In this document: positions 1-64,000 of the stretch, in pieces | Numbering within the stretch: the first letter of the stretch is position 1 | Layout of the letters: every line of letters starts with the position of its first letter | Origin: an uncultured Gammaproteobacteria bacterium | GTDB taxonomy: Bacteria; Patescibacteriota; Microgenomatia; UBA8517 | Direction of reading: 5' to 3' | DNA: 64,000 nucleotides | NCBI GenBank assembly: GCA_964599625.1 | Contig: CAZRGC010000003.1 | Location: forward strand, 97,759-161,758 | Program-made: the position numbers and the translations under genes | The notes under the pieces: generated by a model | Told to the model about the DNA's origin: nothing | What the model saw: the letters and a program-made list of their open reading frames with translations, nothing else | The model's database searches: none

Positions 1-1
1 G

Positions 2-361
2 GCAGACGCCGAAAAGATAACACTTCTTAAGTTCAATATAATTTACGAGCTTCTCAAAGAGATTGAGGAAATTATGAAAAAAGGAAAAGTGGTAGAAGTC
101 GGAAAGGCGGAGATATTGGCCATATTCCCGTTTGATAATAAAAAAGTTGCAGGCTCCAAAGTCATTTCCGGAAGAATCACCAAGGGTGACCAGATAATAT
201 TAAGACGGGCTGACAAAGATCTTGGTAAGGCAAAAGCAGTTTCTGTAAGAAAGGGGAAGCAAGAGGTGGGGTCGGTAGGACAAAGTGAAGAATTTGGCGT
301 TATTCTTGAACCACAGCTTGATTTTGCTGTAGGTGACGTGTTAGTATCCGTGGCGAAGTAA
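2..361 (+). CDS. infB: translation initiation factor IF-2, C-terminal end (5' part outside window)
   Basis: The frame is open from the window edge (ADAEKITLLKFNIIYELLKEIEEIMKKGKVVEVGKAEILAIFPF..GRITKGD..VGDVLVSVAK*). This matches the conserved C-terminal barrel text of IF-2. Confidence 0.8.
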   Translation, partial: ADAEKITLLKFNIIYELLKEIEEIMKKGKVVEVGKAEILAIFPFDNKKVAGSKVISGRITKGDQIILRRADKDLGKAKAVSVRKGKQEVGSVGQSEEFGVILEPQLDFAVGDVLVSVAK

Positions 362-379
362 ACCTGCCTCATTTAAGTA

Positions 380-1345
380 ATGGACAATACTCTATCTCAA
401 TTAATTGATTCGTCTTCATCTGTACTTATTATTTTGCCAACAAAACCGTACTTTGATCAGGTTGCTGCGGGGCTTTCGCTTTATTTATCTCTTAGGGATA
501 AGAAAGATGTGGCTATAACATGCCCAAGTCCAATGACAGTCGGATTTAATAGGCTCATAGGGGTTCAAAAGATTGTTTCTGAGGTTGGCAATAAGAATCT
601 AACAATTAGGTTTGCAGGATACGACGCCACAAACATTGAAAAGGTGAGTTATGATATCGAAAACGGTGAATTCAAACTAACTGTGGTTCCCAAGGTCGGT
701 TTCGATTCTCCTCAAAAGGAAAACTTGAACCTGAATTATTCAGGGATGTCTGCTGACCTTGTTATTTTGGTGGGTGGTGCCAACGAGACTCATTTTCCGG
801 TACTAACCTCACCTGATTTTAGTGTAGAAAAAATTGTTCATGTAGGCACAAGAGTTTTAACCACAACCCGTGAAGTCATGTCGCTTTCGAAACCGGGTTC
901 TTCTACCAGTGAAATTGTTGCCAACATAATTAAGACTAACGAGCTTGCAATGGACCCGGATATCGCAACCAATCTCATCATGGGTATAGAAGAGGGCAGC
1001 TCCCACTTTGAGAGTTCCGAAGTTCGTGCGGAAACCTTTGAGACTTTTGCTTTTCTTTTAAGAAATGGAGGAAGGAGAATGCCTAAAAACAAATTAAGTC
1101 CCATGAATTTTCCTCCAGGATCAATTCCCGGAGTACCCGTAGCCCAGCCAGGGATAAGGCTTCCAAAGATGCCACCGATGCCACCTTTGCAGACTCTACC
1201 TTCTTTTGATGAAGTTCTTGCTCCTGACATGGACTCAACCAAAGAGGAAGAATCTGAAATTGACCCCCCTGACGATTGGCTTCAGCCAAAAGTATTCAAA
1301 GGATCCGTTAACCAACCCGAGTCTTTTAGCGAGAACAAGGGTTAA
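380..1345 (+). CDS. hypothetical protein; N-terminal half resembles a degenerate DHH/NrnA-like fold, proline-rich acidic tail
   Basis: This is a 321-aa ORF. VLIILPTKPYFDQVAAGLSLYLSL..KDVAI parallels the DHH motif region but lacks the catalytic Asp/His. It has a PKMPPMPPLQTLP low-complexity C-terminus. Confidence 0.35.
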   Translation: MDNTLSQLIDSSSSVLIILPTKPYFDQVAAGLSLYLSLRDKKDVAITCPSPMTVGFNRLIGVQKIVSEVGNKNLTIRFAGYDATNIEKVSYDIENGEFKLTVVPKVGFDSPQKENLNLNYSGMSADLVILVGGANETHFPVLTSPDFSVEKIVHVGTRVLTTTREVMSLSKPGSSTSEIVANIIKTNELAMDPDIATNLIMGIEEGSSHFESSEVRAETFETFAFLLRNGGRRMPKNKLSPMNFPPGSIPGVPVAQPGIRLPKMPPMPPLQTLPSFDEVLAPDMDSTKEEESEIDPPDDWLQPKVFKGSVNQPESFSENKG

Positions 1346-1395
1346 ATTTCCCCATATGGTTTAAAATGAGATTTTCCTGATCACTTATAGATATT

Positions 1396-2013
1396 ATGGA
1401 CAAAAAAAATGACCCCGTAGGACATGGTTACGGAACAGATACCCAGAGAGTTATAGATACTTATGTTTCTAGTAGAGACATTGAAGAGTATAGAAGGAAC
1501 TTGGGTTTCGAAAACAAAGAATCTTTTTTAGCCAATATTCCCCAAGGTGCAGTACTGCTTGATATAGGTTCCGGTAACAATGAATTTTCCAGAAACATGA
1601 TGGATGTAAGACCTGACGTTAAGATATTTAACCTCAACCCCGCTTTGGCGGACAAAACAAATAGACTATTCAGCAAACGTTACAACAATTCCTCGAACGA
1701 TATAGCAGCAATTAATCCAGGGCTTCCTTACAAAGACGCTTCTTTTGATGTTGTTTTGGACTGCATGGCCAGTATTTACCGAGCAGATCCGATTTTTGGT
1801 ATGACGAGAGAGGAATCAAATTTACAAAAATTAAAGGAGGTTGTTAGGGTTCTTAAACCCAATGGCTTTGCAGCAGTGGGCCCCCTCTTGAGAGAAGACG
1901 AGATTGCAGAGTTAGTTGAGAATTCGAGACGCATTGGTGGTATTTCGGTTCAAAAAGCTAAAATTATCGAGCCTAACTTCCAAAGTTTTCATATCCGAAA
2001 ACTACCTCTTTGA
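1396..2013 (+). CDS. class I SAM-dependent methyltransferase
   Basis: It carries motif I VLLDIGSGNNEF, an acidic loop FDVVLDCMA, and VLKPNGFAAV. Confidence 0.6.
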   Translation: MDKKNDPVGHGYGTDTQRVIDTYVSSRDIEEYRRNLGFENKESFLANIPQGAVLLDIGSGNNEFSRNMMDVRPDVKIFNLNPALADKTNRLFSKRYNNSSNDIAAINPGLPYKDASFDVVLDCMASIYRADPIFGMTREESNLQKLKEVVRVLKPNGFAAVGPLLREDEIAELVENSRRIGGISVQKAKIIEPNFQSFHIRKLPL

Positions 2014-2038
2014 ACTCAGCCTTGAGTTGTGGTAAAAT
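2010..2038 (+). promoter_or_regulatory. sigma70-like promoter upstream of rpsO
   Basis: TTGAAC (2010-2015), a 17-nt spacer, then TGG-TAAAAT (extended -10, 2033-2038). Confidence 0.45.
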
Positions 2039-2114
2039 ACCCAAGATGAAAACAAGGTTTTCTCTGAAATGAGGCTACTTTGTTTAACATGACGAATAGT
2101 CTTTCAAGACAACT

Positions 2115-2384
2115 ATGGCACTAGCCAAAGATCACAAACAAGACATTATCAAGAAGTTTTCCCGCGAAAAGGGTGATACAGGTTCTCCTGAAGTTCAGGT
2201 TGCGCTTCTTACCATCCAAATTGAAAAACTCGTAGGGCATCTTAAGGAACACAAAAAGGACGTTCATTCCAGACGTGGACTTTTGTCCATGGTTGCCAAA
2301 AGGCGCAGGCTTTTGAACTATCTTAGAAGAAGAGATGAAGAAAGATACAAAAAGCTTATTGAGGAATTGAAATTAGAGAAGTAA
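2115..2384 (+). CDS. rpsO: 30S ribosomal protein S15
   Basis: 89 aa with [14 protein letters not shown] and HSRRGLL signatures. Confidence 0.95.
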
Positions 2385-2405
2385 AATACAAACAGTAGGT
2401 TTGAG

Positions 2406-2455
2406 GTTGAAGATGGTGTCCCGCAACGGCGGGACTTCAGAATACAACCTTCAAC
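2406..2455 (+). promoter_or_regulatory. nested stem-loop in the rpsO-pnp spacer (possible pnp leader processing/autoregulation stem)
   Basis: GTTGAAG (2406-2412) pairs with CTTCAAC (2449-2455). This encloses GTCCCGC (2418-2424) paired with GCGGGAC (2429-2435), loop AACG. Confidence 0.45.
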
Positions 2456-2470
2456 TTACCCCAGAATTAC

Positions 2471-4825
2471 ATGAAGAAAATAACAAAATCTTTAGAGCTC
2501 GGAGGAAAAACTCTGACTCTTACCACAGGTGAACTTGCAGAACAGGCAGCGGGTGCAGTTCTCGCTAGAATGGGCGACACAGTCGTATTGGCAACAGTGG
2601 CCGCAGCTCCACTCAAGATGGAAATGGATTATTTTCCACTTACAGTTGAATACCTCGAAAGACTTTATGCCGGTGGACGTATCAAAGGCAGTAAATGGGT
2701 CAAAAAAGAAGGAAGGCCCACAGATGAGGAAATTCTTTCCGCGAGACTTATAGACAGATCCATAAGACCCCTTTTCCCCAAGACCTACAAAAAAGAAGTT
2801 CAGGTGATTGTCACTGTAATGGCTGTGGACATGGAAAATGACCCTGCCATTTTGGGTGCAATCGCGGCTTCGGCAGCTGTTCACGTTTCTACACTTCCCT
2901 GGAAAGGTCCAGTTGCTCCACTTACGGTTGGACTTATAAACGGAGAGTACAAGATTAACCCGTCAAATTCAGAGATGGAAAATTCACTTATGGATCTTAC
3001 AGTTTCTTCGACAAAAGAGGCTGTTCTCATGATCGAGGCAGGAGCCAAAGAAGTAACAGAAGAGCAAATTGTGGGAGGAGTTGAATTTGCACAGAAAGAA
3101 TCTAAAGCGGTTTTGGCTTTTATTGAAGAACTTGCAAAAGAGGCAGGTAGGGACAGAGAAACATATGTTCCCGAAAAACCTTCTGCTGAACTTGAAAAAC
3201 AAGTAGAAAAACTGGTTGGAGACAAAATTGCGGGTGTTGTTGAAAGCTTGGTTAGTGTAGAAAACGGAAGATCTACAGAGCTTCAGGATTTGATTGACGC
3301 AGTTGTTGCAAATGTTACGGAGGAAGATGCTAAATGGGTTCCTGAGATTGTTGACCATATGAAGAAAGATTATATTCGTAGTCAGATTCTCAAAAAAGGA
3401 AAAAGACCAGACGGCAGGAAACTCACGGAAGTCAGAAAACTTTCTGGTGAGGTTGGCTATTTACCCAGAGTTCACGGTTCGGCTTTGTTCAAAAGAGGGC
3501 AGACACATGTCTTGTCTGTAGCTACGCTTGGTGCTCAGTCAATGGGACTCCTTTTGGAATCTGCAGAAGGCGAAGTCGAAAAAAGATATATGCACCAATA
3601 TTCCATGCCTCCTTATGCCAGCGGTGAGGTTGGAAGATTTGGTAACGCAGGAAGACGCGAAATTGGACACGGTGCTCTCGCAGAACGTGCACTTACACCG
3701 GTAATTCCTTCTCAGGATGAGTTCCCTTACACAATAAGAGTGGTATCAGAAGTTATGAGTTCAAATGGTTCGACTTCAATGGCTTCTGTTGTTGGTTCTA
3801 CATTGTCACTCATGGATGCAGGTGTACCCATAAAAGCTCCTGTTGCAGGTATTGCAATGGGTCTCATTATCGAAAACGAAAAAGAATTTGCGGTTCTTTC
3901 GGATATCATGGGCATCGAGGACTTCAACGGTGATATGGATTTCAAAGTGGCAGGCACCGATAACGGAATTACAGCACTTCAGCTTGATGTTAAGACCCTA
4001 AACCTTACCAAAGAAATTCTGGAGAAAGCACTTGAACAGTCCAAGGATGCAAGGTCCCAAGTGATGAAAGCCATCAAGGACACTTTGGCTGAACCCAGAA
4101 CTACAGTCTCGGAATATGCACCCAAGATTAAAGTGGTTAAGATTCCAGTTGAGAAGATTGGGGAATTTATAGGCCCAAGCGGAAAGAATATCAAAAAGCT
4201 TATGGCTGACACAGGGTGTCAGGTGGACGTTGAAGACGATGGAAGTGTTGCTATATCTGGAGTTGACCCGGACAAGATGCAGCAGGCGGTTGCATTTGTA
4301 GAAGGTTTTGCAAAAGTCGTGCAACCTGGAGAAATTTATGAAGGTGAAGTCGTGAGACTTATGTCATTCGGGGCATTTGTAAATATTTTGCCCGGCAAAG
4401 ACGGCATGGTGCATGTTTCAGACATGGGCCAGGAGGGATTTGTTAAAGATGCAGGAGATGTTGTAAGCATTGGACAAAAAGTTCAAGTTAGAGTTAAAGA
4501 AGTTGACGATATGGGAAGAATCAATCTTTCTATGAATATGGATCCTGCAATGGATGAAAAGATCAAAGCTGAAAGACAAGCAAAGTTTGGTGACAGAGGC
4601 GGCAGAGGTGGCGGACGAGGTGGATTTGGCGGAGGTCGCGGCGGATTTGGAGGCGGCAGAGGTGGCGGACGAGGTGGATTTGGCGGAGGTCGCGGCGGAT
4701 TTGGAGGCGGCAGAGGAAGAAGTTTTGACAGAGCCGATAGGGGTGCAAGTGGGGGACCACATTTTCCTGCATCCAGATTAATGGGTGACAATAATTCTTC
4801 GGGTGGCAACGACTTCGGAAGATAA
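2471..4825 (+). CDS. pnp: polyribonucleotide nucleotidyltransferase (PNPase) with C-terminal RGG-repeat tail
   Basis: 784 aa with two RNase PH-like halves (FPLTVEYLERLYAGGRIKG, GHGALAERAL), a KH region (IGEFIGPSGKNIKKL) and an S1 region (GEVVRLMSFGAFVNI). The tail is a Gly/Arg/Phe repeat. Confidence 0.95.
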   Translation: MKKITKSLELGGKTLTLTTGELAEQAAGAVLARMGDTVVLATVAAAPLKMEMDYFPLTVEYLERLYAGGRIKGSKWVKKEGRPTDEEILSARLIDRSIRPLFPKTYKKEVQVIVTVMAVDMENDPAILGAIAASAAVHVSTLPWKGPVAPLTVGLINGEYKINPSNSEMENSLMDLTVSSTKEAVLMIEAGAKEVTEEQIVGGVEFAQKESKAVLAFIEELAKEAGRDRETYVPEKPSAELEKQVEKLVGDKIAGVVESLVSVENGRSTELQDLIDAVVANVTEEDAKWVPEIVDHMKKDYIRSQILKKGKRPDGRKLTEVRKLSGEVGYLPRVHGSALFKRGQTHVLSVATLGAQSMGLLLESAEGEVEKRYMHQYSMPPYASGEVGRFGNAGRREIGHGALAERALTPVIPSQDEFPYTIRVVSEVMSSNGSTSMASVVGSTLSLMDAGVPIKAPVAGIAMGLIIENEKEFAVLSDIMGIEDFNGDMDFKVAGTDNGITALQLDVKTLNLTKEILEKALEQSKDARSQVMKAIKDTLAEPRTTVSEYAPKIKVVKIPVEKIGEFIGPSGKNIKKLMADTGCQVDVEDDGSVAISGVDPDKMQQAVAFVEGFAKVVQPGEIYEGEVVRLMSFGAFVNILPGKDGMVHVSDMGQEGFVKDAGDVVSIGQKVQVRVKEVDDMGRINLSMNMDPAMDEKIKAERQAKFGDRGGRGGGRGGFGGGRGGFGGGRGGGRGGFGGGRGGFGGGRGRSFDRADRGASGGPHFPASRLMGDNNSSGGNDFGR
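4598..4717 (+). repeat. perfect 54-nt tandem duplication (2.2 copies) encoding GGRGGGRGGFGGGRGGFG
   Basis: 4598-4651 and 4652-4705 are identical base for base. A partial third copy spans 4706-4717. Confidence 0.95.
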
Positions 4826-4882
4826 TCTTCATTGCCTAAGATTTAGGTGATACACTGGAAAGGAATTTTTTTTAAATTTGTT

Positions 4883-5929
4883 ATGGATACTGCCGCACAA
4901 GAAATAAACGTACTTATAGAAAAAGTTAAGGCCTCGGATATGCCCGACAAACTTCGTGAGAGAGTGATGGTAAGACTTAGTCAGTTGGCAAAACTTACAA
5001 ATTCCCCATCTTTTTTGCCAGAATTCGACAGCATGGTCAAATATATTGATTGGATAACAATTCTTCCTTGGAACAAAAGAACTAAAGATGTTTTGGATCT
5101 AGCTAACGCCGCAAAAATTTTGGAAGAACATCATTACGGATTGGCCGAGCTAAAAGAGAGAGTTTTGGAGTACATGAGTGTTATGAAACTTAAAACAGAG
5201 CGCGGAGAAAGTGCAGACATATATAGGGCCCCAATTCTTTGTTTTGTGGGACTTGTTGGTACAGGAAAGACAACGATCGCATATTCTATTGCCGAAGCTT
5301 TGGGACGCCCCATTGCCCGTATTCCTTTTGGAGGAATGGGAGACCCGCTTGATCTTCGTGGACAGTCTCGTATGCACCCCGAAGCAGAGCCGGGGAAGAT
5401 TATTAAAGCACTAAGAGACTGTCAGTCCAAAAATCCTGTCATACTTTTGGATGAAATCGACCGTGTCACAGAACAGGGTAGGGCTTCAATAATGGGTGTT
5501 TTGGTTGAGCTTTTGGACCCTAAACAGAATAAAGCTTTTACTGACCACTATTTAGATTTTCCAGTGGATTTATCCGAAGCATTGTTTATTGCGACAGCAA
5601 ACAACACAACCAATATAGCAACTGCTGTTATGGACAGAATCGAACCAATTTCCATGCCTTCATACTCAGATCAAGAAAAAATAGTAATTGCCAAAAAATA
5701 TATTCTGCCGCACGCGCTTAAAGCGTCAGGGCTTCCCGAGGGGTCTTTAACTATAGACGACGAAGTTTGGATTAATATTGTCCGTCCTTTGGGATTTGAT
5801 GCAGGTATCCGTACATTGGAAAGAAATATAGACGGCGTTGTGAGGAAAGTTGCAAGGTTAATGGTGGAAGGAAAAGCACAAACAGTAAGTGTTACCCCCC
5901 AGAACGTTAAACAATTCATGCCACAGTAA
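4883..5929 (+). CDS. Lon-like AAA+ ATPase module without a protease domain
   Basis: Lon-type text is present: EHHYGLAELKERVLEYMSV, Walker A GLVGTGKTT, Walker B ILLDEIDR, GIRTLERNI. The ORF stops where the S16 protease domain would begin. ATG 4883 is preferred over GTG 4847. Confidence 0.7.
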   Translation: MDTAAQEINVLIEKVKASDMPDKLRERVMVRLSQLAKLTNSPSFLPEFDSMVKYIDWITILPWNKRTKDVLDLANAAKILEEHHYGLAELKERVLEYMSVMKLKTERGESADIYRAPILCFVGLVGTGKTTIAYSIAEALGRPIARIPFGGMGDPLDLRGQSRMHPEAEPGKIIKALRDCQSKNPVILLDEIDRVTEQGRASIMGVLVELLDPKQNKAFTDHYLDFPVDLSEALFIATANNTTNIATAVMDRIEPISMPSYSDQEKIVIAKKYILPHALKASGLPEGSLTIDDEVWINIVRPLGFDAGIRTLERNIDGVVRKVARLMVEGKAQTVSVTPQNVKQFMPQ

Positions 5930-5992
5930 TGTCACAAGAAAGCTATGCCGCAGTAACTCACTAAGTCTGCGACATAAAATTTACAAGCTATT

Positions 5993-6559
5993 TTGTTGTG
6001 TATAATGTTTGAAATGGCAGAGGTTGGATACAATGTTTACGCACAAGAACGAAGATATATAGAAACCCGTGTTGCTGAGATTACATTGGTGGAGCATATA
6101 GCAACAATGTATAAATCCATTCAAGACAATGTTACTACGGGTTGGCATTCTGTAAACAATACTCAAAACCAAATTCTGGACATATTGGCAAACGATTACA
6201 ATTCATGGCAATCGTTTCCTGAGCACCAAAATAAAGCAGGTTTGGACAGGGGCGCTCACGGTGAATACTTTATGAGACTGATTGGAGCCGGAATATTGGA
6301 GGATTTACCTCACAGATTTTTGTCAGAAGATGGAAAAGACATTTCGGGCGTAGAAATTCTCGCCACTCCTTCAGGAGACGACGGTGTAGGTATATTTGAT
6401 GTGACTTTTAAAATAGAATCAGGCAAAAAGAATGAATTTGGAAGGGTTAGAGTAAACGCAAGTATGCAATCACTTAGAGCTAGGATGAAAGATTTGTCCG
6501 AAGAGATGCGAATTTATAACGAAAGAATAAATGAAGGTAGGGGCGATTGGCAAAAATGA
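5993..6559 (+). CDS. hypothetical protein
   Basis: 188-aa ORF that overlaps the next gene by 13 nt. No motif recognised, and the start is uncertain. Confidence 0.45.
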   Translation: MLCIMFEMAEVGYNVYAQERRYIETRVAEITLVEHIATMYKSIQDNVTTGWHSVNNTQNQILDILANDYNSWQSFPEHQNKAGLDRGAHGEYFMRLIGAGILEDLPHRFLSEDGKDISGVEILATPSGDDGVGIFDVTFKIESGKKNEFGRVRVNASMQSLRARMKDLSEEMRIYNERINEGRGDWQK

Positions 6560-7032
6560 AAATATTAGTCATTTCTGACTCTCATGGACAAATTTCCAAC
6601 CTTGAACATATCTTGGGTTTTGCAAAAAAGATAGGCGCCGGGGCACTTATTCACTGTGGAGATTGGGATAATTTATCTTCCGTAGAAAAAGTTTTGGAGT
6701 CACAAATTCCGCTTTATTCAGTTTCTGGAAATGCCGATGTCGACCCCAGTATTAAAAAAAGACTAGAAGAAGGATCGGAAAAATATGGAGAAAACTTTCT
6801 GTATTTTGAGTTGGAAGGAAAAAAAATCGGAGTGACCCACAAACCTAAAGATGTTAAAAAATATTTTGAAAATAGTGGGGCAGATATAGTTTTTTGTGGA
6901 CATTTACACTCTGTAGACGACAATTTTGTTTCCGGAATCCGAGTTGTCAGACCCGGAGCGGTAAAATCAGGAATAAATATTGTTGTTTATGAAACAAAAA
7001 ATGGAGACCTAGAATTTATAAAAGATGAATGA
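6547..7032 (+). CDS. YfcE/MJ0936-type metallophosphoesterase
   Basis: Motifs ISDSHG, HCGDW, GNAD and GHLH occur in canonical order. Confidence 0.8.
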   Translation: MAKMKILVISDSHGQISNLEHILGFAKKIGAGALIHCGDWDNLSSVEKVLESQIPLYSVSGNADVDPSIKKRLEEGSEKYGENFLYFELEGKKIGVTHKPKDVKKYFENSGADIVFCGHLHSVDDNFVSGIRVVRPGAVKSGINIVVYETKNGDLEFIKDE

Positions 7033-7615
7033 AAGTATAATTCACGAAAAATACAAAAAACTCCACGAGTTAAAAGACAAAATGGAAAAGGACGAATCTT
7101 TACCTTTGAAAAAGGGTGCCACCCGCCTTGTTTTTGGAACCGGTAACACAGAAGCAAAGATTTTATGTATTGGGGAAGGGCCGGGCTTTAATGAGGACCG
7201 AGAAGGTCTGCCTTTTGTGGGACAAGCAGGGAGGTTGTTGGATAAACTTTTACATCTTGCAGGCATCGAGCGCAAGACGGTATTTATAACAAACGTTGTT
7301 CATCACAGACCCCCTGAGAACCGTGACCCGTTGCCAGAAGAAATATCCGCTTACGGAAAATACCTGGACGAAATAATAAAAATAATAAATCCTAAAATGA
7401 TTATTACACTTGGAAGGTTTTCAATGGCAAAGTTTTTACCTGATGTATTTATTTCTCAGGTGCATGGTAAAAATTACAAAGTTGATTTTGGAGGCAGAAC
7501 AGTAACTATTGTGCCAATGTATCATCCCGCAGCAAGTTTGAGGAACGGCAATATTTTAGAAGCAGAAAAAAAAGATTTTTTAGAACTCGGAAAAATATTG
7601 CGGGATTTTAATTAA
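7025..7615 (+). CDS. uracil-DNA glycosylase, family 4/5 type
   Basis: GEGPGFNEDREGLPFVGQAGRLLDKLL and a C-terminal HPAA motif. Confidence 0.8.
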   Translation: MNESIIHEKYKKLHELKDKMEKDESLPLKKGATRLVFGTGNTEAKILCIGEGPGFNEDREGLPFVGQAGRLLDKLLHLAGIERKTVFITNVVHHRPPENRDPLPEEISAYGKYLDEIIKIINPKMIITLGRFSMAKFLPDVFISQVHGKNYKVDFGGRTVTIVPMYHPAASLRNGNILEAEKKDFLELGKILRDFN

Positions 7616-7649
7616 ACCGATTATTGGGTACAATATAGATACTTCGAAA

Positions 7650-9377
7650 ATGAAAACATCTTCGCAAAGCAAAAACATGAATGAAAAAAATATAAAAACC
7701 AATCCCTCGATAATGACAACAAAAGTTACAGGTGGAATGAAATTTATAGCACTTTCGGGAACAACAGGTGTTACAGAGAATCTTTATGTATATGAATACG
7801 GTAACGACATGGTTGTTGTTGACTGTGGTGTCGGGTTTCCCGAATCTGAAATGTTTGGGGTGGACCTGGTTATACCTGATTTTTCTTATATAAAACAAAA
7901 CGCCCACAAATTAAGAGGTGTTCTTATTTCTCATGGACACGAAGACCACATTGGAGGTTTACCTTTCCTGCTAAAGGAAGTAAAAACCACAGTGTATGCC
8001 AGTAAACTTGTTGCCGGTTTTATTCAGGAGAAACTTGATGATGCAGAGGTCCAGGGGAATATTAAAGTCTTTGACCCCGAACGTGATGTTTTGACACTTG
8101 GAGTTTTTAAAGTTACACCTTTCAGAGTTGCCCACTCGGTTCCCGATGGGGTTGGTTTTTGTATCGACACACCCGAAGGAAAAATGTTCCATGTGCCGGA
8201 TTACAAATTTGATTGGACACCTGTAGATGGTAGGCCGTTTGACGTCGCAAAACTTTCTGTTCTGGCATCTGGTGGTGCATTGGCCTTGGCATCGGATTCT
8301 CTGGGGTCTACTTCACCTGGATACACTGAAAGCGAGAGAGAGATAGAAGGCAGAATTGAACCTATTGTGCGGGACGCCAAAGGTAAGGTGTACCTGACCA
8401 CTATCTCGTCAAATATAAGTCGTATGCAGCAAACTCTTAATGTCGCAGCAAAAACAGGAAGAAAAGTATGTTTCATTGGCAGATCTATCGTCAGAAAGTC
8501 CGAAATAGCCAGAGATCTGGGTTTTATGTCGCAGGGGAACGGAATAATTGTTCAACCCAAACAAGCCGCCAAACTTCCACCCAATAAAGTTCTTTATATT
8601 ATTTCAGGTAGTTACGGTCAACCCGGAAGTGCACTATACAGGCTTTGTCTGGGCGACCACGACTTCTTGTCTATTGGCAGTAATGACGTGGTTATATTTT
8701 CGGCAGATCCTGCTCCTCCAGGCAGTAAGGCAAATGTTGATTTTTTGGTAGACAAATTAATCGAGTCTGATGTGGATGTGCATTATTACGACATGCAGGA
8801 AGATCTTCATGTTTCGGGACATGGATGTATCAAAGACATCGAAATGCTTTTTGCTTTAGTTAGACCAAAGTATTTTATACCAATTGGTGGAACAGTAAGA
8901 CACAATAGAGCATATGGACTTATTGCTCAAAGTATGGGTGCCGAAGAAAAAGAAATCCTTGCACTTTTGCCTGGCGACATTGTTGAGTTTAATTCTGGAA
9001 TAGCCAGAAGGTCCGGAAAAATTCAGGTTAAAGAGGTGCTGGTTGACGGATTAGGCATTGGAGATGTTGGCAATTCGGTATTAAGGGATAGACACATCCT
9101 TTCTAAAGAGGGAGTTGTTATTGCAATGTGCCAATTTGATCGCAACAACGGTGTTCTTTCCGCACTCCCCGAAATGATAAGCCGAGGTTTTGTTTTTGAA
9201 CAAAAATATGGCCGGCTTTTGGATGAAGCGTCACGGGACCTTGCAAAGGTCCTGGATAGAAAAAAGAATGTTAACGCGCTTTTTATACGAAACACTACGA
9301 TTGATTTTCTCGAAAAATATTTCTTCCAAAAAACAGGCAGGCGCCCAATGATACTTCCGTTGGTTGTGGAGACTTGA
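7650..9377 (+). CDS. rnj: ribonuclease J
   Basis: Metallo-beta-lactamase motif HGHEDHIGG, a beta-CASP region (LHVSGHG) and 575 aa length. The exact start is uncertain. Confidence 0.85.
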   Translation: MKTSSQSKNMNEKNIKTNPSIMTTKVTGGMKFIALSGTTGVTENLYVYEYGNDMVVVDCGVGFPESEMFGVDLVIPDFSYIKQNAHKLRGVLISHGHEDHIGGLPFLLKEVKTTVYASKLVAGFIQEKLDDAEVQGNIKVFDPERDVLTLGVFKVTPFRVAHSVPDGVGFCIDTPEGKMFHVPDYKFDWTPVDGRPFDVAKLSVLASGGALALASDSLGSTSPGYTESEREIEGRIEPIVRDAKGKVYLTTISSNISRMQQTLNVAAKTGRKVCFIGRSIVRKSEIARDLGFMSQGNGIIVQPKQAAKLPPNKVLYIISGSYGQPGSALYRLCLGDHDFLSIGSNDVVIFSADPAPPGSKANVDFLVDKLIESDVDVHYYDMQEDLHVSGHGCIKDIEMLFALVRPKYFIPIGGTVRHNRAYGLIAQSMGAEEKEILALLPGDIVEFNSGIARRSGKIQVKEVLVDGLGIGDVGNSVLRDRHILSKEGVVIAMCQFDRNNGVLSALPEMISRGFVFEQKYGRLLDEASRDLAKVLDRKKNVNALFIRNTTIDFLEKYFFQKTGRRPMILPLVVET

Positions 9378-9456
9378 CGTTAATGTTGCAGGCTTGAAGC
9401 TTCCAAGATCTTTTTGTAAAGTATACAATGCATTTGCGTAGTGAAATCAAAATAAA

Positions 9457-11592
9457 ATGAAGCAAAGAAAAAGAATAACAAAACGGGGTTTCAAATTAAA
9501 ACTTAAGAAGGAAACTACTTTTTCTATTGCTCAGATTTTTTTCTTTATTTTTTCTGCTCTTATTTTGGTCTCTTTTTCAAAACAGGGCGCAATTCTTCGG
9601 GGTTTTAATGACTTTTTAACAAATTATTTTGGATGGTCTGCTGTGTTTTTGCCATTTATAACCCTGTCGTTTGCGTTTCTGGTGTCCAAAATTAAATTTC
9701 CTTTGGGTCAACCCAATGTTGTTGTCGGCGGACTTCTTTTTTTTGTTTCTGTGATGGCTTTGGGTAAGGCGGGGGCTTTGGGAGTGGGCTCCTGGGAGAT
9801 GATTGCCAGTTTGATATCTGGGTTTGGGGCTGGATTGGTTTTTTTCTGCTCGGCCTTTATTGGGTTAATAGTTCTTTTTAACACTTCAGTAGATGTTGTT
9901 TTTAAATATTTACAGGGACTTTTCAAGACAGCAAAAGGATATGTAAAAAGCGATACACAATTTAAAGTTAGCGGTTCCGGCATTAGTAAACCCTTAAGCA
10001 CGGGTCCTTTGAAAGTTGTTGGTGGTGGCGCTTCCCCAGCCATTAATTCGAATACTACGGTTACTCCTACAAAAACTACTGTACCCGCAGCCGTTCCTCA
10101 TGCTGCGCTTGAACAAAAGTTGGTGAGCAATGTTCCAGGCGAAGAGATGATTTGGAAATATCCGTCGGTAAATCTTCTTAGTGAAACGGACAATGGTAAA
10201 GCAGAGCGAGGAGATATCAAAGGCAACGCTGATACTATCGAGAAAACCCTGGACTCTTTTGGAATATCTGCGCGTGTTGTGGAAGTAAACCTTGGCCCTG
10301 CTGTCACACAGTATGCCCTAGAGGTGGCACTTGGAACCAAGCTTTCCAAAATAACCTCACTCGAACGTGATTTGGCATTGGCACTTTCCGCACCAACAGG
10401 AACTATAAGAATAGAGGCTCCAATTCCTGGGCGTAATTTAGTGGGAATTGAGCTTCCAAACCGATCTGCCGAGTTTGTGAGTCTAAGAAAAATGATGTCT
10501 TCTGATGAAATGCTGGGTCATAAATCTAAGCTCGCGGTTGCATTGGGTTTTGATGTTTCGGGTAAGCCTATTGTTGCAGATGTTGCCAGAATGCCCCATG
10601 TGCTTATTGCAGGACAAACAGGATCCGGAAAGTCTGTTTGTATAAACACTTTCCTTGCATCAATTCTTTTCAGAGCAGCACCAACCGAAGTAAAAATGAT
10701 ATTGGTTGACCCTAAGCGAGTAGAAATGACTGGTTACAATGGAATTCCCCATTTGTTGACCCCTGTTATAGTTGAGCCGGATAAAGTCATAAACGCTCTT
10801 AATTGGGTAATGGGGGAAATGGATAGAAGATACAAACAATTTGCCGAAGCAGGCGCCAGAAACATTGAGGCTTATAACGAGATGTCCGGTTTTCAAGCCC
10901 TGCCTTATATAGTTGTAGTTATCGACGAACTTGCTGATATTATGCTTTTTTCACCTGTTCAAGTTGAGGACGCCATTACCAGGATTGCACAAATGAGCCG
11001 TGCAACCGGGATACACATGGTCCTGGCAACTCAAAGGCCGTCTGTGGATGTCATTACCGGACTCATTAAAGCAAATGTACCAAGCAGGATTGCATTTGCC
11101 GTGTCGTCCCAAATTGACTCTCGTGTTATTTTGGATACACAAGGAGCAGAAAAGCTTTTGGGTAAAGGTGATATGCTTTATCTACCTCCGGAACAAGCTA
11201 AGCCGTTGAGAATTCAAGGGGCTTTCGTGAATGACAAAGAAATAAACGCTTTGGTATCGTTTATTAAAAATCAGGGAATTGAGCCGCACTACACCGAAGG
11301 TGTCACAACAAGTGTTAAGCCGGGCACTGTTGTAGTTCCGGGAGTTGAAGGAGGGGTTGATGATATGTTCAAAGAAGCGGTAAGGGTGGTGTGTCAATTT
11401 GATCGAGCAAGCGCGTCACTTTTGCAAAGAAAACTTTCAATTGGTTATTCAAGGGCAGCAAGAGTTATAGATCAGTTGGAAGCTGCGGGGGTGGTGGGCC
11501 CCTCTGATGGAACAAGTAAACCCAGAGAAGTATTGGTGCAAAATGCGGAAGAATTCCTTGCCTCATTCGGTGCTCAGCCAGCCCAAGGTTAG
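9457..11592 (+). CDS. ftsK: DNA translocase FtsK/SpoIIIE
   Basis: N-terminal TM helices, Walker A GQTGSGKSV, VVVIDELADIM, and a C-terminal gamma wHTH (LLQRKLSIGYSRAARVIDQLE). Confidence 0.9.
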   Translation: MKQRKRITKRGFKLKLKKETTFSIAQIFFFIFSALILVSFSKQGAILRGFNDFLTNYFGWSAVFLPFITLSFAFLVSKIKFPLGQPNVVVGGLLFFVSVMALGKAGALGVGSWEMIASLISGFGAGLVFFCSAFIGLIVLFNTSVDVVFKYLQGLFKTAKGYVKSDTQFKVSGSGISKPLSTGPLKVVGGGASPAINSNTTVTPTKTTVPAAVPHAALEQKLVSNVPGEEMIWKYPSVNLLSETDNGKAERGDIKGNADTIEKTLDSFGISARVVEVNLGPAVTQYALEVALGTKLSKITSLERDLALALSAPTGTIRIEAPIPGRNLVGIELPNRSAEFVSLRKMMSSDEMLGHKSKLAVALGFDVSGKPIVADVARMPHVLIAGQTGSGKSVCINTFLASILFRAAPTEVKMILVDPKRVEMTGYNGIPHLLTPVIVEPDKVINALNWVMGEMDRRYKQFAEAGARNIEAYNEMSGFQALPYIVVVIDELADIMLFSPVQVEDAITRIAQMSRATGIHMVLATQRPSVDVITGLIKANVPSRIAFAVSSQIDSRVILDTQGAEKLLGKGDMLYLPPEQAKPLRIQGAFVNDKEINALVSFIKNQGIEPHYTEGVTTSVKPGTVVVPGVEGGVDDMFKEAVRVVCQFDRASASLLQRKLSIGYSRAARVIDQLEAAGVVGPSDGTSKPREVLVQNAEEFLASFGAQPAQG

Positions 11593-11673
11593 TGTAATAA
11601 TATAAAATTCCGTTAGGAGATGTTAGGCGATTCGAAGAATCTCCAAAGATGAATTTTATATAAAACAAATTTT

Positions 11674-12303
11674 ATGAAAACAATTGGACAGATACTCAAA
11701 AATGCCCGTGTTGAAAAAAAACTTTCAATTGCTGATCTGGAAGACACCACAAAGATCAAGGAATCTTTTCTAAGATCGATCGAAAATGAAAACTGGTCGT
11801 CACTTCCCGCATTCCCAGTGGTACTGGGTTTTGTAAAGAGCATATCAGGTGTGTTGCATTTAAACGAAAACACAACGGTGGCAATTCTTAAAAGGGACTA
11901 CCCACCCAAGAAACTGACAATAAATCCAAGTCCGGATATTTCTGATAAAAAAATGGTGTGGGGTCCAAAGACGACTTTTTTTGCCGGTGTTTTTTTTGTG
12001 GTTCTTTTTGTTGTTGGGTATTTGGGTTACCAATACTACAAATTTGTTTCTCCACCAATGATAAGACTGGAAAGTCCCAAGGAGAATCAAATGATTTCAG
12101 GGAGTTCTGTTCTCGTGTTTGGTTCAACAGATACAGACGCCAAAATAACTGTAAACAACCAACCTGTTTTGGTTGATGACGGGGGTAAGTTCAAAGTAGA
12201 TCTTGGAGTGAGCAAAGCGACTCAGGAAGTTGTTGTGAAGGCCACGTCCCGTACTGGCAAAGAGAGTGTAGTTTCGCGTAAAATAAACGTAAGTCAAAAC
12301 TGA
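11674..12303 (+). CDS. rodZ: RodZ-like cytoskeleton-associated protein (HTH + TM)
   Basis: N-terminal XRE-type HTH (IGQILKNARVEKKLSIADLEDTTKIKESFLRSIE), one TM helix, and a beta-rich C-terminal domain. Confidence 0.6.
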   Translation: MKTIGQILKNARVEKKLSIADLEDTTKIKESFLRSIENENWSSLPAFPVVLGFVKSISGVLHLNENTTVAILKRDYPPKKLTINPSPDISDKKMVWGPKTTFFAGVFFVVLFVVGYLGYQYYKFVSPPMIRLESPKENQMISGSSVLVFGSTDTDAKITVNNQPVLVDDGGKFKVDLGVSKATQEVVVKATSRTGKESVVSRKINVSQN

Positions 12304-12306
12304 TAT

Positions 12307-12540
12307 ATGGACTCTGTTCAAACACTTTTAGTGATCGTAGTGATAAGCCTGACGTTGCTTTTGATGGTTGTGGGTGTTCAAGTGATGCTTATAATTTTTG
12401 ATCTTAGAAAGGCAATCAAAAGACTCAATAGTATTTTGGAAGACTCAATTTTGGGTGGAGGACTTATACGACCCGAAAAGCTGACTTCAGTTATGGAGAT
12501 CCTCAGGAAAAACAAGAAAATTGAGACTCACGGAGGATAG
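12307..12540 (+). CDS. small single-pass membrane protein
   Basis: 77 aa with the TM segment LLVIVVISLTLLLMVVGVQVMLIIF. Confidence 0.5.
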   Translation: MDSVQTLLVIVVISLTLLLMVVGVQVMLIIFDLRKAIKRLNSILEDSILGGGLIRPEKLTSVMEILRKNKKIETHGG

Positions 12541-12582
12541 GAGTATAATCTATAGGATAGTTTTCGTTTAGAGGAGTGAACC

Positions 12583-12936
12583 TTGAACATAAGATTACCC
12601 TACTGGATTACAGGGATTGCCTGGATCCTTATATTTATCTACCTGGGATACAACAACATCAACTACCTTTCCGGGCGCCCTAACACATATTTTGGCGGTG
12701 TCGAGGCCATGATTCTCGTCATGGGTGGTGTTGGTCTTGTTTTTTCGGTCTTTCAATTTAAGTATGGGCTTTTGGGAGTTGGCATCCTGATGCTGGTGTT
12801 CGCTGTATGTGGCGGGCTTGCGACAATTATCACATCGGTGAACCTGGAATACATGGTGCAGTATTTGAAAGGTTTGTCCTTTCTGGCTCACACCTCCCTT
12901 CCCAATTTTGTGGTTCTTTTTGACAAAGAAAGTTAA
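12583..12936 (+). CDS. small multi-pass membrane protein (TTG start)
   Basis: 117 aa with 3-4 hydrophobic segments. AGAGGAG lies about 6-7 nt upstream of the TTG. An intrinsic terminator follows. Confidence 0.5.
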   Translation: MNIRLPYWITGIAWILIFIYLGYNNINYLSGRPNTYFGGVEAMILVMGGVGLVFSVFQFKYGLLGVGILMLVFAVCGGLATIITSVNLEYMVQYLKGLSFLAHTSLPNFVVLFDKES

Positions 12937-12941
12937 GGCCT

Positions 12942-12979
12942 AACCGCGACGACAAAAAACCGTCGCGGTTATTTTTTTT
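12942..12979 (+). terminator. rho-independent terminator
   Basis: AACCGCGACG (12942-12951) pairs perfectly with CGTCGCGGTT (12961-12970). A T8 run follows at 12972-12979. Confidence 0.85.
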
Positions 12980-13003
12980 GACCAAATGCGATATACTTTA
13001 CGC

Positions 13004-14815
13004 ATGACGACGAAGGAAATAAGAGAAAAATATTTAGAATTTTATAAAAAACAAAACCATAAGATTATTGCTCCATCTCCGTTGGTTTTGGAAAACGACC
13101 CAACAACGCTGTTTACTTCGTCCGGAATGCAACAAATGATCCCCTACTTAAAAGGTGAGACGCATCCTCTGGGAAAAAGACTTGTTGATTCGCAGCCGTC
13201 ACTCAGGCTGCAAGATTTGGAAGAAGTTGGAGATAATCGTCATACGACTTTTTTTGAAATGCTTGGTAATTGGAGTTTGGGTGATTACTTTAAAGACGAA
13301 CAACTCAATTGGATCTGGCAGTTTTTTACAAAGGAGCTTGGGCTTAATCCCGACAGACTTTACGTGTCATGTTTTGCCGGAAACGAGAGTGTTGCAAAAG
13401 ATGAGGAATCATACGAAATTTGGAAAAAAATTGGTGTTCCCGAAAATCACATTCATTTTTATGATGCCAAAAAAAACTGGTGGAGCAGAGCAGGTGGGCC
13501 CGACCAAATGCCTGCTGGTGAAGTGGGTGGACCAGATAGTGAAGTCTTTTTTGAATTTGAGAATGTGTCCCACAACCCAGAATTTGGCAAATTTTGTCAT
13601 CCGAACTGCGACTGTGGAAAATTCATGGAGATTGCCAACTCAGTTTTTATGCAGTTTAAAAAAGAGAGTAGCGGGAGTTTGAGCGAGCTGCCTCAGAAGA
13701 ATGTCGACTTTGGGGGAGGTCTCGAAAGAATCTCGGCTGCTTTAAACAATGATCCTGATATTTTTAAAATAGACATTTTTGACTCAATTGTTAAGAAGAT
13801 TGAAAAAGAAGTTGGTGCAGAGTACGGAACTGACGAAAAGAAGACAAAGAGTTTCAGGGTTATAGCGGATCATCTTCGTGCTTCCTGCAATCTTCTTTCG
13901 GAGGGCGTCATTCCTTCCAACAAGCTCCAAGGTTATGTGCTTAGGCGTTTGGTTAGACGGGCGATGTTTCACTTTCACTTGTTGGGAAGCGGAATTTCTG
14001 GGAGTGCAGTCTCATCCATCGCTGAAAGCCTTAGAAATGAGTATCCAATTATCGATAAAAACTGGCAAGTTGTATCAGAAAACTTGACTATAGAGGCAAC
14101 AAAGTTTGAATCTGCTCTCAAACGGGGTCTTGCCAAATTGACTAAGGGGGTTTCCGGTGGCAAAAACATTGACGGTAAGTTTGCATTTGACTTGTATCAA
14201 ACAGAGGGTTTTCCTCTTGAGCTTACGCTTGAGATTTTGACTCAAAACGGAATGCAGTTTAGTGACAACGAGAAGAATAATTTTGCATCGGAATTTGAAA
14301 AACATAAAGAAAACTCAAGAACAACAAGTGCCGGAATGTTTAAAGGTGGTTTGGAAAGTAAGAGCGATGAGACAATCACCAAGTTGCATACTGCGACACA
14401 TCTTTTGCATGCATCGCTGAGAAAGGTATTGGGAGAACATGTTTCCCAAAAAGGAAGCCATATTACGAAAGAAAGATTGAGATTTGATTTTTCTCACCAA
14501 TCTAAACTTACTCAAGAACAGATAAAAGAAATTGAAAATCTTATAAACGAACAAATTAAAAAAGATTTACCTGTGTCTTTTGAGATGAAAACTCTTGATG
14601 AGGCGATTACAGAAGGCGCTTTGCATTTTTTTGCGGAGAGATATGGGAGTGAGGTTAAAGTCTATACGATTGGTGACCCTAAGGGTGATTATTTTTCTAA
14701 AGAAATATGTGGCGGTCCCCATGTTGCCCACACTGGCGAGGTTGGTAATATTAGTATAATAAAGCAAGAGAGCATTGGTTCAGGAACAATTAGGATTTAT
14801 GCGTCTATAACCTGA
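13004..14815 (+). CDS. alaS: alanine--tRNA ligase, short form lacking the C-Ala domain
   Basis: N-terminus MTTKEIREKYLEFYKKQNHKIIAPSPLV, FTSSGMQQ, HTTFFEMLGNWSLGDYFK, and editing-site motifs HTATHLLH and CGGPHV. An alternative upstream ATG lies at 12986. Confidence 0.9.
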   Translation: MTTKEIREKYLEFYKKQNHKIIAPSPLVLENDPTTLFTSSGMQQMIPYLKGETHPLGKRLVDSQPSLRLQDLEEVGDNRHTTFFEMLGNWSLGDYFKDEQLNWIWQFFTKELGLNPDRLYVSCFAGNESVAKDEESYEIWKKIGVPENHIHFYDAKKNWWSRAGGPDQMPAGEVGGPDSEVFFEFENVSHNPEFGKFCHPNCDCGKFMEIANSVFMQFKKESSGSLSELPQKNVDFGGGLERISAALNNDPDIFKIDIFDSIVKKIEKEVGAEYGTDEKKTKSFRVIADHLRASCNLLSEGVIPSNKLQGYVLRRLVRRAMFHFHLLGSGISGSAVSSIAESLRNEYPIIDKNWQVVSENLTIEATKFESALKRGLAKLTKGVSGGKNIDGKFAFDLYQTEGFPLELTLEILTQNGMQFSDNEKNNFASEFEKHKENSRTTSAGMFKGGLESKSDETITKLHTATHLLHASLRKVLGEHVSQKGSHITKERLRFDFSHQSKLTQEQIKEIENLINEQIKKDLPVSFEMKTLDEAITEGALHFFAERYGSEVKVYTIGDPKGDYFSKEICGGPHVAHTGEVGNISIIKQESIGSGTIRIYASIT

Positions 14816-14878
14816 TATTATATAGTCATATTAAAACAAGATATCAGTTTTGTTTTGCTATAAATAGCTGCCCAAAAG

Positions 14879-17107
14879 ATGAATTTAAAAGATTTTTTGT
14901 CCAACAAAGGAAAACCACCCGAACTCTATTGGTCGTTGGTATTGGAAGACGGTTGGGTTCAAGCCGGTATTTGGTATATAGATCAGTCTGTTGCGCAGGT
15001 TGTTGGAACAAGTCCCGCAGCAGCATGGGAAGTCAAAGAAGAATTGGTTGGAGCAACTGATTCAGCTTTGTCTTCGGCGATTCAAAGACTTCCGGAGGAT
15101 TACCCCGAACCCAACAAGACAGTGTTTGGCGTTCCTTCTTCATGGGTCAAAAACGGCGAGATCGACGAAGATCATTTGAGGTTGATTAAAAAAATTTGTT
15201 CAGAACTATCATTGATACCTGTGGGTTTTGTTGTGCTTCCTGAAGCAATTGCACATCTTTACAAGTCTGAAGAAGGGGCGCCTGTTAATGCGATAGTAAT
15301 GGGAATAGGGAGAGAGAATTTGGAAATTGCAGTGTTTTCTTTGGGTAATCTGTTGGGTACAACTCAGGTTGCCAGAAGTGTGTCTTTAATCGATGATGTT
15401 ACCGAGGGGCTATCCAGATTTGAAAGCTCTTCACCGCTCCCGTCTAGGTTTATTCTTTTTGACGGAAAAGGGGGAGAGTTGGAGGATGCTAAAGACCAAA
15501 TCCTAAAAAATCGTTGGGAAGAGAGTGAAAGAGTCAAATTTTTACACACACCAAAAGCTGAAATATTGCTCCCCGAAAGGAAAGTTTTGGCAACGTCTTT
15601 GGCGGGTGCAAACGAAATTGCAGATGTCTCAAAAGTTGAAACTCAAGACCAAAAAGAAGTTATCGAAGGTCCCTATACGGAGAACATCCCACCCGAAACA
15701 GCAAATGTCCAGGAAACAAACGAAGTTACACCTGAAGACCTTGGTTTTTCTTTGGATTCCGACGTGAGTTTGAACAAACAGGTTGAACCTGATGTTGTAA
15801 AAGCTTTTGAAAAACCGCCGGCTACTGAGCACGTGCAGCCCACGATTCACCGTCAATCTCCTGTTTTTGAACATAAGCCAAAAATTAACCTTAAAGAAAT
15901 GTTCAATAAAGTGAAAACAAAAGCATCGGCTTTGCTGAAAAGACTTTCGTTTTCGGCAAAAATCTCTTCTGCCAGACATGGAGTGATGAAGCCGGTGTAT
16001 CTGGTTGTTCTTGTGCTTGTTTTGGCAGGACTAGGGGCGCTTTGGTGGTTTGTACCCAAAGCGGAAGTAGTTGTATATGTTAGGCCTCAAATAGTTCAGG
16101 AAGAAACAGAAGTTGTATTTACAACTAGTGGCCAGGGTGACATAAATTCGGGGTTGGTTGCTGCCAAATCCGTGACCTCTAATGTTAGCGGCGAAAAGAC
16201 GAAGTCGGCAACTGGAAGCAAACTTGTCGGTGACAAAGCCAAGGGTACAGTACAAATTCAAAACGGCACAGCATTTCCAATCAATCTGACTGCCGGAACT
16301 TTTTTGGTGTCGTCGGGTAATTTAAAATTCGAACTTGATCAGGCAGCCTCAGTCTCTGCTGCGCTGTCCCCGACTTCGCCGGGAACGGCTAGCTTGTCTG
16401 TGACGGCGGGTTCGATAGGCGCGGAATACAATTTGGCAAAAAGTGAAGTATTCAAGGTAGGCAATTATCCCAAAGCCGAGGTTGATGCCACATCAATAAC
16501 CGACTTTGCAGGAGGAAGCTCCAGACAGATTTCAGCCGTAAGCAAAGTGGATATTGAAACATTGCAAACTTCACTTAAAGAGGAGCTAGTACAAAAAGCA
16601 AAGGAAGATTTATCGTCTAAGGTTTTAGACGGCCAAGTGTTGGTTTCTGATTTTGTTTCAAGCGATGTTGCATCCGAAACATTTGATCACAAACAGGGTG
16701 AAGAAGCCAACAACGTTAAGTTAAATATGGAGATTGCTGCCAATGCGCTTGTGGCCGACAAGAACAATTTATATGATTTTGCATCAAAAGTTCTGACTGA
16801 CAAAAAACCGGAGGGTTTTGTTTTAAGAAACGAACAAATAAAGTTCGAGTTTAGTTTTGTGGAACAAAAAGACGAGGGTTATGTTTACAAGGTAAAAATC
16901 AATGCAAATTTCCTACCTTCATTTTCTGAGAAGGACATAGTAGATAAAATTATTGGAAAGAACCGGGCAACCGCAAAAAATTATCTGTCGAGTATTCCTG
17001 GCTTCGTAAGGGTGGAACTGAAAATCAATCCGCCTTATCCGTTTATATTTAACAGCCTTCCAAGAGTTAGAAAAAACATTGATATTACAGTTGAGGCAGA
17101 CAGGTAG
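14879..17107 (+). CDS. membrane-anchored protein: divergent FtsA/PilM-like actin-fold N-domain, TM helix, beta-rich extracytoplasmic domain
   Basis: 742 aa. The N-terminal pattern (VFGVPSSW..LIPVGFVVLPEAIAHLY..AIVMGIGRENLEIAVF) resembles an actin-like ATPase. The TM segment is VYLVVLVLVLAGLGALWWFV. The C-terminal region has repeated G.a.G.v patterns reminiscent of baseplate-J-like proteins (weak). Confidence 0.35.
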   Translation: MNLKDFLSNKGKPPELYWSLVLEDGWVQAGIWYIDQSVAQVVGTSPAAAWEVKEELVGATDSALSSAIQRLPEDYPEPNKTVFGVPSSWVKNGEIDEDHLRLIKKICSELSLIPVGFVVLPEAIAHLYKSEEGAPVNAIVMGIGRENLEIAVFSLGNLLGTTQVARSVSLIDDVTEGLSRFESSSPLPSRFILFDGKGGELEDAKDQILKNRWEESERVKFLHTPKAEILLPERKVLATSLAGANEIADVSKVETQDQKEVIEGPYTENIPPETANVQETNEVTPEDLGFSLDSDVSLNKQVEPDVVKAFEKPPATEHVQPTIHRQSPVFEHKPKINLKEMFNKVKTKASALLKRLSFSAKISSARHGVMKPVYLVVLVLVLAGLGALWWFVPKAEVVVYVRPQIVQEETEVVFTTSGQGDINSGLVAAKSVTSNVSGEKTKSATGSKLVGDKAKGTVQIQNGTAFPINLTAGTFLVSSGNLKFELDQAASVSAALSPTSPGTASLSVTAGSIGAEYNLAKSEVFKVGNYPKAEVDATSITDFAGGSSRQISAVSKVDIETLQTSLKEELVQKAKEDLSSKVLDGQVLVSDFVSSDVASETFDHKQGEEANNVKLNMEIAANALVADKNNLYDFASKVLTDKKPEGFVLRNEQIKFEFSFVEQKDEGYVYKVKINANFLPSFSEKDIVDKIIGKNRATAKNYLSSIPGFVRVELKINPPYPFIFNSLPRVRKNIDITVEADR

Positions 17108-17145
17108 CACTTAACTTCATCCAAATAATTGTTTATATTTGTGAG

Positions 17146-17826
17146 ATGGATCAACGTACAGTTCTTAGAATATCGGCAATAATCTCAGGTATATCAGGGG
17201 TAATAATACTGGTTGGAGTTTTTTATCCAATAATTTCATACAATTCATCAAAAACCATACCACTCGTTGCACCCGTAACCGAAGAAAATTCCGGTAACCC
17301 TGTTGTTGAAGGTTATCAAACCACACAAAGTTTGGACTACACCCAGGCCAGCAATTGGTTTCAGGGTGGTAATGTTACCAAGAGTGACTTTATTTCTTCG
17401 AAAATTGAATACTACACAATAACCATCCCCAAACTGAAAATTGACTCTGCAACTGTGGCAATTGGTGGAGAGGATTTAAGCAGCCACCTTATACAGTATC
17501 CCGGAACCGCCGTACCGGGAAAAAGGGGAAACTCAGCGATTTTTGGACATTCTATTTTGCCAATTTTTTACAACCCCAAAAATTATCTTGCAATATTTTC
17601 ACTTCTGCCAACCCTTAAGAAAGGTGACGAGATTTTCATCAACTACGACGGTATAGCCTACACTTATAAGGTTGAGTCCATGTTTGAAGTTCTTCCAACA
17701 GACATTCAAGTTCTTGACCAGGATTCCTCTGACTCATTTTTGACACTTGTCACATGCGTACCTCCGGGAGACCCAGGACAACCAAGGAGGCTTGTTGTTA
17801 GGGCAAGAGTTGTTCCGCCTACTTAA
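17146..17826 (+). CDS. sortase family transpeptidase
   Basis: N-terminal TM anchor, catalytic His (AIFGHS), the TLVTC motif, and a conserved Arg (RLVVRA). Confidence 0.85.
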   Translation: MDQRTVLRISAIISGISGVIILVGVFYPIISYNSSKTIPLVAPVTEENSGNPVVEGYQTTQSLDYTQASNWFQGGNVTKSDFISSKIEYYTITIPKLKIDSATVAIGGEDLSSHLIQYPGTAVPGKRGNSAIFGHSILPIFYNPKNYLAIFSLLPTLKKGDEIFINYDGIAYTYKVESMFEVLPTDIQVLDQDSSDSFLTLVTCVPPGDPGQPRRLVVRARVVPPT

Positions 17827-18219
17827 ATGAAAATCATCGGAATAGATTACGGAAGAAAAAAAATAGGAGTGGCACTTTCTATAAACGGATTTGTGGAGCC
17901 AATCAAGGTGTTGCATCTTTCCAACTACCAAGATGGTTTGCAAAAAATAAGAAGCGTGGTTGAATCCGAGAGTCCAGAAAAGATTGTCGTGGGTGTTTCT
18001 GAGGGCGAAATGGGCCTTGAGATAGAAGATTTTGCTGATGACTTGGCAGAAATGCTCAGTCCAACTCAGATTGAACTTTTTGATGAGACCCTCTCTACAA
18101 AAGATGCTAACTTTATTGCCAGGGAATCTGGTGTCGGACGTAAAAAGCTAAAAGAGATGGAAGATGCCTATGCGGCTACGATAATGCTCCAAAACTATTT
18201 AGACTCAAGCGTCTCGTAG
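17827..18219 (+). CDS. ruvX: YqgF/RuvX-type putative pre-16S rRNA nuclease / Holliday junction resolvase-like protein
   Basis: MKIIGIDYGRKKIGVALS N-terminus, 130 aa, and a C-terminal AAATIMLQNYL. Confidence 0.8.
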   Translation: MKIIGIDYGRKKIGVALSINGFVEPIKVLHLSNYQDGLQKIRSVVESESPEKIVVGVSEGEMGLEIEDFADDLAEMLSPTQIELFDETLSTKDANFIARESGVGRKKLKEMEDAYAATIMLQNYLDSSVS

Positions 18220-18273
18220 TTTGCCAATTCTTGGCTGGTCCTAAAAAAGATAGTTTGGATTTGTCGAAAAAGG

Positions 18274-18300
18274 TTGACACGCCAGCCTTCGTGTTATACT
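18274..18300 (+). promoter_or_regulatory. sigma70-like promoter
   Basis: TTGACA (18274-18279), a 15-nt spacer, then TGT-TATACT (18295-18300). It overlaps the TTG start proposed by the ORF track, which argues for the ATG at 18313. Confidence 0.4.
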
Positions 18301-18312
18301 TTTATTACACAA

Positions 18313-18507
18313 ATGTTTAAAACAGTTATAGCACCAATACAGGCTTGGTTGATGAGTCAAGGAAGATGTGTGGGTTGTGGAACTGAACTTTCGGAAGGAA
18401 CAACCAAAAGTACAAGATTTGGTGAACAGGTTACCTGCAAAAAATGCGGTAGGATTTTTATCAAGAAAGACGGAAAATACCGCAGGGCCCTTCTTGAAGA
18501 GGTTTGA
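18313..18507 (+). CDS. small zinc-ribbon protein
   Basis: 64 aa from the ATG, with CVGC..x..CKKC (CxxC-x20-CxxC). Confidence 0.5.
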   Translation: MFKTVIAPIQAWLMSQGRCVGCGTELSEGTTKSTRFGEQVTCKKCGRIFIKKDGKYRRALLEEV

Positions 18508-18515
18508 TTTTTTAA

Positions 18516-19487
18516 ATGAAAAAGCTACTTTACGTTCCTTTGTTTCTCTTGTTGCTTGCTTTGGGAATTTTTGCCTGGTTTTACTCAGTAATTAAACCCG
18601 TGGCATCAACCAAAGAGTTCACAACTTTTGTAATCAATAGGGGCCAGTCTGCAGGTCAAATTGCTCAAAATTTGGAAAGTTCTGGGATTATAAGAAGTGC
18701 TTTGGCTTTCAAAGTTTATCTTCAATTCACAAATCAGTCTGGAAAAATTCAAACGGGTGAATTTAGACTTTCGCCGGGACTTTCGCTGTTCGAAGTTGTT
18801 GATGCATTGCAAAAAGGACCATTGGAAATTTGGGTCACAATACCCGAAGGACTAAGAAGAGAAGAGGTGGCTTCAAGATTTGCAGATACTCTTGGAAAAG
18901 ATCAGCTGTTTGTCGACGAATTTTTGAGTCTGACTGAGGGCAAAGAAGGAATGCTTTTTCCTGACACATATCTGTTTCCTAAAGAAGCGTCTGCGTCATC
19001 AATTGTTAAAAAGTTGTTGAGCAATTTTGATGCCAAAACCCAAGGTTTGTCTTCCGCAACCAACCTTAACCCTAACCAAGTACTAACATTGGCATCCCTG
19101 ATCGAGAGAGAGACAAAAAAAGGCAGTGAAAGAGAAATTGTTGCGGGAATACTTTTGAAACGCATGGAAGCGGGTTGGCCCCTGCAGGTTGATGCTGCCG
19201 TTCAGTATGCAGTTGCAGATAAAAAGTCGGGAGGAAAGTCTTTGGATAATTGGTGGCCGATATTAACCAGAGATGACTTGGGAATAGATTCACCATACAA
19301 TACTTACAGGTTTCAGGGCCTACCACCGGCACCAATTGCAAACCCAGGGTTGACCGCAATTAAAGCTGCTTATAGTCCCCAAGACTCAGAATATTGGTAC
19401 TATATACATGACAACTCAGGTGTAATCCACTACGGCAGGACACTTGAAGAGCACAACCAAAACATTGCAAAGTACTTGGGGAAATGA
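18516..19487 (+). CDS. mltG: endolytic murein transglycosylase MltG (YceG family)
   Basis: N-terminal TM, LASLIERETKK, and SPYNTYRFQGLPPAPIANPG. Confidence 0.9.
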   Translation: MKKLLYVPLFLLLLALGIFAWFYSVIKPVASTKEFTTFVINRGQSAGQIAQNLESSGIIRSALAFKVYLQFTNQSGKIQTGEFRLSPGLSLFEVVDALQKGPLEIWVTIPEGLRREEVASRFADTLGKDQLFVDEFLSLTEGKEGMLFPDTYLFPKEASASSIVKKLLSNFDAKTQGLSSATNLNPNQVLTLASLIERETKKGSEREIVAGILLKRMEAGWPLQVDAAVQYAVADKKSGGKSLDNWWPILTRDDLGIDSPYNTYRFQGLPPAPIANPGLTAIKAAYSPQDSEYWYYIHDNSGVIHYGRTLEEHNQNIAKYLGK

Positions 19488-19500
19488 TCTATATTACCTG

Positions 19501-19528
19501 TTGACATGGTGTATTTTTCTAATATAAT
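19501..19528 (+). promoter_or_regulatory. sigma70-like promoter for rpoBC
   Basis: TTGACA (19501-19506), a 16-nt spacer, then TATAAT (19523-19528). Confidence 0.6.
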
Positions 19529-19536
19529 CCCCATTA

Positions 19537-19580
19537 GGCGTACATAGATTGGTACGCCAGTCCCGCTTCTTTGTAGCGGG
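19537..19580 (+). promoter_or_regulatory. two leader hairpins at the predicted 5' end of the rpoB mRNA
   Basis: GGCGTAC (19537-19543) pairs with GTACGCC (19552-19558). CCCGCT (19562-19567) pairs with AGCGGG (19575-19580). Confidence 0.5.
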
Positions 19581-19605
19581 AATTTAGTGTCTTTAAACTA
19601 CAAAA

Positions 19606-22600
19606 ATGAACTCAAAAACTAACCGCAGAAATTTTGGTAAAGATGACACAAACCTCCCAGTCATAAATTTATCAGAAGTCCAAACAGAAAGCTGGAAGTG
19701 GTTTTTGACAGAAGGAATCAAAGAAGAACTCATTCAAATTTCCCCAATTGATGATTTTACCGGGAAAAACTGGCAACTAATTCTCGGAGACCATTCCTTG
19801 GGAGTCCCCACAATTTCTCCAAGACAGGCACAGAAAAAAGGCATAACATACTCCTCACCTTTGAAGATAAGAGCAACTTTAGTAAACAAGAAAAATGGAC
19901 GTGAAGTAACCCAGGATGTTTTCTTGGGAGATATTCCACAAATGACTACCCGTGGCACCTTCATCGTTAACGGAATTGAAAGAGCAGTTATCAACCAGAT
20001 TGTCAGATCTCCGGGAGCATATTTCTCAGGTGAACTCGATCCTTCATCAGGAAGGGTTTTGTATAAGGCTGAAATCAGACCACTTCACGGAAGTTGGTTG
20101 GAATTTGAAGTTACAAGAGGTGATCTCATTTATGCAAGAATTGACAGGCGCAGAAAAGTGTTGGCGACCACTTTCCTGAGGGCAATGGGTCTTGAATCCG
20201 ATCAGGAAATAATGTCTGCCTTTGCAGATTCTGATAAACATGCAGAACATAAATATATTGCCACAACACTTGCTAAGGATTCCACAAAGACTAGGGAAGA
20301 AGCTCTTATAGAAATTTACAGAAAAATGAGGCCAGGAGAACCAGCTGTTTTGGACAATGCCGAAACACTTTTTGCTACTCTTTTTACAGACGGCAGAAGG
20401 TACGACCTTGGTAAAGTTGGAAGGTTCAAGATTAATAAAAGACTTGGTGTAACTCTTCCCAACGATAAGTCCACATGGGTTTTAACAAAACAAGACGCAG
20501 CCGCATCGATCAATTACCTTTTGGGACTCCAAAATGGAAACGGAAGAATTGACGACATTGACCATCTTAGCAATCGAAGACTCAGAAGAGTTGGTGAACT
20601 TGTTGCTGTCAACGCATTTAGAGTGGGACTTTTAAGACTTGAAAGGTCCGTTAAGGAAAAGATGAGTTTGATTTCCCCTGATGACAAACCTCTTCCTGCA
20701 AGCCTCATCAACGCAAGACCTTTAATAGCATCACTAAACGAATTTTTCCGAAGCAATCAGCTGTCAACCATATTGGATGACACAAACCCCTTGAGTGAGG
20801 TAGATAACCTTAGACGTGTTTCTGTTCTTGGTACGGGTGGTATAAACAGGGAACGTGCAAGTTTCTCAATTCGTGACGTTAACGCTTCTCAATATGGAAG
20901 AATTGATCCGGTCAGAAGCCCTGAAGGACCAAACATTGGATTGGTAACATATCTTACCCTTTACGCAAAAGTAGACGAATTTGGATTTATTCAGGCTCCA
21001 TACAAAAAAGTTGAAAAAGTTAACGGAAAAATGAAAATCTCAGATGAGGTGTCCTACCTTACAGCCGACGACGAAGAAGACAAATACATTACCCATTCGG
21101 GAGTTGGAGTCGATAAAGACGGTTTTATAACAGATACTCGTGTACCGCTTAGACAAAGAGGAAAGTTTATCGAAGGTGACGTCGAGCTTGTTGAGTATAT
21201 TGACATTACACCTAGAGAAGTTATTGGTGCATCTGCTTCTCTCATTCCGTTTTTGGCCAACGACGAAGGTAACAGAGCCCTCATGGGAAGTAACATGCAA
21301 TGTCAGTCTGTTCCTCTTGTAAATCCGGAATCTCCAGTGGTCGGAACTGGTATGGAAAAGGTAATTTCGGCAGGAATGCAGAGAGTTTTTACAGCCAGGC
21401 ACGCAGGAGTTGTTGAATGGGTTGACGGGGAAAAAGTAATAGTCAAACTGGACAAGAAGGAAGAGACAGAGCCGGGAACCGAGATGGAGGACGTTGAGAT
21501 TACTGACGGAGGAAAGAAAGAAGTCTATTATCTTACAAAGTTTAAGCGCACTGCTCACTCAACTGCTTACAACCAAATAGCACGGGCAATGCCAGGCCAG
21601 AAAGTTAATGTTGGAGATCTTTTGGTGGACGGTCCTGCAAGTCAGCACGGAGAGCTTGGACTTGGACGTAATTTGGTGGTTGCTTATGCAAACTATGGTG
21701 GATACGGTTTTGAGGACGCTATTCTCATATCCGACAGATTAGTCAGAGAAGATCTTTTGACCTCTATTCATATCGAAGAATACGACGCCGAGGTTGTTGA
21801 TACCAAACTTGGTCCTGAAGAAATTACCAACGACATTCCTAACGTTTCCGAAGCCGAACTTGCAAATTTGGCAAGTGATGGAATTGTAATGATTGGAGCC
21901 GAAGTTGGCCCCAATGACATTTTGGTGGGTAAAATCGCACCAAAAGGAGAAACAGAGCTGACATCTGAGGAGAGGCTTCTGAGAGCCATATTCGGTGAAA
22001 AGGCAAGAGAAGTTAGAGACACATCTCTAAGAGTTCCTCATGGAGAAAAAGGAATTGTAGTTGATGTTCAGGTTTTGGATCGCGACAAGGGTGATGAACT
22101 AGGGGCAGGTGTAATCAAAAAGGTTATAGTCAGAGTAGCCCAAATCAGAAAGATCACAGTAGGTGACAAAGTTGCGGGCCGTCACGGAAACAAGGGTGTT
22201 GTTGCTAAAGTAATGCCAGTTGCAGACATGCCTTATATGGAAGACGGAACACCTGTAGATATTATTATCTCCCCACTTTCTGTTATTTCCCGTATGAATT
22301 TGGGACAGCTCATGGAAGCACATCTCGGATGGGCACTTCTTAAAAAAGGTGACAAAGCTGCACTCCCTGTTTTTGACAAGATTGGTGCAGACACAATTAC
22401 AAATGAGCTTAAAGATGCCGGTCTTCCTGTAACAGGAAAAACACGACTTTATGACGGTAGAACCGGTGAGCCGTTCAAAGAGGATACTGTGGTCGGAGTT
22501 TCATACATCATGAAGCTTATCCACATGGTGGAGGACAAGACTCATGCACGCTCAACAGGTCCGTACTCACTGGTTACACAACAGCCGTTGGGAGGAAAAG

Positions 22601-22974
22601 CTCAAATGGGAGGTCAGAGACTTGGAGAAATGGAAGTCTGGGCACTCGAGGCACACCGTGCCAGCCATACATTGCAGGAAATGCTTACCATTAAATCCGA
22701 CGATGTGTTAGGGCGTGCCAAAGCATTCGAAGCAATTGTCAAAGGAATTGATATTCCAGAAGCAACAATACCAGAGTCGTTTAAGGTTTTGGTTAGGGAA
22801 CTTAACTCATTGGGTCTTGCAATTGACCCTAAAGGAGTTAGCCTTGCAAAGGTAGAGGAAACATCAACAGACGAAGGGGCGATTCTTGCAGAAGCAGCCG
22901 GAGCTGAATTGGTTGCAACAGAAGAACTTTTAGCCAAAGACAGTCCAATGGAAGTCGAGGAGGCGGCAGTCTAA
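19606..22974 (+). CDS. rpoB: DNA-directed RNA polymerase subunit beta
   Basis: 1122 aa with GDKVAGRHGNKGVV and RSTGPYSLVTQQPLGGKAQMGGQRLGEMEVWALEA. Confidence 0.98.
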   Translation: MNSKTNRRNFGKDDTNLPVINLSEVQTESWKWFLTEGIKEELIQISPIDDFTGKNWQLILGDHSLGVPTISPRQAQKKGITYSSPLKIRATLVNKKNGREVTQDVFLGDIPQMTTRGTFIVNGIERAVINQIVRSPGAYFSGELDPSSGRVLYKAEIRPLHGSWLEFEVTRGDLIYARIDRRRKVLATTFLRAMGLESDQEIMSAFADSDKHAEHKYIATTLAKDSTKTREEALIEIYRKMRPGEPAVLDNAETLFATLFTDGRRYDLGKVGRFKINKRLGVTLPNDKSTWVLTKQDAAASINYLLGLQNGNGRIDDIDHLSNRRLRRVGELVAVNAFRVGLLRLERSVKEKMSLISPDDKPLPASLINARPLIASLNEFFRSNQLSTILDDTNPLSEVDNLRRVSVLGTGGINRERASFSIRDVNASQYGRIDPVRSPEGPNIGLVTYLTLYAKVDEFGFIQAPYKKVEKVNGKMKISDEVSYLTADDEEDKYITHSGVGVDKDGFITDTRVPLRQRGKFIEGDVELVEYIDITPREVIGASASLIPFLANDEGNRALMGSNMQCQSVPLVNPESPVVGTGMEKVISAGMQRVFTARHAGVVEWVDGEKVIVKLDKKEETEPGTEMEDVEITDGGKKEVYYLTKFKRTAHSTAYNQIARAMPGQKVNVGDLLVDGPASQHGELGLGRNLVVAYANYGGYGFEDAILISDRLVREDLLTSIHIEEYDAEVVDTKLGPEEITNDIPNVSEAELANLASDGIVMIGAEVGPNDILVGKIAPKGETELTSEERLLRAIFGEKAREVRDTSLRVPHGEKGIVVDVQVLDRDKGDELGAGVIKKVIVRVAQIRKITVGDKVAGRHGNKGVVAKVMPVADMPYMEDGTPVDIIISPLSVISRMNLGQLMEAHLGWALLKKGDKAALPVFDKIGADTITNELKDAGLPVTGKTRLYDGRTGEPFKEDTVVGVSYIMKLIHMVEDKTHARSTGPYSLVTQQPLGGKAQMGGQRLGEMEVWALEAHRASHTLQEMLTIKSDDVLGRAKAFEAIVKGIDIPEATIPESFKVLVRELNSLGLAIDPKGVSLAKVEETSTDEGAILAEAAGAELVATEELLAKDSPMEVEEAAV

Positions 22975-23023
22975 AAAAATTGAAGCTTAACCAAGGCTAA
23001 AAATTTGGTAAAATACGAAAATT

Positions 23024-26000
23024 ATGGAACAAATGGCAGATCTAAAAAACTTAGCAGACTTTAAGAGTCTTTTGGTGCGTTTCGCGTCACCGGAAGAAAT
23101 CAGAGCTTGGAGCCGTGGAGAAATAACCAAACCCGAGACAATCAACTACAGAACCCTCAAGCCGGAGAAAGATGGACTTTTTGACGAAAGGATCTTTGGA
23201 CCTACAAAAGATTGGGAGTGTTATTGTGGTAAGTACAAGAGGATTAGATACAAAGGAGTTATTTGTGATAAATGTGGTGTCGAAGTCACCCAATCTCGTG
23301 TTAGACGCGAAAGAATGGGTCATATCACACTTGCTTCGCCGGTTGCACATGTCTGGTTCTTTAAAGGTGCACCTTCAAAGATCTCACTTCTTTTAGGGGT
23401 TGCTCCAAGAGGAATTGAACAAGTGGTCTATTTTGCAAGATATTTGGTCACTGAAGTAGACGAAGAGAAGAAGAAAGATGCCATGAAGAGCATTGAGAAT
23501 GCCAAGAATGAAAGACTCGACGAAATCGCAGAAGGTTTTAAATCCAGAAAAGATGCACTCAAGCAAGAAGAGAAAGAAGCTAAGGACAAAATATCTGCAA
23601 AAATCAAAGACAAAGAACAGGCGTCATTAGCCATAAGTGAAATCGAGCTTTCATTAAGAAAGAAAGAAGCTGCAGTAGGCGAAGAAGAAAAAGGTACTAT
23701 TTCCAAAACAGAACAGCTTTTTGAAAATCTTAACCTTGTAATTAAAAGCCTTAAACCTCTTAGTATTCTTTCTGAAGAAGAATACGATGAGCTTTATCAG
23801 CATGGTGCAGCAGATTTCTTTACAGCCAAAATGGGTGCTGACGCAGTATTGGAAGCCGTATCCAAACTTAATTTGGAAGAAATAGTCAAACCTTTGAGAG
23901 AAGAAATCACAACAATTAAGGGTGGAAGTAGCAAGTATGTGAAATTGGTTAAAAGACTCAAGCTTATAGAAGGACTCAAAAGAGCAAAGGTAAATCCTTC
24001 GTGGATGGTTCTTAAGGTTCTTCCGGTGCTTCCGCCAGACTTGAGACCAATGGTTCAACTTTCAGGCGGGAGATTTGCAACAAGCGATCTTAACGATCTT
24101 TATAGAAGAGTAATCAACAGAAACAACAGATTAAAACATCTTATTAGTCTTGGTGCCCCCGAAATTATCTTGAGAAACGAAAAGAGAATGTTGCAGGAAG
24201 CAGTCGACTCTTTGATTGATGCATCCCAAAGAAAGGCAACAAGAAAGTCCCGAGGTAGACAACCATTAAGGTCGCTTTCCGACATGCTTCGTGGTAAACA
24301 GGGAAGATTCAGACAAAACCTTTTGGGTAAACGTGTCGACTATTCCGGCAGGAGCGTCATCATCGTCGGACCCGAACTCAAACTCACTCAGTGCGGACTT
24401 CCCAAAGATATGGCTCTTGAAATGTTTAAGCCTTTTGTTCTTCGTGAAATGATTGCCAGAGGAATTGCACCCAACGTAAAAAGTGCCAAAAACATGCTCG
24501 AAAGACGACCTCCCGAGGTGTTTGATATTTTGGAAGAAATCACCAAAGATCATCCTGTGCTTTTGAATCGTGCGCCAACTTTGCACAAACTTTCAATTCA
24601 GGCTTTTTATCCTGTTCTTATTGAAGGGAGCGCAATAAGACTTCATCCTGCAGTTTGTAGCGGATTTAACGCAGACTTTGACGGAGACCAGATGGCTGTA
24701 CACGTTCCACTTTCAAAACAGGCTATCGAAGAGGCCAGAGCCTTGATGCTTCCATCCAACAACTTGCTTAGACCTGCTGACGGATCTCCTGTTGCCACCC
24801 CTTCGTCTAAAGAAATTGCTTTGGGCGCTTATTATCTCACCAGTGATGACGACAGAATTCCGATGGGTGAAACTGTTTTTTCAGACAAAGACGAAGCCAT
24901 ATATGCATATCAGTGTGGACGAATTGAGGTAAGGCAAAAAATAAACGTTTATATGAGTGGCAAAATAGTTACAACAACAGTTGGAAGAATTCTTTTCAAC
25001 GAAGTTTTGCCAGAGAACTTTGATTATGTGAACGAGGCGGCGACATCATCGCTCATCAAGGGACTATTCGTAAAAGCTTATGCCACAGTATCCAAAGATA
25101 GAGTTGTTCAAATGGTAGACGACATTAAAGACCTCGGATTTTTGGGAGGGACAATGTCTGGTATATCTTTTGGAGTGTTTGATGCCAAAGTCTATCCCGG
25201 AAAAGCAGATGTTCTTAAAGAAGCAGATGCAAAAGTTGCCGAAATCGAAGACAACTTTGATCAGGGGCTTATCACAGCAGAAGAGAAAAAGCGCCTTACT
25301 CAGGAAGTTTGGATCGACGTTTCTGAGGACTTGGCAGACAAGACTTGGAACGAAATGGAGCCCACAAACCCAATTAGGGTTGTTATTGATGCAAAAGTAG
25401 GTCGTGCAAGCAAAGATCAAGTTAAACAGCTTGCAGCCATCCGCGGACTTGTTGTTGACCCGCTTGGAAAAATCGTTGAACTTCCTATTAAGTCCAACTT
25501 CAGGGAAGGACTTTCGATATTTGAATATGTTACATCATCTCGTGGTTCCAGAAAGGGTCTTACCGATACAGCTATCAAAACCGCCGACGCAGGTTATCTT
25601 ACACGCCGTTTGGTAGACGTTGCTCATGACGTGATCATTAGACTCGAAGATTGTGAAGCCAAAGAAGGACTAATCATTAAAAGAGACATCAGGACACCGG
25701 CATTTTATGCCAGAATCCTTGGAAGGTTTGCAGCAAAAGATGTTGTAGGGAAAGATGGGAAGAAAGTTTTGGTTCCCGCCGGCGAGCTTATTGACGAAGA
25801 AAAAGCAAAAATGATCGACGAAAGTGGAATTTCAGAACTTACTTTGAGATCTCCTCTGGAGTGCAGGGCCAGATATGGAATGTGTGCCAAGTGTTACGGA
25901 TGGGATTTGGGTACCAAGAAAGTTGTTGATTTGGGAATGCCTGTGGGAGTTGTTGCTGCACAATCAATCGGAGAGCCTGGAACCCAGCTAACACTTCGTA

Positions 26001-26743
26001 CTAAACACGCAGCTGGTGTGGTTGGAGTAGACGTTACACAAGGTCTTCCTAGGGTTGAAGAACTTGTGGAATCAAGAATTCCCAAAGTTGTGTCTGCACT
26101 TTCAGAAATCGCAGGCAAAGTCAGAGTTGGTGAAGCAGAAGAAGGTTGGACTGTTACCGTTGTTAGCAAGGGTACTCCCAAAGAAGAGAAGTCATACATT
26201 ATTCCAAAGACCTTGGAACTGGCAGTGGGAGATGGAGATCTTATAGACTCGGGTACACCTTTGGCCAAAGGACCGCTTGATATCAAAGATGTTCTTTCTA
26301 TAAAAGGGCTGAGAGCTGCTCAGGAATATTTGGTAAACGAAATCCAAAGAGTCTATGAATCTCAGGGAATTCCCATTAATGACAAACACTTTGAGGTAAT
26401 TGTCCGAAAGATGAGTGATGAAGTAAGGATTGTTACAACAGGAGACACTCCTTTCCTTCCGGGAGAGCTTACAAGTCGTGCAGTATTTGAAGAAGAAAAC
26501 GAAAAAGTTTTGGCAGCGGGTGGGGAACCTGCAAGCGCACAACAAGTTGTCTTGGGAATTACCAGAAGGGCTTTGTACACAGACAGCTGGCTTTCGGCAG
26601 CATCTTTTGAACAGACAACAGATGTTCTTACGGAGGCTTCACTCTTGGGCCGAGAAGACAGGCTTATTGGACTCAAGGAAAACGTTATCATCGGAAGACT
26701 TATTCCGGTTTCCCCAGAACGGGCCGCCTTGCCTCAGAAGTAA
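23024..26743 (+). CDS. rpoC: DNA-directed RNA polymerase subunit beta'
   Basis: 1239 aa with a zinc-binding CYCGKYKR..CDKCG, catalytic NADFDGDQMAVH, and the trigger loop/bridge region. Confidence 0.98.
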   Translation: MEQMADLKNLADFKSLLVRFASPEEIRAWSRGEITKPETINYRTLKPEKDGLFDERIFGPTKDWECYCGKYKRIRYKGVICDKCGVEVTQSRVRRERMGHITLASPVAHVWFFKGAPSKISLLLGVAPRGIEQVVYFARYLVTEVDEEKKKDAMKSIENAKNERLDEIAEGFKSRKDALKQEEKEAKDKISAKIKDKEQASLAISEIELSLRKKEAAVGEEEKGTISKTEQLFENLNLVIKSLKPLSILSEEEYDELYQHGAADFFTAKMGADAVLEAVSKLNLEEIVKPLREEITTIKGGSSKYVKLVKRLKLIEGLKRAKVNPSWMVLKVLPVLPPDLRPMVQLSGGRFATSDLNDLYRRVINRNNRLKHLISLGAPEIILRNEKRMLQEAVDSLIDASQRKATRKSRGRQPLRSLSDMLRGKQGRFRQNLLGKRVDYSGRSVIIVGPELKLTQCGLPKDMALEMFKPFVLREMIARGIAPNVKSAKNMLERRPPEVFDILEEITKDHPVLLNRAPTLHKLSIQAFYPVLIEGSAIRLHPAVCSGFNADFDGDQMAVHVPLSKQAIEEARALMLPSNNLLRPADGSPVATPSSKEIALGAYYLTSDDDRIPMGETVFSDKDEAIYAYQCGRIEVRQKINVYMSGKIVTTTVGRILFNEVLPENFDYVNEAATSSLIKGLFVKAYATVSKDRVVQMVDDIKDLGFLGGTMSGISFGVFDAKVYPGKADVLKEADAKVAEIEDNFDQGLITAEEKKRLTQEVWIDVSEDLADKTWNEMEPTNPIRVVIDAKVGRASKDQVKQLAAIRGLVVDPLGKIVELPIKSNFREGLSIFEYVTSSRGSRKGLTDTAIKTADAGYLTRRLVDVAHDVIIRLEDCEAKEGLIIKRDIRTPAFYARILGRFAAKDVVGKDGKKVLVPAGELIDEEKAKMIDESGISELTLRSPLECRARYGMCAKCYGWDLGTKKVVDLGMPVGVVAAQSIGEPGTQLTLRTKHAAGVVGVDVTQGLPRVEELVESRIPKVVSALSEIAGKVRVGEAEEGWTVTVVSKGTPKEEKSYIIPKTLELAVGDGDLIDSGTPLAKGPLDIKDVLSIKGLRAAQEYLVNEIQRVYESQGIPINDKHFEVIVRKMSDEVRIVTTGDTPFLPGELTSRAVFEEENEKVLAAGGEPASAQQVVLGITRRALYTDSWLSAASFEQTTDVLTEASLLGREDRLIGLKENVIIGRLIPVSPERAALPQK

Positions 26744-26789
26744 GGTAGATGATACAATACAGCCTTGAATTAACCTAAACCGATTTATT

Positions 26790-27215
26790 ATGCCAACAAT
26801 TAACCAACTTACCAGGAAAGGTAGAAAAAGAGTTATTAAGAAAATGAAAACTACTTCTCTCAAGAAGTGGTTTAACGCTAAAGAAAGAAGTTTCAAAGAA
26901 AACCCTTCGGCTTTCAAAAGAGGGGTGGTTTTGGCTGTGCGTACTATGACTCCCAGAAAACCAAATTCGGCTCTTCGAAAAGTTGCCAGGGTTAGGCTTT
27001 CCAACAAGCAGGAAGTTACAGCTTATATTCCAGGTGAAGGGCACGAACTCGCCGAGCATTCTATCGTATTGGTCCGAGGAGGGCGTGTTAAGGATTTGGC
27101 CGGGGTTAAATATCATGTAGTTCGTGGAAAGTTTGACACAACCGGTGTTACTGGAAGAATTAACGGTCGAAGCAAATATGGAGCAAAGATGAATCAAAAA
27201 GCAGCAACTAAATAA
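26790..27215 (+). CDS. rpsL: 30S ribosomal protein S12
   Basis: MPTINQL.., [36 protein letters not shown]. Confidence 0.97.
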
Positions 27216-27217
27216 AT

Positions 27218-27697
27218 ATGTCACGAAAAGGACAGTTCAGAAGAATAAAAGCACAGCCCGACCCGGTTTACGGAAGTTTCCTTATTTCCAAGCTCATCAA
27301 CAGGGCAATGTTTGATGGCAAAAAGTCTGTTGCCAGAAAAGAAATATATAGCGCGCTCGAGATCATAAGAGAAAAGATGGGCGAAGATCCGGTTAAAGTC
27401 TTCGACAGAGCAATGGAAAATATTAAGCCTGTGATGGAAGTCAGACCCAGACGTGTAGGAGGAGCTGCCTATCAGGTTCCTCAACAGGTCAGAGGTGATA
27501 GGCGTGAATCTTTGGGAATAAGGTGGTTGGTTGCAGCAGCAAATTCAAAATCCAACTCCGAATTCAAGACATTTGGTCACAAAATGGCCCAAGAAATAAT
27601 GGACGCGGCAAAGGGCGAAGGGGCGTCTGTCAAAAAGAGACAGGATGTCGAACGTGTTGCCGAAGCCAACAAAGCCTTCAGCCATTTTAGATGGTAA
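27218..27697 (+). CDS. rpsG: 30S ribosomal protein S7
   Basis: 159 aa with MEVRPRRVGGAAYQVP and a C-terminal NKAFSHFRW. Confidence 0.97.
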   Translation: MSRKGQFRRIKAQPDPVYGSFLISKLINRAMFDGKKSVARKEIYSALEIIREKMGEDPVKVFDRAMENIKPVMEVRPRRVGGAAYQVPQQVRGDRRESLGIRWLVAAANSKSNSEFKTFGHKMAQEIMDAAKGEGASVKKRQDVERVAEANKAFSHFRW

Positions 27698-27731
27698 ATA
27701 TGGTTTGTCACTCAAGGTGATAATATAAAAC

Positions 27732-28511
27732 ATGTCTGGCCCCGATTCCCCTTTTCACTCAGACTCAAGTGTTTTCGAAACAAAAAACTCTCATATAGAC
27801 ACCCCTTTAGAGACAGTAATAAAAGCGGATTATTGGGCCAATTCACATTATCCTCAAATGTGGATAGCAAAACGCCTGGTTACAACGCACGCAGCTTTGG
27901 AACAGGTGCTTGCGGGAAAGTTGTTGTGGAGTGATTTTTCCACATCACAACTCCCCGACGTTTTTATTGAACCCCATATGAAAGAAAAGGCAAATAAAGC
28001 ACATGCTGCATATGGGCAACCTGCAATAATGGATCGTGATCTTAACAACCTGTGGAGGTCTGATGTAAGTGATGTATCAAATACACTTTGGAATTTGCTG
28101 CCCGACAAGGGAGACCCGTTGGAAATCCAAGACGTAACAATTGCCAAAGCCTTGAAAGACCCAAAAAATAAACAGTTTTTTGGGTCGTTGTTGGGTGTAT
28201 TGGCGGCAGAGAAGTCGGCCTTGGAAAGCCAGGAGTGCCTGGAGATATCAAAAGACCTGCGTGAGTCATTAAGAGACCTTCATCATAAAAAATTTGACCG
28301 CGGGTATAGTTTTTCTTTAAAGGAACAAGCTGACTTAAGGGTCAGATGGAACGCTATTTCAGACCGTCTCGAGTCTGTTTTGCAGCGGGAGCTTTCAAAG
28401 GCCAATCAAAAAGCAAAACTGATGCTTAACGATAGCCAATTGGAGTTTCTAACGCATCAAATCCATGTTGGTTCGAGAGTTGTGGCCAGTACGCCGATGG
28501 AGTCTTTTTGA
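27732..28511 (+). CDS. hypothetical protein inserted between rpsG and fusA
   Basis: 259-aa ORF, predicted helical, with no motif recognised. Sampled 60-nt lines are 50-57% G+C, above the flanking genes. Confidence 0.55.
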   Translation: MSGPDSPFHSDSSVFETKNSHIDTPLETVIKADYWANSHYPQMWIAKRLVTTHAALEQVLAGKLLWSDFSTSQLPDVFIEPHMKEKANKAHAAYGQPAIMDRDLNNLWRSDVSDVSNTLWNLLPDKGDPLEIQDVTIAKALKDPKNKQFFGSLLGVLAAEKSALESQECLEISKDLRESLRDLHHKKFDRGYSFSLKEQADLRVRWNAISDRLESVLQRELSKANQKAKLMLNDSQLEFLTHQIHVGSRVVASTPMESF

Positions 28512-28517
28512 TTCATA

Positions 28518-28546
28518 TTGAGCTTTGGAGTTTTAACTGATAAAAT
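28518..28546 (+). promoter_or_regulatory. sigma70-like promoter upstream of fusA
   Basis: TTGAGC (28518-28523), a 17-nt spacer, then TGA-TAAAAT (28541-28546). Confidence 0.4.
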
Positions 28547-28554
28547 CACTTTTG

Positions 28555-28574
28555 CTTCCGATAGGGAGTTTTTT
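28555..28574 (+). terminator. weak hairpin + T6 (terminator of the inserted gene or fusA leader attenuator)
   Basis: CTTCC (28555-28559) pairs with GGGAG (28564-28568), loop GATA, including one G-U pair. TTTTTT follows at 28569-28574. Confidence 0.35.
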
Positions 28575-28591
28575 GTTTGGATCTTACTTAA

Positions 28592-30763
28592 ATGGCAGAA
28601 GTTGCAAAGAAAAAGGCAAGTATTGTTATGACGGCCACCAAGGACCGTGTAGTTTCCTATGAAAAAATTAGAAACATAGGAATTATTGCCCACATCGACG
28701 CAGGAAAAACTACAACAACAGAGAGGCTTCTTTATGAAACAGGCAGGACCTACAAATTGGGGAGTGTCGATGATGGAACCACAGTTACAGATTGGATGGC
28801 CCAAGAAAGGGAGCGTGGGATCACAATTGTTTCTGCTGCAATCACCGCTTTTTGGGACCTTAAAACAGATTCGTCTGTAGAAGCTGGTCATTACAGAATT
28901 AACCTTATTGATACACCAGGCCACATCGACTTTACTGCAGAGGTAGAAAGAAGTTTGAGAGTTCTAGACGGTGCTGTAATGGTATTTGATGGAAGGACAG
29001 GTGTTGAGTCCCAATCCGAAACAGTTTGGAGACAGGCAGATAAATACAACGTCCCAAGAATTTGTGTTCTAAATAAACTCAACTTGATTGGAGCTGACTT
29101 TGAAAGCTCAATCCAATCAATCAGAGAAAGACTCAAGGCAAATGCATCCCCGGTAGTAGTTCCAATTGGTCAAGAACACGACCACAGAGGTGTTGTGAAC
29201 CTTATTACAATGAAAGCTTTGACATTCAAAGCTATCGAAGACCACGAACTTACAGAAGGAGAAATTCCTGCAGAAGTTGCCGACATGGCCCAAAAATACA
29301 GAGCCGAACTAATTGAAAAGGTTTCAGAATTTGACGACGAAGCTCTTAACATGTTTTTGGAAGGAAAAGAACCGGATGAAATAACTCTTAAGCGGGCAAT
29401 CAGAAAAGGAGTTATTGCCGGCAAGTTCTTCCCCGTATTTGGTGGAGACAACAGAACTGCAGAAAGCCAGTTGCTTTTGAACGGGGTTGTGGAATTTTTG
29501 CCGTCTCCAATCGACGTTCCACCTGTGGTCGGTTCAAATCCCAAGACCGGAGAAGAAGAAAAAAGAGAAAGAAAGAACGAAGCTCCGCTTTCCGCTTTGG
29601 CATTCAAGGTTATCACGGATCCTCATGTAGGACGATTGGTTTATATGAGAGTTTATTCCGGAACACTCAAAACAGGACAAGAAGTCTATAACTCATCCAA
29701 ACAAAAATACGAAAGAATTGGAAAACTGGTTCTTTTGCACGCTGACCAAAGAGAGCTTATTGAAGAAGCATTCGCAGGAGAAATTGTTGCGGTTGTCGGT
29801 GTAAAAGATACTTCTACAGGTGATACGGTTTGTGATTCGGATCATCCAATATTCTTGGAGTCAATTTCGTTCCCAGAACCTGTCATATCACTGGCAATCG
29901 AACCCGCAACCAAATCTGATCAAGAAAAAATGGGAATTGCCCTTTCCAAGCTTTCGGACGAAGATCCAACCTTTAGAATCAAAAGCAATCCCGAGACAGG
30001 GCAGACAATTATCTCCGGTATGGGTGAGTTGCAGCTAGAGGTTTTGGTAGACCGTATGAAACGGGAATTCAATGTTGTCGCTAATACCGGTGCTCCGCAG
30101 GTTGCGTACAAAGAAACAATCAAAAAATCAGGCGATGGAGAAGGAAAATACATCAGACAAACAGGAGGACGCGGACAGTATGGACACTGTCTCCTTAGAC
30201 TTGAACCTTTGGGCAGGGGTGAGGGTTTTGAATTCAAGAGTGAAATCAAAGGAGGGGCAATTCCACAAGAATACATTGGGCCAATCGAAAAAGGTGTCAA
30301 AGAAAAGATGGAGAATGGAGTTTTGGCGGGCTTTCCTATGGTTGACATGAGAGTTGTCGTTTATGACGGATCATTCCACGAAGTTGACTCTTCTGAAATG
30401 GCCTTCAAGATTGCAGGATCGATGGCTCTTGAGGATGGTTTCAAAAAATCAGATCCGGGACTTTTGGAGCCCATAATGAAGATAGAGGTTTTCACCCCAG
30501 GTGAATTCATGGGAGATGTCATAGGAGACCTTTCTAGTAAACGTGCACAAATTTCAGGGTCCGAAGAAAAAGCGGGAGAAACAGTTATCTACGGCAGTGT
30601 TCCTTTGGCCGAGCTTTCTGGTTATGCAACCAAACTTAGGTCGTTGACTCAGGGTCGTGCCAGGGCCTATGTGGAGCCGTCACACTATGACGACGTTCCT
30701 TCGCATATAGCCGCGCAGGTTATAGAAAAGGCAGGTAAAGTTACAATGGCCAGGGGCCAGTAA
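28592..30763 (+). CDS. fusA: elongation factor G
   Basis: 723 aa with AHIDAGKTTTTERLL, DTPGHIDF and NKLN. Confidence 0.97.
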   Translation: MAEVAKKKASIVMTATKDRVVSYEKIRNIGIIAHIDAGKTTTTERLLYETGRTYKLGSVDDGTTVTDWMAQERERGITIVSAAITAFWDLKTDSSVEAGHYRINLIDTPGHIDFTAEVERSLRVLDGAVMVFDGRTGVESQSETVWRQADKYNVPRICVLNKLNLIGADFESSIQSIRERLKANASPVVVPIGQEHDHRGVVNLITMKALTFKAIEDHELTEGEIPAEVADMAQKYRAELIEKVSEFDDEALNMFLEGKEPDEITLKRAIRKGVIAGKFFPVFGGDNRTAESQLLLNGVVEFLPSPIDVPPVVGSNPKTGEEEKRERKNEAPLSALAFKVITDPHVGRLVYMRVYSGTLKTGQEVYNSSKQKYERIGKLVLLHADQRELIEEAFAGEIVAVVGVKDTSTGDTVCDSDHPIFLESISFPEPVISLAIEPATKSDQEKMGIALSKLSDEDPTFRIKSNPETGQTIISGMGELQLEVLVDRMKREFNVVANTGAPQVAYKETIKKSGDGEGKYIRQTGGRGQYGHCLLRLEPLGRGEGFEFKSEIKGGAIPQEYIGPIEKGVKEKMENGVLAGFPMVDMRVVVYDGSFHEVDSSEMAFKIAGSMALEDGFKKSDPGLLEPIMKIEVFTPGEFMGDVIGDLSSKRAQISGSEEKAGETVIYGSVPLAELSGYATKLRSLTQGRARAYVEPSHYDDVPSHIAAQVIEKAGKVTMARGQ

Positions 30764-30805
30764 AGTATTTGACTTAAAAACCCCGCGGTGTAAACTGAAT
30801 TAAGT

Positions 30806-31600
30806 ATGAATTTCTTTAAGAAAGTTGCTTCTAGTGTTTATTCCCCGGAGTTCTATTCCCAAATACCCAAAATGACACTTGGTTCTGTGTTGGGTTATTT
30901 TTTCTTGCTGCTTCTAGTGGTCGAACTTGTCATGTTTGGCAAAAGCATGCCGGAGTTTATGTTTGGTTTCTCAGGAAAGATAAAATCTACAATAAGCGAG
31001 GTTATCGACACTTATCCCAGTAATTTGGTTTTGACAATCAAAGATGGAGCGCTTTCCACCAATGTTAAGGAGCCTTACTACCTTATGGATAAAACCAACA
31101 ACAAGTTCGCGGTTATAGACACAAAAACTGCATACTCTGCCGATCAATTTAAAAAGTACAACGTACCGGTCTGGGTTACCAAAGATACTGTTTTTTACCA
31201 AGACAGCGACCAAATCAAGAGCAATAGTTTTGTAGAGATGAAAGATATGGTGGTAAACAAAGAACTTGTAAACAGTTTTTCTGCCAAAATATCTCCCTGG
31301 ATTCCATATTTTGGCCCTGTTGTTATGATTTTTGCACTCGTAACTCTTTACGCCCTCCAATCTTTCAGACTGGTTTATGGGTTTTTCCTTGCACTTTTAA
31401 TTTTGCTGGTTGCCAAAATGACCAAGAAAAGTCTGACGTATAAAGAATCTTACAAAGTAGGGATATTTGCCATGACACTACCCTTTATTTTAGAAGCGCT
31501 TAATACCTATATCGGTTGGAAGGCTTTTCCGTTCACTTTTACTATAATTGCACTTATTGTTGTTGGCGTAAATTTTGCAGGATCCAACTCGAAGAAGTAG
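30806..31600 (+). CDS. DUF1189-like polytopic membrane protein
   Basis: 264 aa. The N-terminus MNFFKKVASSVYSPEFYSQIPKMTLGSVLGYFFLLLLV follows the DUF1189 pattern. C-terminal TM helices are present. Confidence 0.45.
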   Translation: MNFFKKVASSVYSPEFYSQIPKMTLGSVLGYFFLLLLVVELVMFGKSMPEFMFGFSGKIKSTISEVIDTYPSNLVLTIKDGALSTNVKEPYYLMDKTNNKFAVIDTKTAYSADQFKKYNVPVWVTKDTVFYQDSDQIKSNSFVEMKDMVVNKELVNSFSAKISPWIPYFGPVVMIFALVTLYALQSFRLVYGFFLALLILLVAKMTKKSLTYKESYKVGIFAMTLPFILEALNTYIGWKAFPFTFTIIALIVVGVNFAGSNSKK

Positions 31601-31610
31601 AATATTCCTA

Positions 31611-31640
31611 TTGACAGCTTTATTTAGGCTCAATTATAAT
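31611..31640 (+). promoter_or_regulatory. sigma70-like promoter upstream of tuf
   Basis: TTGACA (31611-31616), an 18-nt spacer, then TATAAT (31635-31640). Confidence 0.55.
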
Positions 31641-31683
31641 TGCTCTAGGTAATTAGATTTCTTAGAGAAATCATAATAACTTT

Positions 31684-31710
31684 GGAGGCTAAATATGCCT
31701 CTTGTTTTTT
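31684..31710 (+). promoter_or_regulatory. short hairpin + U-rich tract in the tuf leader
   Basis: GAGGC (31685-31689) pairs with GCCTC (31697-31701), loop TAAATAT. TTGTTTTTT follows. Confidence 0.3.
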
Positions 31711-31754
31711 GAAAGACAGTTATTTATACTAGCATTTCGGTAAAATTAAAAAAA

Positions 31755-32945
31755 ATGGCAGACGCAAAACAAAAATTTGATCGCAGCAAACCACACGTAA
31801 ACATTGGTACTATTGGTCACGTTGATCACGGAAAGACAACCTTGACCTCTGCTATCACCATGGTTCTTGCCAAGCAAGGACTCGCCACAGCTAAGAAATA
31901 CGAAGACATCGATTCAGCCCCAGAAGAGAAAGAAAGAGGAGTTACAATCAACCTTTCTCACCAAGAATACCAAACAGCAAAAAGACACTATGCTCATATT
32001 GACGCTCCTGGCCATGCCGACTATATCAAGAACATGATTACCGGTGCAGCACAAATGGACGGAGCAATTCTGGTTGTTTCCGCAGCAGACGGACCCATGC
32101 CTCAGACAAGAGAACACGTTATTTTGGCCAGACAGGTTAACGTGCCAGCTTTGGTAGTTTTCCTCAACAAATGTGATACAGTTGATGATCCAGAAATTAT
32201 CGACTTGGTAGAAGCAGACGTAAGAGAACTTCTCAAAAAATACGAATACCCAGGAGATGAAGTTCCTGTAATTCGAGGTTCCGCTCTCAAAGCAGTCGAA
32301 GGCGACGCAGAAGCAGAAAAGAAGATCACAGAGCTCATGGATGCAGTAGACAGCTACATCCCTGATCCTGTAAGACAAACAGATAAACCTTTCTTAATGC
32401 CTGTTGAAGACGTATTTACAATTTCAGGACGCGGAACAGTTGTTACAGGTAGAGTAGAACGCGGAGTTATCAAAGTTAACGAAGAAATTGAAATAGTTGG
32501 TATCAAAGACACAGCAAAGTCAGTTGTCACAGGTCTTGAGATGTTCAGGAAGACTTTGGACGAGGCTATGGCAGGTGACAACGTTGGAGTTCTTCTAAGA
32601 GGTGTAGAAAAAGATCAAGTAGAAAGAGGACAAGTTCTCGCAAAGTCGGGAAGTGTTACTCCGCACACAGAATTTGAAGCAGAAGTTTATATTCTTTCAA
32701 AGGAAGAAGGAGGAAGACACACGCCTTTCTTTACAGGTTACAAACCTCAGTTTTATATTAGGACTGCAGATGTAACAGGAGAAGCAACACTCCCCGAAGG
32801 AATCGAAATGGTTATGCCTGGCGACAACGCTAAGATGAAAGTCAAACTTATTCAGCCAGTAGCTCTCGAGGAAGGTCTTAGGTTTGCAATCAGAGAAGGC
32901 GGACACACAGTAGGTGCAGGAGTTATCACCAAGGTACTTGTATAA
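31755..32945 (+). CDS. tuf: elongation factor Tu
   Basis: 396 aa with [18 protein letters not shown] and NKCD. Confidence 0.98.
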
Positions 32946-32985
32946 CCGCTAAAAGCTTTCACGCTTCTAGCTCTTTCATAAGGAT

Positions 32986-33291
32986 ATGGCAATTAGACTA
33001 AGAGTCAAACTTAAAAGTTATGACCACAGGGTCTTAGATGAAGCAGCCGGTAAAATTATAGATACCGCGCTATCATCTGGTGCAAAAATTGTCGGTCCTA
33101 TTCCTCTCCCCACAAACCGCAGCGTAATGGCAATCAAAGAATCACCATTTACGGACAAAGACGCTCAGGAACACTTTGAAGTTCTAACCCACAAAAGACT
33201 TATTGATATTTTGGACCCAACCCCCAGAACTGTTGATTCTTTGGGCAACCTCGACCTCCCTGCGGGAGTTTCTATCGAGATTAAGATGTAA
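32986..33291 (+). CDS. rpsJ: 30S ribosomal protein S10
   Basis: 101 aa: [35 protein letters not shown]. Confidence 0.97.
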
Positions 33292-33318
33292 GGCCTCTTG
33301 TTCGACCAAACCCCATAG

Positions 33319-33346
33319 TTGGAATAACTGAACTACCTGATATAAT
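33319..33346 (+). promoter_or_regulatory. island promoter P-A (preceded by a CCCATAGTT box)
   Basis: CCCCATAGTTGGAA, with -35 TTGGAA (33319-33324), a 16-nt spacer, then TGA-TATAAT (33341-33346). Confidence 0.55.
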
Positions 33347-33398
33347 GCCAATGTCTGAATTAAGTTAGATCTTTGTACAATCAAAAAGGAATTTGACT

Positions 33399-33701
33399 AT
33401 GGATCCGATAAGAGTAGTTGTTGCAGTGGATGGCGACAAGGCAAAGTTCCACACCACTTTTCCGTTGGACGTGTATTTACCAGGACGACAAAAAAGGTCT
33501 GAAAAAGGCCAGGAGCTGGTAAACAAGTTGAAAGAGGTCAAGGGTATTAAAAACGAAGAGTTGGATATCTGGATCTACGAATATGAAATTTCGGCCAATA
33601 AGCTACACGCCTTTAAATGGAAGGATGAGGTCGCACCTGCTGTAGTTGAGGTTCTCAAGACCTTTTACAATCTCGGCACAGTCGAAATTGTATACGAATA
33701 A
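33399..33701 (+). CDS. island ORF A, orphan protein (100 aa); weak Nfu_N-like pattern
   Basis: ATG at 33399 with AAAGGAA 7 nt upstream. No family recognised. The EKGQELVNKLKEVKGI...WKDEVAPAVVEVL pattern is shared with ORF D. Confidence 0.6.
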   Translation: MDPIRVVVAVDGDKAKFHTTFPLDVYLPGRQKRSEKGQELVNKLKEVKGIKNEELDIWIYEYEISANKLHAFKWKDEVAPAVVEVLKTFYNLGTVEIVYE

Positions 33702-33735
33702 TACCCTGTCCGAATATCTGTTGTGTTAGTTTTTG

Positions 33736-33771
33736 CTCCGCTTTGTGGAAATTTCCCGGGCGGAGTTTTTT
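33736..33771 (+). terminator. island terminator, junction copy alpha
   Basis: CTCCGC (33736-33741) pairs with GCGGAG (33760-33765). The inner palindrome is GGAAATTTCC. T6 follows at 33766-33771. Confidence 0.8.
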
Positions 33772-33793
33772 GTGGCCAACATTAGTCCCATAG

Positions 33794-33823
33794 TTGGATT
33801 TATGGTGGTTAATCTGCTAGAAT
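33794..33823 (+). promoter_or_regulatory. island promoter P-B
   Basis: CCCATAGTTGGAT, with -35 TTGGAT (33794-33799), an 18-nt spacer, then TGC-TAGAAT (33818-33823). Confidence 0.55.
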
Positions 33824-33866
33824 CCGCTAGCACGTTGAATTATTACAGAACGTCCTTGGAGGAACA

Positions 33867-35015
33867 ATGATTCTTGGACTGAAATTAACTGTCGAAAACG
33901 ACGATATTGTCGACATTGGCGGAGATTTGTACGTCAAAAACTCCAAAGCCATGAAGCGTCTTCACAGGGAGCTTCGCTACCTGGGATACCAAATCGACAA
34001 CTTGCGGCACGATAAATACCGCTTGGACAAGGGAGCCACCCCGCGCGAAATGGAAAAAGGTGGTTGGTCGCTTTGGTTTGCCAAGTTACCCAATATCAGA
34101 CGTGGTGTCTGTGGAAGCTGTGGAGCAACCATTTCCACTCTCGGCATTCAGTCACACGGCCACAAATGCGAGAGGTGCGGCGAAGTGACCTACTGGGAAA
34201 TGGTGGAAGGATCAGTAATCCGGTTCGTCTTTTTGCAAAAAGAGGGCCGTGGAATGTGGGATCCCGAGCTTAAGATGAAAGTGCACCATTGGGATACGCG
34301 TGAAGGGCTTTTATATCTTTACCCGGAAGCCTTGGAAGGTGGCCTTTCGACTGTGACGGGAGATACAGCACGGCAGTACTTGGGCAATAACCACGAAAAG
34401 TGGAATGTAGTCACGATCGATGGCCAAAAAATTATCGTGATCAAGTACCCCAAGCAGTGGCGGCGCGATACGGCTGTTATCGAACCTTATGAGATTTACG
34501 GTCATCAGTGGAATCACAAGATCGTCAAAATCTACAAAGGTAAACATTACAGTGACTGGGACCGGCTCCCTGTTCCCGAGACATTTTCTATCTACGAAAC
34601 CTGGCACTGGGACAAGCTTGTGGCTTCGCCAACATTGCACAGGCGTGTATTGCAGGCTGTTCACAACACCGATGACAAGGGTTGGCACTACCAAGACGGT
34701 CGTCCCTGGTTTAGAGAAGGAAGCTGGAAGGGCATGGCAAAGTTTATTCGCCATTTTACAGCCCTTGATGCTGATGCCTTTGACCGAGCCTGGCCACGTT
34801 TCAGAAACGACGGTCCCGGCGGGATCGACGACTTGGCACACTTCTGTCACCCCAAAGCCATCACTCGTGATGAGCCAAACATAGGTAATGTTCTTGTTGC
34901 CATGGGGAAACGCATGGAAAATAAGTCTCTCACGCGCGATGAGATCGAAGCAGCCAAACGCGGCTTGAGCGATCCATTGACGGGTGATTTTTTACGTTCC
35001 CTGCGTAAGCGTTAG
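33867..35015 (+). CDS. island ORF B, orphan Trp-rich protein with a CxxC..CxxC zinc ribbon (382 aa)
   Basis: GGAGG lies 4 nt upstream of the ATG. It contains CGSCGATISTLGIQSHGHKCERCG and many Trp residues (WHW, WDxxW). No family recognised. Confidence 0.7.
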   Translation: MILGLKLTVENDDIVDIGGDLYVKNSKAMKRLHRELRYLGYQIDNLRHDKYRLDKGATPREMEKGGWSLWFAKLPNIRRGVCGSCGATISTLGIQSHGHKCERCGEVTYWEMVEGSVIRFVFLQKEGRGMWDPELKMKVHHWDTREGLLYLYPEALEGGLSTVTGDTARQYLGNNHEKWNVVTIDGQKIIVIKYPKQWRRDTAVIEPYEIYGHQWNHKIVKIYKGKHYSDWDRLPVPETFSIYETWHWDKLVASPTLHRRVLQAVHNTDDKGWHYQDGRPWFREGSWKGMAKFIRHFTALDADAFDRAWPRFRNDGPGGIDDLAHFCHPKAITRDEPNIGNVLVAMGKRMENKSLTRDEIEAAKRGLSDPLTGDFLRSLRKR

Positions 35016-35028
35016 TTTTGGAGTCTCA

Positions 35029-35064
35029 CTCCGCCTTGTGGAAATTTCCCGGGCGGAGTTTTTT
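35029..35064 (+). terminator. island terminator, junction copy beta
   Basis: CTCCGC (35029-35034) pairs with GCGGAG (35053-35058). T6 follows at 35059-35064. It is near-identical to copies alpha and gamma. Confidence 0.8.
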
Positions 35065-35087
35065 GTGGCTAAAATAAGCCCCATAGT

Positions 35088-35116
35088 TTGACATAACTTT
35101 GAACCTTTGATATATT
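35088..35116 (+). promoter_or_regulatory. island promoter P-C
   Basis: CCCATAGTTTGACA, with -35 TTGACA (35088-35093), a 17-nt spacer, then TGA-TATATT (35111-35116). Confidence 0.65.
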
Positions 35117-35156
35117 CACAAGGTTTATTTGCACATTATGGTTAAAAGGAGAGACT

Positions 35157-35660
35157 ATGGGAATTACCCATGCAGAGGGTGTTGACTTGCAAGAGTGGGC
35201 GAATGCTCACAAACCGGATGATGACTTGATTTACAGGGATGGTTATTGGCATCAAATCATCTTTGTCCGGGATCGCTTGCCACAGCCGCTTTTTGGCTCA
35301 TACGAAGAGTACAAAGCCAATCCGGTACGCGTGGTGGGTGATCATACAAGCAAATCAGTACTCCTTCCTGTTTACAGTATCAAATTTGCTCCTCTCGAAA
35401 TTCGGATGCGTTACAACTTTTACGACTGGAAAGTGAGTGTGGTATCTCAAGTTCCCATCAGGTCGAACTTTTACCCGTTCCTTTTTAGAGATGAAGCTGT
35501 GCACCCGGTTTATTTTGAGGGTTTTACCAATGACTGGGTTTTTGGCTCCTACTCTGCCGACAACACCAAATTTTCTGTTGAAATTAGCAACGAACACATG
35601 TTGTTCGCTTTCATGGCTATTTTAGCGGGTGATTTGGGCTTGGGAGGCAATAAGAAGTAG
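35157..35660 (+). CDS. island ORF C, orphan aromatic-rich protein (167 aa)
   Basis: AAGGAGAG lies 3 nt upstream of the ATG. No TM segment or signal peptide, and no family recognised. Confidence 0.65.
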   Translation: MGITHAEGVDLQEWANAHKPDDDLIYRDGYWHQIIFVRDRLPQPLFGSYEEYKANPVRVVGDHTSKSVLLPVYSIKFAPLEIRMRYNFYDWKVSVVSQVPIRSNFYPFLFRDEAVHPVYFEGFTNDWVFGSYSADNTKFSVEISNEHMLFAFMAILAGDLGLGGNKK

Positions 35661-35672
35661 TTTGGAGCTCAA

Positions 35673-35708
35673 CTCCGCTTTGTGGAAATTTCCCGAGCGG
35701 AGTTTTTT
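35673..35708 (+). terminator. island terminator, junction copy gamma
   Basis: CTCCGC (35673-35678) pairs with GCGGAG (35697-35702). T6 follows at 35703-35708. Confidence 0.8.
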
Positions 35709-35731
35709 GTGGCAAAAACAAGTCCCATAGT

Positions 35732-35761
35732 TTGACAAAGCCTCGAATATGGTTTTATAAT
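35732..35761 (+). promoter_or_regulatory. island promoter P-D
   Basis: CCCATAGTTTGACA, with -35 TTGACA (35732-35737), an 18-nt spacer, then TATAAT (35756-35761). Confidence 0.65.
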
Positions 35762-35805
35762 CATCTGTTGTCAGAAATTTGTACTTTACAAAAAATAGCT
35801 TGGCA

Positions 35806-35846
35806 GGCAGCTTTTTACCCGTAAAATTTATGGTTGAAAAGCTGCC
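35806..35846 (+). promoter_or_regulatory. 10-bp perfect stem in the ~155-nt 5' UTR of ORF D
   Basis: GGCAGCTTTT (35806-35815) pairs with AAAAGCTGCC (35837-35846), with a 21-nt loop. Confidence 0.5.
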
Positions 35847-35922
35847 TACGGATGATAGTGAGGCGTATGGGAGCACTCCTAAAACAAAAACCAAATAAAA
35901 ATTAGAAAGTAACAGGAGCAAA

Positions 35923-36300
35923 ATGTCTCAATCTCAAAAGCGCGTTTCCGAACGCGAGGTACCCGAAGTCAATCCCAACAAGAGGTTTTTCCCAGACTTT
36001 CCTCTTTGCAACGACACGGCTACCCACACAAGCTATTCATACAGGAACAAGAAGGATGTCGGTGAAAAGGGTGTCGCCTTGGTAGAGGCTGTTTTGGCAA
36101 TCCACGGCGTGATCGATCTGACGATCTCAAAGAATGAACTTCGGGTCGTCAAACAACCTGCCCACACCTGGGAAGAGGTTACACCTTTGATCCACAATGC
36201 TTTCAGGCATGTTTACGGCGACGATATCAAATTTATCGGAGAAAACAAGGCTATTTTGGCCTACAGACGTCTCCGAGTTGCCATGAACGTGGCTAAGTAA
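35923..36300 (+). CDS. island ORF D, orphan protein (125 aa); weak Nfu_N-like pattern
   Basis: AGGAG lies 4 nt upstream of the ATG. EKGVALVEAVLAIHGVIDLTISKNELRVVKQPAHTWEEVTPLI resembles the Nfu/NifU N-terminal domain text and ORF A. Confidence 0.65.
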   Translation: MSQSQKRVSEREVPEVNPNKRFFPDFPLCNDTATHTSYSYRNKKDVGEKGVALVEAVLAIHGVIDLTISKNELRVVKQPAHTWEEVTPLIHNAFRHVYGDDIKFIGENKAILAYRRLRVAMNVAK

Positions 36301-36315
36301 CATCAATGGCCTTCC

Positions 36316-36347
36316 GGCCCAAATCTCACAAGGTTTGGGCCTTTTTT
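36316..36347 (+). terminator. strong rho-independent terminator closing the island
   Basis: GGCCCAAATCT (36316-36326) pairs with AGGTTTGGGCC (36331-36341), loop CACA. T6 follows, and the TTTTTTGTGG tail is shared with the junction repeats. Confidence 0.85.
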
Positions 36348-36364
36348 GTGGGTTTGACCCGTGC

Positions 36365-36393
36365 TTGCGGCGTTTTGGTATATCTGATATAAT
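36365..36393 (+). promoter_or_regulatory. promoter re-starting transcription toward rplC
   Basis: TTGCGG (36365-36370), a 17-nt spacer, then TGA-TATAAT (36388-36393). Confidence 0.45.
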
Positions 36394-36465
36394 TCCGAAT
36401 AACAAATATGGTGGTTACAATGTTTGCTCAACCACGCTAAGTTAGTCTTTGGCAGATGCCTCACT

Positions 36466-36489
36466 GGCGCCTTCCGAAGGCGCTTTTTT
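36466..36489 (+). terminator. terminator-like hairpin inside the rplC leader (attenuator or end of a ~90-nt small RNA)
   Basis: GCGCCTT (36467-36473) pairs with AAGGCGC (36477-36483). T6 follows at 36484-36489, 50 nt upstream of the rplC ATG. Confidence 0.5.
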
Positions 36490-36539
36490 GTTTAATGTCC
36501 TTCGACTCGCAAGAGCTCGCTCTAGGATCCAAAACAAAT

Positions 36540-37265
36540 ATGATCAACACAATTTTAGGTTCCAAGCTGAAAAACAGTCAAACCTTCTTGCAAGGGTTTA
36601 GGATTCCCGTGACCAAAATCATGGCAGGCCCCTGTACAGTCACTCAAATTAAGAAAATGGACAAAGATGGATATTGGGCAGTTCAGATCGGATTCGGTAC
36701 CAGACGCACCAAAGTTACTTCAAAAGCACTCCAAGGACACCTCAAACTAACAGCAAAAGAAAACCTTTTCCCCAGACATCTTAGAGAAATAAGATTAACA
36801 GAAGAACCCGAGTTTAAAGTAGGCGATACAATAAATGTCGCCGATATTTTTGCTGCAGGGGACGTTGTTGCTGTCACTGGGGTTTCCAAAGGCAAGGGAT
36901 TTGCCGGCGTTGTCAAAAGGCACGGTTTTCGTGGAGGACCCAGAACTCATGGACAATCTGACCGCGAACGCGCACCCGGATCAATCGGACAAACAACAAC
37001 ACCAGGCAGGGTCTACAGAGGCAAAAGAATGGCAGGAAGAATGGGTGGCGAACAAATAACCATCAAAAATTTGCATGTGGTATCAGTGAATGCAGACACC
37101 GGCGAGGTGGAAATTTCAGGACAGGTTCCGGGATCCGTTGGAACACTTCTTTCAATCAAAAAGATCAAAGCAGGCAGTCTTAAAGATTTGGAACACGAAA
37201 CAGTTGCTCAGGTAGTAGAAGGAGAAGGTGCTAAGGTTGCAGGTTCGGCACCAAAATCAGAATAA
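36540..37265 (+). CDS. rplC: 50S ribosomal protein L3
   Basis: MINTILGSKL..PVTKIMAGPCTVTQIK and GKGFAGVVKRHGFRGGPRTHGQS. The track start at 36456 would read through the leader hairpin, so ATG 36540 is preferred. Confidence 0.93.
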   Translation: MINTILGSKLKNSQTFLQGFRIPVTKIMAGPCTVTQIKKMDKDGYWAVQIGFGTRRTKVTSKALQGHLKLTAKENLFPRHLREIRLTEEPEFKVGDTINVADIFAAGDVVAVTGVSKGKGFAGVVKRHGFRGGPRTHGQSDRERAPGSIGQTTTPGRVYRGKRMAGRMGGEQITIKNLHVVSVNADTGEVEISGQVPGSVGTLLSIKKIKAGSLKDLEHETVAQVVEGEGAKVAGSAPKSE

Positions 37266-37270
37266 TCAAA

Positions 37271-37933
37271 ATGCTGAAAATAAATTCATACACACTCAAA
37301 GGTGAGAAGAAAGGAGAAATAGTTCTTCCCAAGGAGTTTGATGTCAAACTAAATCTTCCTTTGTTGGCTCAGGCAATTAGAGTTTACGAAGAAAGATCTC
37401 ATGTCGGTCTTAGAAACACAAAAACAAGATCCGAGGTCAACAGAACCACCAAAAAAATTTACAAACAAAAAGGAACAGGTGGGGCCAGACATGGAAGCAG
37501 ACGCGCTAACGTGTTTGTGGGCGGAGGCATAACTTTTGGTCCCAGACCGGAACGAAGAATCTTAACTCTTACTTCGGCTCTTAAGTCTTTGGCAAAAATG
37601 ACAGCCTTTGTTTACAAAGCAAGTGAAAAGTCGCTGATTGCTGTCGAAGGCCTTTCTAAAATTGATAAGACAAAAGTAGCCGGAGAATTTCTCAAAAAGT
37701 TATCCACCGAGCTTAAGGCAAATAGGTTCACTTTTGTAATTGCAGACAAAAACGCCGCTTCAAGAAAGTTCCTTAGAAACTTGGGCAATGCTGTTCCGAT
37801 TTCGTTCAAAGAAGTTAGCGCCTTTGATGTGGCCCGCGGTGGTGTTGTAATAATGGACGCTGATATTTTTGAAAAAGCAGCCGACAAAGCCGTAAAGACT
37901 GTCAAAAAGATAGCTGTTAAGAAGCAAACATAA
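37271..37933 (+). CDS. rplD: 50S ribosomal protein L4
   Basis: QKGTGGARHGSRRANVFVGGGITFGPRP. Confidence 0.95.
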   Translation: MLKINSYTLKGEKKGEIVLPKEFDVKLNLPLLAQAIRVYEERSHVGLRNTKTRSEVNRTTKKIYKQKGTGGARHGSRRANVFVGGGITFGPRPERRILTLTSALKSLAKMTAFVYKASEKSLIAVEGLSKIDKTKVAGEFLKKLSTELKANRFTFVIADKNAASRKFLRNLGNAVPISFKEVSAFDVARGGVVIMDADIFEKAADKAVKTVKKIAVKKQT

Positions 37934-37950
37934 GAAATAAATATATAACT

Positions 37951-38226
37951 ATGATTAAACCAGTATTTACAGAAAAAAGTTTAACGCTTGCCAGACAGGG
38001 TAAGTATTCATTTTGGGTGGACAAAAATGCAACCAAGCCCGCGCTTAAGGCTGCCATTGCAAAAATGTTTGGAGTTCATGTTTTGTCCATTAAAACAATC
38101 ACCATCCCGGGTGAATCCAAAAGAAATGTACGAGGCAAAAAGATAGTTGTTCTCCCAAGTAAGAAGGCGGTTGTAACTCTCAAAAAAGACGAAAAAATAG
38201 ACATTTTTGAAGAAACCAAGAAATAA
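37951..38226 (+). CDS. rplW: 50S ribosomal protein L23
   Basis: 91 aa in the conserved operon position, with IKPVFTEKS...VDKNATK. Confidence 0.9.
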   Translation: MIKPVFTEKSLTLARQGKYSFWVDKNATKPALKAAIAKMFGVHVLSIKTITIPGESKRNVRGKKIVVLPSKKAVVTLKKDEKIDIFEETKK

Positions 38227-38264
38227 AACATAGAATATAGAACATAAAACATAAAAAATAAAAT

Positions 38265-39017
38265 ATGAAAAGACTCAAATCAATATTATCCAAAAAATCA
38301 GGACGTGCAGGGGGAACAGTTGTTGTCAGACACCAAGGTGGACGACACAAAAGATTTTTGAGAGAAATCGATTTTAAGCGTGTTCACAAGGATGTTTGGG
38401 GAGTTGTTCAGGCAGTAGAATACGATCCCAACAGAAACTCAGAAATCGCCCTGGTACTTTACGAAAACGGCAAGAGAGGGTATATTTTGTCTCCTGTCGG
38501 TCTTACGGTTGGGATGAAGGTGATAAGCTCAGAGTCCGCGCCAATAGAGCCCGGGAACTCACTTCCTTTAAAATTGATTCCAGTGGGTGCTCAGGTTCAC
38601 AACATAGAATTAACAAAAGGCAAAGGTGGCCAAATAGTTAAAGGGGCAGGAAGCGCAGCCGTTATTTTTGGACGTGAAGAAGCTTGGATTTTGGTTAAGC
38701 TTCCGTCTGGAGAAATCAGAAGATTTGATCCGGAATGTTATGCCACAGTTGGTCAAGTCGGCAATGTTGATGCCAAAAACGAGATAATGGGGAAAGCGGG
38801 AAGAGTGAGGCATATGGGTGTAAGACCTTCAGTTCGTGGAGTTGCAATGCATCCTAATGCACATCCTCACGGAGGAGGAGAAGGAAGAAGTGGAATTGGT
38901 ATGAAGCACCCCAAGACTTTTTATGGTAGAAGTGCAGTCGGAAAAACAAGGGCTAAGAAAAAATATTCTGATAGACTAATAGTTCAAAGGAAGGGAGGCA
39001 AAGCCCTTCTGGGTTAA
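38265..39017 (+). CDS. rplB: 50S ribosomal protein L2 (short N-terminus)
   Basis: VRHQGGRHKRFLREIDFKR, VEYDPNRNSEIALV, HPHGGGEGRS. The usual N-terminal KPxTPGRR segment is absent. Confidence 0.93.
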   Translation: MKRLKSILSKKSGRAGGTVVVRHQGGRHKRFLREIDFKRVHKDVWGVVQAVEYDPNRNSEIALVLYENGKRGYILSPVGLTVGMKVISSESAPIEPGNSLPLKLIPVGAQVHNIELTKGKGGQIVKGAGSAAVIFGREEAWILVKLPSGEIRRFDPECYATVGQVGNVDAKNEIMGKAGRVRHMGVRPSVRGVAMHPNAHPHGGGEGRSGIGMKHPKTFYGRSAVGKTRAKKKYSDRLIVQRKGGKALLG

Positions 39018-39025
39018 TTTAAATT

Positions 39026-39307
39026 ATGGCAAGAAGTTCAAAAAAGGGTCCGTTTGTAGACCCGATACTAGTCAAAAAGTTGGAAAAAGGAATGGGCACA
39101 AAAGAAAGCCCTATCAAAACCTGGTCCAGAAGATGCCAAATTTCACCGGAATTTGTTGGTAAATATTTTCAGGTTCATAACGGTCGTGTATTTATCGATG
39201 TATTTGTAACAGAAGACATGGTCGGCCATAGGCTTGGTGAGTTTTCACCTACAAGAACATTCAGAGGACACGGAGAGATAGTCAAAAGAACGATGGACAA
39301 GACGTAA
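39026..39307 (+). CDS. rpsS: 30S ribosomal protein S19
   Basis: [11 protein letters not shown] and [16 protein letters not shown]. Confidence 0.96.
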
Positions 39308-39341
39308 ATGTCTTCGTCTGGCGACGTAAAAAAGTAAAACT

Positions 39342-39803
39342 ATGGAAAAAACATACACATCAACTCAAAAATATCTGATTATGAGTCCTAGAAAAATAAG
39401 ACTTGTAACTGAACTTGTAAAAAAGATGAAACCGCTTGATGCGATTGAGAAGTTGCCCTTTGTTCAAAAAAGAGCAGGAGAGGTTGTTGCAAAAGTAATA
39501 AAAAGCGCTTTAGCAAACGCTAGAGTTCAGGGTGCGACCGATACAGATTTGGTTTTTAAAGAGATTCAAGTTGGCGAAGGACCCAGACTCAAAAGAGGTA
39601 GGGCTGCAAGCCGCGGAAGATGGCATCCGTTTAAACACAGAATGTCACACATTAGAGTGGTTTTGGTATCAGGTAAACAAGTAAAGACAGTGGAAGCCGA
39701 AGTGACCAAGAAAGTAGAAGATAAAGAAGTCAAAGCAGAAGTAGTGAAGAAAGAGACGCCGGCAAAAAAAGCCGCAGCAAAGAAAAATGGGACAAAAGGT
39801 TAA
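39342..39803 (+). CDS. rplV: 50S ribosomal protein L22 with Lys/Glu/Val-rich C-terminal extension
   Basis: SPRKIRLVTELV and GEGPRLKRGRAASRGRWHPFKHRMSHIRVVL, followed by a ~45-aa KKVEDKEVKAEVVKKETPAKKAAAKK tail. Confidence 0.92.
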   Translation: MEKTYTSTQKYLIMSPRKIRLVTELVKKMKPLDAIEKLPFVQKRAGEVVAKVIKSALANARVQGATDTDLVFKEIQVGEGPRLKRGRAASRGRWHPFKHRMSHIRVVLVSGKQVKTVEAEVTKKVEDKEVKAEVVKKETPAKKAAAKKNGTKG

Positions 39804-40443
39804 TCCAATCGGTATAAGAATCGGAAGCTACCTTCCTTGGAAATCAAGATGGTTTGCCGACGGTGGTGTTCTGAAGGACTTTTTGGTGGAAGATATCAAA
39901 ATCAGAAAAGGACTCATGGAACGTCTCAAGCTTGCCGGAGTCACAACTGTTGAAATCGAAAGACTTCCCAAAAGCATGGTGATTTCGATAACAGTCAGTA
40001 GGCCAGGAGTTGTAATTGGGCGAGGCGGAACAGGAATCGAAGACGTCAAAAAATTCGTAATGAGCATAATTAACGAGGTTAGAAAGAAAAAAGTTAAAGA
40101 TCTTAAAATCGACATTAGAATCAATGAAGTCAAAAATGCAGAACTTTCGGCACATCTTGTTGCAGGAAGGATTGTGGGAGAGTTGGAACGTAGAATTCCC
40201 CACAGACGTGCAGTTACAAAAGCTCTCGAAAGAGTAATGGCCTCGGGGGCCTTGGGAGCCAAAGTTGTTTTGGCAGGGCGCATAAACGGAGCAGAAATCA
40301 GCAGAGTTGAAAAGTTCCATGTTGGATCTGTTCCCACTCAAACACTTAGAGAAACTGTCGATTATGCACAGACACCGGCATCGCTTAAAAGAGGTTATGT
40401 CGGGGTAAAAGTTTGGATACACAAAAAACAGGAAGGTAATTAA
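39787..40443 (+). CDS. rpsC: 30S ribosomal protein S3
   Basis: MGQKVNPIGIRIG and a KH domain. It overlaps the rplV 3' end. Confidence 0.96.
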   Translation: MGQKVNPIGIRIGSYLPWKSRWFADGGVLKDFLVEDIKIRKGLMERLKLAGVTTVEIERLPKSMVISITVSRPGVVIGRGGTGIEDVKKFVMSIINEVRKKKVKDLKIDIRINEVKNAELSAHLVAGRIVGELERRIPHRRAVTKALERVMASGALGAKVVLAGRINGAEISRVEKFHVGSVPTQTLRETVDYAQTPASLKRGYVGVKVWIHKKQEGN

Positions 40444-40448
40444 CGATT

Positions 40449-40859
40449 ATGATGCAACCAAAGCGAAGAAAGTTTGTAAAAGAGTTTAGGGGAAGACGAC
40501 GCGGTCTCGCTACCCGCGGTGCCAGTATGGCTTTTGGAGAATTTGCACTGAAGGCTCAGGAAGTTTCTTGGATAACATCTGCTCAGATTGAGGCAGCTAG
40601 AAGAAGCATAACCCACAATCTAAAAAAAGGTGGACGTGTTTGGATTAGAATTTTTCCGGACAAGCCCATTACCAGTAGGCCAGCAGGAAAAAGAATGGGT
40701 GGAGGAAAGGGAGATATTTCGACATATGTTGCAGTAGTTAAACCCGGAATGATACTTTTTGAAGTTGCAGGGGCAGCGGAAGATGTGGTTAGGACTGCAT
40801 TCAAAAGAGCATCCGCCAAGCTCCCGATAGATGTCAAGATAGTTACAAGAGAAGACTAA
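40449..40859 (+). CDS. rplP: 50S ribosomal protein L16
   Basis: MQPKRRKF..RGRRRG..FGEFALKA and RMGGGKG. Confidence 0.96.
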   Translation: MMQPKRRKFVKEFRGRRRGLATRGASMAFGEFALKAQEVSWITSAQIEAARRSITHNLKKGGRVWIRIFPDKPITSRPAGKRMGGGKGDISTYVAVVKPGMILFEVAGAAEDVVRTAFKRASAKLPIDVKIVTRED

Positions 40860-40863
40860 GACT

Positions 40864-41091
40864 ATGAAAAGAAAAGAATTTACAGATTTAAAAACAAAAC
40901 AGATAAAAGACCTTTTAAAAATGGTTTCTGCCAAAAGTCTTGAGGCGGGCAAGAAACAAATGGAAGTGTCCGGAGGAAAAGAAAAGAATCTAAGATCGGT
41001 CAAAAATATCCGAAAAGATATTGCCAGAATTTTGACGTTAATCAAAGAAAAGCAGATAATCGAGACTTTGGAGAAAGGAGTGAATAAATAA
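40864..41091 (+). CDS. rpmC: 50S ribosomal protein L29
   Basis: 75 aa, helical, in the conserved position between rplP and rpsQ. Confidence 0.85.
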   Translation: MKRKEFTDLKTKQIKDLLKMVSAKSLEAGKKQMEVSGGKEKNLRSVKNIRKDIARILTLIKEKQIIETLEKGVNK

Positions 41092-41094
41092 TTT

Positions 41095-41340
41095 ATGAAA
41101 ATTTTTAGAGGAAAAGTAATCGGTAAAAAGATGACCAATACTGCGACTGTGGCTGTAGAGCGTGTTATTGTTCACCCTCTTTATCAAAAAAGATTCAGAC
41201 GCGATACAAAATATCAAGTCCACGACGAGATGGATACAAAAGTTGGTGATACTGTCAAATTTGCAGCCAGTAAACCCTATTCAAAGACAAAGAAATGGAA
41301 AATTTTGGAGATAGTTAAGGAGAAAGGGGGAGCCAAATAA
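41095..41340 (+). CDS. rpsQ: 30S ribosomal protein S17
   Basis: GKVIGKKMTNTATVAVERVIVHPLYQKRFRRDTKYQVHD. Confidence 0.95.
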   Translation: MKIFRGKVIGKKMTNTATVAVERVIVHPLYQKRFRRDTKYQVHDEMDTKVGDTVKFAASKPYSKTKKWKILEIVKEKGGAK

Positions 41341-41705
41341 TGGTGCAGTTAAGAACAATGTTGGTTCCTGCAGACAACAGCGGAGCCAAAAGACTCCAGA
41401 TAATTGGAGTTCCTGGAAGAGTTGGTAAAATTGCCACTTTGGGAGATGTTGTTCTTTGTGTAGTCAAAGGCGCGGACCCAACAGGTGTGGTGGCTGATCA
41501 CGAAAAAGTGAAAGTGCTTATCGTACGCACCAAAAAAGAAGTAGGCAGACCAGATGGAAGCTATATCAGATTTGACGATAACGCAGGGGTGGTAATTGAT
41601 AAACAAGGGTTGCCAAGGGGTACCAGAATATTGGGACCGGTTGCCCGCGAGGTTAAAGAGGCAGGGTACAACAAAATTGCATCACTCGCCCGTGAGGTTA
41701 TATAA
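41340..41705 (+). CDS. rplN: 50S ribosomal protein L14
   Basis: MVQLRTMLVPADNSGAK...IRFDDNAGV. Confidence 0.96.
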   Translation: MVQLRTMLVPADNSGAKRLQIIGVPGRVGKIATLGDVVLCVVKGADPTGVVADHEKVKVLIVRTKKEVGRPDGSYIRFDDNAGVVIDKQGLPRGTRILGPVAREVKEAGYNKIASLAREVI

Positions 41706-41720
41706 GCAAACAAAACAAAT

Positions 41721-42035
41721 ATGCTCAAAATTAAACTTGGAGACACAGTCAAAATAACAGCAGGCAAAGACAAAGGCCGCGAAGGGAAGGTTGAAAAAAT
41801 CTACCCAGAGGACTCAAAGGTTGTTGTGCCAGGCGTAAACCTGTACAAAAAACACGTTAAAGGTTTTGGTGACGTTAAGGGTGGAATCTACGAAATTCCC
41901 AGAGCTTTGGGATTTGGAAAAATTGCACTTATATGTCCAAAATGCAAAAAAATAACCAGAGTTGGTTTCAAATTTGCGGGTAAGGAAAAAGTGAGAGTTT
42001 GCCGCAAGTGCGGAAAAGAAATCGACGGTAAATAA
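41721..42035 (+). CDS. rplX: 50S ribosomal protein L24 (Cys4 variant)
   Basis: KOW motif GDTVKITAGKDKGREGKV. The C-terminal part carries CPKC..x18..CRKC. Confidence 0.92.
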   Translation: MLKIKLGDTVKITAGKDKGREGKVEKIYPEDSKVVVPGVNLYKKHVKGFGDVKGGIYEIPRALGFGKIALICPKCKKITRVGFKFAGKEKVRVCRKCGKEIDGK

Positions 42036-42040
42036 ACAAT

Positions 42041-42619
42041 ATGGAAAATAATAAACAAAGATTACAGGTTAAATACGAAAAAGAGGTTAAGCCGGTTTTG
42101 ATGAAAGAGTTTGGCATCAAACACGAACTGGCCACTCCCAAGATTGCCAAAGTGGTTGTTAATATGGGAGTCGGAAAACTCTCCAAGAACCAAGCCCAGA
42201 TGGACGCACTTAAAAAAGATATTGCTACCATGACAGGTCAGGCGCCGTCGGTCAGAAACGCGAAGGTTTCTATTGCGAGCTTCTCGCTCAGGGAAGGACA
42301 GCCTGTAGGTTTGTCAGTGACTCTTAGAGGTGCCTCTATGTACGGTTTTCTGGATAGACTAGTTTCTATAACCTTACCGCGTCTTAGGGACTTTAGAGGA
42401 GTTTCTGGTAAGTCTTTTGACCAGGCAGGCAACTACACCCTTGGTTTTCAGGAACATACGGTTTTTCCGGAAATTGACCCGACCCGGTCTGCTCAGCCTC
42501 ACGGAATGGAAGTAACAGTAGTTGTAACAGGCACCGATCCGTCAGATAAATCAGGCACAAACGTGGTAAAATCCAAAAGACTTTTAGAGCTTATGGGTAT
42601 GCCTTTTGAAAAACCCTAA
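42041..42619 (+). CDS. rplE: 50S ribosomal protein L5
   Basis: PKIAKVVVNMGVG and RDFRGVSGKSFDQAGNYTLGFQEHTVFPEI. Confidence 0.96.
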   Translation: MENNKQRLQVKYEKEVKPVLMKEFGIKHELATPKIAKVVVNMGVGKLSKNQAQMDALKKDIATMTGQAPSVRNAKVSIASFSLREGQPVGLSVTLRGASMYGFLDRLVSITLPRLRDFRGVSGKSFDQAGNYTLGFQEHTVFPEIDPTRSAQPHGMEVTVVVTGTDPSDKSGTNVVKSKRLLELMGMPFEKP

Positions 42620-42655
42620 GGTTTTTGGTTCTAAAGTACAAATAAATATAAACAT

Positions 42656-42841
42656 ATGGCAACAACAGCAAAAGAAGTAAGAGAAACAAAAAAATTAAAG
42701 TACGCAATTAGGTACCGCAATAGGTGCCGCCTTTGCGGAAGAAGCAGAGGTTACCTTAGAAAATATGGTATTTGCAGACTGTGTTTTAGAGAGCATGCCT
42801 TAAGAGGTGAAATTCCAGGTGTCAGAAAGGCAAGTTGGTAA
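42656..42841 (+). CDS. rpsN: 30S ribosomal protein S14, type Z (zinc form)
   Basis: 61 aa with [23 protein letters not shown]. Confidence 0.95.
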
Positions 42842-42853
42842 TTAATAATAACT

Positions 42854-43261
42854 ATGAAAAAAGCAGAAACAATCAAACACGGAACAGTTAACTACGGAGT
42901 AGGAGATTTTCTTATAAAAATCAAAAACTGTTCTATGGCCAAAAACAAAAGCCTGGTAACCAGATATACAAAACACAATATGGCTATCGCAGAAACTCTC
43001 AAGAAACTTGGCTATTTGGACGAAGTCAAAAAAGACGGACTCAACCTCCATCTTTCTCTGACATTCAAAAACAAAAGACCTGTAGTTATGGACCTCAAAC
43101 TTGTTTCCAAACCAGGACTTAGGGTTTACAAGGGAGTAGATGAAATTGAAAGCAAAAAAGGACCTTCCCTTCTTTTGATTTCTACACCTTTGGGAGTAAT
43201 TTCTTCCAAAGAAGCCATCAAAAAGAGAGTTGGCGGAGAAGTAATAGCAGAAATTTGGTAA
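42854..43261 (+). CDS. rpsH: 30S ribosomal protein S8
   Basis: 135 aa in operon position, with a C-terminal GGEVIAEIW. Confidence 0.92.
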   Translation: MKKAETIKHGTVNYGVGDFLIKIKNCSMAKNKSLVTRYTKHNMAIAETLKKLGYLDEVKKDGLNLHLSLTFKNKRPVVMDLKLVSKPGLRVYKGVDEIESKKGPSLLLISTPLGVISSKEAIKKRVGGEVIAEIW

Positions 43262-43265
43262 AAAT

Positions 43266-43814
43266 ATGTCAAAGATAGGAAGACAACCAATTAAAATTGC
43301 CCAAGGAGTAACGGTTGCGGCCGACAAATCAAATGTCAAAGTCACCGGTCCCAAAGGAACGCTTGATCTTGCATTGCCTGCAGGTGTAAGTGTGGAAGTT
43401 AAAGATGGTGAAGCGCTTGTGAATGTCAAAGGCACAGGTAAGTTTTACTCTAGCCTTCACGGAACAATCCGTTCGCGCATCAACAACAATGTAAAAGGTG
43501 TGAGTACGGGTTGGAATAGACAGCTTGAACTTGTGGGTACAGGTTTTAGGGCCGAAGTTTCGGGAAAAACATTGACACTTACTGTAGGATATTCTCACCC
43601 TGTAAAAATCGAGGCACCCGAAGGGATTACGTTCAAGGTGGAAAAATTAATAGTAACCGTTGAGGGTTACGATAGAGTAGTTGTCGGACAAGTGGCTGCA
43701 AATATCAGAGCAGTAAGACCGCCCGAACCATACAAAGGAAAAGGAATTAAATATGTCGACGAGGTTATAAGAAGAAAGCCTGGTAAAGCTGCAGCAAAAA
43801 CAACAGGAGCATAA
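43266..43814 (+). CDS. rplF: 50S ribosomal protein L6
   Basis: MSKIGRQPIKI..V.V.GPKGTL and PEPYKGKGIKY. Confidence 0.95.
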   Translation: MSKIGRQPIKIAQGVTVAADKSNVKVTGPKGTLDLALPAGVSVEVKDGEALVNVKGTGKFYSSLHGTIRSRINNNVKGVSTGWNRQLELVGTGFRAEVSGKTLTLTVGYSHPVKIEAPEGITFKVEKLIVTVEGYDRVVVGQVAANIRAVRPPEPYKGKGIKYVDEVIRRKPGKAAAKTTGA

Positions 43815-43832
43815 TCCCAGCAGTAAAATATT

Positions 43833-44192
43833 ATGAAAACAATACAACTTAAAGCTAAAAGACAAGCAAGAAGAAAAACAAGTGTTAAGTCCAAGATTTT
43901 TGGGACAACCGATAGGCCAAGACTTTCCGTTTTCAGGTCCAACCTGCACATTTACGGACAGTTGGTGGACGATGTTAAAGCTATTACAGTCGCAGCTTTT
44001 TCCGACCTTAAACTCAAAAAATCAGATAAAATGACAAAATCGCAAATTGCAGAAGCGGTTGGCGAGGAACTTGCCAAGCTCGCAGTTGCTAAAAAAGTCA
44101 AAAAAGTAATTTTTGACAGAAACGGATTTATTTATCACGGACGAGTAAAATCACTGGCAGAGGGAGCAAGAAAGGGAGGATTGGAGTTTTAA
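43833..44192 (+). CDS. rplR: 50S ribosomal protein L18
   Basis: [20 protein letters not shown] and [20 protein letters not shown]. Confidence 0.95.
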
Positions 44193-44201
44193 GATATAAA
44201 T

Positions 44202-44708
44202 ATGGCAAATTTTAACCGAACATATGCCGACCAGGCACCAAAAGAATATGAGGAGACAGTTGTTCAAATAAACAGGATCTCCAAAAAGACAAAAGGTGGA
44301 AACACAATGAGATTTTCTGCACTTATTGTGGTGGGCAACAGAAAAGGAAGAGTTGGGGTTGGTATGGCCAAGGCACACGACGTTAGAAACGCAATCCGAA
44401 AATCAATCGAGGCAGCCAAAAGAAATTTGGTGGACGTTCCTCTTACTGGAACAACCATCCCTTACTCAGTAAGCGAAAAGTATTCTGCAGCTAAAATTCT
44501 TTTGAAACCAGCACCCCCCGGATCCGGAATTATTGCAGGCGGACCAATGAGAGTTGTTTTGGAAGCGGCAGGAATCAGAGATGCAGTCGGAAAAATTTTG
44601 GGAACAAAGAATAAAATTTCTAATGTTTATGCGACACTCAAGGCGCTGGAGCAAGTATCACGCCTTGTTGTTATGAAGAAAAATGAGCCAAAAGCAGAAA
44701 CTAAATAA
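44202..44708 (+). CDS. rpsE: 30S ribosomal protein S5
   Basis: VVQINRISKKTKGGNTMRFSALIVVGN..GRVGVGMAKA. Confidence 0.95.
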   Translation: MANFNRTYADQAPKEYEETVVQINRISKKTKGGNTMRFSALIVVGNRKGRVGVGMAKAHDVRNAIRKSIEAAKRNLVDVPLTGTTIPYSVSEKYSAAKILLKPAPPGSGIIAGGPMRVVLEAAGIRDAVGKILGTKNKISNVYATLKALEQVSRLVVMKKNEPKAETK

Positions 44709-44710
44709 CT

Positions 44711-45118
44711 ATGAGCAAATTACCAAAAGTTGTAACAAAGTCAAAAAAGAGAATCGGTAGAGGTTTTGGAACCGGTAAAGGTGGACACACCACAAACCGC
44801 GGACAGAAGGGGCAAAAATCCCGTGGTTCCATTGGAGTTCTTTTCGAAGGAATGAAAGTCAAGAAGTCACTTCTTAAAAGACTTCCATTGCAGCGCGGAA
44901 AAGGAAAGTTCAAAGCCAACGGAAAACCGGTTATTGTTACCCTTACCGACCTGGATATTCTCCCAACCGGTAGTGAAATTACTTTAGATCTTTTGATCAA
45001 AGAGAACTTGGTCGACCCTATTTTAGGCCGAAAATTCGGAGTAAAAGTCTTGGGAGGAGGAAAATCTACCAAGAAATTTACTTTCAAAGTCCCAACTTCC
45101 AAATCTGTAGCCAAATAA
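44711..45118 (+). CDS. rplO: 50S ribosomal protein L15
   Basis: KRIGRGFGTGKGGHTTNRGQKGQKSR. It starts 2 nt after the rpsE stop, so there is no rpmD between them. Confidence 0.94.
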   Translation: MSKLPKVVTKSKKRIGRGFGTGKGGHTTNRGQKGQKSRGSIGVLFEGMKVKKSLLKRLPLQRGKGKFKANGKPVIVTLTDLDILPTGSEITLDLLIKENLVDPILGRKFGVKVLGGGKSTKKFTFKVPTSKSVAK

Positions 45119-45122
45119 ATAT

Positions 45123-45599
45123 ATGACAGAAAGTCCAACACCTGTTGGAGAAGAAGCAGAAAAACTACAAAAAACATCACTTTTAGTGATGTATTCACGC
45201 CAAGATATGGCAGATACAGCCCTTGAGGTAATAAAAGAACTTAGGGAAGCAGGTCTTAATGTCATCGATATAAACGATAAGATTGCAGATGGCTCGTGGG
45301 TGGGTGAGTCGGATAAAATATTGGAAAATACCCCAGCAGTTCTTGTTATTCCATCAAAATCCATAAAAGAAGATGGTTTGGTTAAGGACGCAGTTTACCG
45401 TGCCGACATGCTAAGGGTAGAAAAAAGAAAGAGAATCGTTCCAATATTTTTTCAGGCTAATGCAAATGTTTCGATAGGAGGCCTTGGCAGCCTTGCCGGA
45501 ATAAATTGGGACGGTGAGACAGAAGGGATTCAAAATTTTGATAAGACTGCAGCTTTCGGCCACCTCAAAACTTTTGTCGCCCAAAATACTAATTCATAA
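45123..45599 (+). CDS. TIR-like domain protein (tentative)
   Basis: SLLVMYSRQDMADTALEVIKELREAGLNVIDINDKIADGSW..AVLVIPSKSI..RIVPIFF follows the bacterial TIR_2 layout (hSYSxxD, G..W, hhhhS, hhPhhh). The conserved catalytic Glu is not evident. Confidence 0.4.
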   Translation: MTESPTPVGEEAEKLQKTSLLVMYSRQDMADTALEVIKELREAGLNVIDINDKIADGSWVGESDKILENTPAVLVIPSKSIKEDGLVKDAVYRADMLRVEKRKRIVPIFFQANANVSIGGLGSLAGINWDGETEGIQNFDKTAAFGHLKTFVAQNTNS

Positions 45600-45601
45600 A
45601 C

Positions 45602-46030
45602 ATGGAAACAATTAAACCTAACGGGTTTTTGACAAGCTTCGAGTTTGAGGGATTAAAACTTCCTGTGGAATACGTGAGAACAGATCAAGTTTGTGAGGGT
45701 GTAACTTGCGACGTTTACAAATTTTGGGGAGACAAAAAGAAGGACTTGGCGATAATAACAATACAACCTGACGCCAAAACACCACCCCAAAAAGTTTTGT
45801 CGGGAGAAAAAACAATCGAAGGATATATTTCGGGATCGGGTGTATTTACAGTGAAAAAGGACGACGGGGGTGAAGAAAGAATATTGGTAGAAGATAAGCC
45901 CACAGAGTACTTTTCAATTCAAGTAAACGTAGGGGACACAATGCAATGGAAAGCTTCGGAAGATTCTATTCTTACTGTTTTTGAAGTTTGCTACCCCCCA
46001 TACGAAGACGGCAGGTTTCAAAATCTTTAG
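45602..46030 (+). CDS. cupin-fold protein (tentative)
   Basis: 142 aa, beta-rich. GYISGSGVFTV...VNVGDTMQW...LTVFEVCYPP resembles the two cupin motifs. Confidence 0.4.
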   Translation: METIKPNGFLTSFEFEGLKLPVEYVRTDQVCEGVTCDVYKFWGDKKKDLAIITIQPDAKTPPQKVLSGEKTIEGYISGSGVFTVKKDDGGEERILVEDKPTEYFSIQVNVGDTMQWKASEDSILTVFEVCYPPYEDGRFQNL

Positions 46031-46045
46031 TGTTATACTTCCAAT

Positions 46046-46489
46046 ATGTCCCGCGATAGATTCAGACTTCTTGCAGCGTGTTACTTATTGCCAATAAAGG
46101 GGAAGAAAGTTCTTTTGTCCCGCCGTTTTAACACTGGCTGGAAGGATGGTTGGTATTCCTTGATTGCAGGGCATTTGGATGGCAACGAATCTGTAAGCGA
46201 CTCAATGATTCGTGAAGCGAAAGAGGAGTCTGGTATTGAAATTGCCAAAAAAGACTTGGTTCCTTTAACCTCCGTTCACCACAAAACAGAAGACTCAGAA
46301 TATGTGGACTTTTTCTTCGCAGTAAAAAAGTGGAAAGGTGAACCGCAAATCAAGGAGCCCAACAAGTGTGACGATATGTCCTGGTTTCCAATAGACAAAC
46401 TTCCGGAAAAATTACTTCCACACGTTAAGCAAATAATTCAAAACCTGGACTCCAATGTTCCTTTTTTTGAACACGGATGGAACAAATAA
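46046..46489 (+). CDS. NUDIX hydrolase
   Basis: Complete Nudix box GHLDGNESVSDSMIREAKEESGI (Gx5Ex7REx2EExGU). Confidence 0.85.
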   Translation: MSRDRFRLLAACYLLPIKGKKVLLSRRFNTGWKDGWYSLIAGHLDGNESVSDSMIREAKEESGIEIAKKDLVPLTSVHHKTEDSEYVDFFFAVKKWKGEPQIKEPNKCDDMSWFPIDKLPEKLLPHVKQIIQNLDSNVPFFEHGWNK

Positions 46490-46504
46490 CTGCTAAACTA
46501 TTTT

Positions 46505-47476
46505 GTGGCTCAAAAAGAAGACGACTCCTACCAAAAATATCTTGAAGACAAACACTTGGCATTTGCAACGCCCGAAAGTCTGGTATCGTCTATGGTAAAA
46601 AAGGCAACGGGATCAGAACCCTTTTCTGTCGAAAAGTTGATTCAGGGTGAAGTGAACGAGGTTTATGATGTGGAGGCTGGTGGTCAAAATGTAATAGTAA
46701 GAATTTCCCGACAAGGACCGGAAAATTTTGAAACCGAAGAAACTGTAATACGCCTCGCTTTGCAAGCAGGTGTACCCGCTCCCAAAGTTCTTCTTTTGGA
46801 ATCTGCCTCAACCGAAACCGAAGAATTGACCTTTTGTATAGAAGAAAAGATTGAAGGAAAGCCATTGAAAGAATTACTAAAAACTCTGGACGCAGAAACT
46901 CTCAAGGCAATTCTGATTCAGTCGGGCGAGATATTATCCCGTATCCATTCATTGGAAACGGACAGATTTGGGCCCTTGGATAGGCAGGTCTTTTATCCTT
47001 CATGGACAGAATATTTATTCAGGAAGGAAGAAAATAAACGTGAGATAATTGAGTATGGCTCTAAAGTGGGACTCCTGCCCGGTGTTATAGATAAAGCCTT
47101 TTCTATACAAAGGAAAAACTCAGGAATTTTGGAAATACAAATCCCCTATATTCTGCACGGCGATTTTAGTCCCAAACACATTCTCACGAATGGAAAAACA
47201 GTCACTGGAATAATAGATTTTGAAGACGCCAAAGGAGGCGATCCGGTGAGAGATATTGCTTGGATGAACTTTTTTTATGGCGATTCGGTAAATCTTGAGT
47301 GGTTTTTAGAAGGATACGGAAGGGAAAAAACAGGAATGGACTTTGATATAAAAATGAGACTTTTGAAAGTTAACTTGGGACTGGACCTGTTGGATTATTA
47401 CGGATCAGAAGGTAATATTTCAGGACTTAAATACTCGAAACGTAAATTGGAGGAAGAGATGGAATTTTTCAAATGA
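46505..47476 (+). CDS. APH/choline-kinase-family phosphotransferase (GTG start)
   Basis: Kinase-like N-lobe (VYDVEAGGQNVIVRI), catalytic loop ILHGDFSPKHIL, and metal-binding IIDFEDA. Confidence 0.75.
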   Translation: MAQKEDDSYQKYLEDKHLAFATPESLVSSMVKKATGSEPFSVEKLIQGEVNEVYDVEAGGQNVIVRISRQGPENFETEETVIRLALQAGVPAPKVLLLESASTETEELTFCIEEKIEGKPLKELLKTLDAETLKAILIQSGEILSRIHSLETDRFGPLDRQVFYPSWTEYLFRKEENKREIIEYGSKVGLLPGVIDKAFSIQRKNSGILEIQIPYILHGDFSPKHILTNGKTVTGIIDFEDAKGGDPVRDIAWMNFFYGDSVNLEWFLEGYGREKTGMDFDIKMRLLKVNLGLDLLDYYGSEGNISGLKYSKRKLEEEMEFFK

Positions 47477-47483
47477 CCCGACA

Positions 47484-48065
47484 ATGAATTCAAACACAAT
47501 AGTAATTTTGGGAACCCTGATTGGTGCAATTGGCTCGATCTTTTATCTTGTCGACGTTGTTAAGGGAAAAATAAAACCCAATCGGGTTTCTTTTATTCTT
47601 TGGTCACTCCCACCATTGATATCTGCATACGCAAATATTAAAAGTGGCGGTGGAATTGAATCTTTAATGACTTTTAGTGTTGGTTTTTTTCCACTGCTTA
47701 TATTTTTGGCAACTTTTCTCAACAAAAAATCCGTTTGGAAACTTACCAAATTTGATTTTGTTTGCGGCGCACTTTCACTTTTGGGATTCCTGCTTTGGCA
47801 GGTAACAAAAGAAGGATATTTGGCAATAACTTTTAGTATAGTTTCCGATTTTTTGGCTGGAATTCCCACCATAACAAAAACTTACAAACACCCAGAAACG
47901 GAACTGGCTTGGCCCTGGTTGATGCCGGTCTTGGGAGAAATTCTTACACTTTCCACACTTGGGGATATTACTTATCTCAACTCAGGTTTCATGATTTACG
48001 TAACTTTGTATAACACAGTCATTTTTCTTTTGGCGCAGTATAAAATCGGAAAGATATGGAAATAA
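47484..48065 (+). CDS. polytopic membrane protein, unknown function
   Basis: 193 aa with about six hydrophobic segments. Confidence 0.55.
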   Translation: MNSNTIVILGTLIGAIGSIFYLVDVVKGKIKPNRVSFILWSLPPLISAYANIKSGGGIESLMTFSVGFFPLLIFLATFLNKKSVWKLTKFDFVCGALSLLGFLLWQVTKEGYLAITFSIVSDFLAGIPTITKTYKHPETELAWPWLMPVLGEILTLSTLGDITYLNSGFMIYVTLYNTVIFLLAQYKIGKIWK

Positions 48066-48562
48066 TTAAACTACCTGTTTCAGAGTGGAAAAGTTATAAA
48101 GCAATAAGGCTTCGAGCTCTCAAGGAAGACCCTCAGGCATTTGGAGCCTCATACGACGATGCGGTCAAATTTGACGAGTCCGAATGGAGACGCAGGCTTG
48201 AAAATGCCGAAAATTCGGACAGAAGTTGGTTATGGTTTGCACAAGAAAACCAGAAAATTGTAGGCCTTATTGGGGCATATATGGAAAAAGGTGCAACAAA
48301 TGAGGCAACTATAGTTTCTGTTTTTGTTCCCAAGGAAGAAAGAGGGAAAGGAATATCGAGCCTTTTGATGGATAAGATGATATCCGAACTTTCAGCTAAA
48401 CCATATCTCAAAAAAATTAATTTGACTGTGAACAAAGACCAAGTAGCGGCCGTAAATCTTTATACAAAGTTTGGTTTCGTAAAAGTCGGTGAGCAAAATT
48501 TTAAAATGGGAAACGGTCAGAAGGCTGTGGAATTTGTTATGGAAAGACAAATTAGCACTTAA
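48056..48562 (+). CDS. GNAT family N-acetyltransferase
   Basis: Motif A VFVPKEERGKGISSLLM, and a C-terminal NLYTKFGF. Confidence 0.8.
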   Translation: MEIIKLPVSEWKSYKAIRLRALKEDPQAFGASYDDAVKFDESEWRRRLENAENSDRSWLWFAQENQKIVGLIGAYMEKGATNEATIVSVFVPKEERGKGISSLLMDKMISELSAKPYLKKINLTVNKDQVAAVNLYTKFGFVKVGEQNFKMGNGQKAVEFVMERQIST

Positions 48563-48565
48563 GGT

Positions 48566-48595
48566 CTGTCATTGATAACTTAGTTGCGATATAAT
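48566..48595 (+). promoter_or_regulatory. possible promoter upstream of secY
   Basis: CTGTCA (48566-48571), an 18-nt spacer, then TATAAT (48590-48595). The -35 is weak. Confidence 0.3.
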
Positions 48596-48606
48596 TCAAC
48601 TTCGGT

Positions 48607-49890
48607 ATGTTTGAACAAATTTTGAATTTCTTCAAGAAAGCTGTAACCACACCTTCTATTAGGAAGAAGCTTCTGGTTACCGCGGTTATCCTTGTTGTAT
48701 TTCGTTTGGCAGGACATATCCCGGCCGCAGGAATAGATCGCAATACACTCACCGCACTCTTTTTGGGAAGCCCTCTTCTTTCGCTTTTGGATGTGTTTTC
48801 CGGAGGAACTCTTGCAAACTTTTCTATTTTGGCCTTAGGGCTTAACCCTTACATCAATGCATCCATTATTTTGCAGCTTTTGGGTTATGTAGTTCCATCG
48901 TTGGAAGCCTTGCAAAAAGAGGGTGAGTACGGCCAGGAGAAAATAAATCAGTACACAAGGCTTTTGACAGTGCCTCTTGCGGCTCTCCAGGCGTTTGGTA
49001 TGTACGCACTCCTTAAGGGGCAAAATGTAATTTCCAATCTTGCTCCTTTGGAACTTTTGGCTTTGGTGATTACGATGACAGCCGGAACTGTTTTCTCGGT
49101 TTGGTTGGGAGAGCTGATTAGCGAGTATGGATTTAAAAATGGAGTTTCCCTGCTAATTTTTACAGGAATAGTAGCAAGACTTCCTGTTGTTTTGGGACAG
49201 TCGGCCAGTGTTGTACAGTCGCAGGATATTCTGAAAGTAATTCTCTTCCTGGTTGTAGCAGCTTTGGTTGTGGGAATGATTATTTTCATAAGTGAAGCTT
49301 CCCGCAAAATCCCAATACACTATGCAAAAAGACGCACCGACACAGGTTTGGGGGCAACTTCCTATTTACCACTAAGACTCAATCAAGCAGGTGTGATTCC
49401 TATCATATTCGCGGTTTCATTGGTTTTGATACCTTCGCTTATGGGTCAGTTTTTGGCCAACATTCCAAATGCTGCTGTTGCGAATGCTGCCAGATTCATA
49501 AGTACTGCATTTAATCCCCAGTCTGTTGTCTATAACCTTACATATTTTGTTTTAGTGTTTGGTTTCACTTATTTTTATACAGCGGTTATTTTCAATCCGG
49601 ATAAAATTTCCGAAGATTTACAAAAAGGTGGAGGTTTTATTCCGGGAATCAGACCCGGAAAAGAAACATCCAAATATTTGTCTTTCGTTTTGTCTCGTTT
49701 GACAGTGGTTGGAGGAGTGTTTTTGGGTTTGGTTGCTGTCATGCCTTCTTTCTTTCAAAATTCGATTGGTGCCAGTAATTTAGCAATTGGAGGAACTGGG
49801 GTGTTGATTGTTGTTTCTGTGGCTTTGGAAATTGTCAGAGAAATGGAAGGTGAGTTGGTAATGGGTAAGTATGAAGGTTTTCTAAGATGA
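48607..49890 (+). CDS. secY: preprotein translocase subunit SecY
   Basis: 427 aa, 10-TM pattern, with [16 protein letters not shown] and [13 protein letters not shown]. Confidence 0.96.
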
Positions 49891-50519
49891 ACATCATTTT
49901 AATTGGGCCTCAAGGGTCCGGAAAAGGAACTCAAGCAAGACTTATTTATGAGAAGTTTAACTTTTTTTATTTTGAGTCTGGGGCCTTCTTGCGAAAAATT
50001 GCCGAAAACAATCAGGAGCTGAAAGAAGCATTGGCCTCTGGTATGTTAGTACCAGACAGGGAAATGACATCATACCTTTCTGCTTTTTTGGATCAGGAGG
50101 GTCTTTATGACGATGTGATTTTTGACGGGTTTCCAAGAACTGTTGACCAATTTAAGTTTTGGAGAAAATGGCTTGAAGACAAAGAGGTGAAATTGGACCT
50201 AACACTCCTTCTGGTTATTAGCGAGGACGAAACAGTCAGAAGACTGTCGGCAAGAAGGCTCGATCCCGCCAGCGGGGCCATATACAATTTGGTGACAGAT
50301 CCCCCACCCAAAGAAGTAGACATTAGCAAATTGGTTCACAGGGACGACGACAAACCCGAGGCAATTAAAAAAAGGCTTGCTTTATACAAGGAACGCACAG
50401 AACCCCTGATAGAGGAACTCAGGAGTGTGTCAGAGGTTGTGGAAGTCAGCGGAGAACGACCAATTGACGAGATTGCCAAGGAGATTAGAAAGATTATAGA
50501 ATACCGCCTCAGGTCATGA
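49887..50519 (+). CDS. adk: adenylate kinase
   Basis: [12 protein letters not shown] and FDGFPRT. The lid has no Cys4. Confidence 0.93.
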
Positions 50520-51265
50520 TTACAATTAAAACTGACGAAGAGATCAAAATAATGGCGGAGGGTGGCGCCAAACTTGGACGGGTTAAAAACTCCCTCAAAG
50601 AAGCGGTGGCTTCGGGTGTCAGGGCCTCTGAGATAGACAAGTTGGCCGTTGAGCTCATCAAAAAGGAGGGAGCGGAAGTGGCATTTAGCAAAGTGAAAGA
50701 CTACAAATGGGCTACCTGCATAAATGTAAATGAGAGTCTGGTGCATGGAATTCCCCATGACTCAATAGTTTTCAAAGATGGCGATGTTGTTTCAATAGAT
50801 GTTGGGGTTTATTACAAGGGCTTTTTTACCGACACTTCTATATCTACAGTCATCAACCCTTCTCCCGAAGTAAAAAAATTTGTGAATATAGGAAAGATGG
50901 CTCTTGAGAAGGCAATATCCAAAGTAAGGATTGGAAACTATATATACGACATCTCAAAGGTGATCGAAGACGCCGTCGAAGGTGCAGGCTACGCAACAGT
51001 CAAAGCCCTTGTGGGGCATGGTGTGGGGCGTGAGCTTCACGAGGATCCGCAGATACCATGTTTCGTTCCCGGCAAACGTGAGGAAAGCCCGGAAATCAAA
51101 AAGGGTATGGTTTTGGCCGTGGAGGTAATGTATGCTATGGGAAGCGATAAAGTGGCCATCGCCGAAGACGGGTGGACAATTGTTATGCGTGATGGTAAAA
51201 TATCAGCACTTTTCGAGGAGACAGTGGCAGTAACCGAAAAAGGCCCTAAGATACTGACTCTTTAA
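50516..51265 (+). CDS. map: type I methionine aminopeptidase
   Basis: VHGIP, D..SIDVG, GHGVGRELHE, and EETV metal ligand text. Confidence 0.94.
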   Translation: MITIKTDEEIKIMAEGGAKLGRVKNSLKEAVASGVRASEIDKLAVELIKKEGAEVAFSKVKDYKWATCINVNESLVHGIPHDSIVFKDGDVVSIDVGVYYKGFFTDTSISTVINPSPEVKKFVNIGKMALEKAISKVRIGNYIYDISKVIEDAVEGAGYATVKALVGHGVGRELHEDPQIPCFVPGKREESPEIKKGMVLAVEVMYAMGSDKVAIAEDGWTIVMRDGKISALFEETVAVTEKGPKILTL

Positions 51266-51316
51266 GTTAGTTATATCCACGTAAAGTAGGTAGTCTAAGG
51301 CTATCTGTGTCAAAAA

Positions 51317-51532
51317 ATGAAAACGACAAGCGTACTGGAAGTTGACGGAACAGTTAGTCAGGCCTTGCCCAATACAATGTTTAGGGTTGATTTGGCTGAC
51401 GGCCGAGAGGTCTTGGCAACTTTGAAAGGCAAAATGAGACGAGCCTATGTCAGGATTTTTCCGGGCGACAGGGTTAAAGTTGAAATGACACCTTTTGACG
51501 AAAAGAGAGGGAGAATAGTTTTTAAGTATTAA
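51317..51532 (+). CDS. infA: translation initiation factor IF-1
   Basis: 71 aa: LEVDGTVSQALPNTMFRVDLADGREVLATLKGKMR...PGDRVKVEMTPFD..RGRIVFKY. Confidence 0.95.
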   Translation: MKTTSVLEVDGTVSQALPNTMFRVDLADGREVLATLKGKMRRAYVRIFPGDRVKVEMTPFDEKRGRIVFKY

Positions 51533-51565
51533 AAAGAGAAAGGAATTTATATCAATAAGATAGCT

Positions 51566-51679
51566 ATGAAAGTTATAAGCTCAATCAAGCCAAGATGTAA
51601 GGACTGCAAAATTGTCAAAAGACGAGGGGTGCTTTATATTATTTGCAAAAATCCTAGGCACAAACAGCGTCAAGGTTAA
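51566..51679 (+). CDS. rpmJ: 50S ribosomal protein L36
   Basis: This 37-aa ORF is below the track cutoff. Hand translation gives [37 protein letters not shown]. Confidence 0.93.
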
Positions 51680-51689
51680 TTTTAAATAA

Positions 51690-52100
51690 ATGAGAATTGT
51701 AGGTATTGATTTACAAGACGGTTGGAAGGTAGACTACGCTCTGACAAAAATCAAGGGGCTTGGATGGACATTGTCCAGAAAAGTCATGAAAAGCGTAGGA
51801 GTTGATTTGGCAAAAAGAGTTTCAGAACTTACAACCGACGAGGTTAGCAAGATCTCTGCAGAGCTCGAAAAATATACAGTAGAAGGAGATTTGGCCAGGG
51901 TTGTCAGAGGTAACATTCAAAGACTGCAAGTAATCGGATCTTATAGGGGTTTGAGACATTCCAGAAATCTTCCGGTTAGGGGTCAAAGAACCAAAACTAA
52001 CGGTCGTACAAAACGAGGTAAAAGAAAGACAGTTGGTGCATTCAAGAAAGAAGTTCTTTCCAAGATGGCAACTGCCAAAGCTGAAGACGCAAAGAAATAA
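51690..52100 (+). CDS. rpsM: 30S ribosomal protein S13
   Basis: MRIVGIDL and GSYRGLRHSRNLPVRGQRTKTN. Confidence 0.95.
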   Translation: MRIVGIDLQDGWKVDYALTKIKGLGWTLSRKVMKSVGVDLAKRVSELTTDEVSKISAELEKYTVEGDLARVVRGNIQRLQVIGSYRGLRHSRNLPVRGQRTKTNGRTKRGKRKTVGAFKKEVLSKMATAKAEDAKK

Positions 52101-52109
52101 TTTATTTAA

Positions 52110-52490
52110 ATGGCTACAACAACTAAAAATATTAAAAAAGAATCCAAACTCGGAAAGATTTACGTTTCTGCTTCGTTCAATAATACATTGGTTACCATTA
52201 CAAACGATCGTGGGGAAACACTCGCTTGGGGTAGCTCAGGTGCGTCAGGTTTCAAAGGAACAAGGCGCGCAACTCCTTATGCTGCAACAACTGCAGTTGA
52301 GAAAGTCTTAGGAAAAGCTAAATCTGAATTTGGTGTTGAAGAAGTTGAGATTTACGTAAAAGGTCCCGGACCGGGCAGAGATGCCGCACTGCGTGCTGTA
52401 AGAAGCACTGGGGTTAAAATCAATTTGATTGCGGACATCACACCGGTTCCACACAACGGACCAAGACCCAAGAAAAAGAGGAGAGTGTAA
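52110..52490 (+). CDS. rpsK: 30S ribosomal protein S11
   Basis: GKIYVSASFNNTLVTITNDRGETLAWGSSG and DITPVPHNGPRPKKKRR. Confidence 0.96.
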   Translation: MATTTKNIKKESKLGKIYVSASFNNTLVTITNDRGETLAWGSSGASGFKGTRRATPYAATTAVEKVLGKAKSEFGVEEVEIYVKGPGPGRDAALRAVRSTGVKINLIADITPVPHNGPRPKKKRRV

Positions 52491-52520
52491 GCAAATAAAT
52501 AAAACAAAAATAAAAAAGAC

Positions 52521-53120
52521 ATGGCAAAATACGTAGGACCAAAAGATAGACTTTCAAGACGCGAAGCGTTTGATATTTTTAGTGCTGGAACAAAACTCAC
52601 AAGACTCAATGTTCCGCCCGGGGTTCATGGGCCAAAAGGTTCCAGATCTTCTTCCCAATACGGAAAGCAGCTCAGGGAAAAACAAAAGGTCAAAAGAATG
52701 TATGGCATTATGGAAGCACAGTTCGAGAGGTATGCAACCGAAGCTTTCAAATCCAAAGGAAACACAGGTGAAGCACTTCTATCTGCTCTTGAGAGACGTT
52801 TGGATAGTGTTGTCTACAGACTTGGCCTTGCTCCCAAAAGGACATCTGCAAGACAGCTTGTTTCTCACAGACACGTGCTCGTGAACGGAAAAAAGCTTAA
52901 TATTCCTTCGTACAAAGTCATGGTGGGGGATACAATTTCCCTGGATGGTAAGGGTATGAATATTCCCGAAATCAAAAAAAGCATCGACAATGACGAGTAC
53001 AAAGCCCCTGAGTGGTTGGAAAGAAAAGCTGCAGCAGGAAAAATGGTTAGAGAGCCAAAAAGAGGAGATATAACAGAACCTATCAGCGAACAGGACATAG
53101 TAGAGTTTTATAGTAGATAA
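52521..53120 (+). CDS. rpsD: 30S ribosomal protein S4 (no N-terminal zinc ribbon)
   Basis: MAKYVGPK..LSRREA, an S4 domain (RLDSVVYRLGLAPKRTSARQLVSHRHVLVNG), and no Cys. Confidence 0.95.
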   Translation: MAKYVGPKDRLSRREAFDIFSAGTKLTRLNVPPGVHGPKGSRSSSQYGKQLREKQKVKRMYGIMEAQFERYATEAFKSKGNTGEALLSALERRLDSVVYRLGLAPKRTSARQLVSHRHVLVNGKKLNIPSYKVMVGDTISLDGKGMNIPEIKKSIDNDEYKAPEWLERKAAAGKMVREPKRGDITEPISEQDIVEFYSR

Positions 53121-53170
53121 AGACAAATTGAGGCTATTTTGTGCCTAAATAGGCAATTTCAGAATTGGTG

Positions 53171-53199
53171 TTGAAAAACACTTAAATTAGGTTTAAAAT
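53171..53199 (+). promoter_or_regulatory. sigma70-like promoter upstream of rpoA
   Basis: TTGAAA (53171-53176), a 17-nt spacer, then TAAAAT (53194-53199). Confidence 0.4.
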
Positions 53200-53207
53200 A
53201 GCTCAAT

Positions 53208-53234
53208 TCCCAAGAAATCTTGGGACTTTTATTT
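53208..53234 (+). promoter_or_regulatory. hairpin + U-rich tract between rpsD and rpoA
   Basis: TCCCAAG (53208-53214) pairs with CTTGGGA (53219-53225), loop AAAT. CTTTTATTT follows. Confidence 0.45.
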
Positions 53235-53251
53235 GTAAGCGAGTTAATAAT

Positions 53252-54169
53252 ATGAACGAACCAATGTTTGAGATCAAAGAAGAAGGAAAGTCGGCAAACT
53301 ATTCAAAGTTTGTGATTTCTCCTTTGGAGAGGGGTTACGGACTTACAGTCGGAAACTCTCTCAGGAGAGTTTTATTGACCAGCCTTTCCGGAATTGCAGT
53401 TACTTCTGTTAAGATTGCAGGTGTTAAGCACCAATTCTCAAGCCTTAGCGGCATGAGAGAGGATGTAGTAGAGTTTGTTTTAAACCTCAAAAAAGTCAGA
53501 TTCTCCGGAGACATAGATAAAGTAACCAAAGCCACAATCGAAGTAAGTAAAGAGGGTGAATTCACAGCAGAAAACATTAAAGTTTCAGGAGGGGTAAAGG
53601 TTGTTAATCCGGAACTGGTACTAGGAACACTCAACAAGGGGACAAAACTTTCTGCGGAGCTCACAATCGAAAAAGGAGTAGGTTTTTCTCCCGCGGAAGA
53701 TAGATCAGTGGAAACAATTGGACTTATCCCCATGGACGCATCTTTCTCTCCTGTCAAAAGAGTAAGCTACAAAATCGAAGAGACACGTGTTGGACGCCTT
53801 ACAAACTACGACAAACTTATTTTGGAAGTCTGGACAGATGGCACAATGGACGCCGCAGATGCAGTTACCGAATCTGGTAAAATTTTGGTTTCTTACTTTG
53901 GACAGGTGGTAAACCCCAAAAAAGTAGAGGAAGCCGAAGTCGAAATTAAAAACGACCTTGGTTTGGTGGGTAAACTCTCTGTAGAAGAAATTGGACTCCC
54001 AACAAGAGTCGCAAATGCTTTAATCAAGGCTGGTTTTGAAACAGTCGAGCAATTGGCATATGCCAAGAAAGAAGATTTGGTCAAAGTCAGAAACTTGGGA
54101 GAAAAGTCCCTCAAAATTATAGCGGCTGCACTCGGAACAAAAGGAGTCGAGTTCCAGGCTATAAAATAA
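53252..54169 (+). CDS. rpoA: DNA-directed RNA polymerase subunit alpha
   Basis: 305 aa with an NTD (PLERGYGLTVGNSLRRVLL) and a CTD HhH (LPTRVANALIKAGFETVEQL). Confidence 0.96.
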   Translation: MNEPMFEIKEEGKSANYSKFVISPLERGYGLTVGNSLRRVLLTSLSGIAVTSVKIAGVKHQFSSLSGMREDVVEFVLNLKKVRFSGDIDKVTKATIEVSKEGEFTAENIKVSGGVKVVNPELVLGTLNKGTKLSAELTIEKGVGFSPAEDRSVETIGLIPMDASFSPVKRVSYKIEETRVGRLTNYDKLILEVWTDGTMDAADAVTESGKILVSYFGQVVNPKKVEEAEVEIKNDLGLVGKLSVEEIGLPTRVANALIKAGFETVEQLAYAKKEDLVKVRNLGEKSLKIIAAALGTKGVEFQAIK

Positions 54170-54215
54170 TAGTCCCGAACTTCGATTTTCTACATTCTGT
54201 CTTAAATTTCATCAC

Positions 54216-54695
54216 ATGAACAAGAAAGTCTTTGGAAGAAAATTGTCCAGAAGCAGGCCTGCAAGAGAAGCTTTATTTGCCTCAATTGCTCGCGCAATGC
54301 TTCTTAATGGAAAAGTTGAAACAACCAGGGCCAAAGCCAAGGCTACTCTTGGCATGCTTGAAAAAATGGTAACAGTTTCCAAAAAGGGAACAGTTGCAGG
54401 TATGAGGCGTGTTTTGGCAGATCTGGATAATCAAAGAGATGCTCTAAACGCTTTGTATCAGGAGGTTGCACCATCGTTTACAAGGACGTCCGGTTTTATC
54501 AGACTTATCCAACTTCCAAACAGGAAGGGTGACAATGCCCAGATGGTAAGGATGGAATGGACTGATAAAATTGTCAAAAAAGCCGTGCCCGCCGGCAGGC
54601 AGGAAAAAGTTGTTAAAGAACCTAAGAAAAAAGAAGTTAAAAAAGTAGAAAAATCGGCTAAAAAAGTAGCAACAAAGAAAGAAACAAAGAAATAA
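54216..54695 (+). CDS. rplQ: 50S ribosomal protein L17 with Lys-rich C-terminal extension
   Basis: GRKLSRSRPAREALFASIARAML..ETTRAKAK, followed by a KEPKKKEVKKVEKSAKKVATKKETKK tail. Confidence 0.9.
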   Translation: MNKKVFGRKLSRSRPAREALFASIARAMLLNGKVETTRAKAKATLGMLEKMVTVSKKGTVAGMRRVLADLDNQRDALNALYQEVAPSFTRTSGFIRLIQLPNRKGDNAQMVRMEWTDKIVKKAVPAGRQEKVVKEPKKKEVKKVEKSAKKVATKKETKK

Positions 54696-54696
54696 A

Positions 54697-55116
54697 ATGA
54701 AAACATACCAGCCATCATCCAAAGAAATCACAAGAACCTGGCGTGTAATGGACGCCAAGGATAAGATTTTGGGTAGATTCGCCACAGAAGTTGCAATAGC
54801 ACTTACAGGCAAAGACAAAGTTACCTACAGCACACATATGGATTCTGGTGATTTTGTGGTTGTTTTGAACTCCGAAAAAGTAAAGGTAACAGGCCGAAAG
54901 GCCTCTCAGAAAGTTTACAGAAGCCATTCTGGATACCCAGGTGGTTTTCGAGAAAGAAAGTTCTCCAAGGTTATGAACGAACATCCTGAGAGAATCTTGG
55001 AAAATGCAATTTCCGGAATGCTTCCTGACAACAAACTCAAAGCCAAAAGAATGGCAAGGCTCAGAGTTGTGGTAGGTGACAAAAATCCGTATTCGGATAA
55101 AATTGAGAAACAATAA
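54697..55116 (+). CDS. rplM: 50S ribosomal protein L13
   Basis: WRVMDAKDKILGRFATEVAIALTGK and HSGYPGG. Confidence 0.95.
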   Translation: MKTYQPSSKEITRTWRVMDAKDKILGRFATEVAIALTGKDKVTYSTHMDSGDFVVVLNSEKVKVTGRKASQKVYRSHSGYPGGFRERKFSKVMNEHPERILENAISGMLPDNKLKAKRMARLRVVVGDKNPYSDKIEKQ

Positions 55117-55118
55117 CT

Positions 55119-55523
55119 ATGGCAAAGAAACTTGATTACACATACGCAATTGGTCGCAGAAAAGAATCCCAGGCAAGGGTGAGGGTATACCGTGGCAAAG
55201 GAGAAAACACTGTTAACGGAATGCCGGCATCAAAATATTTCGAGGGTGAACTTTTCCAAAAAATGCTTGCAAAGCCGATGGGTGCAACCGAAACATCCGA
55301 CAAGCATTATTATTCCGGACGCGTTGTGGGCGGCGGGAAAATGGGACAGCTTTCCTCGTTGATCCTGGCACTTTCCAGGGCTTTGGTAAAGATTTCTCCC
55401 GAAAAAAACAGAATAGTTCTTAGAAAATTAAATCTTCTCACCCGTGATTCCAGAATCAGACAACGAAGGATGGTTGGAATGGGTGGAAAAGCCCGCAGAA
55501 AGAAACAATCTCCAAAACGTTAA
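55119..55523 (+). CDS. rpsI: 30S ribosomal protein S9
   Basis: GRRKESQARVRV and a C-terminal KARRKKQSPKR. Confidence 0.95.
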   Translation: MAKKLDYTYAIGRRKESQARVRVYRGKGENTVNGMPASKYFEGELFQKMLAKPMGATETSDKHYYSGRVVGGGKMGQLSSLILALSRALVKISPEKNRIVLRKLNLLTRDSRIRQRRMVGMGGKARRKKQSPKR

Positions 55524-55567
55524 CGGTTTTCTTTTTCCATAGCTTCACTTTGTAGTACAATCTTTCT

Positions 55568-55939
55568 ATGGTAAGTGATCGTATTTTGGCAGAGGCTAAA
55601 AAATATATACCTGAGTGTGACTACATCGTAGATCTTTTTGACCTAATGTTTATTTGGGTTAGCGACAAAGCACTAAAGGAGACAGGTTTTACCAAGGATG
55701 AGATTTTGAGGATGCGAAACCTTGATCTTATAGCCGAAGGAATGTATTCCGAAGTTGACTTGCGCAAGCAACTTATTGAAAGAATTACCAAAAAACAGGG
55801 CGAAAACACTTACATTCTCAAAACCGCCAAGGGTCTTTTGAATGTGCGTTATCAATATCAGGCATTTCAATTTGATGGCGGCTGGTACATAACGGGAAAG
55901 ATTTTGGAAACCTCCCCCGCCCCAAATCCTCAGTCTTAA
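55568..55939 (+). CDS. small PAS-like domain protein (tentative)
   Basis: 123 aa. FIWVSDKALKETGFTKDEILRMRNLDLI resembles the PAS N-cap/core text. Confidence 0.3.
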   Translation: MVSDRILAEAKKYIPECDYIVDLFDLMFIWVSDKALKETGFTKDEILRMRNLDLIAEGMYSEVDLRKQLIERITKKQGENTYILKTAKGLLNVRYQYQAFQFDGGWYITGKILETSPAPNPQS

Positions 55940-55954
55940 GTTATAATTTTTACA

Positions 55955-56998
55955 ATGTCAGAACCACTTTATGATCCGACGGTTTTGGAAAAATATGAAG
56001 TGCCGGAAGCTTTCCGTTATTCGTTGGACGAAGAAGAGGTGACCAACGAAGAAATTTCGGCTGTCAGGCGTTTGGTAAGGGAAAATAAAATAGAGCAAAA
56101 AGGAGCATTTGCAGCAGGTATTAAATACGCGAGGCAAGAGATAATAGCGCTGGAGAATGATCTGGGTCTGGTTCAGAAAGATGAAAGGTCGATGCAAGTA
56201 GCTGTCTTACCCGACGCAGTATTTGAAAAGGCATACTTTGATCTTACCCGTCAAGAAGCCGGAGACAGTGGTGGCGGTTATGCAAACGCACTGGGAAGTG
56301 TTGTATTAAGAGCAAGTACCGACCCTGCATATATAAAATCTTCAATGGTTTACCACGAGTTTGTACATAAGTTTATAGATAAGCATATACAGGTTTTTTC
56401 CAAGGTAAGACGCCCAAGTGGCAGAATTGCCCATGATTATGTAGATAGAAGATCGGGTCTATCGGTGGAAAATGTAACCAAAGAAAGCTCGGCAAAAGGG
56501 ACAAAACCCCGCGGCGAACTTTTGAATGAGCTGGGAAACTACATGGAACAGCATAGGTTTATTTTAAATATATTGGATAAGCCCGAATTTGCTGAAGAAA
56601 AACAGAGGCGCGAGAAACTTCTCAGATCGATGGGTTTTGGAGAATCGGGAGGGTTTTGGATAGCAAATGTCAAAAAGCAGGATGGGAGTACATTGCAGAT
56701 AAACCTTGATAGAGACAGTATTCATATTGACGAAAACGGGGATTTTAATCCCGCAACCCTGTTTTTTTATATGCAACTTGCAACGGATTTGGGAAAGGCA
56801 TGTGACCCACAAAACGATGGGGCGGCTTTCAGGAAGCTTCTTTTGGATTGTAAAGTTGATCCCTCAAAACAAAACGAACTCAGAAAGATGGTGGATATGG
56901 GAATGGGAGAGGGTTTTTACACCAGATTAAAGTCGGCGGGTTACCAATCGGACGATGAACTTTTAGACCTCATTGTAGAGGTGCAATCCAAACTATAG
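55955..56998 (+). CDS. hypothetical protein with HExxH motif (possible zinc metallopeptidase)
   Basis: 347 aa with MVYHEFVHKF, and a downstream Glu-rich segment ELLNELGNYMEQ about 50 aa later (gluzincin-like spacing). Confidence 0.35.
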   Translation: MSEPLYDPTVLEKYEVPEAFRYSLDEEEVTNEEISAVRRLVRENKIEQKGAFAAGIKYARQEIIALENDLGLVQKDERSMQVAVLPDAVFEKAYFDLTRQEAGDSGGGYANALGSVVLRASTDPAYIKSSMVYHEFVHKFIDKHIQVFSKVRRPSGRIAHDYVDRRSGLSVENVTKESSAKGTKPRGELLNELGNYMEQHRFILNILDKPEFAEEKQRREKLLRSMGFGESGGFWIANVKKQDGSTLQINLDRDSIHIDENGDFNPATLFFYMQLATDLGKACDPQNDGAAFRKLLLDCKVDPSKQNELRKMVDMGMGEGFYTRLKSAGYQSDDELLDLIVEVQSKL

Positions 56999-57030
56999 TG
57001 AAACCTATTGTGTGGTAAAATAGGCTCCTA

Positions 57031-57172
57031 CGGGGTGTAGTTTTAGCCAGCAGGCGAAATACACACTTTAGTCTTAGTTACAAACGGGGTGTAGTTTACC
57101 CGGTAAGCTTCGATGGGTCCCTTCCCATCTCAGGTGCTTTGCACCAAGCTTGGCCAGTAATCTCCACCCCTC
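57031..57172 (+). repeat. two upstream partial copies of the tRNA-Pro 5' end; the second is embedded in a nested stem structure
   Basis: CGGGGTGTAGTTT occurs at 57031, 57085 and 57181. In 57086-57170 the pairings are GGGGTG/CACCCC, GTTTAC/GTAATC (one mismatch), AAGCTT/AAGCTT, GATGGG/CCCATC and GGTGC/GCACC. Confidence 0.6.
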
Positions 57173-57180
57173 GCATAGCT

Positions 57181-57251
57181 CGGGGTGTAGTTTACCGGTA
57201 GAATGGGCGCATGGGGTGCGTCCGGACTGAGTTCAATTCTCAGCACCCCGA
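57181..57251 (+). tRNA. tRNA-Pro (anticodon GGG), no encoded CCA
   Basis: Hand-folded cloverleaf. The acceptor is CGGGGTG/CACCCCG and U8 is present. The D-loop carries GG. The anticodon stem is GGCGC/GCGTC with loop AU-GGG-GU. The T arm is CTGAG-TTCAATT-CTCAG. The discriminator is A. Confidence 0.75.
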
Positions 57252-57754
57252 CCGAATGGTGGGTTTAGTTTATAAAGGTCGGCAAGGGTTTTTTTGACGC
57301 TTTCAAAACCGATATTTTTAAGATTTGGAATATCTTTGATATCCACCCAAACCAGTTCTGATACGTCGTCACTTGCTTCTATCTCTCCACCCGTAATCTC
57401 CACAATAAACTGAAATACTAATATTGGTTTGTCCGCATCACCATATGTGTCGGGATAATTCCCGAGAAGTCTGATTACTTTAACATCAAGCCCTGTTTCT
57501 TCTTTTGTTTCCCGAATAGCAGCCTCTTCAGCTGACTCTCCCGGGTTTATAAATCCTCCAATCACATCATATGTTCCTTTGAATGGTTCGTTTTTTCTTA
57601 TTGCCAGAAGTACTTTATTGTTTTTTATGGGAATTGCTGAGGCGCCGGGTACAGGGTCTTGGTAAATACTAAACCCGCAGTCCAAACAAATGATTTTGGT
57701 TTCTTTGAGGTCCAGTTTCCGACTTCCGCAAACAGGGCAAAATATATATTTCAT
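57233..57754 (-). CDS. NUDIX hydrolase with N-terminal zinc ribbon
   Basis: MKYIFCPVCGSRKL..CLDCG, and Nudix box GGFINPGESAEEAAIRETKEETGL. The start at 57754 forms an ATGA overlap with the upstream gene's stop. The 3' end overlaps tRNA-Pro by 19 nt on the opposite strand. Confidence 0.8.
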   Translation of the reverse strand: MKYIFCPVCGSRKLDLKETKIICLDCGFSIYQDPVPGASAIPIKNNKVLLAIRKNEPFKGTYDVIGGFINPGESAEEAAIRETKEETGLDVKVIRLLGNYPDTYGDADKPILVFQFIVEITGGEIEASDDVSELVWVDIKDIPNLKNIGFESVKKTLADLYKLNPPFGRGAEN

Positions 57755-58311
57755 TTTTCTACCTTCGAATTTTCGAACATTGTCTTTAGTGTCTTCCAAT
57801 TCTCTGGTAACGGTGTGCCATTTTGTGATAATTCCAAAGCAAAAAGAATTATTTTTTCGTCTCCATCTTGCCAATCCTCAATTCTTCTGTCGGGATAATA
57901 ATAACCATTCGGTGGTATTTGGATGTCTTTGTTTACCTTGTAATCAGTAAAATACTGAGGTATTTTGTCGGGAAACATGTGTGCAATTCCCGAAAAGGCG
58001 TCCATAACAGAAGCGGCATATTTTGAACCGTTTTCGGAAACATCAGGGCCGTCTTCCACATGTCTTTGTAAATTTTTTATATGCATGTGCAACACTTTTG
58101 TTTCAAATACTTTCTTTTTTCCATCCTTGGTTACCGGCAGATAAACCTGACTTCCACCTTGGTCCAAGATGTAATCATGTGACACTTTGTCCAATACACT
58201 TCTGGCTTTTTCCCTGAAGTCGTTGCCAAGACGTTCTGTTAAGTGCAAATTATTTTCGGCAAGTTTTCCTGTGTGTTGTCTCAATTCTATTTTGTCGTTT
58301 GTTGAGTCCAT
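57751..58311 (-). CDS. hypothetical protein
   Basis: 186-aa ORF, translationally coupled (ATGA) to the Nudix gene. No motif recognised. Confidence 0.55.
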   Translation of the reverse strand: MDSTNDKIELRQHTGKLAENNLHLTERLGNDFREKARSVLDKVSHDYILDQGGSQVYLPVTKDGKKKVFETKVLHMHIKNLQRHVEDGPDVSENGSKYAASVMDAFSGIAHMFPDKIPQYFTDYKVNKDIQIPPNGYYYPDRRIEDWQDGDEKIILFALELSQNGTPLPENWKTLKTMFENSKVEK

Positions 58312-58366
58312 GGAGATAGTCTAACATTTTAATTGCTTTTTTATCTGCTAAGGAGTAAAAAAAGCT

Positions 58367-58981
58367 ATGCCCAAGAAAGAAACACATTCTTTGATTGAGT
58401 ACTTGGCAATACGCGAAGAAGAACGAATGAAAGCTGTTCGCGAGGGAACACCCGGAGTGCAAAAACGGCTTAAAGAAATGATTCTTCACAGATGGGGGGA
58501 GATTTTGGCAATAAAACAAACAGAAATCCCGCCCGAAATCCATGAAATGGTTGGGTACAAAATGCCGAAAACCGCGGCAACAGTTCTTTGGATGTCGCCT
58601 TCCCCAAACGATTTTGATGTTTTTGGTAAAACCGACATTGATTCAGTGAGTCTTTTTACACAACTTGCCCAAAACACACTTTGGGAAGCCAATAAAAAAA
58701 GTGACGTTTTGAATTATTTCCAAAAACTTGCCGATAATTTGTCGGATTTGAAACACAAATTTAAAATTCCCACCGAGATCAGATATTTTTCACCGCGTCT
58801 AAATGAAAGTGTTTTGCAAACATTATGGAGGCTTCCTTCACCTTGGCTTTGGGGATTTGATGACCGCGATGAGGTTGTTGACTTGCGAAGGTCGCCAATG
58901 GGTATGTGGAAAGACAACGACAGACAACAAGTTATAAATTATATGAGAGTTGTTGCTGACAACATTGAGTATATTCATTAA
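58367..58981 (+). CDS. hypothetical protein
   Basis: 204-aa ORF, divergent from 57751-58311. Trp-rich, with no motif recognised. Confidence 0.55.
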   Translation: MPKKETHSLIEYLAIREEERMKAVREGTPGVQKRLKEMILHRWGEILAIKQTEIPPEIHEMVGYKMPKTAATVLWMSPSPNDFDVFGKTDIDSVSLFTQLAQNTLWEANKKSDVLNYFQKLADNLSDLKHKFKIPTEIRYFSPRLNESVLQTLWRLPSPWLWGFDDRDEVVDLRRSPMGMWKDNDRQQVINYMRVVADNIEYIH

Positions 58982-59042
58982 TTCTACCTTCATCCTGTAA
59001 TTGCTTCTTGTAATTTGTTTTTACAAATAGTAAAAAGTACCA

Positions 59043-60131
59043 ATGGCAAACAAGAAAAAACCCGAAACAGACGCACCGGTCAAACAAGAAGGTGCATCCG
59101 CAAAGCTTCAGGCAATCAAACTTGCCATGGATCAGATTGAGAAACAATACGGAAGGGGTTCCATTATGCGACTTGGAGAAAGAACTCCGGAGCAAATGAA
59201 AATAGAAGTAATCTCAACAGGGGCAGTTGCCTTGGACTTGGCACTTGGAGTGGGTGGATTTCCCAGGGGAAGGATAATTGAAATCTATGGACCAGAAGCT
59301 TCCGGAAAAACTACACTGGCATTATCAGTAATTGCAGAAGCTCAGAAAAAAGGCGGGCAGTGTGCTTTTGTAGATGCAGAACATGCTCTAGACCCAGTAC
59401 GGGCCGAAACAATAGGAGTTGATTTGGACAATCTTCTTATGAGCCAGCCTGATACAGGCGAGCAGGCTTTAGAAATTACAGAAACTTTAATCAGGTCGGG
59501 TGCGCTGGACGTTGTCGTTGTTGACTCGGTCGCCGCTCTTGTGCCGCGGGCAGAGTTGGAGGGTGAAATGGGTGACTCTGTCATGGGTATGCAGGCACGC
59601 CTTATGTCCCAAGCATTAAGAAAGCTCACAGGCGCAATTTCCAAGTCTAAAACTGTTCTTATATTTACAAACCAACTCAGACAAAAAATCGGTGTCATGT
59701 TTGGAAATCCGGAGACAACACCCGGCGGACTTGCGCTTAAGTTTTATGCATCCGTAAGAATTGACACCAGAAGGATAGAAGTCCTGAAAGATGGTGAACG
59801 TGTAATTGGTTCACGCCACAGGGCCAGAATAGTCAAAAACAAAGTTGCGCCCCCTCTTCGAGTAGCTGAATTCGACATAATGGAGTCAGAAGGAATATCC
59901 AAGTCCGGCGGACTTTTGGATGTGGGACTTGAGCTTGGTATAGTTGGAAAAAACGGTTCATTCTTTAATTACGACGGTAAACCCATAGCCCAAGGAAAAG
60001 AGGCTGCCAAAATGTATCTTTCCGACAATCCCAAAGTTGCAGACGAGATAGAAAAGAAAATCCGCGATATGGCAACCTCCGGAAAAAAGCTTCCCAAGGA
60101 AATAGGCGAAGAAGATTCAGAGGAAGAGTAG
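59043..60131 (+). CDS. recA: recombinase RecA
   Basis: [21 protein letters not shown], and an acidic C-terminus. Confidence 0.98.
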
Positions 60132-60140
60132 AATAAGATT

Positions 60141-60746
60141 GTGCCGACAGTCACTTCATTAAAAAGCCAGAAAAAAGACGGAAGAGTTAATGTTTTTATA
60201 GATGGCAAATTTGGATTCGGAATAGACCTGGACAATTTAGTTCTCCAAAAAATAAAAATCGGAAAAGAGTTTACCGACGAAGAATTGGCAGAGGTGGTTA
60301 AAAAAGCAGAGTTTCAAAAGACTTTGGACAAACTCTTGGCATATGCAACACTCAGACCCAGGTCAGAAAAGGAAGTGTCCAACTACTTCAAAAGAAAAAA
60401 GATTCATGATAGTTTATGGAACACCCTTACCGACAAACTTCGGCATTTTGAACTTTTGGACGATCTTAAATTTGCCCGTTGGTGGGTGGACCAAAGGCAA
60501 TCTTTCAAGCCCAAGCCAAAAAGAATATTGGTTGCGGAACTAAAGACAAAGGGTATAAAAGATGTTTTTATTGAAGAGGTTTTGGGTGAAACAAAATTGG
60601 ATGAGGTGGTTATGGCCAAAAACATTTTGGAAAAAAGATCCTATAAATGGGCCAAATTTGAACCAAGGATAGCACGACAAAAAATGGCGCAATACCTGGG
60701 TGGAAAAGGTTTTTCTTGGGAAACTATTGAGAAAGTTCTTCCTTGA
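60141..60746 (+). CDS. recX: recombination regulator RecX (GTG start)
   Basis: 201 aa immediately after recA, with repeated three-helix text (ALRLL-type: AYATLRPRSEKEVSNYFKRK, FARWWVDQR). Confidence 0.8.
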   Translation: MPTVTSLKSQKKDGRVNVFIDGKFGFGIDLDNLVLQKIKIGKEFTDEELAEVVKKAEFQKTLDKLLAYATLRPRSEKEVSNYFKRKKIHDSLWNTLTDKLRHFELLDDLKFARWWVDQRQSFKPKPKRILVAELKTKGIKDVFIEEVLGETKLDEVVMAKNILEKRSYKWAKFEPRIARQKMAQYLGGKGFSWETIEKVLP

Positions 60747-60862
60747 TTAGAGGTGGTCTAAGATGGTAAAATAGCACAGTCAAAGATTATGGTTAAAAGA
60801 GCACAAAATTCAGCCCCTTTTGCCACAAGGCTTTCTTAAGCCCCTCTTTGCGTTATTAGAAT

Positions 60863-62026
60863 ATGTCTAAACAGGACGAATATATCGAAAAATTGGCCAA
60901 AGTGGCTAAAATGACCTCTGAAGAGGCTAAGCGAGCTCTTCTTGACGAGGTACAAAAGGATCTGGTGGGCGAAATTGCCAAGAAGATTAGAGCCGCGGAA
61001 GAAAAGATTAAAGAAGAGGCCAAATTAAAGGCTCAGGAAATTCTTTTGGACGCCATGAAACAGGGAGCCACCCAATACACCGCTGAGTACACAGTTTCTG
61101 CGGTTACAGTCCCCAACGAAGACGTCAAAGGAAGAATAATAGGTGCGGGTGGAAGGAACATCAGAACTTTTGAAAAAGAAGCAGGTGTGGAAATTGAAAT
61201 TGACGAAACAAACGAAATCAGACTTTCCTCGTTCGACGCAATAAGACGTGAAATTGCCAGGAGATCTTTGGAAATACTTATCAATGATTCAAGAATTCAG
61301 CCTTCCAGAATTGAGGAAGTGATTAGACAAGTGAAAGCAAGTATGGAGGATGTTCTTTTGGAAGAAGGAAAGAAAATCACTCACGAGTGTGGTGTTTACA
61401 ATCTTCCGCTTGAGCTTATGAAGATGATAGGCAGATACAGGTTTAGAACTTCTTACGGGCAGAATTTGGGCATCCACACAATCGAGGAAACCAAAATGGG
61501 AGTTGCTATCGCCGAAGAGATCGGCGCCAATACAGACATTGTAAGACTTGGATGTTTACTCCATGACGTTGGTAAAATTGTCACCGACGAAGAAGGTAAT
61601 CATGTGGAGTTGGGAGTGAATCTTCTTAAAAAGTACGGCATTCCCAAAGAGGTGGTTGCTTGTGTTGCAGAGCATCATGAGGATAGACCTTTTTCTTCAA
61701 ACGAGTCAGTTTGTGTGTGGATAGCAGATGCAGTTTCGGGTTCCCGCCCTGGTGCCAGATATGAACCACACGAAGGTTATGTTAAAAGAATGAGCAAGAT
61801 TGAGGAAATCAGCAAAGGTTTCCCGGGTGTTGACGCAGTATTTGCTTTCCAGGCAGGCCGTGATGTTCGTGTTATTGTTAACCCTGATGAAGTAGATGAT
61901 GACAAACTTACAGTTTTGGCACACGATATTGCCAGAAAATTAGAAAAAGAAGCAGAATATGCAGGTCAGGTTAAAGTATCTGTGATTAGAGAAGTTAGGG
62001 CCACCGAAATTACTTCAGCAAAATAA
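60863..62026 (+). CDS. rny: ribonuclease Y, short form without N-terminal membrane anchor
   Basis: KH domain (GRIIGAGGRNIRTFEKEAGVEIEID), HD domain (LLHDVGK, EHHED), and a C-terminal QVKVSVIRE. Only a ~60-aa coiled-coil lies ahead of the KH domain. Confidence 0.9.
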   Translation: MSKQDEYIEKLAKVAKMTSEEAKRALLDEVQKDLVGEIAKKIRAAEEKIKEEAKLKAQEILLDAMKQGATQYTAEYTVSAVTVPNEDVKGRIIGAGGRNIRTFEKEAGVEIEIDETNEIRLSSFDAIRREIARRSLEILINDSRIQPSRIEEVIRQVKASMEDVLLEEGKKITHECGVYNLPLELMKMIGRYRFRTSYGQNLGIHTIEETKMGVAIAEEIGANTDIVRLGCLLHDVGKIVTDEEGNHVELGVNLLKKYGIPKEVVACVAEHHEDRPFSSNESVCVWIADAVSGSRPGARYEPHEGYVKRMSKIEEISKGFPGVDAVFAFQAGRDVRVIVNPDEVDDDKLTVLAHDIARKLEKEAEYAGQVKVSVIREVRATEITSAK

Positions 62027-62105
62027 TTTTTTAAATTATAAATTTAGTTTCTATCTTTGCCCGAAATCTTGACTTTTTATTCAATGTGTCATATCCTTTT
62101 CGGTA

Positions 62106-62381
62106 ATGACAAAAGGTGAACTTATGGATCAGGTCGCAAGAAAAGCGCACCTCACAAAAAAAGCCGCAGAAGAGGCAGTAGAAGTTTTTTTGGACGAAAT
62201 TGGAAGAGTTTTGGGTAAGGGAGAAAAAGTAGTTTTGTCAGGCTTCGGAACTTTCAGAGTTATCTCCATGAAAGGTAAAACCGTAAAAATTCCCAAAACC
62301 GATAAACTGGTTACAATAAAATCACATAGATCTCCAAGGTTTACTCCTGGTAAAAAACTCAAAAGACAAGTAAGCAGATAA
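62106..62381 (+). CDS. hup: HU family DNA-binding protein
   Basis: MTKGELMDQVA, LSGFGTFRV, and RFTPGKKLK. Confidence 0.92.
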   Translation: MTKGELMDQVARKAHLTKKAAEEAVEVFLDEIGRVLGKGEKVVLSGFGTFRVISMKGKTVKIPKTDKLVTIKSHRSPRFTPGKKLKRQVSR

Positions 62382-62444
62382 TTTCCTCGTTATATTTCAA
62401 AGTAGTATACTGGGCCCAGGGGCTAGTTAGCTGTAATAACTATT

Positions 62445-63431
62445 ATGGATAGAGCTGTCATTGTAGATCATCTTGTTAAAAACTTCGAAGTACCCGTAAG
62501 GGGTAAGGGTCTGTCTGGTGCTATTTCTTCATTTTTGTCTCCCAAGGTGAAAACCGTAAACGCTGTCCGCGATATAACCTTTACAATTCAACCGGGTGAG
62601 TTGGTGGGTTTTATCGGCCCAAATGGCGCAGGTAAAACAACCACACTCAAAACACTTTCCGGCCTTTTGTACCCAACTAACGGATTTGTACAAGTCCTTG
62701 AGTTCGACCCTTGGGATAGACGGCCGGAGTTTTTGAAACAAATAGCACTTGTTATGGGTCAGAAAAATCAGATGTGGTGGGATTTGCCTGCAATTGAAAC
62801 TTTTGAACTAAATAGAGCAATTTACGAAATTCCTAAAAAGGAGTACGAAGACTCACTTAAAGAACTTGTCGGTATGTTAGAGGTTGGCAAACTTTTGGAT
62901 ACACCAGTTAGAAAATTATCTTTGGGGCAGAGGATGAGGATGGAGTTGATCGCGGCGTTGATTCATAAACCAAAAATTCTTTTTTTGGATGAACCCACCA
63001 TTGGCTTAGATCTTGTTGCTCAACAAAAAGTTCGTGATTTTATATACGAATACAACCGAAAATACAAAGCAACAATATTGCTCACATCTCACAACATGGA
63101 CGACCTTACAGACTTGGCCAGACGGGTGATTGTAATAGATGAAGGGAAAATGTTATTTGATGGGGTTATCGATGAACTTGTATCAAAATTCGCAAAAGAC
63201 AAAATAATCAAAGTTACCTTTAAAGGCGGCGAAGACATTAAAGAATTGGAAAATATTGGCAAAGTCAAAAAGTTAAATTATCCAACAGCGGTTATTAGTG
63301 TTCCCAGGGATACTGTGCCGGTTGCTGCTTCAGAGCTTTTGCAAAACTATCCTGTGGAAGATCTGACAATTGAGGAGGTTCCCATTGAAGACATAATTAG
63401 AAAAGTCTTTAAAGGAGAACTCAAAAAATGA
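62445..63431 (+). CDS. ABC transporter ATP-binding protein
   Basis: Walker A GPNGAGKTT, signature LSLGQRMR, Walker B LFLDEPTIGLD. Confidence 0.93.
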   Translation: MDRAVIVDHLVKNFEVPVRGKGLSGAISSFLSPKVKTVNAVRDITFTIQPGELVGFIGPNGAGKTTTLKTLSGLLYPTNGFVQVLEFDPWDRRPEFLKQIALVMGQKNQMWWDLPAIETFELNRAIYEIPKKEYEDSLKELVGMLEVGKLLDTPVRKLSLGQRMRMELIAALIHKPKILFLDEPTIGLDLVAQQKVRDFIYEYNRKYKATILLTSHNMDDLTDLARRVIVIDEGKMLFDGVIDELVSKFAKDKIIKVTFKGGEDIKELENIGKVKKLNYPTAVISVPRDTVPVAASELLQNYPVEDLTIEEVPIEDIIRKVFKGELKK

Positions 63432-64000
63432 ACACTCTGATTTCTGTCTTCAAGATATCGTTTCAACAAGAATTTATTTACAAAGCAAACTTCATTATGT
63501 GGAGAGTCAGAAATATATTTCAGATAATTGTTAATTTCTTTTTATGGACAACTATTTTTGCCGCAAAAGACAGTCAATTTTTTGGTTATGACAAAACAAT
63601 GATACTAACATATGTTTTTATGCTCATGGTGGTAAGGTCAATAGTTTTGTCCGGTCGTGCAAGCGATGTTTCAACAGATGTATCCGAAGGTAACATTTCG
63701 AACTACCTTCTCAAGCCAATAAGCTATTTTAAATATTGGTTTGTAAGAGACATTGCCGGAAAATCGTTGAATCTTTTTTTTGCTTTTTTGGAATTTGGTG
63801 CTTTGTATATTATTTTGCAGCCGGAAATTTTTATCCAAAGTAATCCCTTGTACTTACTCCTTTTTGCTCTGTCATTGGCTATCGCAATACTTATTTATTT
63901 CAATGTTGTTTTCTTAATTTCTGCAGTTCCTTTTTGGGCTCCTGAACTCGGATGGGCATCACAATTTTTGGTGGCTGTGGTTGTTGTTGAGTTTTTGTCC
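63428..64000 (+). CDS. ABC-2 type transporter permease (3' end outside window)
   Basis: ATGA overlap with the ATPase gene. The frame stays open to the window end and gives a hydrophobic polytopic translation (MNTLISVFKISFQQEFIYKANFIMWRV...). This ORF is not in the track because no stop codon is reached. Confidence 0.75.
   Translation, partial: MNTLISVFKISFQQEFIYKANFIMWRVRNIFQIIVNFFLWTTIFAAKDSQFFGYDKTMILTYVFMLMVVRSIVLSGRASDVSTDVSEGNISNYLLKPISYFKYWFVRDIAGKSLNLFFAFLEFGALYIILQPEIFIQSNPLYLLLFALSLAIAILIYFNVVFLISAVPFWAPELGWASQFLVAVVVVEFLS

Follow-up and report, generated by a model that had tools for sequence, protein, structure and literature searches.

Accessory genes between rplO and secY mark a gene-turnover hotspot in the ribosomal-protein operon of a Woesebacteria clade

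The link between rplO and secY, which is normally unbroken, has become a slot for incoming and outgoing small accessory genes in one clade of Woesebacteria, tiny bacteria of groundwater type. The window, i.e. the whole analysed stretch of 64,000 nucleotides, contains six such genes at this junction, and comparison with related genomes showed that they represent one lineage's state of a clade-specific gene-turnover hotspot. The explanation that, taken as a whole, we consider probable is that the six open reading frames (ORFs) are real, host-adapted genes of a Woesebacteria (CPR/Patescibacteria) genome and form an accessory read-through tail on a ribosomal-protein unit, at a turnover hotspot with a conserved element before secY.

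The Array Between rplO and secY

In Escherichia coli, Bacillus subtilis and most other bacteria the spc operon has the order rplN...rplO-secY-[adk-map]-rpmJ. The window is likewise canonical as far as rplO and again beyond the junction, starting with secY; rpmD (L30) is missing, as in other CPR genomes, and the S5-L15 gap is 2 nt. Unlike in the canonical operon, rplO (L15; 44711..45118, + strand) and secY (48607..49890, + strand), the left and right anchors of the hotspot, stand 3.5 kb apart and secY has a promoter-like element of its own. The interval 45123-48562 is occupied by six intact + strand ORFs, encoding a TIR-fold protein (45123..45599, 158 aa), a cupin-fold protein (45602..46030, 142 aa), a Nudix hydrolase (46046..46489, 147 aa), an APH-fold small-molecule kinase with a GTG start (46505..47476, 323 aa), a 7-TM membrane protein (47484..48065, 193 aa) and a GNAT acetyltransferase (48056..48562, 168 aa) whose gene overlaps the 7-TM gene by 10 nt. 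Spacings from rplO through the six genes to secY are 4, 2, 15, 15, 7, -10 (overlap) and 44 nt. The tight packing on one strand that the initial annotation had described is thus confirmed, and its domain or fold guesses for all six products were right, four by Pfam and those for the cupin and the 7-TM protein by structure prediction. Its impression of a host-like composition also holds: G+C, GC3 and codon usage of the array fall inside the range of the host (z = 0.1-1.6), and only ~10% of genes in the window have a strong Shine-Dalgarno sequence. Purifying selection acts on each of the six genes: dN/dS is 0.04-0.22 in the TIR-like gene and 0.05-0.16 in the other five, and their order and spacing are kept across four allele lineages.

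That the window belongs to a metagenome-assembled genome, and that bacteria otherwise conserve the rplO-secY junction to a high degree, would suit an assembly or binning artefact, i.e. a chimeric join of a ribosomal contig and unrelated DNA. Such an artefact is practically inconceivable, as the array was recovered in independent assemblies of at least six sequencing runs. A Logan assembly (L081) is identical to the window and covers the rplO-side junction and the first array genes. The sister strain L082 covers both junctions and the entire array into secY, and in L082-L087, from six other runs, order and spacing are unchanged as far as the contigs reach. The same holds for the array order in L001, a different species with an rplO 85% identical to that of the window (99% for L082/L085). 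L084-L087 and L001 come from independent samples and assemblers. With L081, L082, L084-L087 and L001 all reproducing the array, an assembly join is effectively refuted. The initial annotation had named two observations that together would undermine its reading; the join is one of them and was not found, while the other, relatives with these genes elsewhere, was: a NUDIX orthologue lies after rpsI in L017, L004 and L005.

Gene Turnover at the Junction

A survey of rplO-secY synteny, as proposed in the initial annotation, bore out the conserved adjacency for ~50 other Woesebacteria, in which rplO abuts or overlaps secY, but not for the subclade of the window, where 18 of the 21 genomes carry 0.5-9.2 kb of varied content at the junction. 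This 21-genome expanded core and its 24-genome parent clade each had a bootstrap of 100/100 in neighbour-joining trees of 11 proteins. An L15-SecY gap of more than 300 nt was present in 17 of 23 close loci versus 2 of 51 distant loci, and the nine flanking ribosomal-protein junctions on both sides almost never showed expansion.

The inserts comprise 111 ORFs, which were called by a simple longest-ORF heuristic and fall into approximately 22 recurring families and 48 singletons in varying order; the + strand carries 75 of them and the - strand 33, so that ~30% are antisense. Sister genomes have entirely different genes at the junction, often on the opposite strand, and none of the six window genes is found there in the next sister genomes (L004-L006). 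Where members of the array do recur, they do so in other combinations: a HAD hydrolase occupies the NUDIX position in L001, the cupin has a different partner in L015, and the APH and 7-TM genes stand in other contexts in L020 and L019, respectively. The GNAT gene directly precedes secY in the window, L001 and L008. The initial annotation had proposed an older insertion. Its age is supported, since the array is common to lineages with SecY proteins 89% identical; the idea of one insertion into a fixed operon gives way to that of a clade-wide turnover hotspot. Some distant genomes are partially collinear (families C16-C2-C0 in L002 and L019, C14-C0-C3 in L007 and L008), a pattern that would equally suit a large island present in the ancestor and eroded differently among its descendants, as opposed to continuing gain. 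At the same junction, other genomes encode HEPN- and PIN-like genes. An apparent R-M pair in other genomes was called by eye from a PCQ motif.

Hotspots of gene gain and loss flanked by core genes have reportedly been described for many bacterial species. The junction shares with them a fixed site between two core genes, content that differs among relatives, families that recur in new combinations, and turnover plausibly through homologous recombination in the flanks. It differs in that it lies inside the S10-spc-alpha super-operon, whose synteny is normally the strongest of any bacterial gene string, in that mobile-element genes (a frequent but not obligatory feature) are absent, and in that it holds very small, host-like, apparently house-cleaning genes rather than islands, prophages or defence systems and is linked with the conserved promoter-like element upstream of secY. 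In Mycobacterium tuberculosis, several unrelated genes presumably lie between rplO (Rv0723) and secY (Rv0732), which would be a precedent for rplO|secY as a super-operon breakpoint holding unrelated metabolic genes. To our knowledge that content is stable within the genus and has not been described as a rapid-turnover hotspot, and we know of no hypervariable cassette in it.

Predicted Transcription of the Array

A promoter of canonical sigma-70 type (TTGACA-18-TATAAT, 12/12) is predicted upstream of rpsJ (35732..35761, + strand) and serves as a yardstick for promoters of this genome, and a strong terminator hairpin follows this gene (36316-36341, + strand). Downstream of the hairpin stands GATATAAT (36386-36393, + strand), likely the start of the L3-to-L15 transcription unit that bears the six-gene tail. 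After this copy no exact TATAAT occurs on the + strand until 48590, nor is there a strong + strand terminator in 36388-48590; the + strand of the array has two weak terminator-like hairpins only, in line with the initial annotation's remark on the lack of an obvious internal terminator. Its proposal of co-transcription with the ribosomal genes, too, fits these signals and the tight spacings, as far as can be read from sequence alone. Since the six genes are co-oriented and almost abutting, they would most likely be expressed in the window lineage by read-through from the ribosomal-protein promoter. TATAAT appears to be a promoter mark in this genome: of the 14 copies on the + strand, 10 fall within the ~12% of intergenic sequence, and rpoB, tuf and rpsJ each have a textbook TTGACA-17/18-TATAAT promoter in front of them.

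The promoter-like element before secY (48566..48595, + strand; CTGTCA-18-TATAAT) has its TATAAT 11 nt before the ATG, which would imply a near-leaderless secY mRNA. The clade consensus is CTGTnTTTAGGATC..TTGGGATATAAT, with the TATAAT ending 9-11 nt before the secY ATG. It occurs in all expanded genomes, as a single copy per locus and at that position only. The element is also present at gaps as short as 64-104 nt (L003, L023, L025, L027), and it is absent from L017 and L022, where rplO overlaps secY.

Judging from the conservation of this putative promoter, the operon would effectively be split at rplO|secY. Because secY has a promoter-like element of its own, it would be freed from read-through from rplO, and the constraint on rplO-secY adjacency would be relaxed. 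The junction may then have turned into a permissive shelf that takes up, loses, exchanges and inverts small accessory genes, apparently without mobile-element machinery. We infer that the mechanism is most likely homologous recombination via the highly conserved flanks, together with deletion. L027, which has the element, groups with L022, which lacks it; an order of events with the promoter first and accretion afterwards therefore needs secondary losses or recombination.

Predicted Functions of the Encoded Proteins

The Nudix protein matches Pfam NUDIX (5e-18, 65.9 bits versus a cutoff of 21.1) and has an intact Nudix box (GX5EX7REUXEEXGU; G-HLDGN-E-SVSDSMI-RE-AK-EE-S-G-I). Its closest solved relatives are NUDX1/MutT-type enzymes, and it scores below the NCBIfam cutoffs for MutT (8-oxo-dGTP diphosphatase; PRK10776, 42.7 versus 148; TIGR00586, 31.1 versus 97.9). 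The kinase matches Pfam APH (9e-23, 81.7 bits versus 23.2) and contains the catalytic HGD (LHGDFSPKH) and the Mg-binding Asp (IIDFEDA), with His in place of the usual Asn of HxDxxxxN. The acetyltransferase matches Acetyltransf_1 (5e-17, 62.8 bits versus 20.7) and has the acetyl-CoA motif (R/Q-x-x-G-x-G/A) as RGKGIS; it stays below the cutoff for RimI, the ribosomal protein S18 acetyltransferase (TIGR01575, 51.9 versus 86.4).

The cupin-fold (ORF2) and 7-TM (ORF5) proteins have no Pfam match, and both were resolved by structure prediction. For the former, AF2 predicted an all-beta double-stranded beta-helix (jelly-roll; pLDDT 93.3). A Foldseek search of the PDB gave 483 matches at E<=1e-3, of which the best 50 are all cupins (probability 1.0). 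Invariant residues in 39 homologues are Y39, T60, Q63, E73, Q115, W116, E128 and R138. None of them is His, and the sequence does not match the His/Glu metal motifs of cupins (GX5HXHX3,4EX6G / GX5PXGX2HX3N). The family is mostly restricted to CPR. For the latter, AF2 predicted seven long helices (pLDDT 91.8), and among PDB structures the model most resembles the KDEL receptor, cystinosin and SWEET (TM 0.52-0.61, probability 0.9-1.0, E >= 0.01). There is no Pfam PQ-loop or MtN3 match, and the family is widespread, with ~60% identity across phyla, and has no Pfam assignment. The model thus suggests a PQ-loop/SWEET/KDEL-receptor-like fold and a protein resembling small-solute transporters. The Nudix hydrolase, the APH-fold kinase, the GNAT and the non-His cupin would act as independent house-cleaning or small-molecule enzymes.

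The TIR-Like Gene as a Hypervariable Cassette

The TIR-like protein scores above the Pfam gathering cutoff for TIR_2 (6e-9, 36.9 bits versus 28), and its homologues bear precomputed PF13676 assignments. The family is almost an orphan, with three representatives at E<=1e-10 among 1.84 billion. The beta-A (LxxYS), xxD and (V)VPI(F) landmarks of TIR NADases (Thoeris ThsB, AbTir, SARM1-type) align in the window protein. Unlike these enzymes, it has Ala or Val for the catalytic Glu and no partner effector or sensor. An alignment of 20 sequences showed that the Glu of (W/V)xxExxxA is absent: canonical TIR_2 proteins read VxxExxYA, versus VKD[A/V]xY[R/Q/K]A in the window family. The Glu column holds Ala or Val in all four TIR-like alleles, the nearest Zn-ribbon-TIR relatives likewise lack the residue, and alignment with SARM1 gave no catalytic Glu either. 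This leaves a NADase or defence reading without support and points to a TIR-fold protein that is non-catalytic.

The gene behaves as a hypervariable allelic cassette with sharp boundaries. Between near-clonal strains its first ~27 nt (MTESPTPVG) are conserved, including an invariant CCAAC-N4-GTTGG hairpin (45135-45148). Beyond this start nucleotide identity drops to 47-72%, and protein identity is 54-73% between strains with flanking DNA 97-100% identical. Alleles and strains give incongruent trees, and dS is saturated. This pattern suggests that the gene is maintained as very divergent alleles, which may be swapped as a unit between near-identical strains.

Alternative Explanations

Variable content, small and often co-oriented genes and a fixed chromosomal site could also indicate a mobile element or an integron-like cassette array inserted into the operon. 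Integron arrays, too, stack short genes behind a strong promoter, mostly in one orientation and seemingly without promoters of their own, with content that varies between relatives. Yet no integrase, transposase or recombinase was encoded in the 19 inserts examined, attC and attI are lacking, the 2-15 nt gaps leave no room for attC sites, flanking or internal repeats did not exceed chance, the composition is host-like and the clade's hotspot genes are partly antisense, which makes this origin very improbable. A conflict or defence locus around the TIR-like gene, acting in strain-specific interactions with phage, host or kin while the Nudix and its neighbours process nucleotide signals, would account for the cassette, whose divergence, saturated dS in a near-identical background and incongruent tree are expected under negative-frequency-dependent selection. 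The HEPN- and PIN-like genes and the apparent R-M pair elsewhere at the junction agree with it, as does the only significant PADLOC match, of the Nudix to the candidate family PDC-S07 (1.8e-9). Nonetheless, we regard it as improbable. PADLOC recognised no defence system and its SAVED_TIR match was insignificant (0.017), no ThsA-, SAVED-, STING- or CBASS-type partner was present, searches returned neither phage or defence-system matches nor viral homologues, the other five genes are not hypervariable, and the catalytic Glu is replaced in all alleles.

The initial annotation had suspected a nucleotide- or antibiotic-related function. Put more fully, the six genes would be a single old, coherent module that arrived in one insertion and is expressed with ribosome synthesis, for instance as intrinsic protection against ribosome-targeting antibiotics. 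Conserved order and purifying selection in four allele lineages are consistent with this, and the closest PDB match of the kinase is a hygromycin-B 4-O-kinase (only 4e-14, near full length). Hotspot pools of sister genomes contain an Erm-like 23S methyltransferase (191 bits versus a cutoff of 212, above its own KsgA score), NTP_transf_6 and more GNATs and APHs. On the other hand, the APH, GNAT and Nudix proteins come nowhere near any curated equivalog or resistance cutoff (the best resistance-family score of the kinase being APH(4)-Ia, 39.5 bits versus 725), the cytidine deaminase encoded at the hotspot is a normal housekeeping cdd, no linkage to APH, GNAT or TIR is seen for distant homologues of the cupin or the 7-TM protein, and L004-L006 lack all six genes at the junction. 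Since the genes re-assort independently across genomes, as with the HAD that replaces NUDIX in L001, a single pathway is unlikely and we consider such a module doubtful. A turnover hotspot with a read-through tail remains our preferred reading. Within it, some functional coupling, at least of cupin and Nudix, is still conceivable because order and purifying selection are maintained in the four allele lineages and one Saccharibacteria genome again has a NUDIX-cupin-MazG neighbourhood.

Structure of the rplO–secY Junction

The genes for L15 (rplO, 44711–45118) and SecY (48607–49890) lie on the + strand, and Pfam confirms both as the flanks of six further genes on the same strand. These encode a TIR-like protein (45123–45599; Pfam TIR_2, 6e-9), a cupin (45602–46030), a Nudix protein (46046–46489; Pfam NUDIX, 5e-18), an APH-fold kinase (46505–47476; Pfam APH, 9e-23), a 7-TM protein (47484–48065) and a GNAT protein (48056–48562; Pfam GNAT, 5e-17). 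The second and fifth ORFs had no Pfam match; the predicted structure of the former (pLDDT 93) matched many cupins in Foldseek with a probability of 1.0, and that of the 7-TM protein had a pLDDT of 92. From rplO through the six genes to secY the spacings are 4, 2, 15, 15, 7, −10 and 44 nt. G+C content, GC3 and codon usage of the array fall inside the host distribution, and a strong SD motif lies upstream of just about 10% of genes in the window. Because the ORF table, Pfam, the structure predictions, and the composition and SD data agree, everything that the initial annotation described (ORF layout, protein-family assignments, host-like G+C and SD-less starts) holds.

Independent assemblies confirm the junction in the window. 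One from Logan (L081) is identical from L24 to L15 and onwards through the TIR-like, cupin, NUDIX and APH genes, and contigs from six more sequencing runs (L082–L087) keep the order and spacing of the array as far as each extends, with L082 covering the entire array into secY. In L001, a different species whose SecY is 89% identical, the order is unchanged but for a HAD hydrolase in place of the NUDIX gene. These loci reproduce the array, and the junction is not the assembly join that would have counted against the initial reading. All six genes are under purifying selection (dN/dS 0.04–0.22).

A Single Expanded Junction in One Clade

SecY-anchored loci reaching ±10 kb from 80 species-representative genomes, all Woesebacteria/Microgenomates (CPR), were compared and the distance from rplO to secY was measured in each. 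Where SecY is at most 71% identical, the two genes abut or overlap (−20 to about 105 nt), with two exceptions. One is a 313-nt gap with a single 83-aa ORF and the pre-secY element described below (L028); the other is a 2.1-kb insert in a distant Woesebacteria genome (L068, 7953–9948), which looks like an R-M-like pair of a C5 DNA methyltransferase, judged by its GGFPCQ motif, and a convergent partner. Among the 24 closest genomes, the window counted, 18 have 0.5–9.2 kb at this position. The L15-to-SecY distance is above 300 nt in 17 of 23 close loci versus 2 of 51 distant loci.

The expansion is specific to the rplO–secY junction. None of the nine junctions between neighbouring ribosomal-protein genes on either side is expanded; the L5–S8, InfA–S13 and Map–InfA intervals are longer than 300 nt in no more than three loci apiece, and Adk–Map is so in 3 of 50 distant loci. 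A second, weaker breakpoint of the gene string is the secY–adk interval, which is longer than 300 nt in 4 of 26 close loci and in 6 of 53 distant ones and reaches 5.2 kb. A tree of 11 concatenated proteins places every expanded genome within one clade of 21 genomes (bootstrap 100/100). The other members of the enclosing 24-genome clade (100/100) have intact or nearly intact junctions, at −11 nt (L017), −4 nt (L022) and 94 nt (L027).

The 111 ORFs called in the inserts divide into 22 families that recur and 48 singletons. Their arrangement differs from genome to genome, with 75 on the + strand and 33 on the − strand. The recurring families are NUDIX (7), GNAT (5), staphylococcal-nuclease-like (5), TPR membrane protein and sigma-70 region 4 (4 and 2, respectively), cupin, APH, 7-TM, Trp-repressor-like, DUF5680 and MazG-like (3 each), TIR-like, cyclase, Erm/KsgA-type methyltransferase, NTP_transf_6 and cytidine deaminase (2 each) and serine hydrolases (at least 2). 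Confirmed singletons include HAD, GDSL, HD, DHH, Ham1, nucleoside deoxyribosyltransferase-like, peptidase S51, DUF1801 and RMKL-type methyltransferase genes; HEPN and PIN singletons are weak, sub-threshold matches, and a peptide deformylase and an EamA-type transporter were identified solely by visual inspection. A blasticidin-type identity for the cytidine deaminase was rejected, as it passes the housekeeping cdd cutoff.

Even sister genomes can have wholly different content. The window and L001 have five of the six array genes in common, and the next sisters (L004–L006) have none of the six at the junction. A NUDIX gene stands there alone in L011, and the junction of its sister L003 is empty. 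Distant members share some gene orders (C16-C2-C0 in L002 and L019, C14-C0-C3 in L007 and L008). Besides gain and rearrangement, differential loss from a larger island in an ancestor has probably shaped the pattern.

Mobile elements were considered as the source of this turnover. The insert genes include no integrase, transposase or recombinase, and PHROGs and PADLOC gave no phage-family or defence-system assignment in the region of the window. Repeats in 44500–48800 are limited to short matches at chance level, and integrons and MITEs were therefore rejected.

In two sister genomes the junction contains a gene for an Erm-like rRNA adenine methyltransferase (L006, 8389–9234; L021, 8709–9524; both on the − strand), adjoining a Trp-repressor-like gene. 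Its score is 191 bits against the Erm 23S model (cutoff 212) versus 154 on KsgA (cutoff 171), and it may be a ribosome-protecting gene.

A Promoter-Like Element Upstream of secY

All genomes of the expanded clade have an element with the consensus CTGTnTTTAGGATC-agatTTGgGaTATAAT directly upstream of secY, in one copy per locus and at this position only. Its TATAAT is invariant and lies 9–11 nt ahead of the secY ATG; in the window the element reads CTGTCA-18-TATAAT (48566–48595). It is present even in L003, L023 and L025, despite gaps of only 64–104 nt, and likewise in L027 and L028, and is absent from L017 and L022.

We infer that the element is a dedicated, near-leaderless secY promoter, because TATAAT is informative in this genome: 10 of its 14 + strand copies in the window are intergenic, with intergenic sequence making up about 12% of the window, and rpoB, tuf and rpsJ are preceded by textbook TTGACA-17/18-TATAAT promoters. 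With such a promoter, read-through from rplO would no longer be needed and selection on rplO–secY adjacency would be relaxed. The opening of this link apparently coincided with the arrival of the proposed promoter. L027 bears the element yet groups with L022, which is without it, and secondary losses or recombination are therefore required to explain the order of events.

Further upstream, a strong terminator hairpin (36316–36341; 11-bp stem with 6 GC pairs, T-run) comes after rpsJ (S10), and GATATAAT lies downstream of it at 36386–36393. A second terminator-like hairpin (36466–36484) extends over the predicted start of L3, the gene that comes next. S10 appears to be transcriptionally separated from L3, or attenuator-type control may operate between them; Rfam gave no leader match at 36316–36484.

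No exact TATAAT or strong + strand terminator occurs between GATATAAT and 48590. Given this lack of internal signals, the 4-nt gap between rplO and the TIR-like gene and the spacings of 2–15 nt or overlaps within the array, the array in the window is likely a read-through tail of the L3-to-L15 unit. Rfam gave no match in the region at E ≤ 1 or in the whole window at the gathering threshold, and therefore no known ribosomal-protein leader or riboswitch is present at the junction. The initial proposal of co-transcription with ribosomal genes is plausible for the window, but does not extend to the hotspot: about 30% of hotspot genes across the clade are antisense, and co-transcription would therefore belong to the arrangement of this lineage.

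A Hypervariable TIR-Like Gene

The family of the TIR-like protein is almost an orphan. A word-seeded search gave four clusters, an exhaustive search found three representatives at E ≤ 1e-10 among 1.84 billion, no homologues were detected in JGI metagenome contigs or IMG/VR, and PDB sequence searches were uninformative for this protein and for the cupin. In an alignment of 20 sequences, with a SARM1 alignment also consulted, the canonical TIR_2 motif VxxExxYA corresponds to VKD[A/V]xYxA in the window family. The catalytic Glu is replaced by Ala or Val, and NADase activity is therefore unlikely; the nearest Zn-ribbon-TIR relatives lack the Glu as well.

Unexpectedly, the gene is hypervariable between near-clonal genomes. 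The window, L082 and L085 have 92–100% nucleotide identity over the S8-to-L15 genes, and over more than 2 kb L082 and L085 hardly differ (93–100% per 60-nt window, 100% across S8 to S5). From about 45150 to about 45590 identity among the three drops to 0.47–0.72, and it recovers in the cupin gene. The encoded proteins are 73, 54 and 55% identical to each other, and dS is saturated at 3–4 versus 0.1–0.4 in the flanks. The L085 allele is nearer to that of L001, a different species (64%), than to the alleles of the strains with which it is near-clonal. Conservation is confined to the first ~27 nt of the gene (MTESPTPVG).

The pattern has the signature of ancient functional alleles swapped as a unit by recombination, and balancing or negative-frequency-dependent selection, its usual cause, may underlie it. 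Relaxed constraint or pseudogenisation was rejected, since every allele has an intact ORF, with a dN/dS of 0.04–0.22 and 61 invariant columns. A diversity-generating retroelement was likewise rejected, as the whole ORF varies at all base types; neither a reverse transcriptase nor a template repeat was found near the gene.

The sole conserved stretch contains a hairpin with an invariant stem (CCAAC-N4-GTTGG, 45135–45148, codons 5–9). Its loop differs in L001, there is no covariation and the fold z-score is only −1.8; it could be a recombination boundary, an RNA signal or a coincidence. A smaller second mosaic patch spans the NUDIX 3′ end and the APH 5′ end (46290–46700), where the window has 63–78% nucleotide identity to L082 and L085. 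Because the surrounding array is 90–100% identical among the three, this drop suggests that short recombination tracts are frequent inside the array.

Putative Functions of the Other Array Genes

The Nudix protein has an intact Nudix box, with NUDX1/MutT-type enzymes as nearest solved relatives. The APH-fold kinase has the catalytic HGD and DFE Asp residues, with hygromycin-B 4-O-kinase as nearest solved relative (4e-14), and the GNAT protein has the acetyl-CoA motif. All three score far under every curated equivalog or resistance cutoff. The cupin has no conserved His triad and no homologues in IMG/VR. The best structural matches of the 7-TM protein are the KDEL receptor, cystinosin and SWEET transporters (TM about 0.6). 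Its family (homologues P0042–P0161) numbers more than 670 proteins without a Pfam model and retains about 60% identity between phyla as distant as CPR, Anaerolineales and Bacteroidales, with 66 invariant positions; it is an uncharacterised, widespread, strongly conserved and transporter-like family.

Distant homologues of the cupin and the 7-TM protein show no conserved linkage to other array genes, save in one Saccharibacteria neighbourhood (L088, 3243–5399; GCA_034520885.1), where a distant cupin homologue lies beside NUDIX and MazG-like genes. All three families recur in the Woesebacteria hotspot too, and this neighbourhood may hint that they are functionally linked in nucleotide house-cleaning. 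The six genes of the array are best regarded as accessory genes independent of each other, most of them for nucleotide house-cleaning or small-molecule-modifying enzymes, and not as one pathway. The initial interpretation, an older ameliorated insertion with a joint nucleotide- or antibiotic-related function, thus stands in part: the composition is host-like as proposed, and the single-pathway reading is unlikely.

Relation to Known Systems

The S10-spc-alpha string is a textbook case of gene order frozen by co-expression and serves as an anchor for synteny and phylogeny of uncultivated bacteria. Here, a whole clade has one link of this string opened into a fast-turnover accessory slot without a mobile element. 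We propose that the locus is a turnover hotspot created at a split operon junction, with a hypervariable, non-catalytic TIR-like cassette. It behaves like other turnover hotspots flanked by core genes, but differs in lying inside the ribosomal super-operon, in having no marks of mobile elements and in being coupled to a promoter-like element. It fitted neither an integron, a defence island, a Thoeris-like system nor a recognisable resistance cluster. The unrelated genes between rplO and secY of M. tuberculosis would be a precedent. We found no description of an rplO–secY hotspot in CPR in the literature.

In streamlined CPR genomes, an operon junction under constraint could become an evolutionary landing pad through regulatory rewiring, and the locus is a concrete, testable example of this. 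Tools for binning and curation in which rplO–secY adjacency serves as a quality check would flag these genomes wrongly. The TIR-like cassette would be a clean natural marker for strain-level balancing selection in unculturable organisms, and a TIR annotation by itself does not imply NADase-based defence.

Speculatively, and with small odds in our judgement, the TIR-like gene, which starts 4 nt after rplO, could be a new kind of strain-specificity determinant: non-catalytic, made in a fixed ratio to ribosomal proteins, with ancient recombining alleles kept by negative-frequency-dependent selection, its product possibly being an immunity protein, a decoy or a recognition factor in episymbiont–host or phage conflict. 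The whole hotspot would then be a device that plugs adaptive genes, including the ribosome-protecting Erm-like and APH-like ones, into the ribosomal-protein expression of promoter-poor, streamlined CPR genomes.

Other Variable Sites in the Window

A second variable interval (55524–59042) lies at the 3′ end of a ribosomal-protein unit, between a 134-aa gene (55119–55523, presumed rpsI) and a conserved 362-aa gene (59043–60131), and measures 3.5 kb in the window versus 170–470 nt in L011 and L022. In L017, L004 and L005 an orthologue of the window NUDIX gene (46–61% identical) sits after rpsI in this interval, so that the tails of ribosomal-protein operons seem to gather accessory genes, which would move from one such site to another. 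Within the interval ARAGORN called a tRNA-Pro (GGG) at 57181–57253, overlapping the end of a − strand ORF (57233–57874). Rfam found no tRNA anywhere in the window at the gathering threshold, and the call may be a divergent tRNA or a false positive. Lastly, the 1-kb bin at 34001–35000, in which Rfam found no RNA, has a G+C content of 0.51 versus about 0.41 in the rest of the window and lies in or around a 382-aa ORF (33867–35015) between tuf and rpsJ.

Follow-up and report, generated by a model that had tools for sequence, protein, structure and literature searches.

A TIR-fold protein with alanine at the catalytic glutamate position, encoded by hypervariable alleles in the rplO–secY gap of a ribosomal operon

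The open reading frame (ORF) directly behind rplO in the 64,000-nucleotide stretch of DNA analysed here (the window) is a real gene on which purifying selection acts, and its product is a standalone TIR-fold protein. The NADase chemistry of TIR domains is well known, as are the domains themselves, and to our knowledge those of bacteria are seen almost exclusively as enzymes that cleave NAD+ in anti-phage systems. The new elements are a bacterial TIR clade in which the Ala of the catalytically dead mutant is fixed, yet which is under purifying selection inside a core ribosomal operon, and the turnover of this TIR as divergent alleles between otherwise near-identical genomes. A literature search found TIR proteins described neither from Patescibacteria or ribosomal operons nor in a pairing with Nudix or cupin genes, and it found no account of a bacterial TIR clade combining a fixed Ala at the Glu, a ribosomal operon and hypervariability among near-identical genomes. 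We propose a non-catalytic binding TIR that is expressed with the ribosomal operon, kept allelically diverse and possibly conflict-related, a composite reading that, judged from sequence, stands about as good a chance of being right as of being wrong. Taken alone, its first part, a TIR fold that is not an NADase, is likely; the conflict-related part, taken alone, is tentative and somewhat doubtful. The features of the region are collected in Table 1.

Table 1 Features between rplO and secY, in coordinates of the window
Feature	Position	Strand	Basis
rplO (ribosomal protein L15), conserved upstream flank	44711-45118	+	PF00828 Ribosomal_L27A/L15, E 4e-05, above curated cutoff
rplO/TIR junction, last L15 codons to about the first 9 TIR codons	45104-45149	+	Junction alignments
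TIR gene, standalone TIR-fold protein of 158 aa, ATG start	45123-45599	+	ORF list, Pfam
Hypervariable segment, most of the TIR ORF	45150-45599	+	Sliding-window identity, pS, per-gene identities, junction alignments
Ala94 codon (GCC), in the catalytic-Glu position of TIR NADases (SARM1 E642)	45402-45404	+	HMMER alignment to the SARM1 TIR domain
ORF142, cupin (jelly-roll), without a Pfam family	45602-46030	+	AlphaFold pLDDT 93.3, Foldseek top matches cupins
Nudix hydrolase, MutT/NUDX1-like, intact Nudix box	46046-46489	+	PF00293, E 4.8e-18
APH-family small-molecule kinase; closest solved relative hygromycin-B 4-O-kinase	46505-47476	+	
193-aa multi-pass membrane protein, without a Pfam model	47484-48065	+	About 7 hydrophobic segments by eye
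GNAT acetyltransferase	48056-48562	+	
secY, conserved downstream flank of the six-gene insert	48607-49890	+	Pfam SecY, E 5.8e-106

The ORF behind rplO encodes a TIR domain

The TIR ORF starts 4 nt past the L15 stop codon, and its product is composed of an N-terminal helix, a β-α TIR core and a C-terminal helix. Residues 22-131 align with positions 3-110 of the 122-position profile of PF13676 (TIR_2), with an E value of 6e-09 and a score of 36.9 bits against the Pfam gathering score of 28, and the same assignment is precomputed on all four members of the family. The predicted structure is a flavodoxin-like β-α fold, for which solved TIR domains give the best superposition; this model was computed from an alignment of four sequences, and pLDDT in the other four AlphaFold models reaches only 58-64. 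The preliminary description had proposed a possible TIR-domain protein directly after L15 from the order of motifs in a peptide that corresponds to residues 19-110 of the translation. Both the hmmscan match to PF13676, which lies above the gathering score, and the TIR fold given by structure prediction bear this proposal out, and the E value of the TIR_2 match shows that the motif order is not due to chance.

The protein resembles the TIR_2 proteins, including Thoeris ThsB, in being a small standalone TIR domain with an agreeing predicted fold, and it has the motif order of TIR_2/ThsB: a YSxxD strand, a D..D BB-loop, a hydrophobic strand ending in S, and a VPI strand. SARM1, AbTir and the plant TIR NADases have the same fold and a core that can be aligned with it; the TIR domain of SARM1 is the best TIR match among PDB sequences (E about 0.1) and stands near the top in Foldseek. 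An identity as nucleoside 2-deoxyribosyltransferase or DNPH1 was rejected, with structural scores below those of TIR domains and with the nucleophile Glu motif (D.G...E.G) absent; Pfam PF05014 and PF15891 gave no match. The gene is single copy, with no TIR paralogue in the window. Searches of the protein against PHROGs and NCBIfam returned no matches, and among PADLOC models only SAVED_TIR appeared, at chance level (E 0.017, 12.2 bits), with no match to the ThsB model.

A tiny family with a zinc-ribbon sister family

Among 5.8 billion proteins the TIR family accounts for 4 clusters; when 1.84 billion representatives were searched exhaustively by HMM, 47 matched at E <= 1e-3. Scanning JGI metagenome contigs with the family alignment found no relatives, and a scan of GTDB genomes returned only the already known contig L001. 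The closest relatives form an uncharacterised family (P0005, P0011, P0012, P0022, P0031 and P0046; E 2.7e-24 to 8e-4) of proteins of about 215 aa, whose N-terminal part, some 55 aa long, is a CxxC...CxxC zinc ribbon placed ahead of a TIR-like domain lacking the Glu. This sister family resembles the TIR protein in its N-terminal helix, GxxW strand, C-terminal helix and missing Glu, and differs from it by the zinc ribbon and by a location outside ribosomal operons. In three of the five contexts sampled, its gene has an EamA (DMT) transporter gene as neighbour (L009, 793-1542, minus strand; L010, 712-1350, plus strand; L011, 1-345, minus strand), whereas in L019-L021 the gene is monocistronic and lies between a PolX-like gene and a GIY-YIG gene. 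The contigs of the sister family are mostly shorter than 1.6 kb, and its neighbourhoods are thus thinly sampled.

Alanine occupies the position of the catalytic glutamate

In a profile search of PDB sequences, the TIR segment KDAVYRADMLRVEKRKRIVPIF was aligned with the TIR domain of SARM1. Counting the SARM1 numbering from Y568, K597, G601 and W638, which we take to be the landmarks, places E642 opposite Ala94 and W638 opposite Ala90. A 26-sequence alignment gives the same picture across the families: the catalytic-Glu column holds Ala in 4/4 family members and A, S or I in 7/7 members of the zinc-ribbon sister family, and Glu in SARM1 and in all 14 canonical TIR_2 proteins, which were those recovered by the exhaustive HMM search. 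Asp95, the neighbour of Ala94, is not conserved and is Ile in two alleles.

The Glu is needed for NADase and cADPR-isomer activity in AbTir (E208), TcpO (E279), BdTIR (E127) and ThsB (E85), and its exchange for Ala is a routine catalytic-dead control in TIR enzymes (PMC10022894). The TIR protein thus has Ala where ThsB has E85 and AbTir has E208 (PMC10022894), and the conserved Glu on helix αC that marks enzymatic TIRs, SARM1 E642 included, is absent from it. The preliminary description had found this Glu not obvious, which was correct and can now be put more strongly, with the column located at a specific Ala. Since the E-to-A exchange is the standard dead mutant and Ala is found in the whole clade, the TIR protein is very probably not an NADase. 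We infer that it neither cleaves NAD+ nor makes ADPR-type signals; an unconventional catalytic residue or a different substrate is possible. Of the two readings offered earlier, a TIR–Nudix signalling pair and a degenerate non-catalytic TIR, the latter fits best, given Ala for Glu throughout the clade.

The TIR gene is hypervariable among near-identical genomes

Alleles were analysed on five contigs, mostly metagenome assemblies, in which L003, L004 and L017 represent close relatives of the window organism and L001 a more distant one. In the close relatives, about 25 flanking genes encode proteins 89-100% identical to those of the window, most ribosomal proteins being 96-100% identical and the rplO product 99%. 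The TIR protein is only 54% identical to that of the window in L003/L004 and 75% in L017, which makes its gene by far the most variable one in the per-gene identity table; towards the distant L001 it falls to 51%, the lowest value of all genes. The change is sharply confined at the nucleotide level: sliding identity is 0.93-1.00 outside and 0.50-0.72 across the TIR ORF, with divergence beginning after about codon 10 and ending at the TIR stop codon and ORF142 start codon.

Synonymous sites show the same confinement. Between L017 and L003, pS is 0.09 in L15, 0.22 in the cupin, 0.12 in Nudix and 0.22 in APH, as against a saturated 0.80 in TIR, where pN is 0.28 and thus far below pS. For the hypervariable segment, pS is 0.75-0.80 as against 0.09-0.22 in neighbouring genes. 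Over the TIR alleles as a whole, pN is 0.16-0.33 against a saturated pS of 0.70-0.80; with dS saturated, positive selection is not measurable by a formal test. Each of the five alleles is an intact ORF of 157-158 aa. Conservation is 81-100% in strands βC, βD and βE and 36-38% in helix αA and the BB-loop/αB, a focus of variation that is also expected of any α/β protein. Neutral decay cannot make a gene diverge more at synonymous sites than its neighbours in the same genomes do, and these data therefore indicate that the TIR gene has been replaced by anciently diverged alleles, with purifying selection acting within each. Moreover, the TIR allele tree conflicts with the backbone: the allele of L003 shares 64% identity with that of the distant L001, and only 54-55% with those of the window and L017.

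The loss of the catalytic Glu and the high amino-acid divergence could also mark a decaying relic of a former TIR enzyme with no current function. Such a relic is hard to reconcile with five intact alleles, the low ratio of pN to pS, the conserved β-strands and a synonymous divergence beyond the reach of neutral decay, and we regard it as extremely unlikely. Two mechanisms of allele change were considered and rejected. Site-specific cassette exchange is not supported, with neither direct nor inverted repeats flanking the variable segment. A diversity-generating retroelement does not fit either, with the whole ORF diverged at synonymous and non-synonymous sites and not in a short adenine-targeted tract. 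Further dips in nucleotide identity to close relatives (0.62-0.80) are located at 46355-46700 (3' part of Nudix and 5' part of APH) and at 47267-47600 (3' part of APH and 5' part of the membrane-protein gene), and these secondary dips suggest more mosaic recombination inside the cassette.

Across the three close relatives, hardly a nucleotide of the rplO/TIR junction varies, and identity to the distant L001 is about 80%. A UCUGU/ACAGA stem predicted in the junction RNA encloses both the stop codon and the start codon; L001 supplies one compensatory pair, and the folding z-score is only -1.74. A second hairpin, CCAAC/GUUGG, is predicted at 45135-45148. These predictions hint weakly that the RNA is structured where rplO ends and TIR begins. 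The conserved junction also encodes the invariant TIR N-terminus MTESPTPVG, upstream of the 5' divergence boundary. Because a similar TE..G motif is present in the zinc-ribbon sister family, a protein-level role of this N-terminus is possible.

The gene lies in a six-gene insert of the ribosomal operon

The region between rplO and secY is filled by six genes in the order TIR, ORF142 cupin, Nudix (HAD in L001/L002), APH kinase, membrane protein and GNAT, and L15, S5 and SecY are all confirmed by Pfam. All four contexts of sufficient length share the insert (L001, L002, L004 and L017, with L004 stopping inside GNAT), and L003 agrees as far as its contig extends; the TIR gene is found between rplO and secY in every family contig long enough to show this. 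ORF142 starts 2 nt past the TIR stop codon, and the intergenic gaps of the insert measure 2-45 nt. The GC content of 0.37-0.42 is the same as that of the flanks, so a recent foreign origin of the TIR gene is not supported.

From rplO to secY, the plus strand contains a single terminator-like site, a 6-bp consensus match at 47574-47589 inside the membrane-protein ORF, and a promoter-like site is located upstream of secY. Because the operon is packed, with no intergenic terminator-like site on the plus strand from rplO to secY, the TIR gene in this spc-type ribosomal operon is probably co-transcribed with the ribosomal proteins. Among the other products of the insert, the ORF142 cupin has 41 homologues with invariant residues including E73, Q115, W116, E128 and R138. 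The membrane protein belongs to a family of 672 homologues at about 60% identity across phyla (Anaerolineales, Bacteroidales and Amesbacteria), with a mean column identity of 78% in their alignment; neither Pfam nor a profile search against PDB sequences gave a match for it.

The position directly after rplO, the invariant junction with its possible coupling structure and the probable co-transcription with ribosomal proteins would suit a ribosome- or translocon-associated factor acting with L15 or SecY. However, ribosome partners are 99-100% conserved whereas the TIR protein is hypervariable, the family is tiny (4 clusters and 47 weak representatives), relatives fill the rplO–secY gap with unrelated genes, and the sister family lies outside ribosomal operons. 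A factor of this kind is therefore highly improbable.

The Nudix gene pairs with the cupin gene

A Nudix gene is indeed present two genes downstream of the TIR gene, as the preliminary description had noted. Its suggestion that the two form a nucleotide-signalling pair is not supported. In that model, an active TIR NADase or signal generator would release an ADPR-type product to be processed by the Nudix hydrolase. In its favour are the TIR_2 match and TIR fold, an intact-box Nudix gene at this place in four of the five allele contexts, and one PDB relative of the Nudix protein labelled 'ADP-ribose pyrophosphatase MutT'. Against it, all members carry Ala at the catalytic Glu, and the equivalent of SARM1 W638 is also Ala. 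In addition, L001/L002 have a HAD hydrolase where Nudix would be, with TIR and the other genes still in place. The best relatives of the Nudix protein are of NUDX1/MutT type, every NCBIfam match being below cutoff; reading of its sequence finds the Nudix box intact, with neither the ADPRase Pro 16 residues past the box nor the NADH motif SQPWPFPxS. Scans of the neighbouring genes and of 26 window ORFs found no SIR2, Macro or SLOG domain, as would be expected of an NAD-dependent effector. Finally, Nudix genes recur beside the cupin and not beside TIR. An active TIR–Nudix pair is very unlikely.

The association of cupin and Nudix extends to contexts without TIR. In L015/L016, a cupin gene lies directly after L15, with no TIR gene, and adjoins a different Nudix gene (26% identity). 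In L012, a Saccharibacteria MAG, the cupin gene adjoins yet another Nudix gene (25% identity) outside the ribosomal operon. The recurrent pairing is that of cupin with Nudix, not of TIR with Nudix, because the cupin adjoins these non-orthologous Nudix genes in the absence of TIR. Functionally, the Nudix hydrolase would then belong with the accessory cassette of cupin, kinase, membrane protein and GNAT rather than with TIR. The rplO–secY gap is a variable slot for accessory genes (45119-48606 in the window, 6998-11746 in L015 and 7996-11652 in L001), in which TIR is a lineage-specific addition. The slot of L015 contains genes for a cupin, an NDT-like protein, a Nudix protein, a TPR protein, GrpB, CYTH and DHH/DHHA2 proteins and a 98-aa ORF. 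If the pattern holds, the rplO–secY gap is an accessory-gene slot in reduced-genome bacteria. For annotation, a TIR_2 protein encoded next to a Nudix gene calls for a check of the catalytic residue and of the conservation of the pairing before the two are named an NAD signalling system.

The NDT-like protein, of 137 aa, is encoded on the minus strand beside cupin and Nudix in L015 (7437-7850) and L016 (4423-4812). The L015 protein has a weak match to nucleoside 2-deoxyribosyltransferases (PF05014, E 0.0035) and an intact Glu motif, 'GGNTLMEIGFA'. Homology between TIR and this protein of the same fold class was rejected, the hhalign probability being 0.3.

The composition of the cassette raises another alternative, in which TIR is a housekeeping ligand-binding or regulatory subunit: the Glu-less domain would bind a nucleotide or other ligand without cleaving it, and the small molecule that the cassette salvages, modifies or detoxifies would be similar to a nucleoside, a sugar or an aminoglycoside. 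The gene order and tight spacing kept in all contexts agree with this, as do conserved polar residues at the C-terminal ends of the β-strands, the usual ligand site of the fold. Moreover, the TIR-less L015 has the NDT-like protein of the same fold class by cupin and Nudix in the same slot, and the sister family adjoins EamA transporter genes in the three contexts given above. However, a subunit should co-evolve with its partners, whereas TIR alleles are 50-75% identical against 89-95% for cupin, kinase and membrane protein. TIR also has no detectable homology to the L015 NDT-like protein, and the cupin–Nudix pairing occurs without TIR. Overall, we consider a housekeeping subunit rather unlikely.

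A binding module with exchanged alleles as the preferred reading

In the non-catalytic reading that we prefer, the TIR protein would work as a binding module, through TIR–TIR, TIR–protein or ligand contacts, as adaptor TIRs do. Its alleles are probably exchanged by homologous recombination in the conserved flanks, L15 and the cupin gene, and diversifying or balancing selection would keep them diverse. The pattern of allele diversity would be typical of a protein facing a changing partner, for example a phage or host factor. The high allelic diversity of TIR is reminiscent of phage-sensing ThsB proteins, a resemblance that serves here as a lead only.

Other features set the TIR gene apart from Thoeris. 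Thoeris needs an adjacent ThsA (SIR2-SLOG or TM-Macro), whereas TIR is followed by the cupin, Nudix or HAD, APH, membrane-protein and GNAT genes. Unlike ThsB, the gene is located in a ribosomal operon rather than a defence island. Three observations argue against a classical defence system: the housekeeping nature of the operon, the lack of matches in PADLOC and PHROGs, and the missing effector.

A more specific version of the preferred reading, which we regard as improbable, is that the catalytically silent TIR, expressed in step with the making of ribosomes, is an NAD-independent sensor, decoy or adaptor at the phage or host interface of an ultra-small bacterium of Patescibacteria type. If true, this would make it a bacterial counterpart of the animal adaptor TIRs. 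With these (TRIF, TRAM, MyD88 and MAL) the TIR protein has a sequence identity of only 9-14%; unlike them, it is bacterial, lacks receptor or death-domain partners and shows no sign of filament formation. More broadly, the observed pattern, if it holds, would suggest that bacteria employ TIR domains as adaptor-like modules without enzymatic activity.

Additional features of the window

The other scanned ORFs of the window are mostly housekeeping genes, including PNPase, RNase J, FtsK, AlaRS, sortase, RuvX, YceG and RecA, though Pfam matched nothing in several; elsewhere, rpoB, rpoC and EF-Tu are suggested by ORF size only. A scan of the whole 64 kb at Rfam gathering thresholds gave zero RNA families, with no tRNA and no ribosomal-protein leader, despite the ribosomal-protein and rpoBC arrays. 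A second Nudix gene, of 213 aa, is located near recA (57233-57874, minus strand; PF00293, E 3.8e-21) and may overlap an unannotated 186-aa ORF at 57751-58311. The 742-aa ORF at 14879-17107 (plus strand), upstream of the sortase gene, has only a sub-threshold Baseplate_J-like match (E 5.5e-4).

No L30 gene (rpmD) is present between S5 and L15, which are separated by a gap of 2 nt at 44708-44711. S14, at 42656-42841, is a 61-aa protein of the zinc type; the sortase gene spans 17146-17826, and AlaRS is short, at 609 aa. Together these features fit a genome of the Patescibacteria/Saccharibacteria type. From the missing L30, the sortase, the short AlaRS and the labelled homologues of the cupin (Candidatus Saccharibacteria/Patescibacteria), we infer a Patescibacteria lineage.

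Follow-up and report, generated by a model that had tools for sequence, protein, structure and literature searches.

A putative accessory-gene slot between rplO and secY in the spc operon of a Microgenomates-type CPR bacterium, with an APH-family kinase as its most constant occupant

The junction between rplO and secY in the spc operon of this lineage of ultra-small CPR bacteria of the Microgenomates type appears, on balance, to be a long-lived slot for accessory genes. The six genes that fill it in the stretch of DNA analyzed here (64,000 nucleotides, hereafter the window) would then be separate items of cargo and not a co-evolved resistance module. As the evidence stands, a normally rigid operon tolerates in these genomes a variable slot of long standing, in which a kinase is resident and the other genes are transient; hence a functional link should not be deduced from the location of these genes among ribosomal ones. 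No earlier description of CPR genes inserted between rplO and secY was found in the literature.

Six genes separate rplO from secY

A preliminary description had placed an APH-type kinase and a GNAT acetyltransferase inside a ribosomal-protein operon. The coordinates of the open reading frames (ORFs), the Pfam assignments and the gene order on the + strand all agreed with this placement: genes for S5 and L15 lie upstream of the insert, and those for SecY-Adk-Map-IF1-S13-S11-S4-RpoA lie downstream of it. The kinase, membrane protein and GNAT genes were confirmed as three + strand ORFs, but they make up only part of the insert, because genes for a TIR-domain protein, a 142-aa protein (u142) and a NUDIX hydrolase precede the kinase gene, giving six in all. 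The features are as follows.

44711..45118, + strand: rplO (ribosomal protein L15), ORF, upstream boundary of the insert
45123..45599, + strand: TIR-domain protein, 158 aa, first inserted gene (PF13676 TIR_2)
45602..46030, + strand: u142, an unknown soluble 142-aa protein, ORF with no family match
46046..46489, + strand: NUDIX hydrolase, 147 aa, directly upstream of the kinase gene (PF00293)
46505..47476, + strand: APH-family small-molecule kinase, 323 aa, GTG start (PF01636, AF2 model)
47156..47179, + strand: kinase catalytic loop HGDFSPKH, aa 218–225, with D220 as the predicted catalytic residue and H225 in place of the Brenner-motif Asn
47210..47230, + strand: kinase metal-binding segment IIDFEDA, aa 236–242, including Asp238 (from alignment and conservation)
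47484..48065, + strand: membrane protein, 193 aa, predicted seven-helix PQ-loop/SWEET (3+1+3) fold, putative small-solute carrier
48056..48562, + strand: GNAT acetyltransferase, 168 aa, 10-nt overlap with the preceding gene (PF00583)
48341..48370, + strand: GNAT acetyl-CoA motif RGKGISSLLM, aa 96–105, with R96 and G97 invariant
48607..49890, + strand: secY, ORF, downstream boundary of the insert, followed by adk, map, infA, rpsM, rpsK, rpsD and rpoA

On both sides of the insert the gene order is that of the canonical spc operon (rpsE-rpmD-rplO-secY-adk-map-infA). The window L15 shared 63–85% identity with the L15 genes of related loci (PF00828 calls; tblastn), and secY was 71–89% identical to its counterparts in the related loci L001, L003 and L005, which were recognized by PF00344. 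In the canonical operon the non-ribosomal enzymes Adk and Map also ride along, much as the accessory genes do here. The window differs from it in two respects. Since rplO starts 2 nt after the S5 gene, there is no gene for L30 (rpmD), whose loss is a reported trait of the CPR, and rplO and secY are parted by 3.5 kb of accessory genes, the content of which varies among relatives.

Within the insert, the intergenic gaps measured from -10 to +15 nt, and 44 nt separated the GNAT gene from secY. A search of the insert's intergenic gaps for terminator-like sites on the + strand found none. Because the genes are co-directional and closely spaced, with no convincing terminator, they would be read through from the ribosomal-protein promoter, in which case their expression would be constitutive and coupled to growth; judged from this spacing, co-transcription of the insert with the ribosomal operon is probable. 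One weak promoter-like site, CTGTCA-18-TATAAT, was present in the gaps at 48566-48595, just before secY, and could uncouple the downstream genes. An Rfam scan of the whole window detected no RNA family, and thus no leader or riboswitch that might hint at a ligand. The GC content of the insert equaled that of its flanks, and the only repeats found around the insert were short chance repeats, none of them bounding it, so nothing indicated that the insert had arrived recently as a mobile element. The translation supercluster of the window contains three further, unrelated insertions, at S7/EF-G, at EF-G/EF-Tu (a DUF1189 protein) and at S10/L3 (about 3.1 kb).

The kinase resembles the antibiotic kinases of the APH superfamily

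The kinase scored 81.7 bits against the APH family (PF01636), well above the Pfam gathering cut-off of 23.2. All three motifs named in the preliminary description were found, HGDFSPKH and IIDFEDA in the kinase and RGKGISSLLM in the GNAT protein. H218, D220, H225 and D238 were invariant among 34 kinase homologues. Measured against the Brenner motif H-x-D-x-x-x-x-N (as defined in PMC3691515), the kinase loop ends in His225 rather than Asn and still qualifies the protein as a member of the family. The AF2 model (pLDDT 93.8) shows the two lobes of the kinase fold and a helical substrate subdomain. When this model was compared with known structures by Foldseek, the top matches were APH(4)-Ia and APH(2'')-IVa (TM 0.7–0.8, 19–21% identity, probability 1.0), and a putative fructosamine-3-kinase appeared at rank 22 (TM 0.63).

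A profile built from the 34 sequences was also used to search the PDB. At E<=1e-3, every match with a named substrate was an aminoglycoside or macrolide kinase: APH(2'')-Id/IVa (2e-18), APH(4)-Ia (8e-17), APH(2'')-Ib/IIa/IIIa, APH(7'') and macrolide kinases. Two further matches had been deposited merely as APH-family or predicted APH proteins, and no choline, fructosamine, methylthioribose or homoserine kinase was among the matches at this threshold. PF03881 gave only a faint match in precomputed annotations, a thiamine kinase model gave E 0.07, and protein-kinase models gave at best a marginal match, to Bud32 or PrkT. By profile and by predicted fold, then, the kinase lies closest, among characterized proteins, to APH(2'')-IVa and APH(4)-Ia rather than to choline or fructosamine kinases. 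No previous description of the kinase was found in the literature.

These relationships are distant. Against the curated NCBIfam/AMRFinder models of aminoglycoside O-phosphotransferases, the kinase stayed below every cut-off, with 39.5 bits against 725 for APH(4)-Ia, 31 against 600 for APH(2'')-Ie/IVa, 32.7 against 205 for APH(3') and 18.8 against 640 for APH(7''), scores that are roughly 6- to 20-fold lower than the thresholds.

APH(2'')-IVa/Id, an enterococcal aminoglycoside 2''-O-phosphotransferase, was the top match in the PDB profile search and aligned structurally with a Foldseek TM of about 0.7. Its loop in APH(2'')-Id, HNDFSSDH, follows the same unusual pattern as that of the kinase, HxDFSxxH, in which the Brenner Asn is replaced by His, and its IIDFGDA aligns with IIDFEDA as part of a common segment IIDFxDAxxxDPxxD. 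The two proteins are nevertheless only about 20% identical; APH(2'')-Id has Asp at loop position +4, where the kinase has Lys, and the kinase has an additional N-terminal helix, which is conserved and contains an invariant His17. Unlike a mobile resistance gene, moreover, the kinase gene is chromosomal and inherited vertically within its CPR clade. APH(4)-Ia (Hph, hygromycin B 4-O-kinase) was the best single-sequence match in the PDB (E 4e-14, query residues 41–307) and the best structural match (TM 0.71–0.81, 19–20% identity). In the beta-3 strand, where VIVRIS aligns with YVLRVN, both proteins carry Arg and not Lys, and VIDWSEA of APH(4)-Ia aligns with IIDFEDA. In its loop, HADFGSNN (D198, N202, N203), Asn202 and Asn203 correspond to Lys224 and His225 of the kinase.

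APH(4), APH(2'') and APH(3') have been described as having a negatively charged pocket (PMC3691515). Sequence proxies gave no indication of a conserved acidic specificity pocket in the kinase; at the level of single residues, the pocket comparison with APH(4)-Ia covers D198, N202 and N203 and was based on PDB entry titles and a HMMER alignment. By the same kind of proxy, the basic residues K224 and K243 are conserved beside the active site, together with D246 and D250, and the loop position of K224 is basic in 91% of the kinase family. The window kinase has a pI of 4.9, at the lower end of the range of the family (4.9–9.4). The conserved loop Lys and this spread of pI therefore suggest a poor fit to the acidic pocket of APH(4), APH(2'') and APH(3').

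As a working model, the kinase would belong to the antibiotic-kinase branch of the APH superfamily and use ATP or GTP for O-phosphorylation. It would do so with an HxDFSxxH loop of the APH(2'') type, with Asp220 as the catalytic residue and His225 and Asp238 as metal ligands, and its acceptor would most likely be a hydroxyl group of an exogenous small molecule.

The kinase is retained next to secY while its neighbors change

The kinase was found upstream of secY in seven lineages. Identity to the window kinase was 69% in L001/L002/L009, 55% in L003, 54% in L035, 53% in L069, 48% in L117 and 47% in L005. In a simple neighbor-joining tree of 24 sequences, calculated without support values, the secY-adjacent kinases formed one clade, in which a nested sub-lineage, L039, had relocated. 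Homologues of at most 46% identity that fall outside this clade, and all of those with at most 35%, were located elsewhere in the genome. We infer that a single ancestral kinase gene entered the gap and has been inherited in place since, making the kinase the constant resident of the slot. Around it, a phosphohydrolase (NUDIX, HAD or HD), the 7-TM carrier, the RimI/NAT-like GNAT, the TIR protein and u142 would have been gained and lost, as would the genes for AbiEii toxins that occupy the same L15-SecY gap in two relatives (L003 and L035).

Among the related genomes, GNAT, carrier and phosphohydrolase come and go. A kinase-GNAT partnership, implied by the title of the preliminary description, was not conserved: each of the two occurs upstream of secY without the other. 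The GNAT gene lay directly upstream of secY in four lineages (the window, L001, L005 and L119). It was absent from L003, L035, L069 and L117, all of which have a secY-adjacent kinase, and in L119 it was present without a kinase. Considering that the gap also holds TIR and AbiEii genes and that three other insertions interrupt the translation cluster, the operon location is weak evidence for what any of these genes does. Retention of the kinase by secY down to 47% identity could, on the other hand, mean that co-expression with the translation and secretion apparatus has been selected, rather than reflect inertia.

The membrane protein and a possible salvage function

The protein encoded between the two enzymes, previously described as having six transmembrane segments, models as a 7-TM protein with the 3+1+3 seven-helix arrangement of the PQ-loop/SWEET fold, that is, of the SWEET/cystinosin type. 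No Pfam family matched it at E<=0.1 (neither PQ-loop nor MtN3_slv), and no PDB sequence matched it at E<=10. With 7–15% identity, it has no detectable sequence similarity to PQ-loop/SWEET/cystinosin carriers, and it differs from them in belonging to a bacterial family of proteins of about 200 aa that are about 60% identical across phyla and have no described function.

A carrier of this kind beside a kinase would suit an uptake-and-trap salvage module in an auxotrophic cell. The carrier would let in a neutral metabolite, for example a sugar, an amino sugar or a riboside; the kinase would trap it by phosphorylation, and the phosphohydrolase and GNAT would process related phospho- or amino-compounds; placement in the operon would provide growth-coupled expression, as for adk downstream of secY. 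Precedents exist for both components: kinases of the APH fold include methylthioribose, fructosamine and N-acetylhexosamine kinases, and Pnu-type carriers work through trapping by a kinase. No characterized metabolite kinase is closely related to the window kinase, however, and we consider the salvage reading unlikely. The carrier gene directly follows the kinase gene in the window, L001 and L117, but it is present only in these among the seven secY-adjacent lineages, and of about 99 kinase loci only 3 have it beside the kinase, the carrier family occurring otherwise in unrelated contexts.

The neighborhood of the kinase gave mixed results in this regard. Directly upstream of the kinase, four of the seven lineages carry a phosphohydrolase gene, and three unrelated folds fill this slot (NUDIX in the window, a HAD hydrolase in L001, and in L005 a protein with an HD domain). 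Across the wider family, NUDIX genes adjoined the kinase at 9 of 99 loci, against an expectation of about 2 from their density in the farther flanks, an enrichment of about four-fold among loci that are not phylogenetically independent and in genomes where NUDIX genes are common. The upstream phosphohydrolases and this enrichment hint at a real functional coupling rather than independent cargo. No partner was conserved throughout the kinase family, and no dominant one emerged among the immediate neighbors at about 70 non-redundant kinase loci: the commonest family, NUDIX, accounted for 8 of the 70, and AAA_18, HAD, methyltransferase, PF10706 and glyoxalase genes occurred two to three times each. 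Fusions of the APH family to AAA_18 P-loop kinases (P0073 and P0075) and the recurrence of AAA_18 and HAD genes would also suit salvage, as would locus L008, where an AAA_18-APH fusion has a distant carrier homologue 3 kb away and the cluster also includes inositol monophosphatases and an MFS transporter.

The GNAT protein and the question of antibiotic resistance

The GNAT protein scored 62.8 bits against PF00583 (gathering cut-off 20.7) and carries acetyl-CoA motif A (R/Q-x-x-G-x-G/A), by which it belongs to the GNAT superfamily; R96 and G97 were invariant and G99 nearly so among 29 homologues. Its best curated family was RimI (TIGR01575), with 51.9 bits against a cut-off of 86.4, which also ranked first by the number of members matched (29 of 29 homologues). 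In a PDB profile search the leading matches were GNATs with unknown substrates (PA1377, in first place, and 2I79), N-terminal protein acetyltransferases were prominent (NAA50, archaeal Ard1-type enzymes and RimI, which share the R-x-x-G-x-G acetyl-CoA motif), and AAC(6') ranked much lower. AAC(6') models matched only a few homologues, weakly, and the AAC(3)-I model gave 22.6 bits against a cut-off of 200. By these sequence comparisons, the GNAT protein is nearest to RimI and the N-terminal protein acetyltransferases, not to AACs. No tsaB/tsaD neighborhood was seen at the window GNAT.

The preliminary description had cautiously suggested a role for the two enzymes in protection against ribosome-targeting compounds, adding that the motifs do not reveal the substrate. 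In its fullest form, the kinase and GNAT would be an APH and AAC pair that inactivates ribosome-targeting antibiotics of the aminoglycoside type, their place in the operon would couple protection to the synthesis of ribosomes, and the modified drug might be exported by the membrane protein. This reading is quite improbable. The kinase is indeed closest to APH(2'')-IVa and APH(4)-Ia by sequence and fold, with none of the metabolite kinases named above among its profile matches at E<=1e-3, and the window enzyme is acidic. Two kinase homologues adjoin ANT(2'')-like PF10706 genes and two others adjoin genes of the glyoxalase/bleomycin-resistance fold, and divergent resistance-like genes, aminoglycoside-modifying ones among them, are reportedly abundant in CPR genomes (PMC8651080). 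Against it stand the low identity of about 20%, the loss of pairing in relatives, the spread of pI in the family, the loop Lys in place of Asp of APH(2'')-Id and Asn202 of APH(4)-Ia, and kinase neighbors that lean to NUDIX, HAD, pyrophosphatase and P-loop kinase genes. Comparison with curated resistance-gene models placed neither enzyme near a threshold (31–39.5 bits for the kinase where 205–725 are demanded, and the AAC(3)-I score for the GNAT), and the APH and AAC scores alike were far below the AMR cut-offs. The clade comparison proposed in that description came out differently for the two proteins: the kinase fell away from choline and fructosamine kinases, and the GNAT leaned toward the RimI/NAT-like enzymes. 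What survives of the proposed role is the kinase in the antibiotic-kinase branch, for which alone a link to ribosome-directed drugs is possible.

Bolder versions, in which the kinase is a vertically inherited antibiotic kinase related to APH(2'') and APH(4) and wired into the ribosomal operon, or else forms a salvage unit with the PQ-loop carrier, are also distinctly doubtful. If the former were true, drug inactivation would scale with ribosome production, an intrinsic ribosome-protection arrangement not described before; if the kinase acts on ribosome drugs, the CPR bacteria, themselves poorly understood, would offer a case of intrinsic resistance regulated jointly with its target, and the APH(2'') and APH(4) enzymes of the clinic might have a deep relative in the kinase. 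The latter would be about as novel, combining an APH-fold kinase, a PQ-loop carrier and an exchangeable phosphohydrolase in an auxotrophic episymbiont. The locus in any case draws attention to two uncharacterized families, a Microgenomates subfamily of APH proteins and a 7-TM protein of predicted PQ-loop fold that is widespread and highly conserved in bacteria.

Modification of the translation machinery, with the GNAT as a RimI/RimJ/RimL-like N-terminal acetyltransferase of ribosomal proteins and the kinase acting on a protein or ribosome-associated target, would account for the presence of both genes in the operon and would agree with the RimI and archaeal/eukaryotic N-terminal acetyltransferase matches and with the position of the GNAT gene before secY in four lineages, but it is very unlikely, given that the RimI score falls short of its cut-off, that GNAT homologues of 50–57% identity occur in unrelated contexts, and that the kinase has the small-molecule architecture of APH enzymes, with a helical substrate subdomain and marginal protein-kinase matches.

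The TIR, u142 and NUDIX proteins

The favored reading of the rplO-secY junction as a slot for separate cargo genes extends to the three genes upstream of the kinase. The TIR protein (36.9 bits against PF13676 TIR_2, cut-off 28) was confined to the window and L001, where it is 51% identical, and a search of PDB sequences found no relative of it. PADLOC models matched neither the TIR protein nor the kinase, GNAT, u142 or carrier; the insert gave a single match, between the NUDIX protein and the candidate model PDC-S07 (35 bits). The PADLOC search thus yielded no assignment to a known anti-phage defence system, such as a Thoeris-type TIR system.

No Pfam, NCBIfam or PADLOC model and no PDB sequence matched u142. 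Its family comprised 263 cluster representatives at E<=1e-3, and some members carry the u142 domain as the C-terminal part of a fusion with a GNAT, SLOG/YAcAr or HbpS-like domain or with a serine hydrolase. The NUDIX protein scored 65.9 bits against PF00293 and fell below the cut-off of every NCBIfam equivalog; its closest PDB relatives were plant Nudix hydrolase 1 and a geranyl-diphosphate phosphohydrolase.

Gene content of the L15–SecY insert

The genes around the insert are ordered S3...S5, L15, insert, SecY, Adk, Map, IF1, S13, S11, S4, RpoA, L17, L13 and S9. Since ribosomal or SecY genes lie on both flanks, the embedding in a ribosomal-protein operon, proposed in a preliminary description of the sequence, is real. 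The kinase, membrane protein and GNAT that it placed in 46505–48562 are three plus-strand ORFs, its three motifs were each located in the kinase or the GNAT, and both family assignments held (PF01636, 81.7 bits versus 23.2; PF00583, 62.8 versus 20.7). The three-gene extent was too small, as three further genes precede the kinase.

Features of the insert and its boundaries (window coordinates)
44711–45118: L15, 5′ boundary of the insert
45123–45599, upstream of the kinase: TIR_2 protein (Pfam)
45602–46030, upstream of the kinase: ORF for a 142-aa protein without a family name (u142)
46046–46489, upstream of the kinase: NUDIX hydrolase (Pfam)
46505–47476, plus strand: kinase ORF, 323 aa, GTG start, APH family (Pfam PF01636)
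47156–47179: HGDFSPKH motif, kinase aa 218–225
47210–47230: IIDFEDA motif, kinase aa 236–242
47484–48065, plus strand: membrane protein ORF, 193 aa
48056–48562, plus strand: GNAT ORF, 168 aa (Pfam PF00583)
48341–48370: RGKGISSLLM motif, GNAT aa 96–105
48607–49890: SecY, 3′ boundary of the insert

Gaps between genes of the insert measure −10 to +15 nt, and secY follows after 44 nt. No terminator-like site was found on the plus strand in any intergenic gap, and a single promoter-like site lies immediately ahead of secY. Neither the GC content of the insert nor its repeats point to recent transfer. The insert most likely occupies a slot for accessory genes within the spc operon, transcribed by read-through together with the ribosomal genes, and its resident is most likely an uncharacterised APH(2″)/APH(4)-like putative small-molecule kinase. 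We found no earlier description of this arrangement in the literature; it places known kinds of enzyme in an unusual yet explicable location, and is a modest advance.

Relatives and active site of the kinase

Searching the PDB with the kinase sequence alone returned hygromycin B 4-O-kinase APH(4)-Ia as the best match (E 4e-14, residues 41–307), followed by APH(2″)-Id. A profile built from an alignment of 34 family members (A1) matched APH(2″)-Id/IVa (2e-18) and APH(4)-Ia (8e-17), and also retrieved APH(2″)-Ib/IIa/IIIa, APH(7″)-Ia and macrolide 2′-phosphotransferases; no choline, fructosamine, methylthioribose or homoserine kinase appeared at E ≤ 1e-3. With an AF2 model of the kinase (pLDDT 93.8, pTM 0.90), the top Foldseek matches were APH(4)-Ia and APH(2″)-IVa (TM 0.7–0.8, 19–21% identity), and a putative fructosamine-3-kinase ranked no higher than 22. 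The preliminary description would have failed had the kinase fallen into a known non-antibiotic clade; by these relatives, it does not. It belongs to the antibiotic-kinase branch, and the kinship is remote: curated resistance models scored far below their cut-offs (APH(4)-Ia, 39.5 bits against 725; APH(2″)-Ie/IVa, 31 against 600; APH(3′), 32.7 against 205). Divergent resistance-like genes have already been reported to abound in CPR genomes (PMC8651080).

The position of the Brenner-motif Asn in the catalytic loop is an invariant His in the 34-member alignment. This variant is shared with APH(2″)-Id, which reads HNDFSSDH...IIDFGDAAISDPDNDF, compared with HGDFSPKH...IIDFEDAKGGDPVRD in the window kinase. 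Four residues after the catalytic Asp, the window kinase has a Lys (91% basic across the family), whereas APH(2″)-Id has an Asp and APH(4)-Ia has Asn202. In a review, the specificity pocket of APH(4), APH(2″) and APH(3′) is described as negatively charged (PMC3691515). Judged from sequence, the loop Lys and the spread of family pI (4.9–9.4) may sit poorly with a polycationic substrate.

The GNAT

RimI was the top curated family for the GNAT (51.9 bits, under the cut-off of 86.4), and its model was matched by all 29 of the 29 GNAT homologues; the AAC(3)-I model gave 22.6 bits against a cut-off of 200. When the family profile was compared with the PDB, PA1377 and 2I79, GNATs whose substrate is not known, ranked first, followed by NAA50, archaeal N-terminal acetyltransferases, NAA10 and RimI, with AAC(6′) far lower. 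Because of these scores and this ranking, the GNAT leans to the protein N-terminal and RimI-like side, short of RimI membership, and it does not resemble an AAC.

Comparative context of the secY gap

The window genes were mapped onto approximately 100 loci with kinase relatives, obtained from genome and metagenome collections and exact-protein look-ups. The kinase lies 5′ of secY in seven lineages.

Order of genes in the L15–secY gap of the seven lineages (L numbers, loci in related genomes; the retrieved sequence extends to L15 at just five loci: the window, L001, L003, L005 and L069)
Window, kinase identity 100%: L15–secY, with TIR, u142, NUDIX, APH, membrane protein, GNAT
L001/L002/L009, 69%: TIR, u142, HAD (replacing NUDIX), APH, membrane protein, GNAT
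L003, 55%: unknowns and AbiEii, APH
L035, 54%: APH, AbiEii
L069, 53%: unknowns, APH, 98-aa ORF
L117/L118, 48%: NUDIX, APH, membrane protein
L005, 47%: unknown, HD, APH, GNAT

In a neighbour-joining tree, the secY-adjacent kinases formed one clade, within which a nested sub-lineage (L039) sits elsewhere; homologues outside this clade, at ≤46% identity, and all more distant ones were located away from secY. Because the kinase is kept within one clade while the GNAT and other content varies, the pattern is most simply explained by a single ancestral insertion, with the kinase as an old resident of the gap and the other genes turning over. A GNAT orthologue (61% identity) lies directly 5′ of secY in L119 with no kinase nearby, others (57% and 50%) occupy unrelated genomic places, and several kinase loci lack a GNAT, so that kinase and GNAT are not a conserved pair. 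AbiEii, a type IV toxin-antitoxin nucleotidyltransferase, is encoded 5′ of the kinase at L003:3678–4352 and between the kinase and secY at L035:2267–2941.

The translation gene cluster of the window carries three further non-ribosomal insertions.

Further insertions (window coordinates)
27732–28511: 259-aa unknown protein, between S7 and EF-G, str cluster
30806–31600: DUF1189 protein, between EF-G and EF-Tu, str cluster
33292–36455: insertion of approximately 3.1 kb, four ORFs, between S10 (32986–33291) and L3 (36456–37265)

These insertions, and the presence of TIR and AbiEii genes in the L15–SecY gap, argue that operon position is weak evidence of ribosome-related function in this lineage, and the placement therefore carries little weight. 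The protective role suggested in the preliminary description is partly supported: the kinase's place in the antibiotic-kinase branch stands; the GNAT is unlike an AAC, and the two enzymes are not kept as a pair. The S10–L3 insertion is probably a foreign island within the S10 operon, since its GC content is 0.469 (34001–36000) versus a background of about 0.41; its ORFs had no firm Pfam match, and a 382-aa protein (33867–35015) has paired CxxC motifs. DUF1189 also neighbours two kinase homologues on their 5′ side.

Kinase neighbours and a possible salvage module

A less likely alternative to the accessory slot is an uptake-and-trap salvage module, in which the membrane protein would import a metabolite, the kinase would phosphorylate it, and the phosphohydrolase and GNAT would process related compounds. 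Hints of a tie to phospho-metabolite chemistry come from a NUDIX-box ORF adjoining the kinase in 9 of 99 loci (approximately 2 expected from farther-flank density; several loci are related, not independent), from AAA_18 P-loop kinase domains fused to some family members, and from the slot directly 5′ of the kinase in the secY-adjacent clade, which holds one of three phosphohydrolase folds, NUDIX (window 46046–46489), HAD (L001:5380–5979) or HD (L005:5354–5980), an alternation that may be non-orthologous displacement. These hints favour the salvage alternative and are too weak to displace the simpler accessory-slot picture. No dominant partner family was found among the immediate neighbours of approximately 70 non-redundant kinase loci: the commonest 5′ neighbour was NUDIX (8/70), and on the 3′ side only AAA_18 and methyltransferase genes occurred here and there, along with two PF10706 (ANT(2″)-like) and two glyoxalase-fold genes.

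L008:1–13500 looks like a small-molecule metabolic cluster. Besides a 499-aa AAA_18–APH fusion kinase (32% identical to the window kinase), it encodes several P-loop kinases, two inositol monophosphatases, Ldh_2, DAO and PNPOx; an MFS transporter and a distant homologue of the membrane protein are also present.

The membrane protein (47484–48065) had no Pfam match and no PDB sequence match. Its 7-TM PQ-loop-fold family (P0078–P0197), for which there is no Pfam model, has invariant motifs such as KGKxKPNRVSxxLW and PTxxKxYxxPxTExAWPW. The family is large (672 matches) and unusually conserved: members from phyla as distant as those of Anaerolineales, Bacteroidales and Amesbacteria (CPR) are approximately 60% identical, making this a strikingly conserved bacterial membrane protein without a described function. 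Other homologues occur in unrelated gene settings, next to beta-lactamase-fold, hydrolase and glyoxalase genes in an Anaerolineales genome, and next to Ldh_2, His_Phos_1 and HIT genes in an Amesbacteria genome.

The u142 family comprises 263 cluster representatives. In some members (P0246, P0260, P0281, P0314), its domain is C-terminal in fusions with GNAT, SLOG/YAcAr, HbpS-like or serine hydrolase domains, a pattern that suggests a small-ligand-binding or accessory enzymatic role.

Host genome

Almost all window genes lie on one strand, at a GC content of about 0.41. L15 starts 2 nt after S5, a gap that leaves L30 missing; loss of L30 is a reported CPR trait. Source-named kinase homologues came from Candidatus Woesebacteria, Amesbacteria, Levybacteria, Daviesbacteria and other Patescibacteria. 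These features assign the window to a CPR genome of Microgenomates type. The public records of its closest relatives, L001/L009 (CAZRJH010000002.1) and L020, whose ribosomal operons share 85–95% protein identity with the CPR-type window, are labelled "uncultured Gammaproteobacteria bacterium", probably wrongly. NUDIX genes appear frequent in the window genome; a second one (57233–57874, minus strand) runs into the end of tRNA-Pro(GGG) (57181–57253, plus strand), and the start of this NUDIX ORF is probably over-extended.
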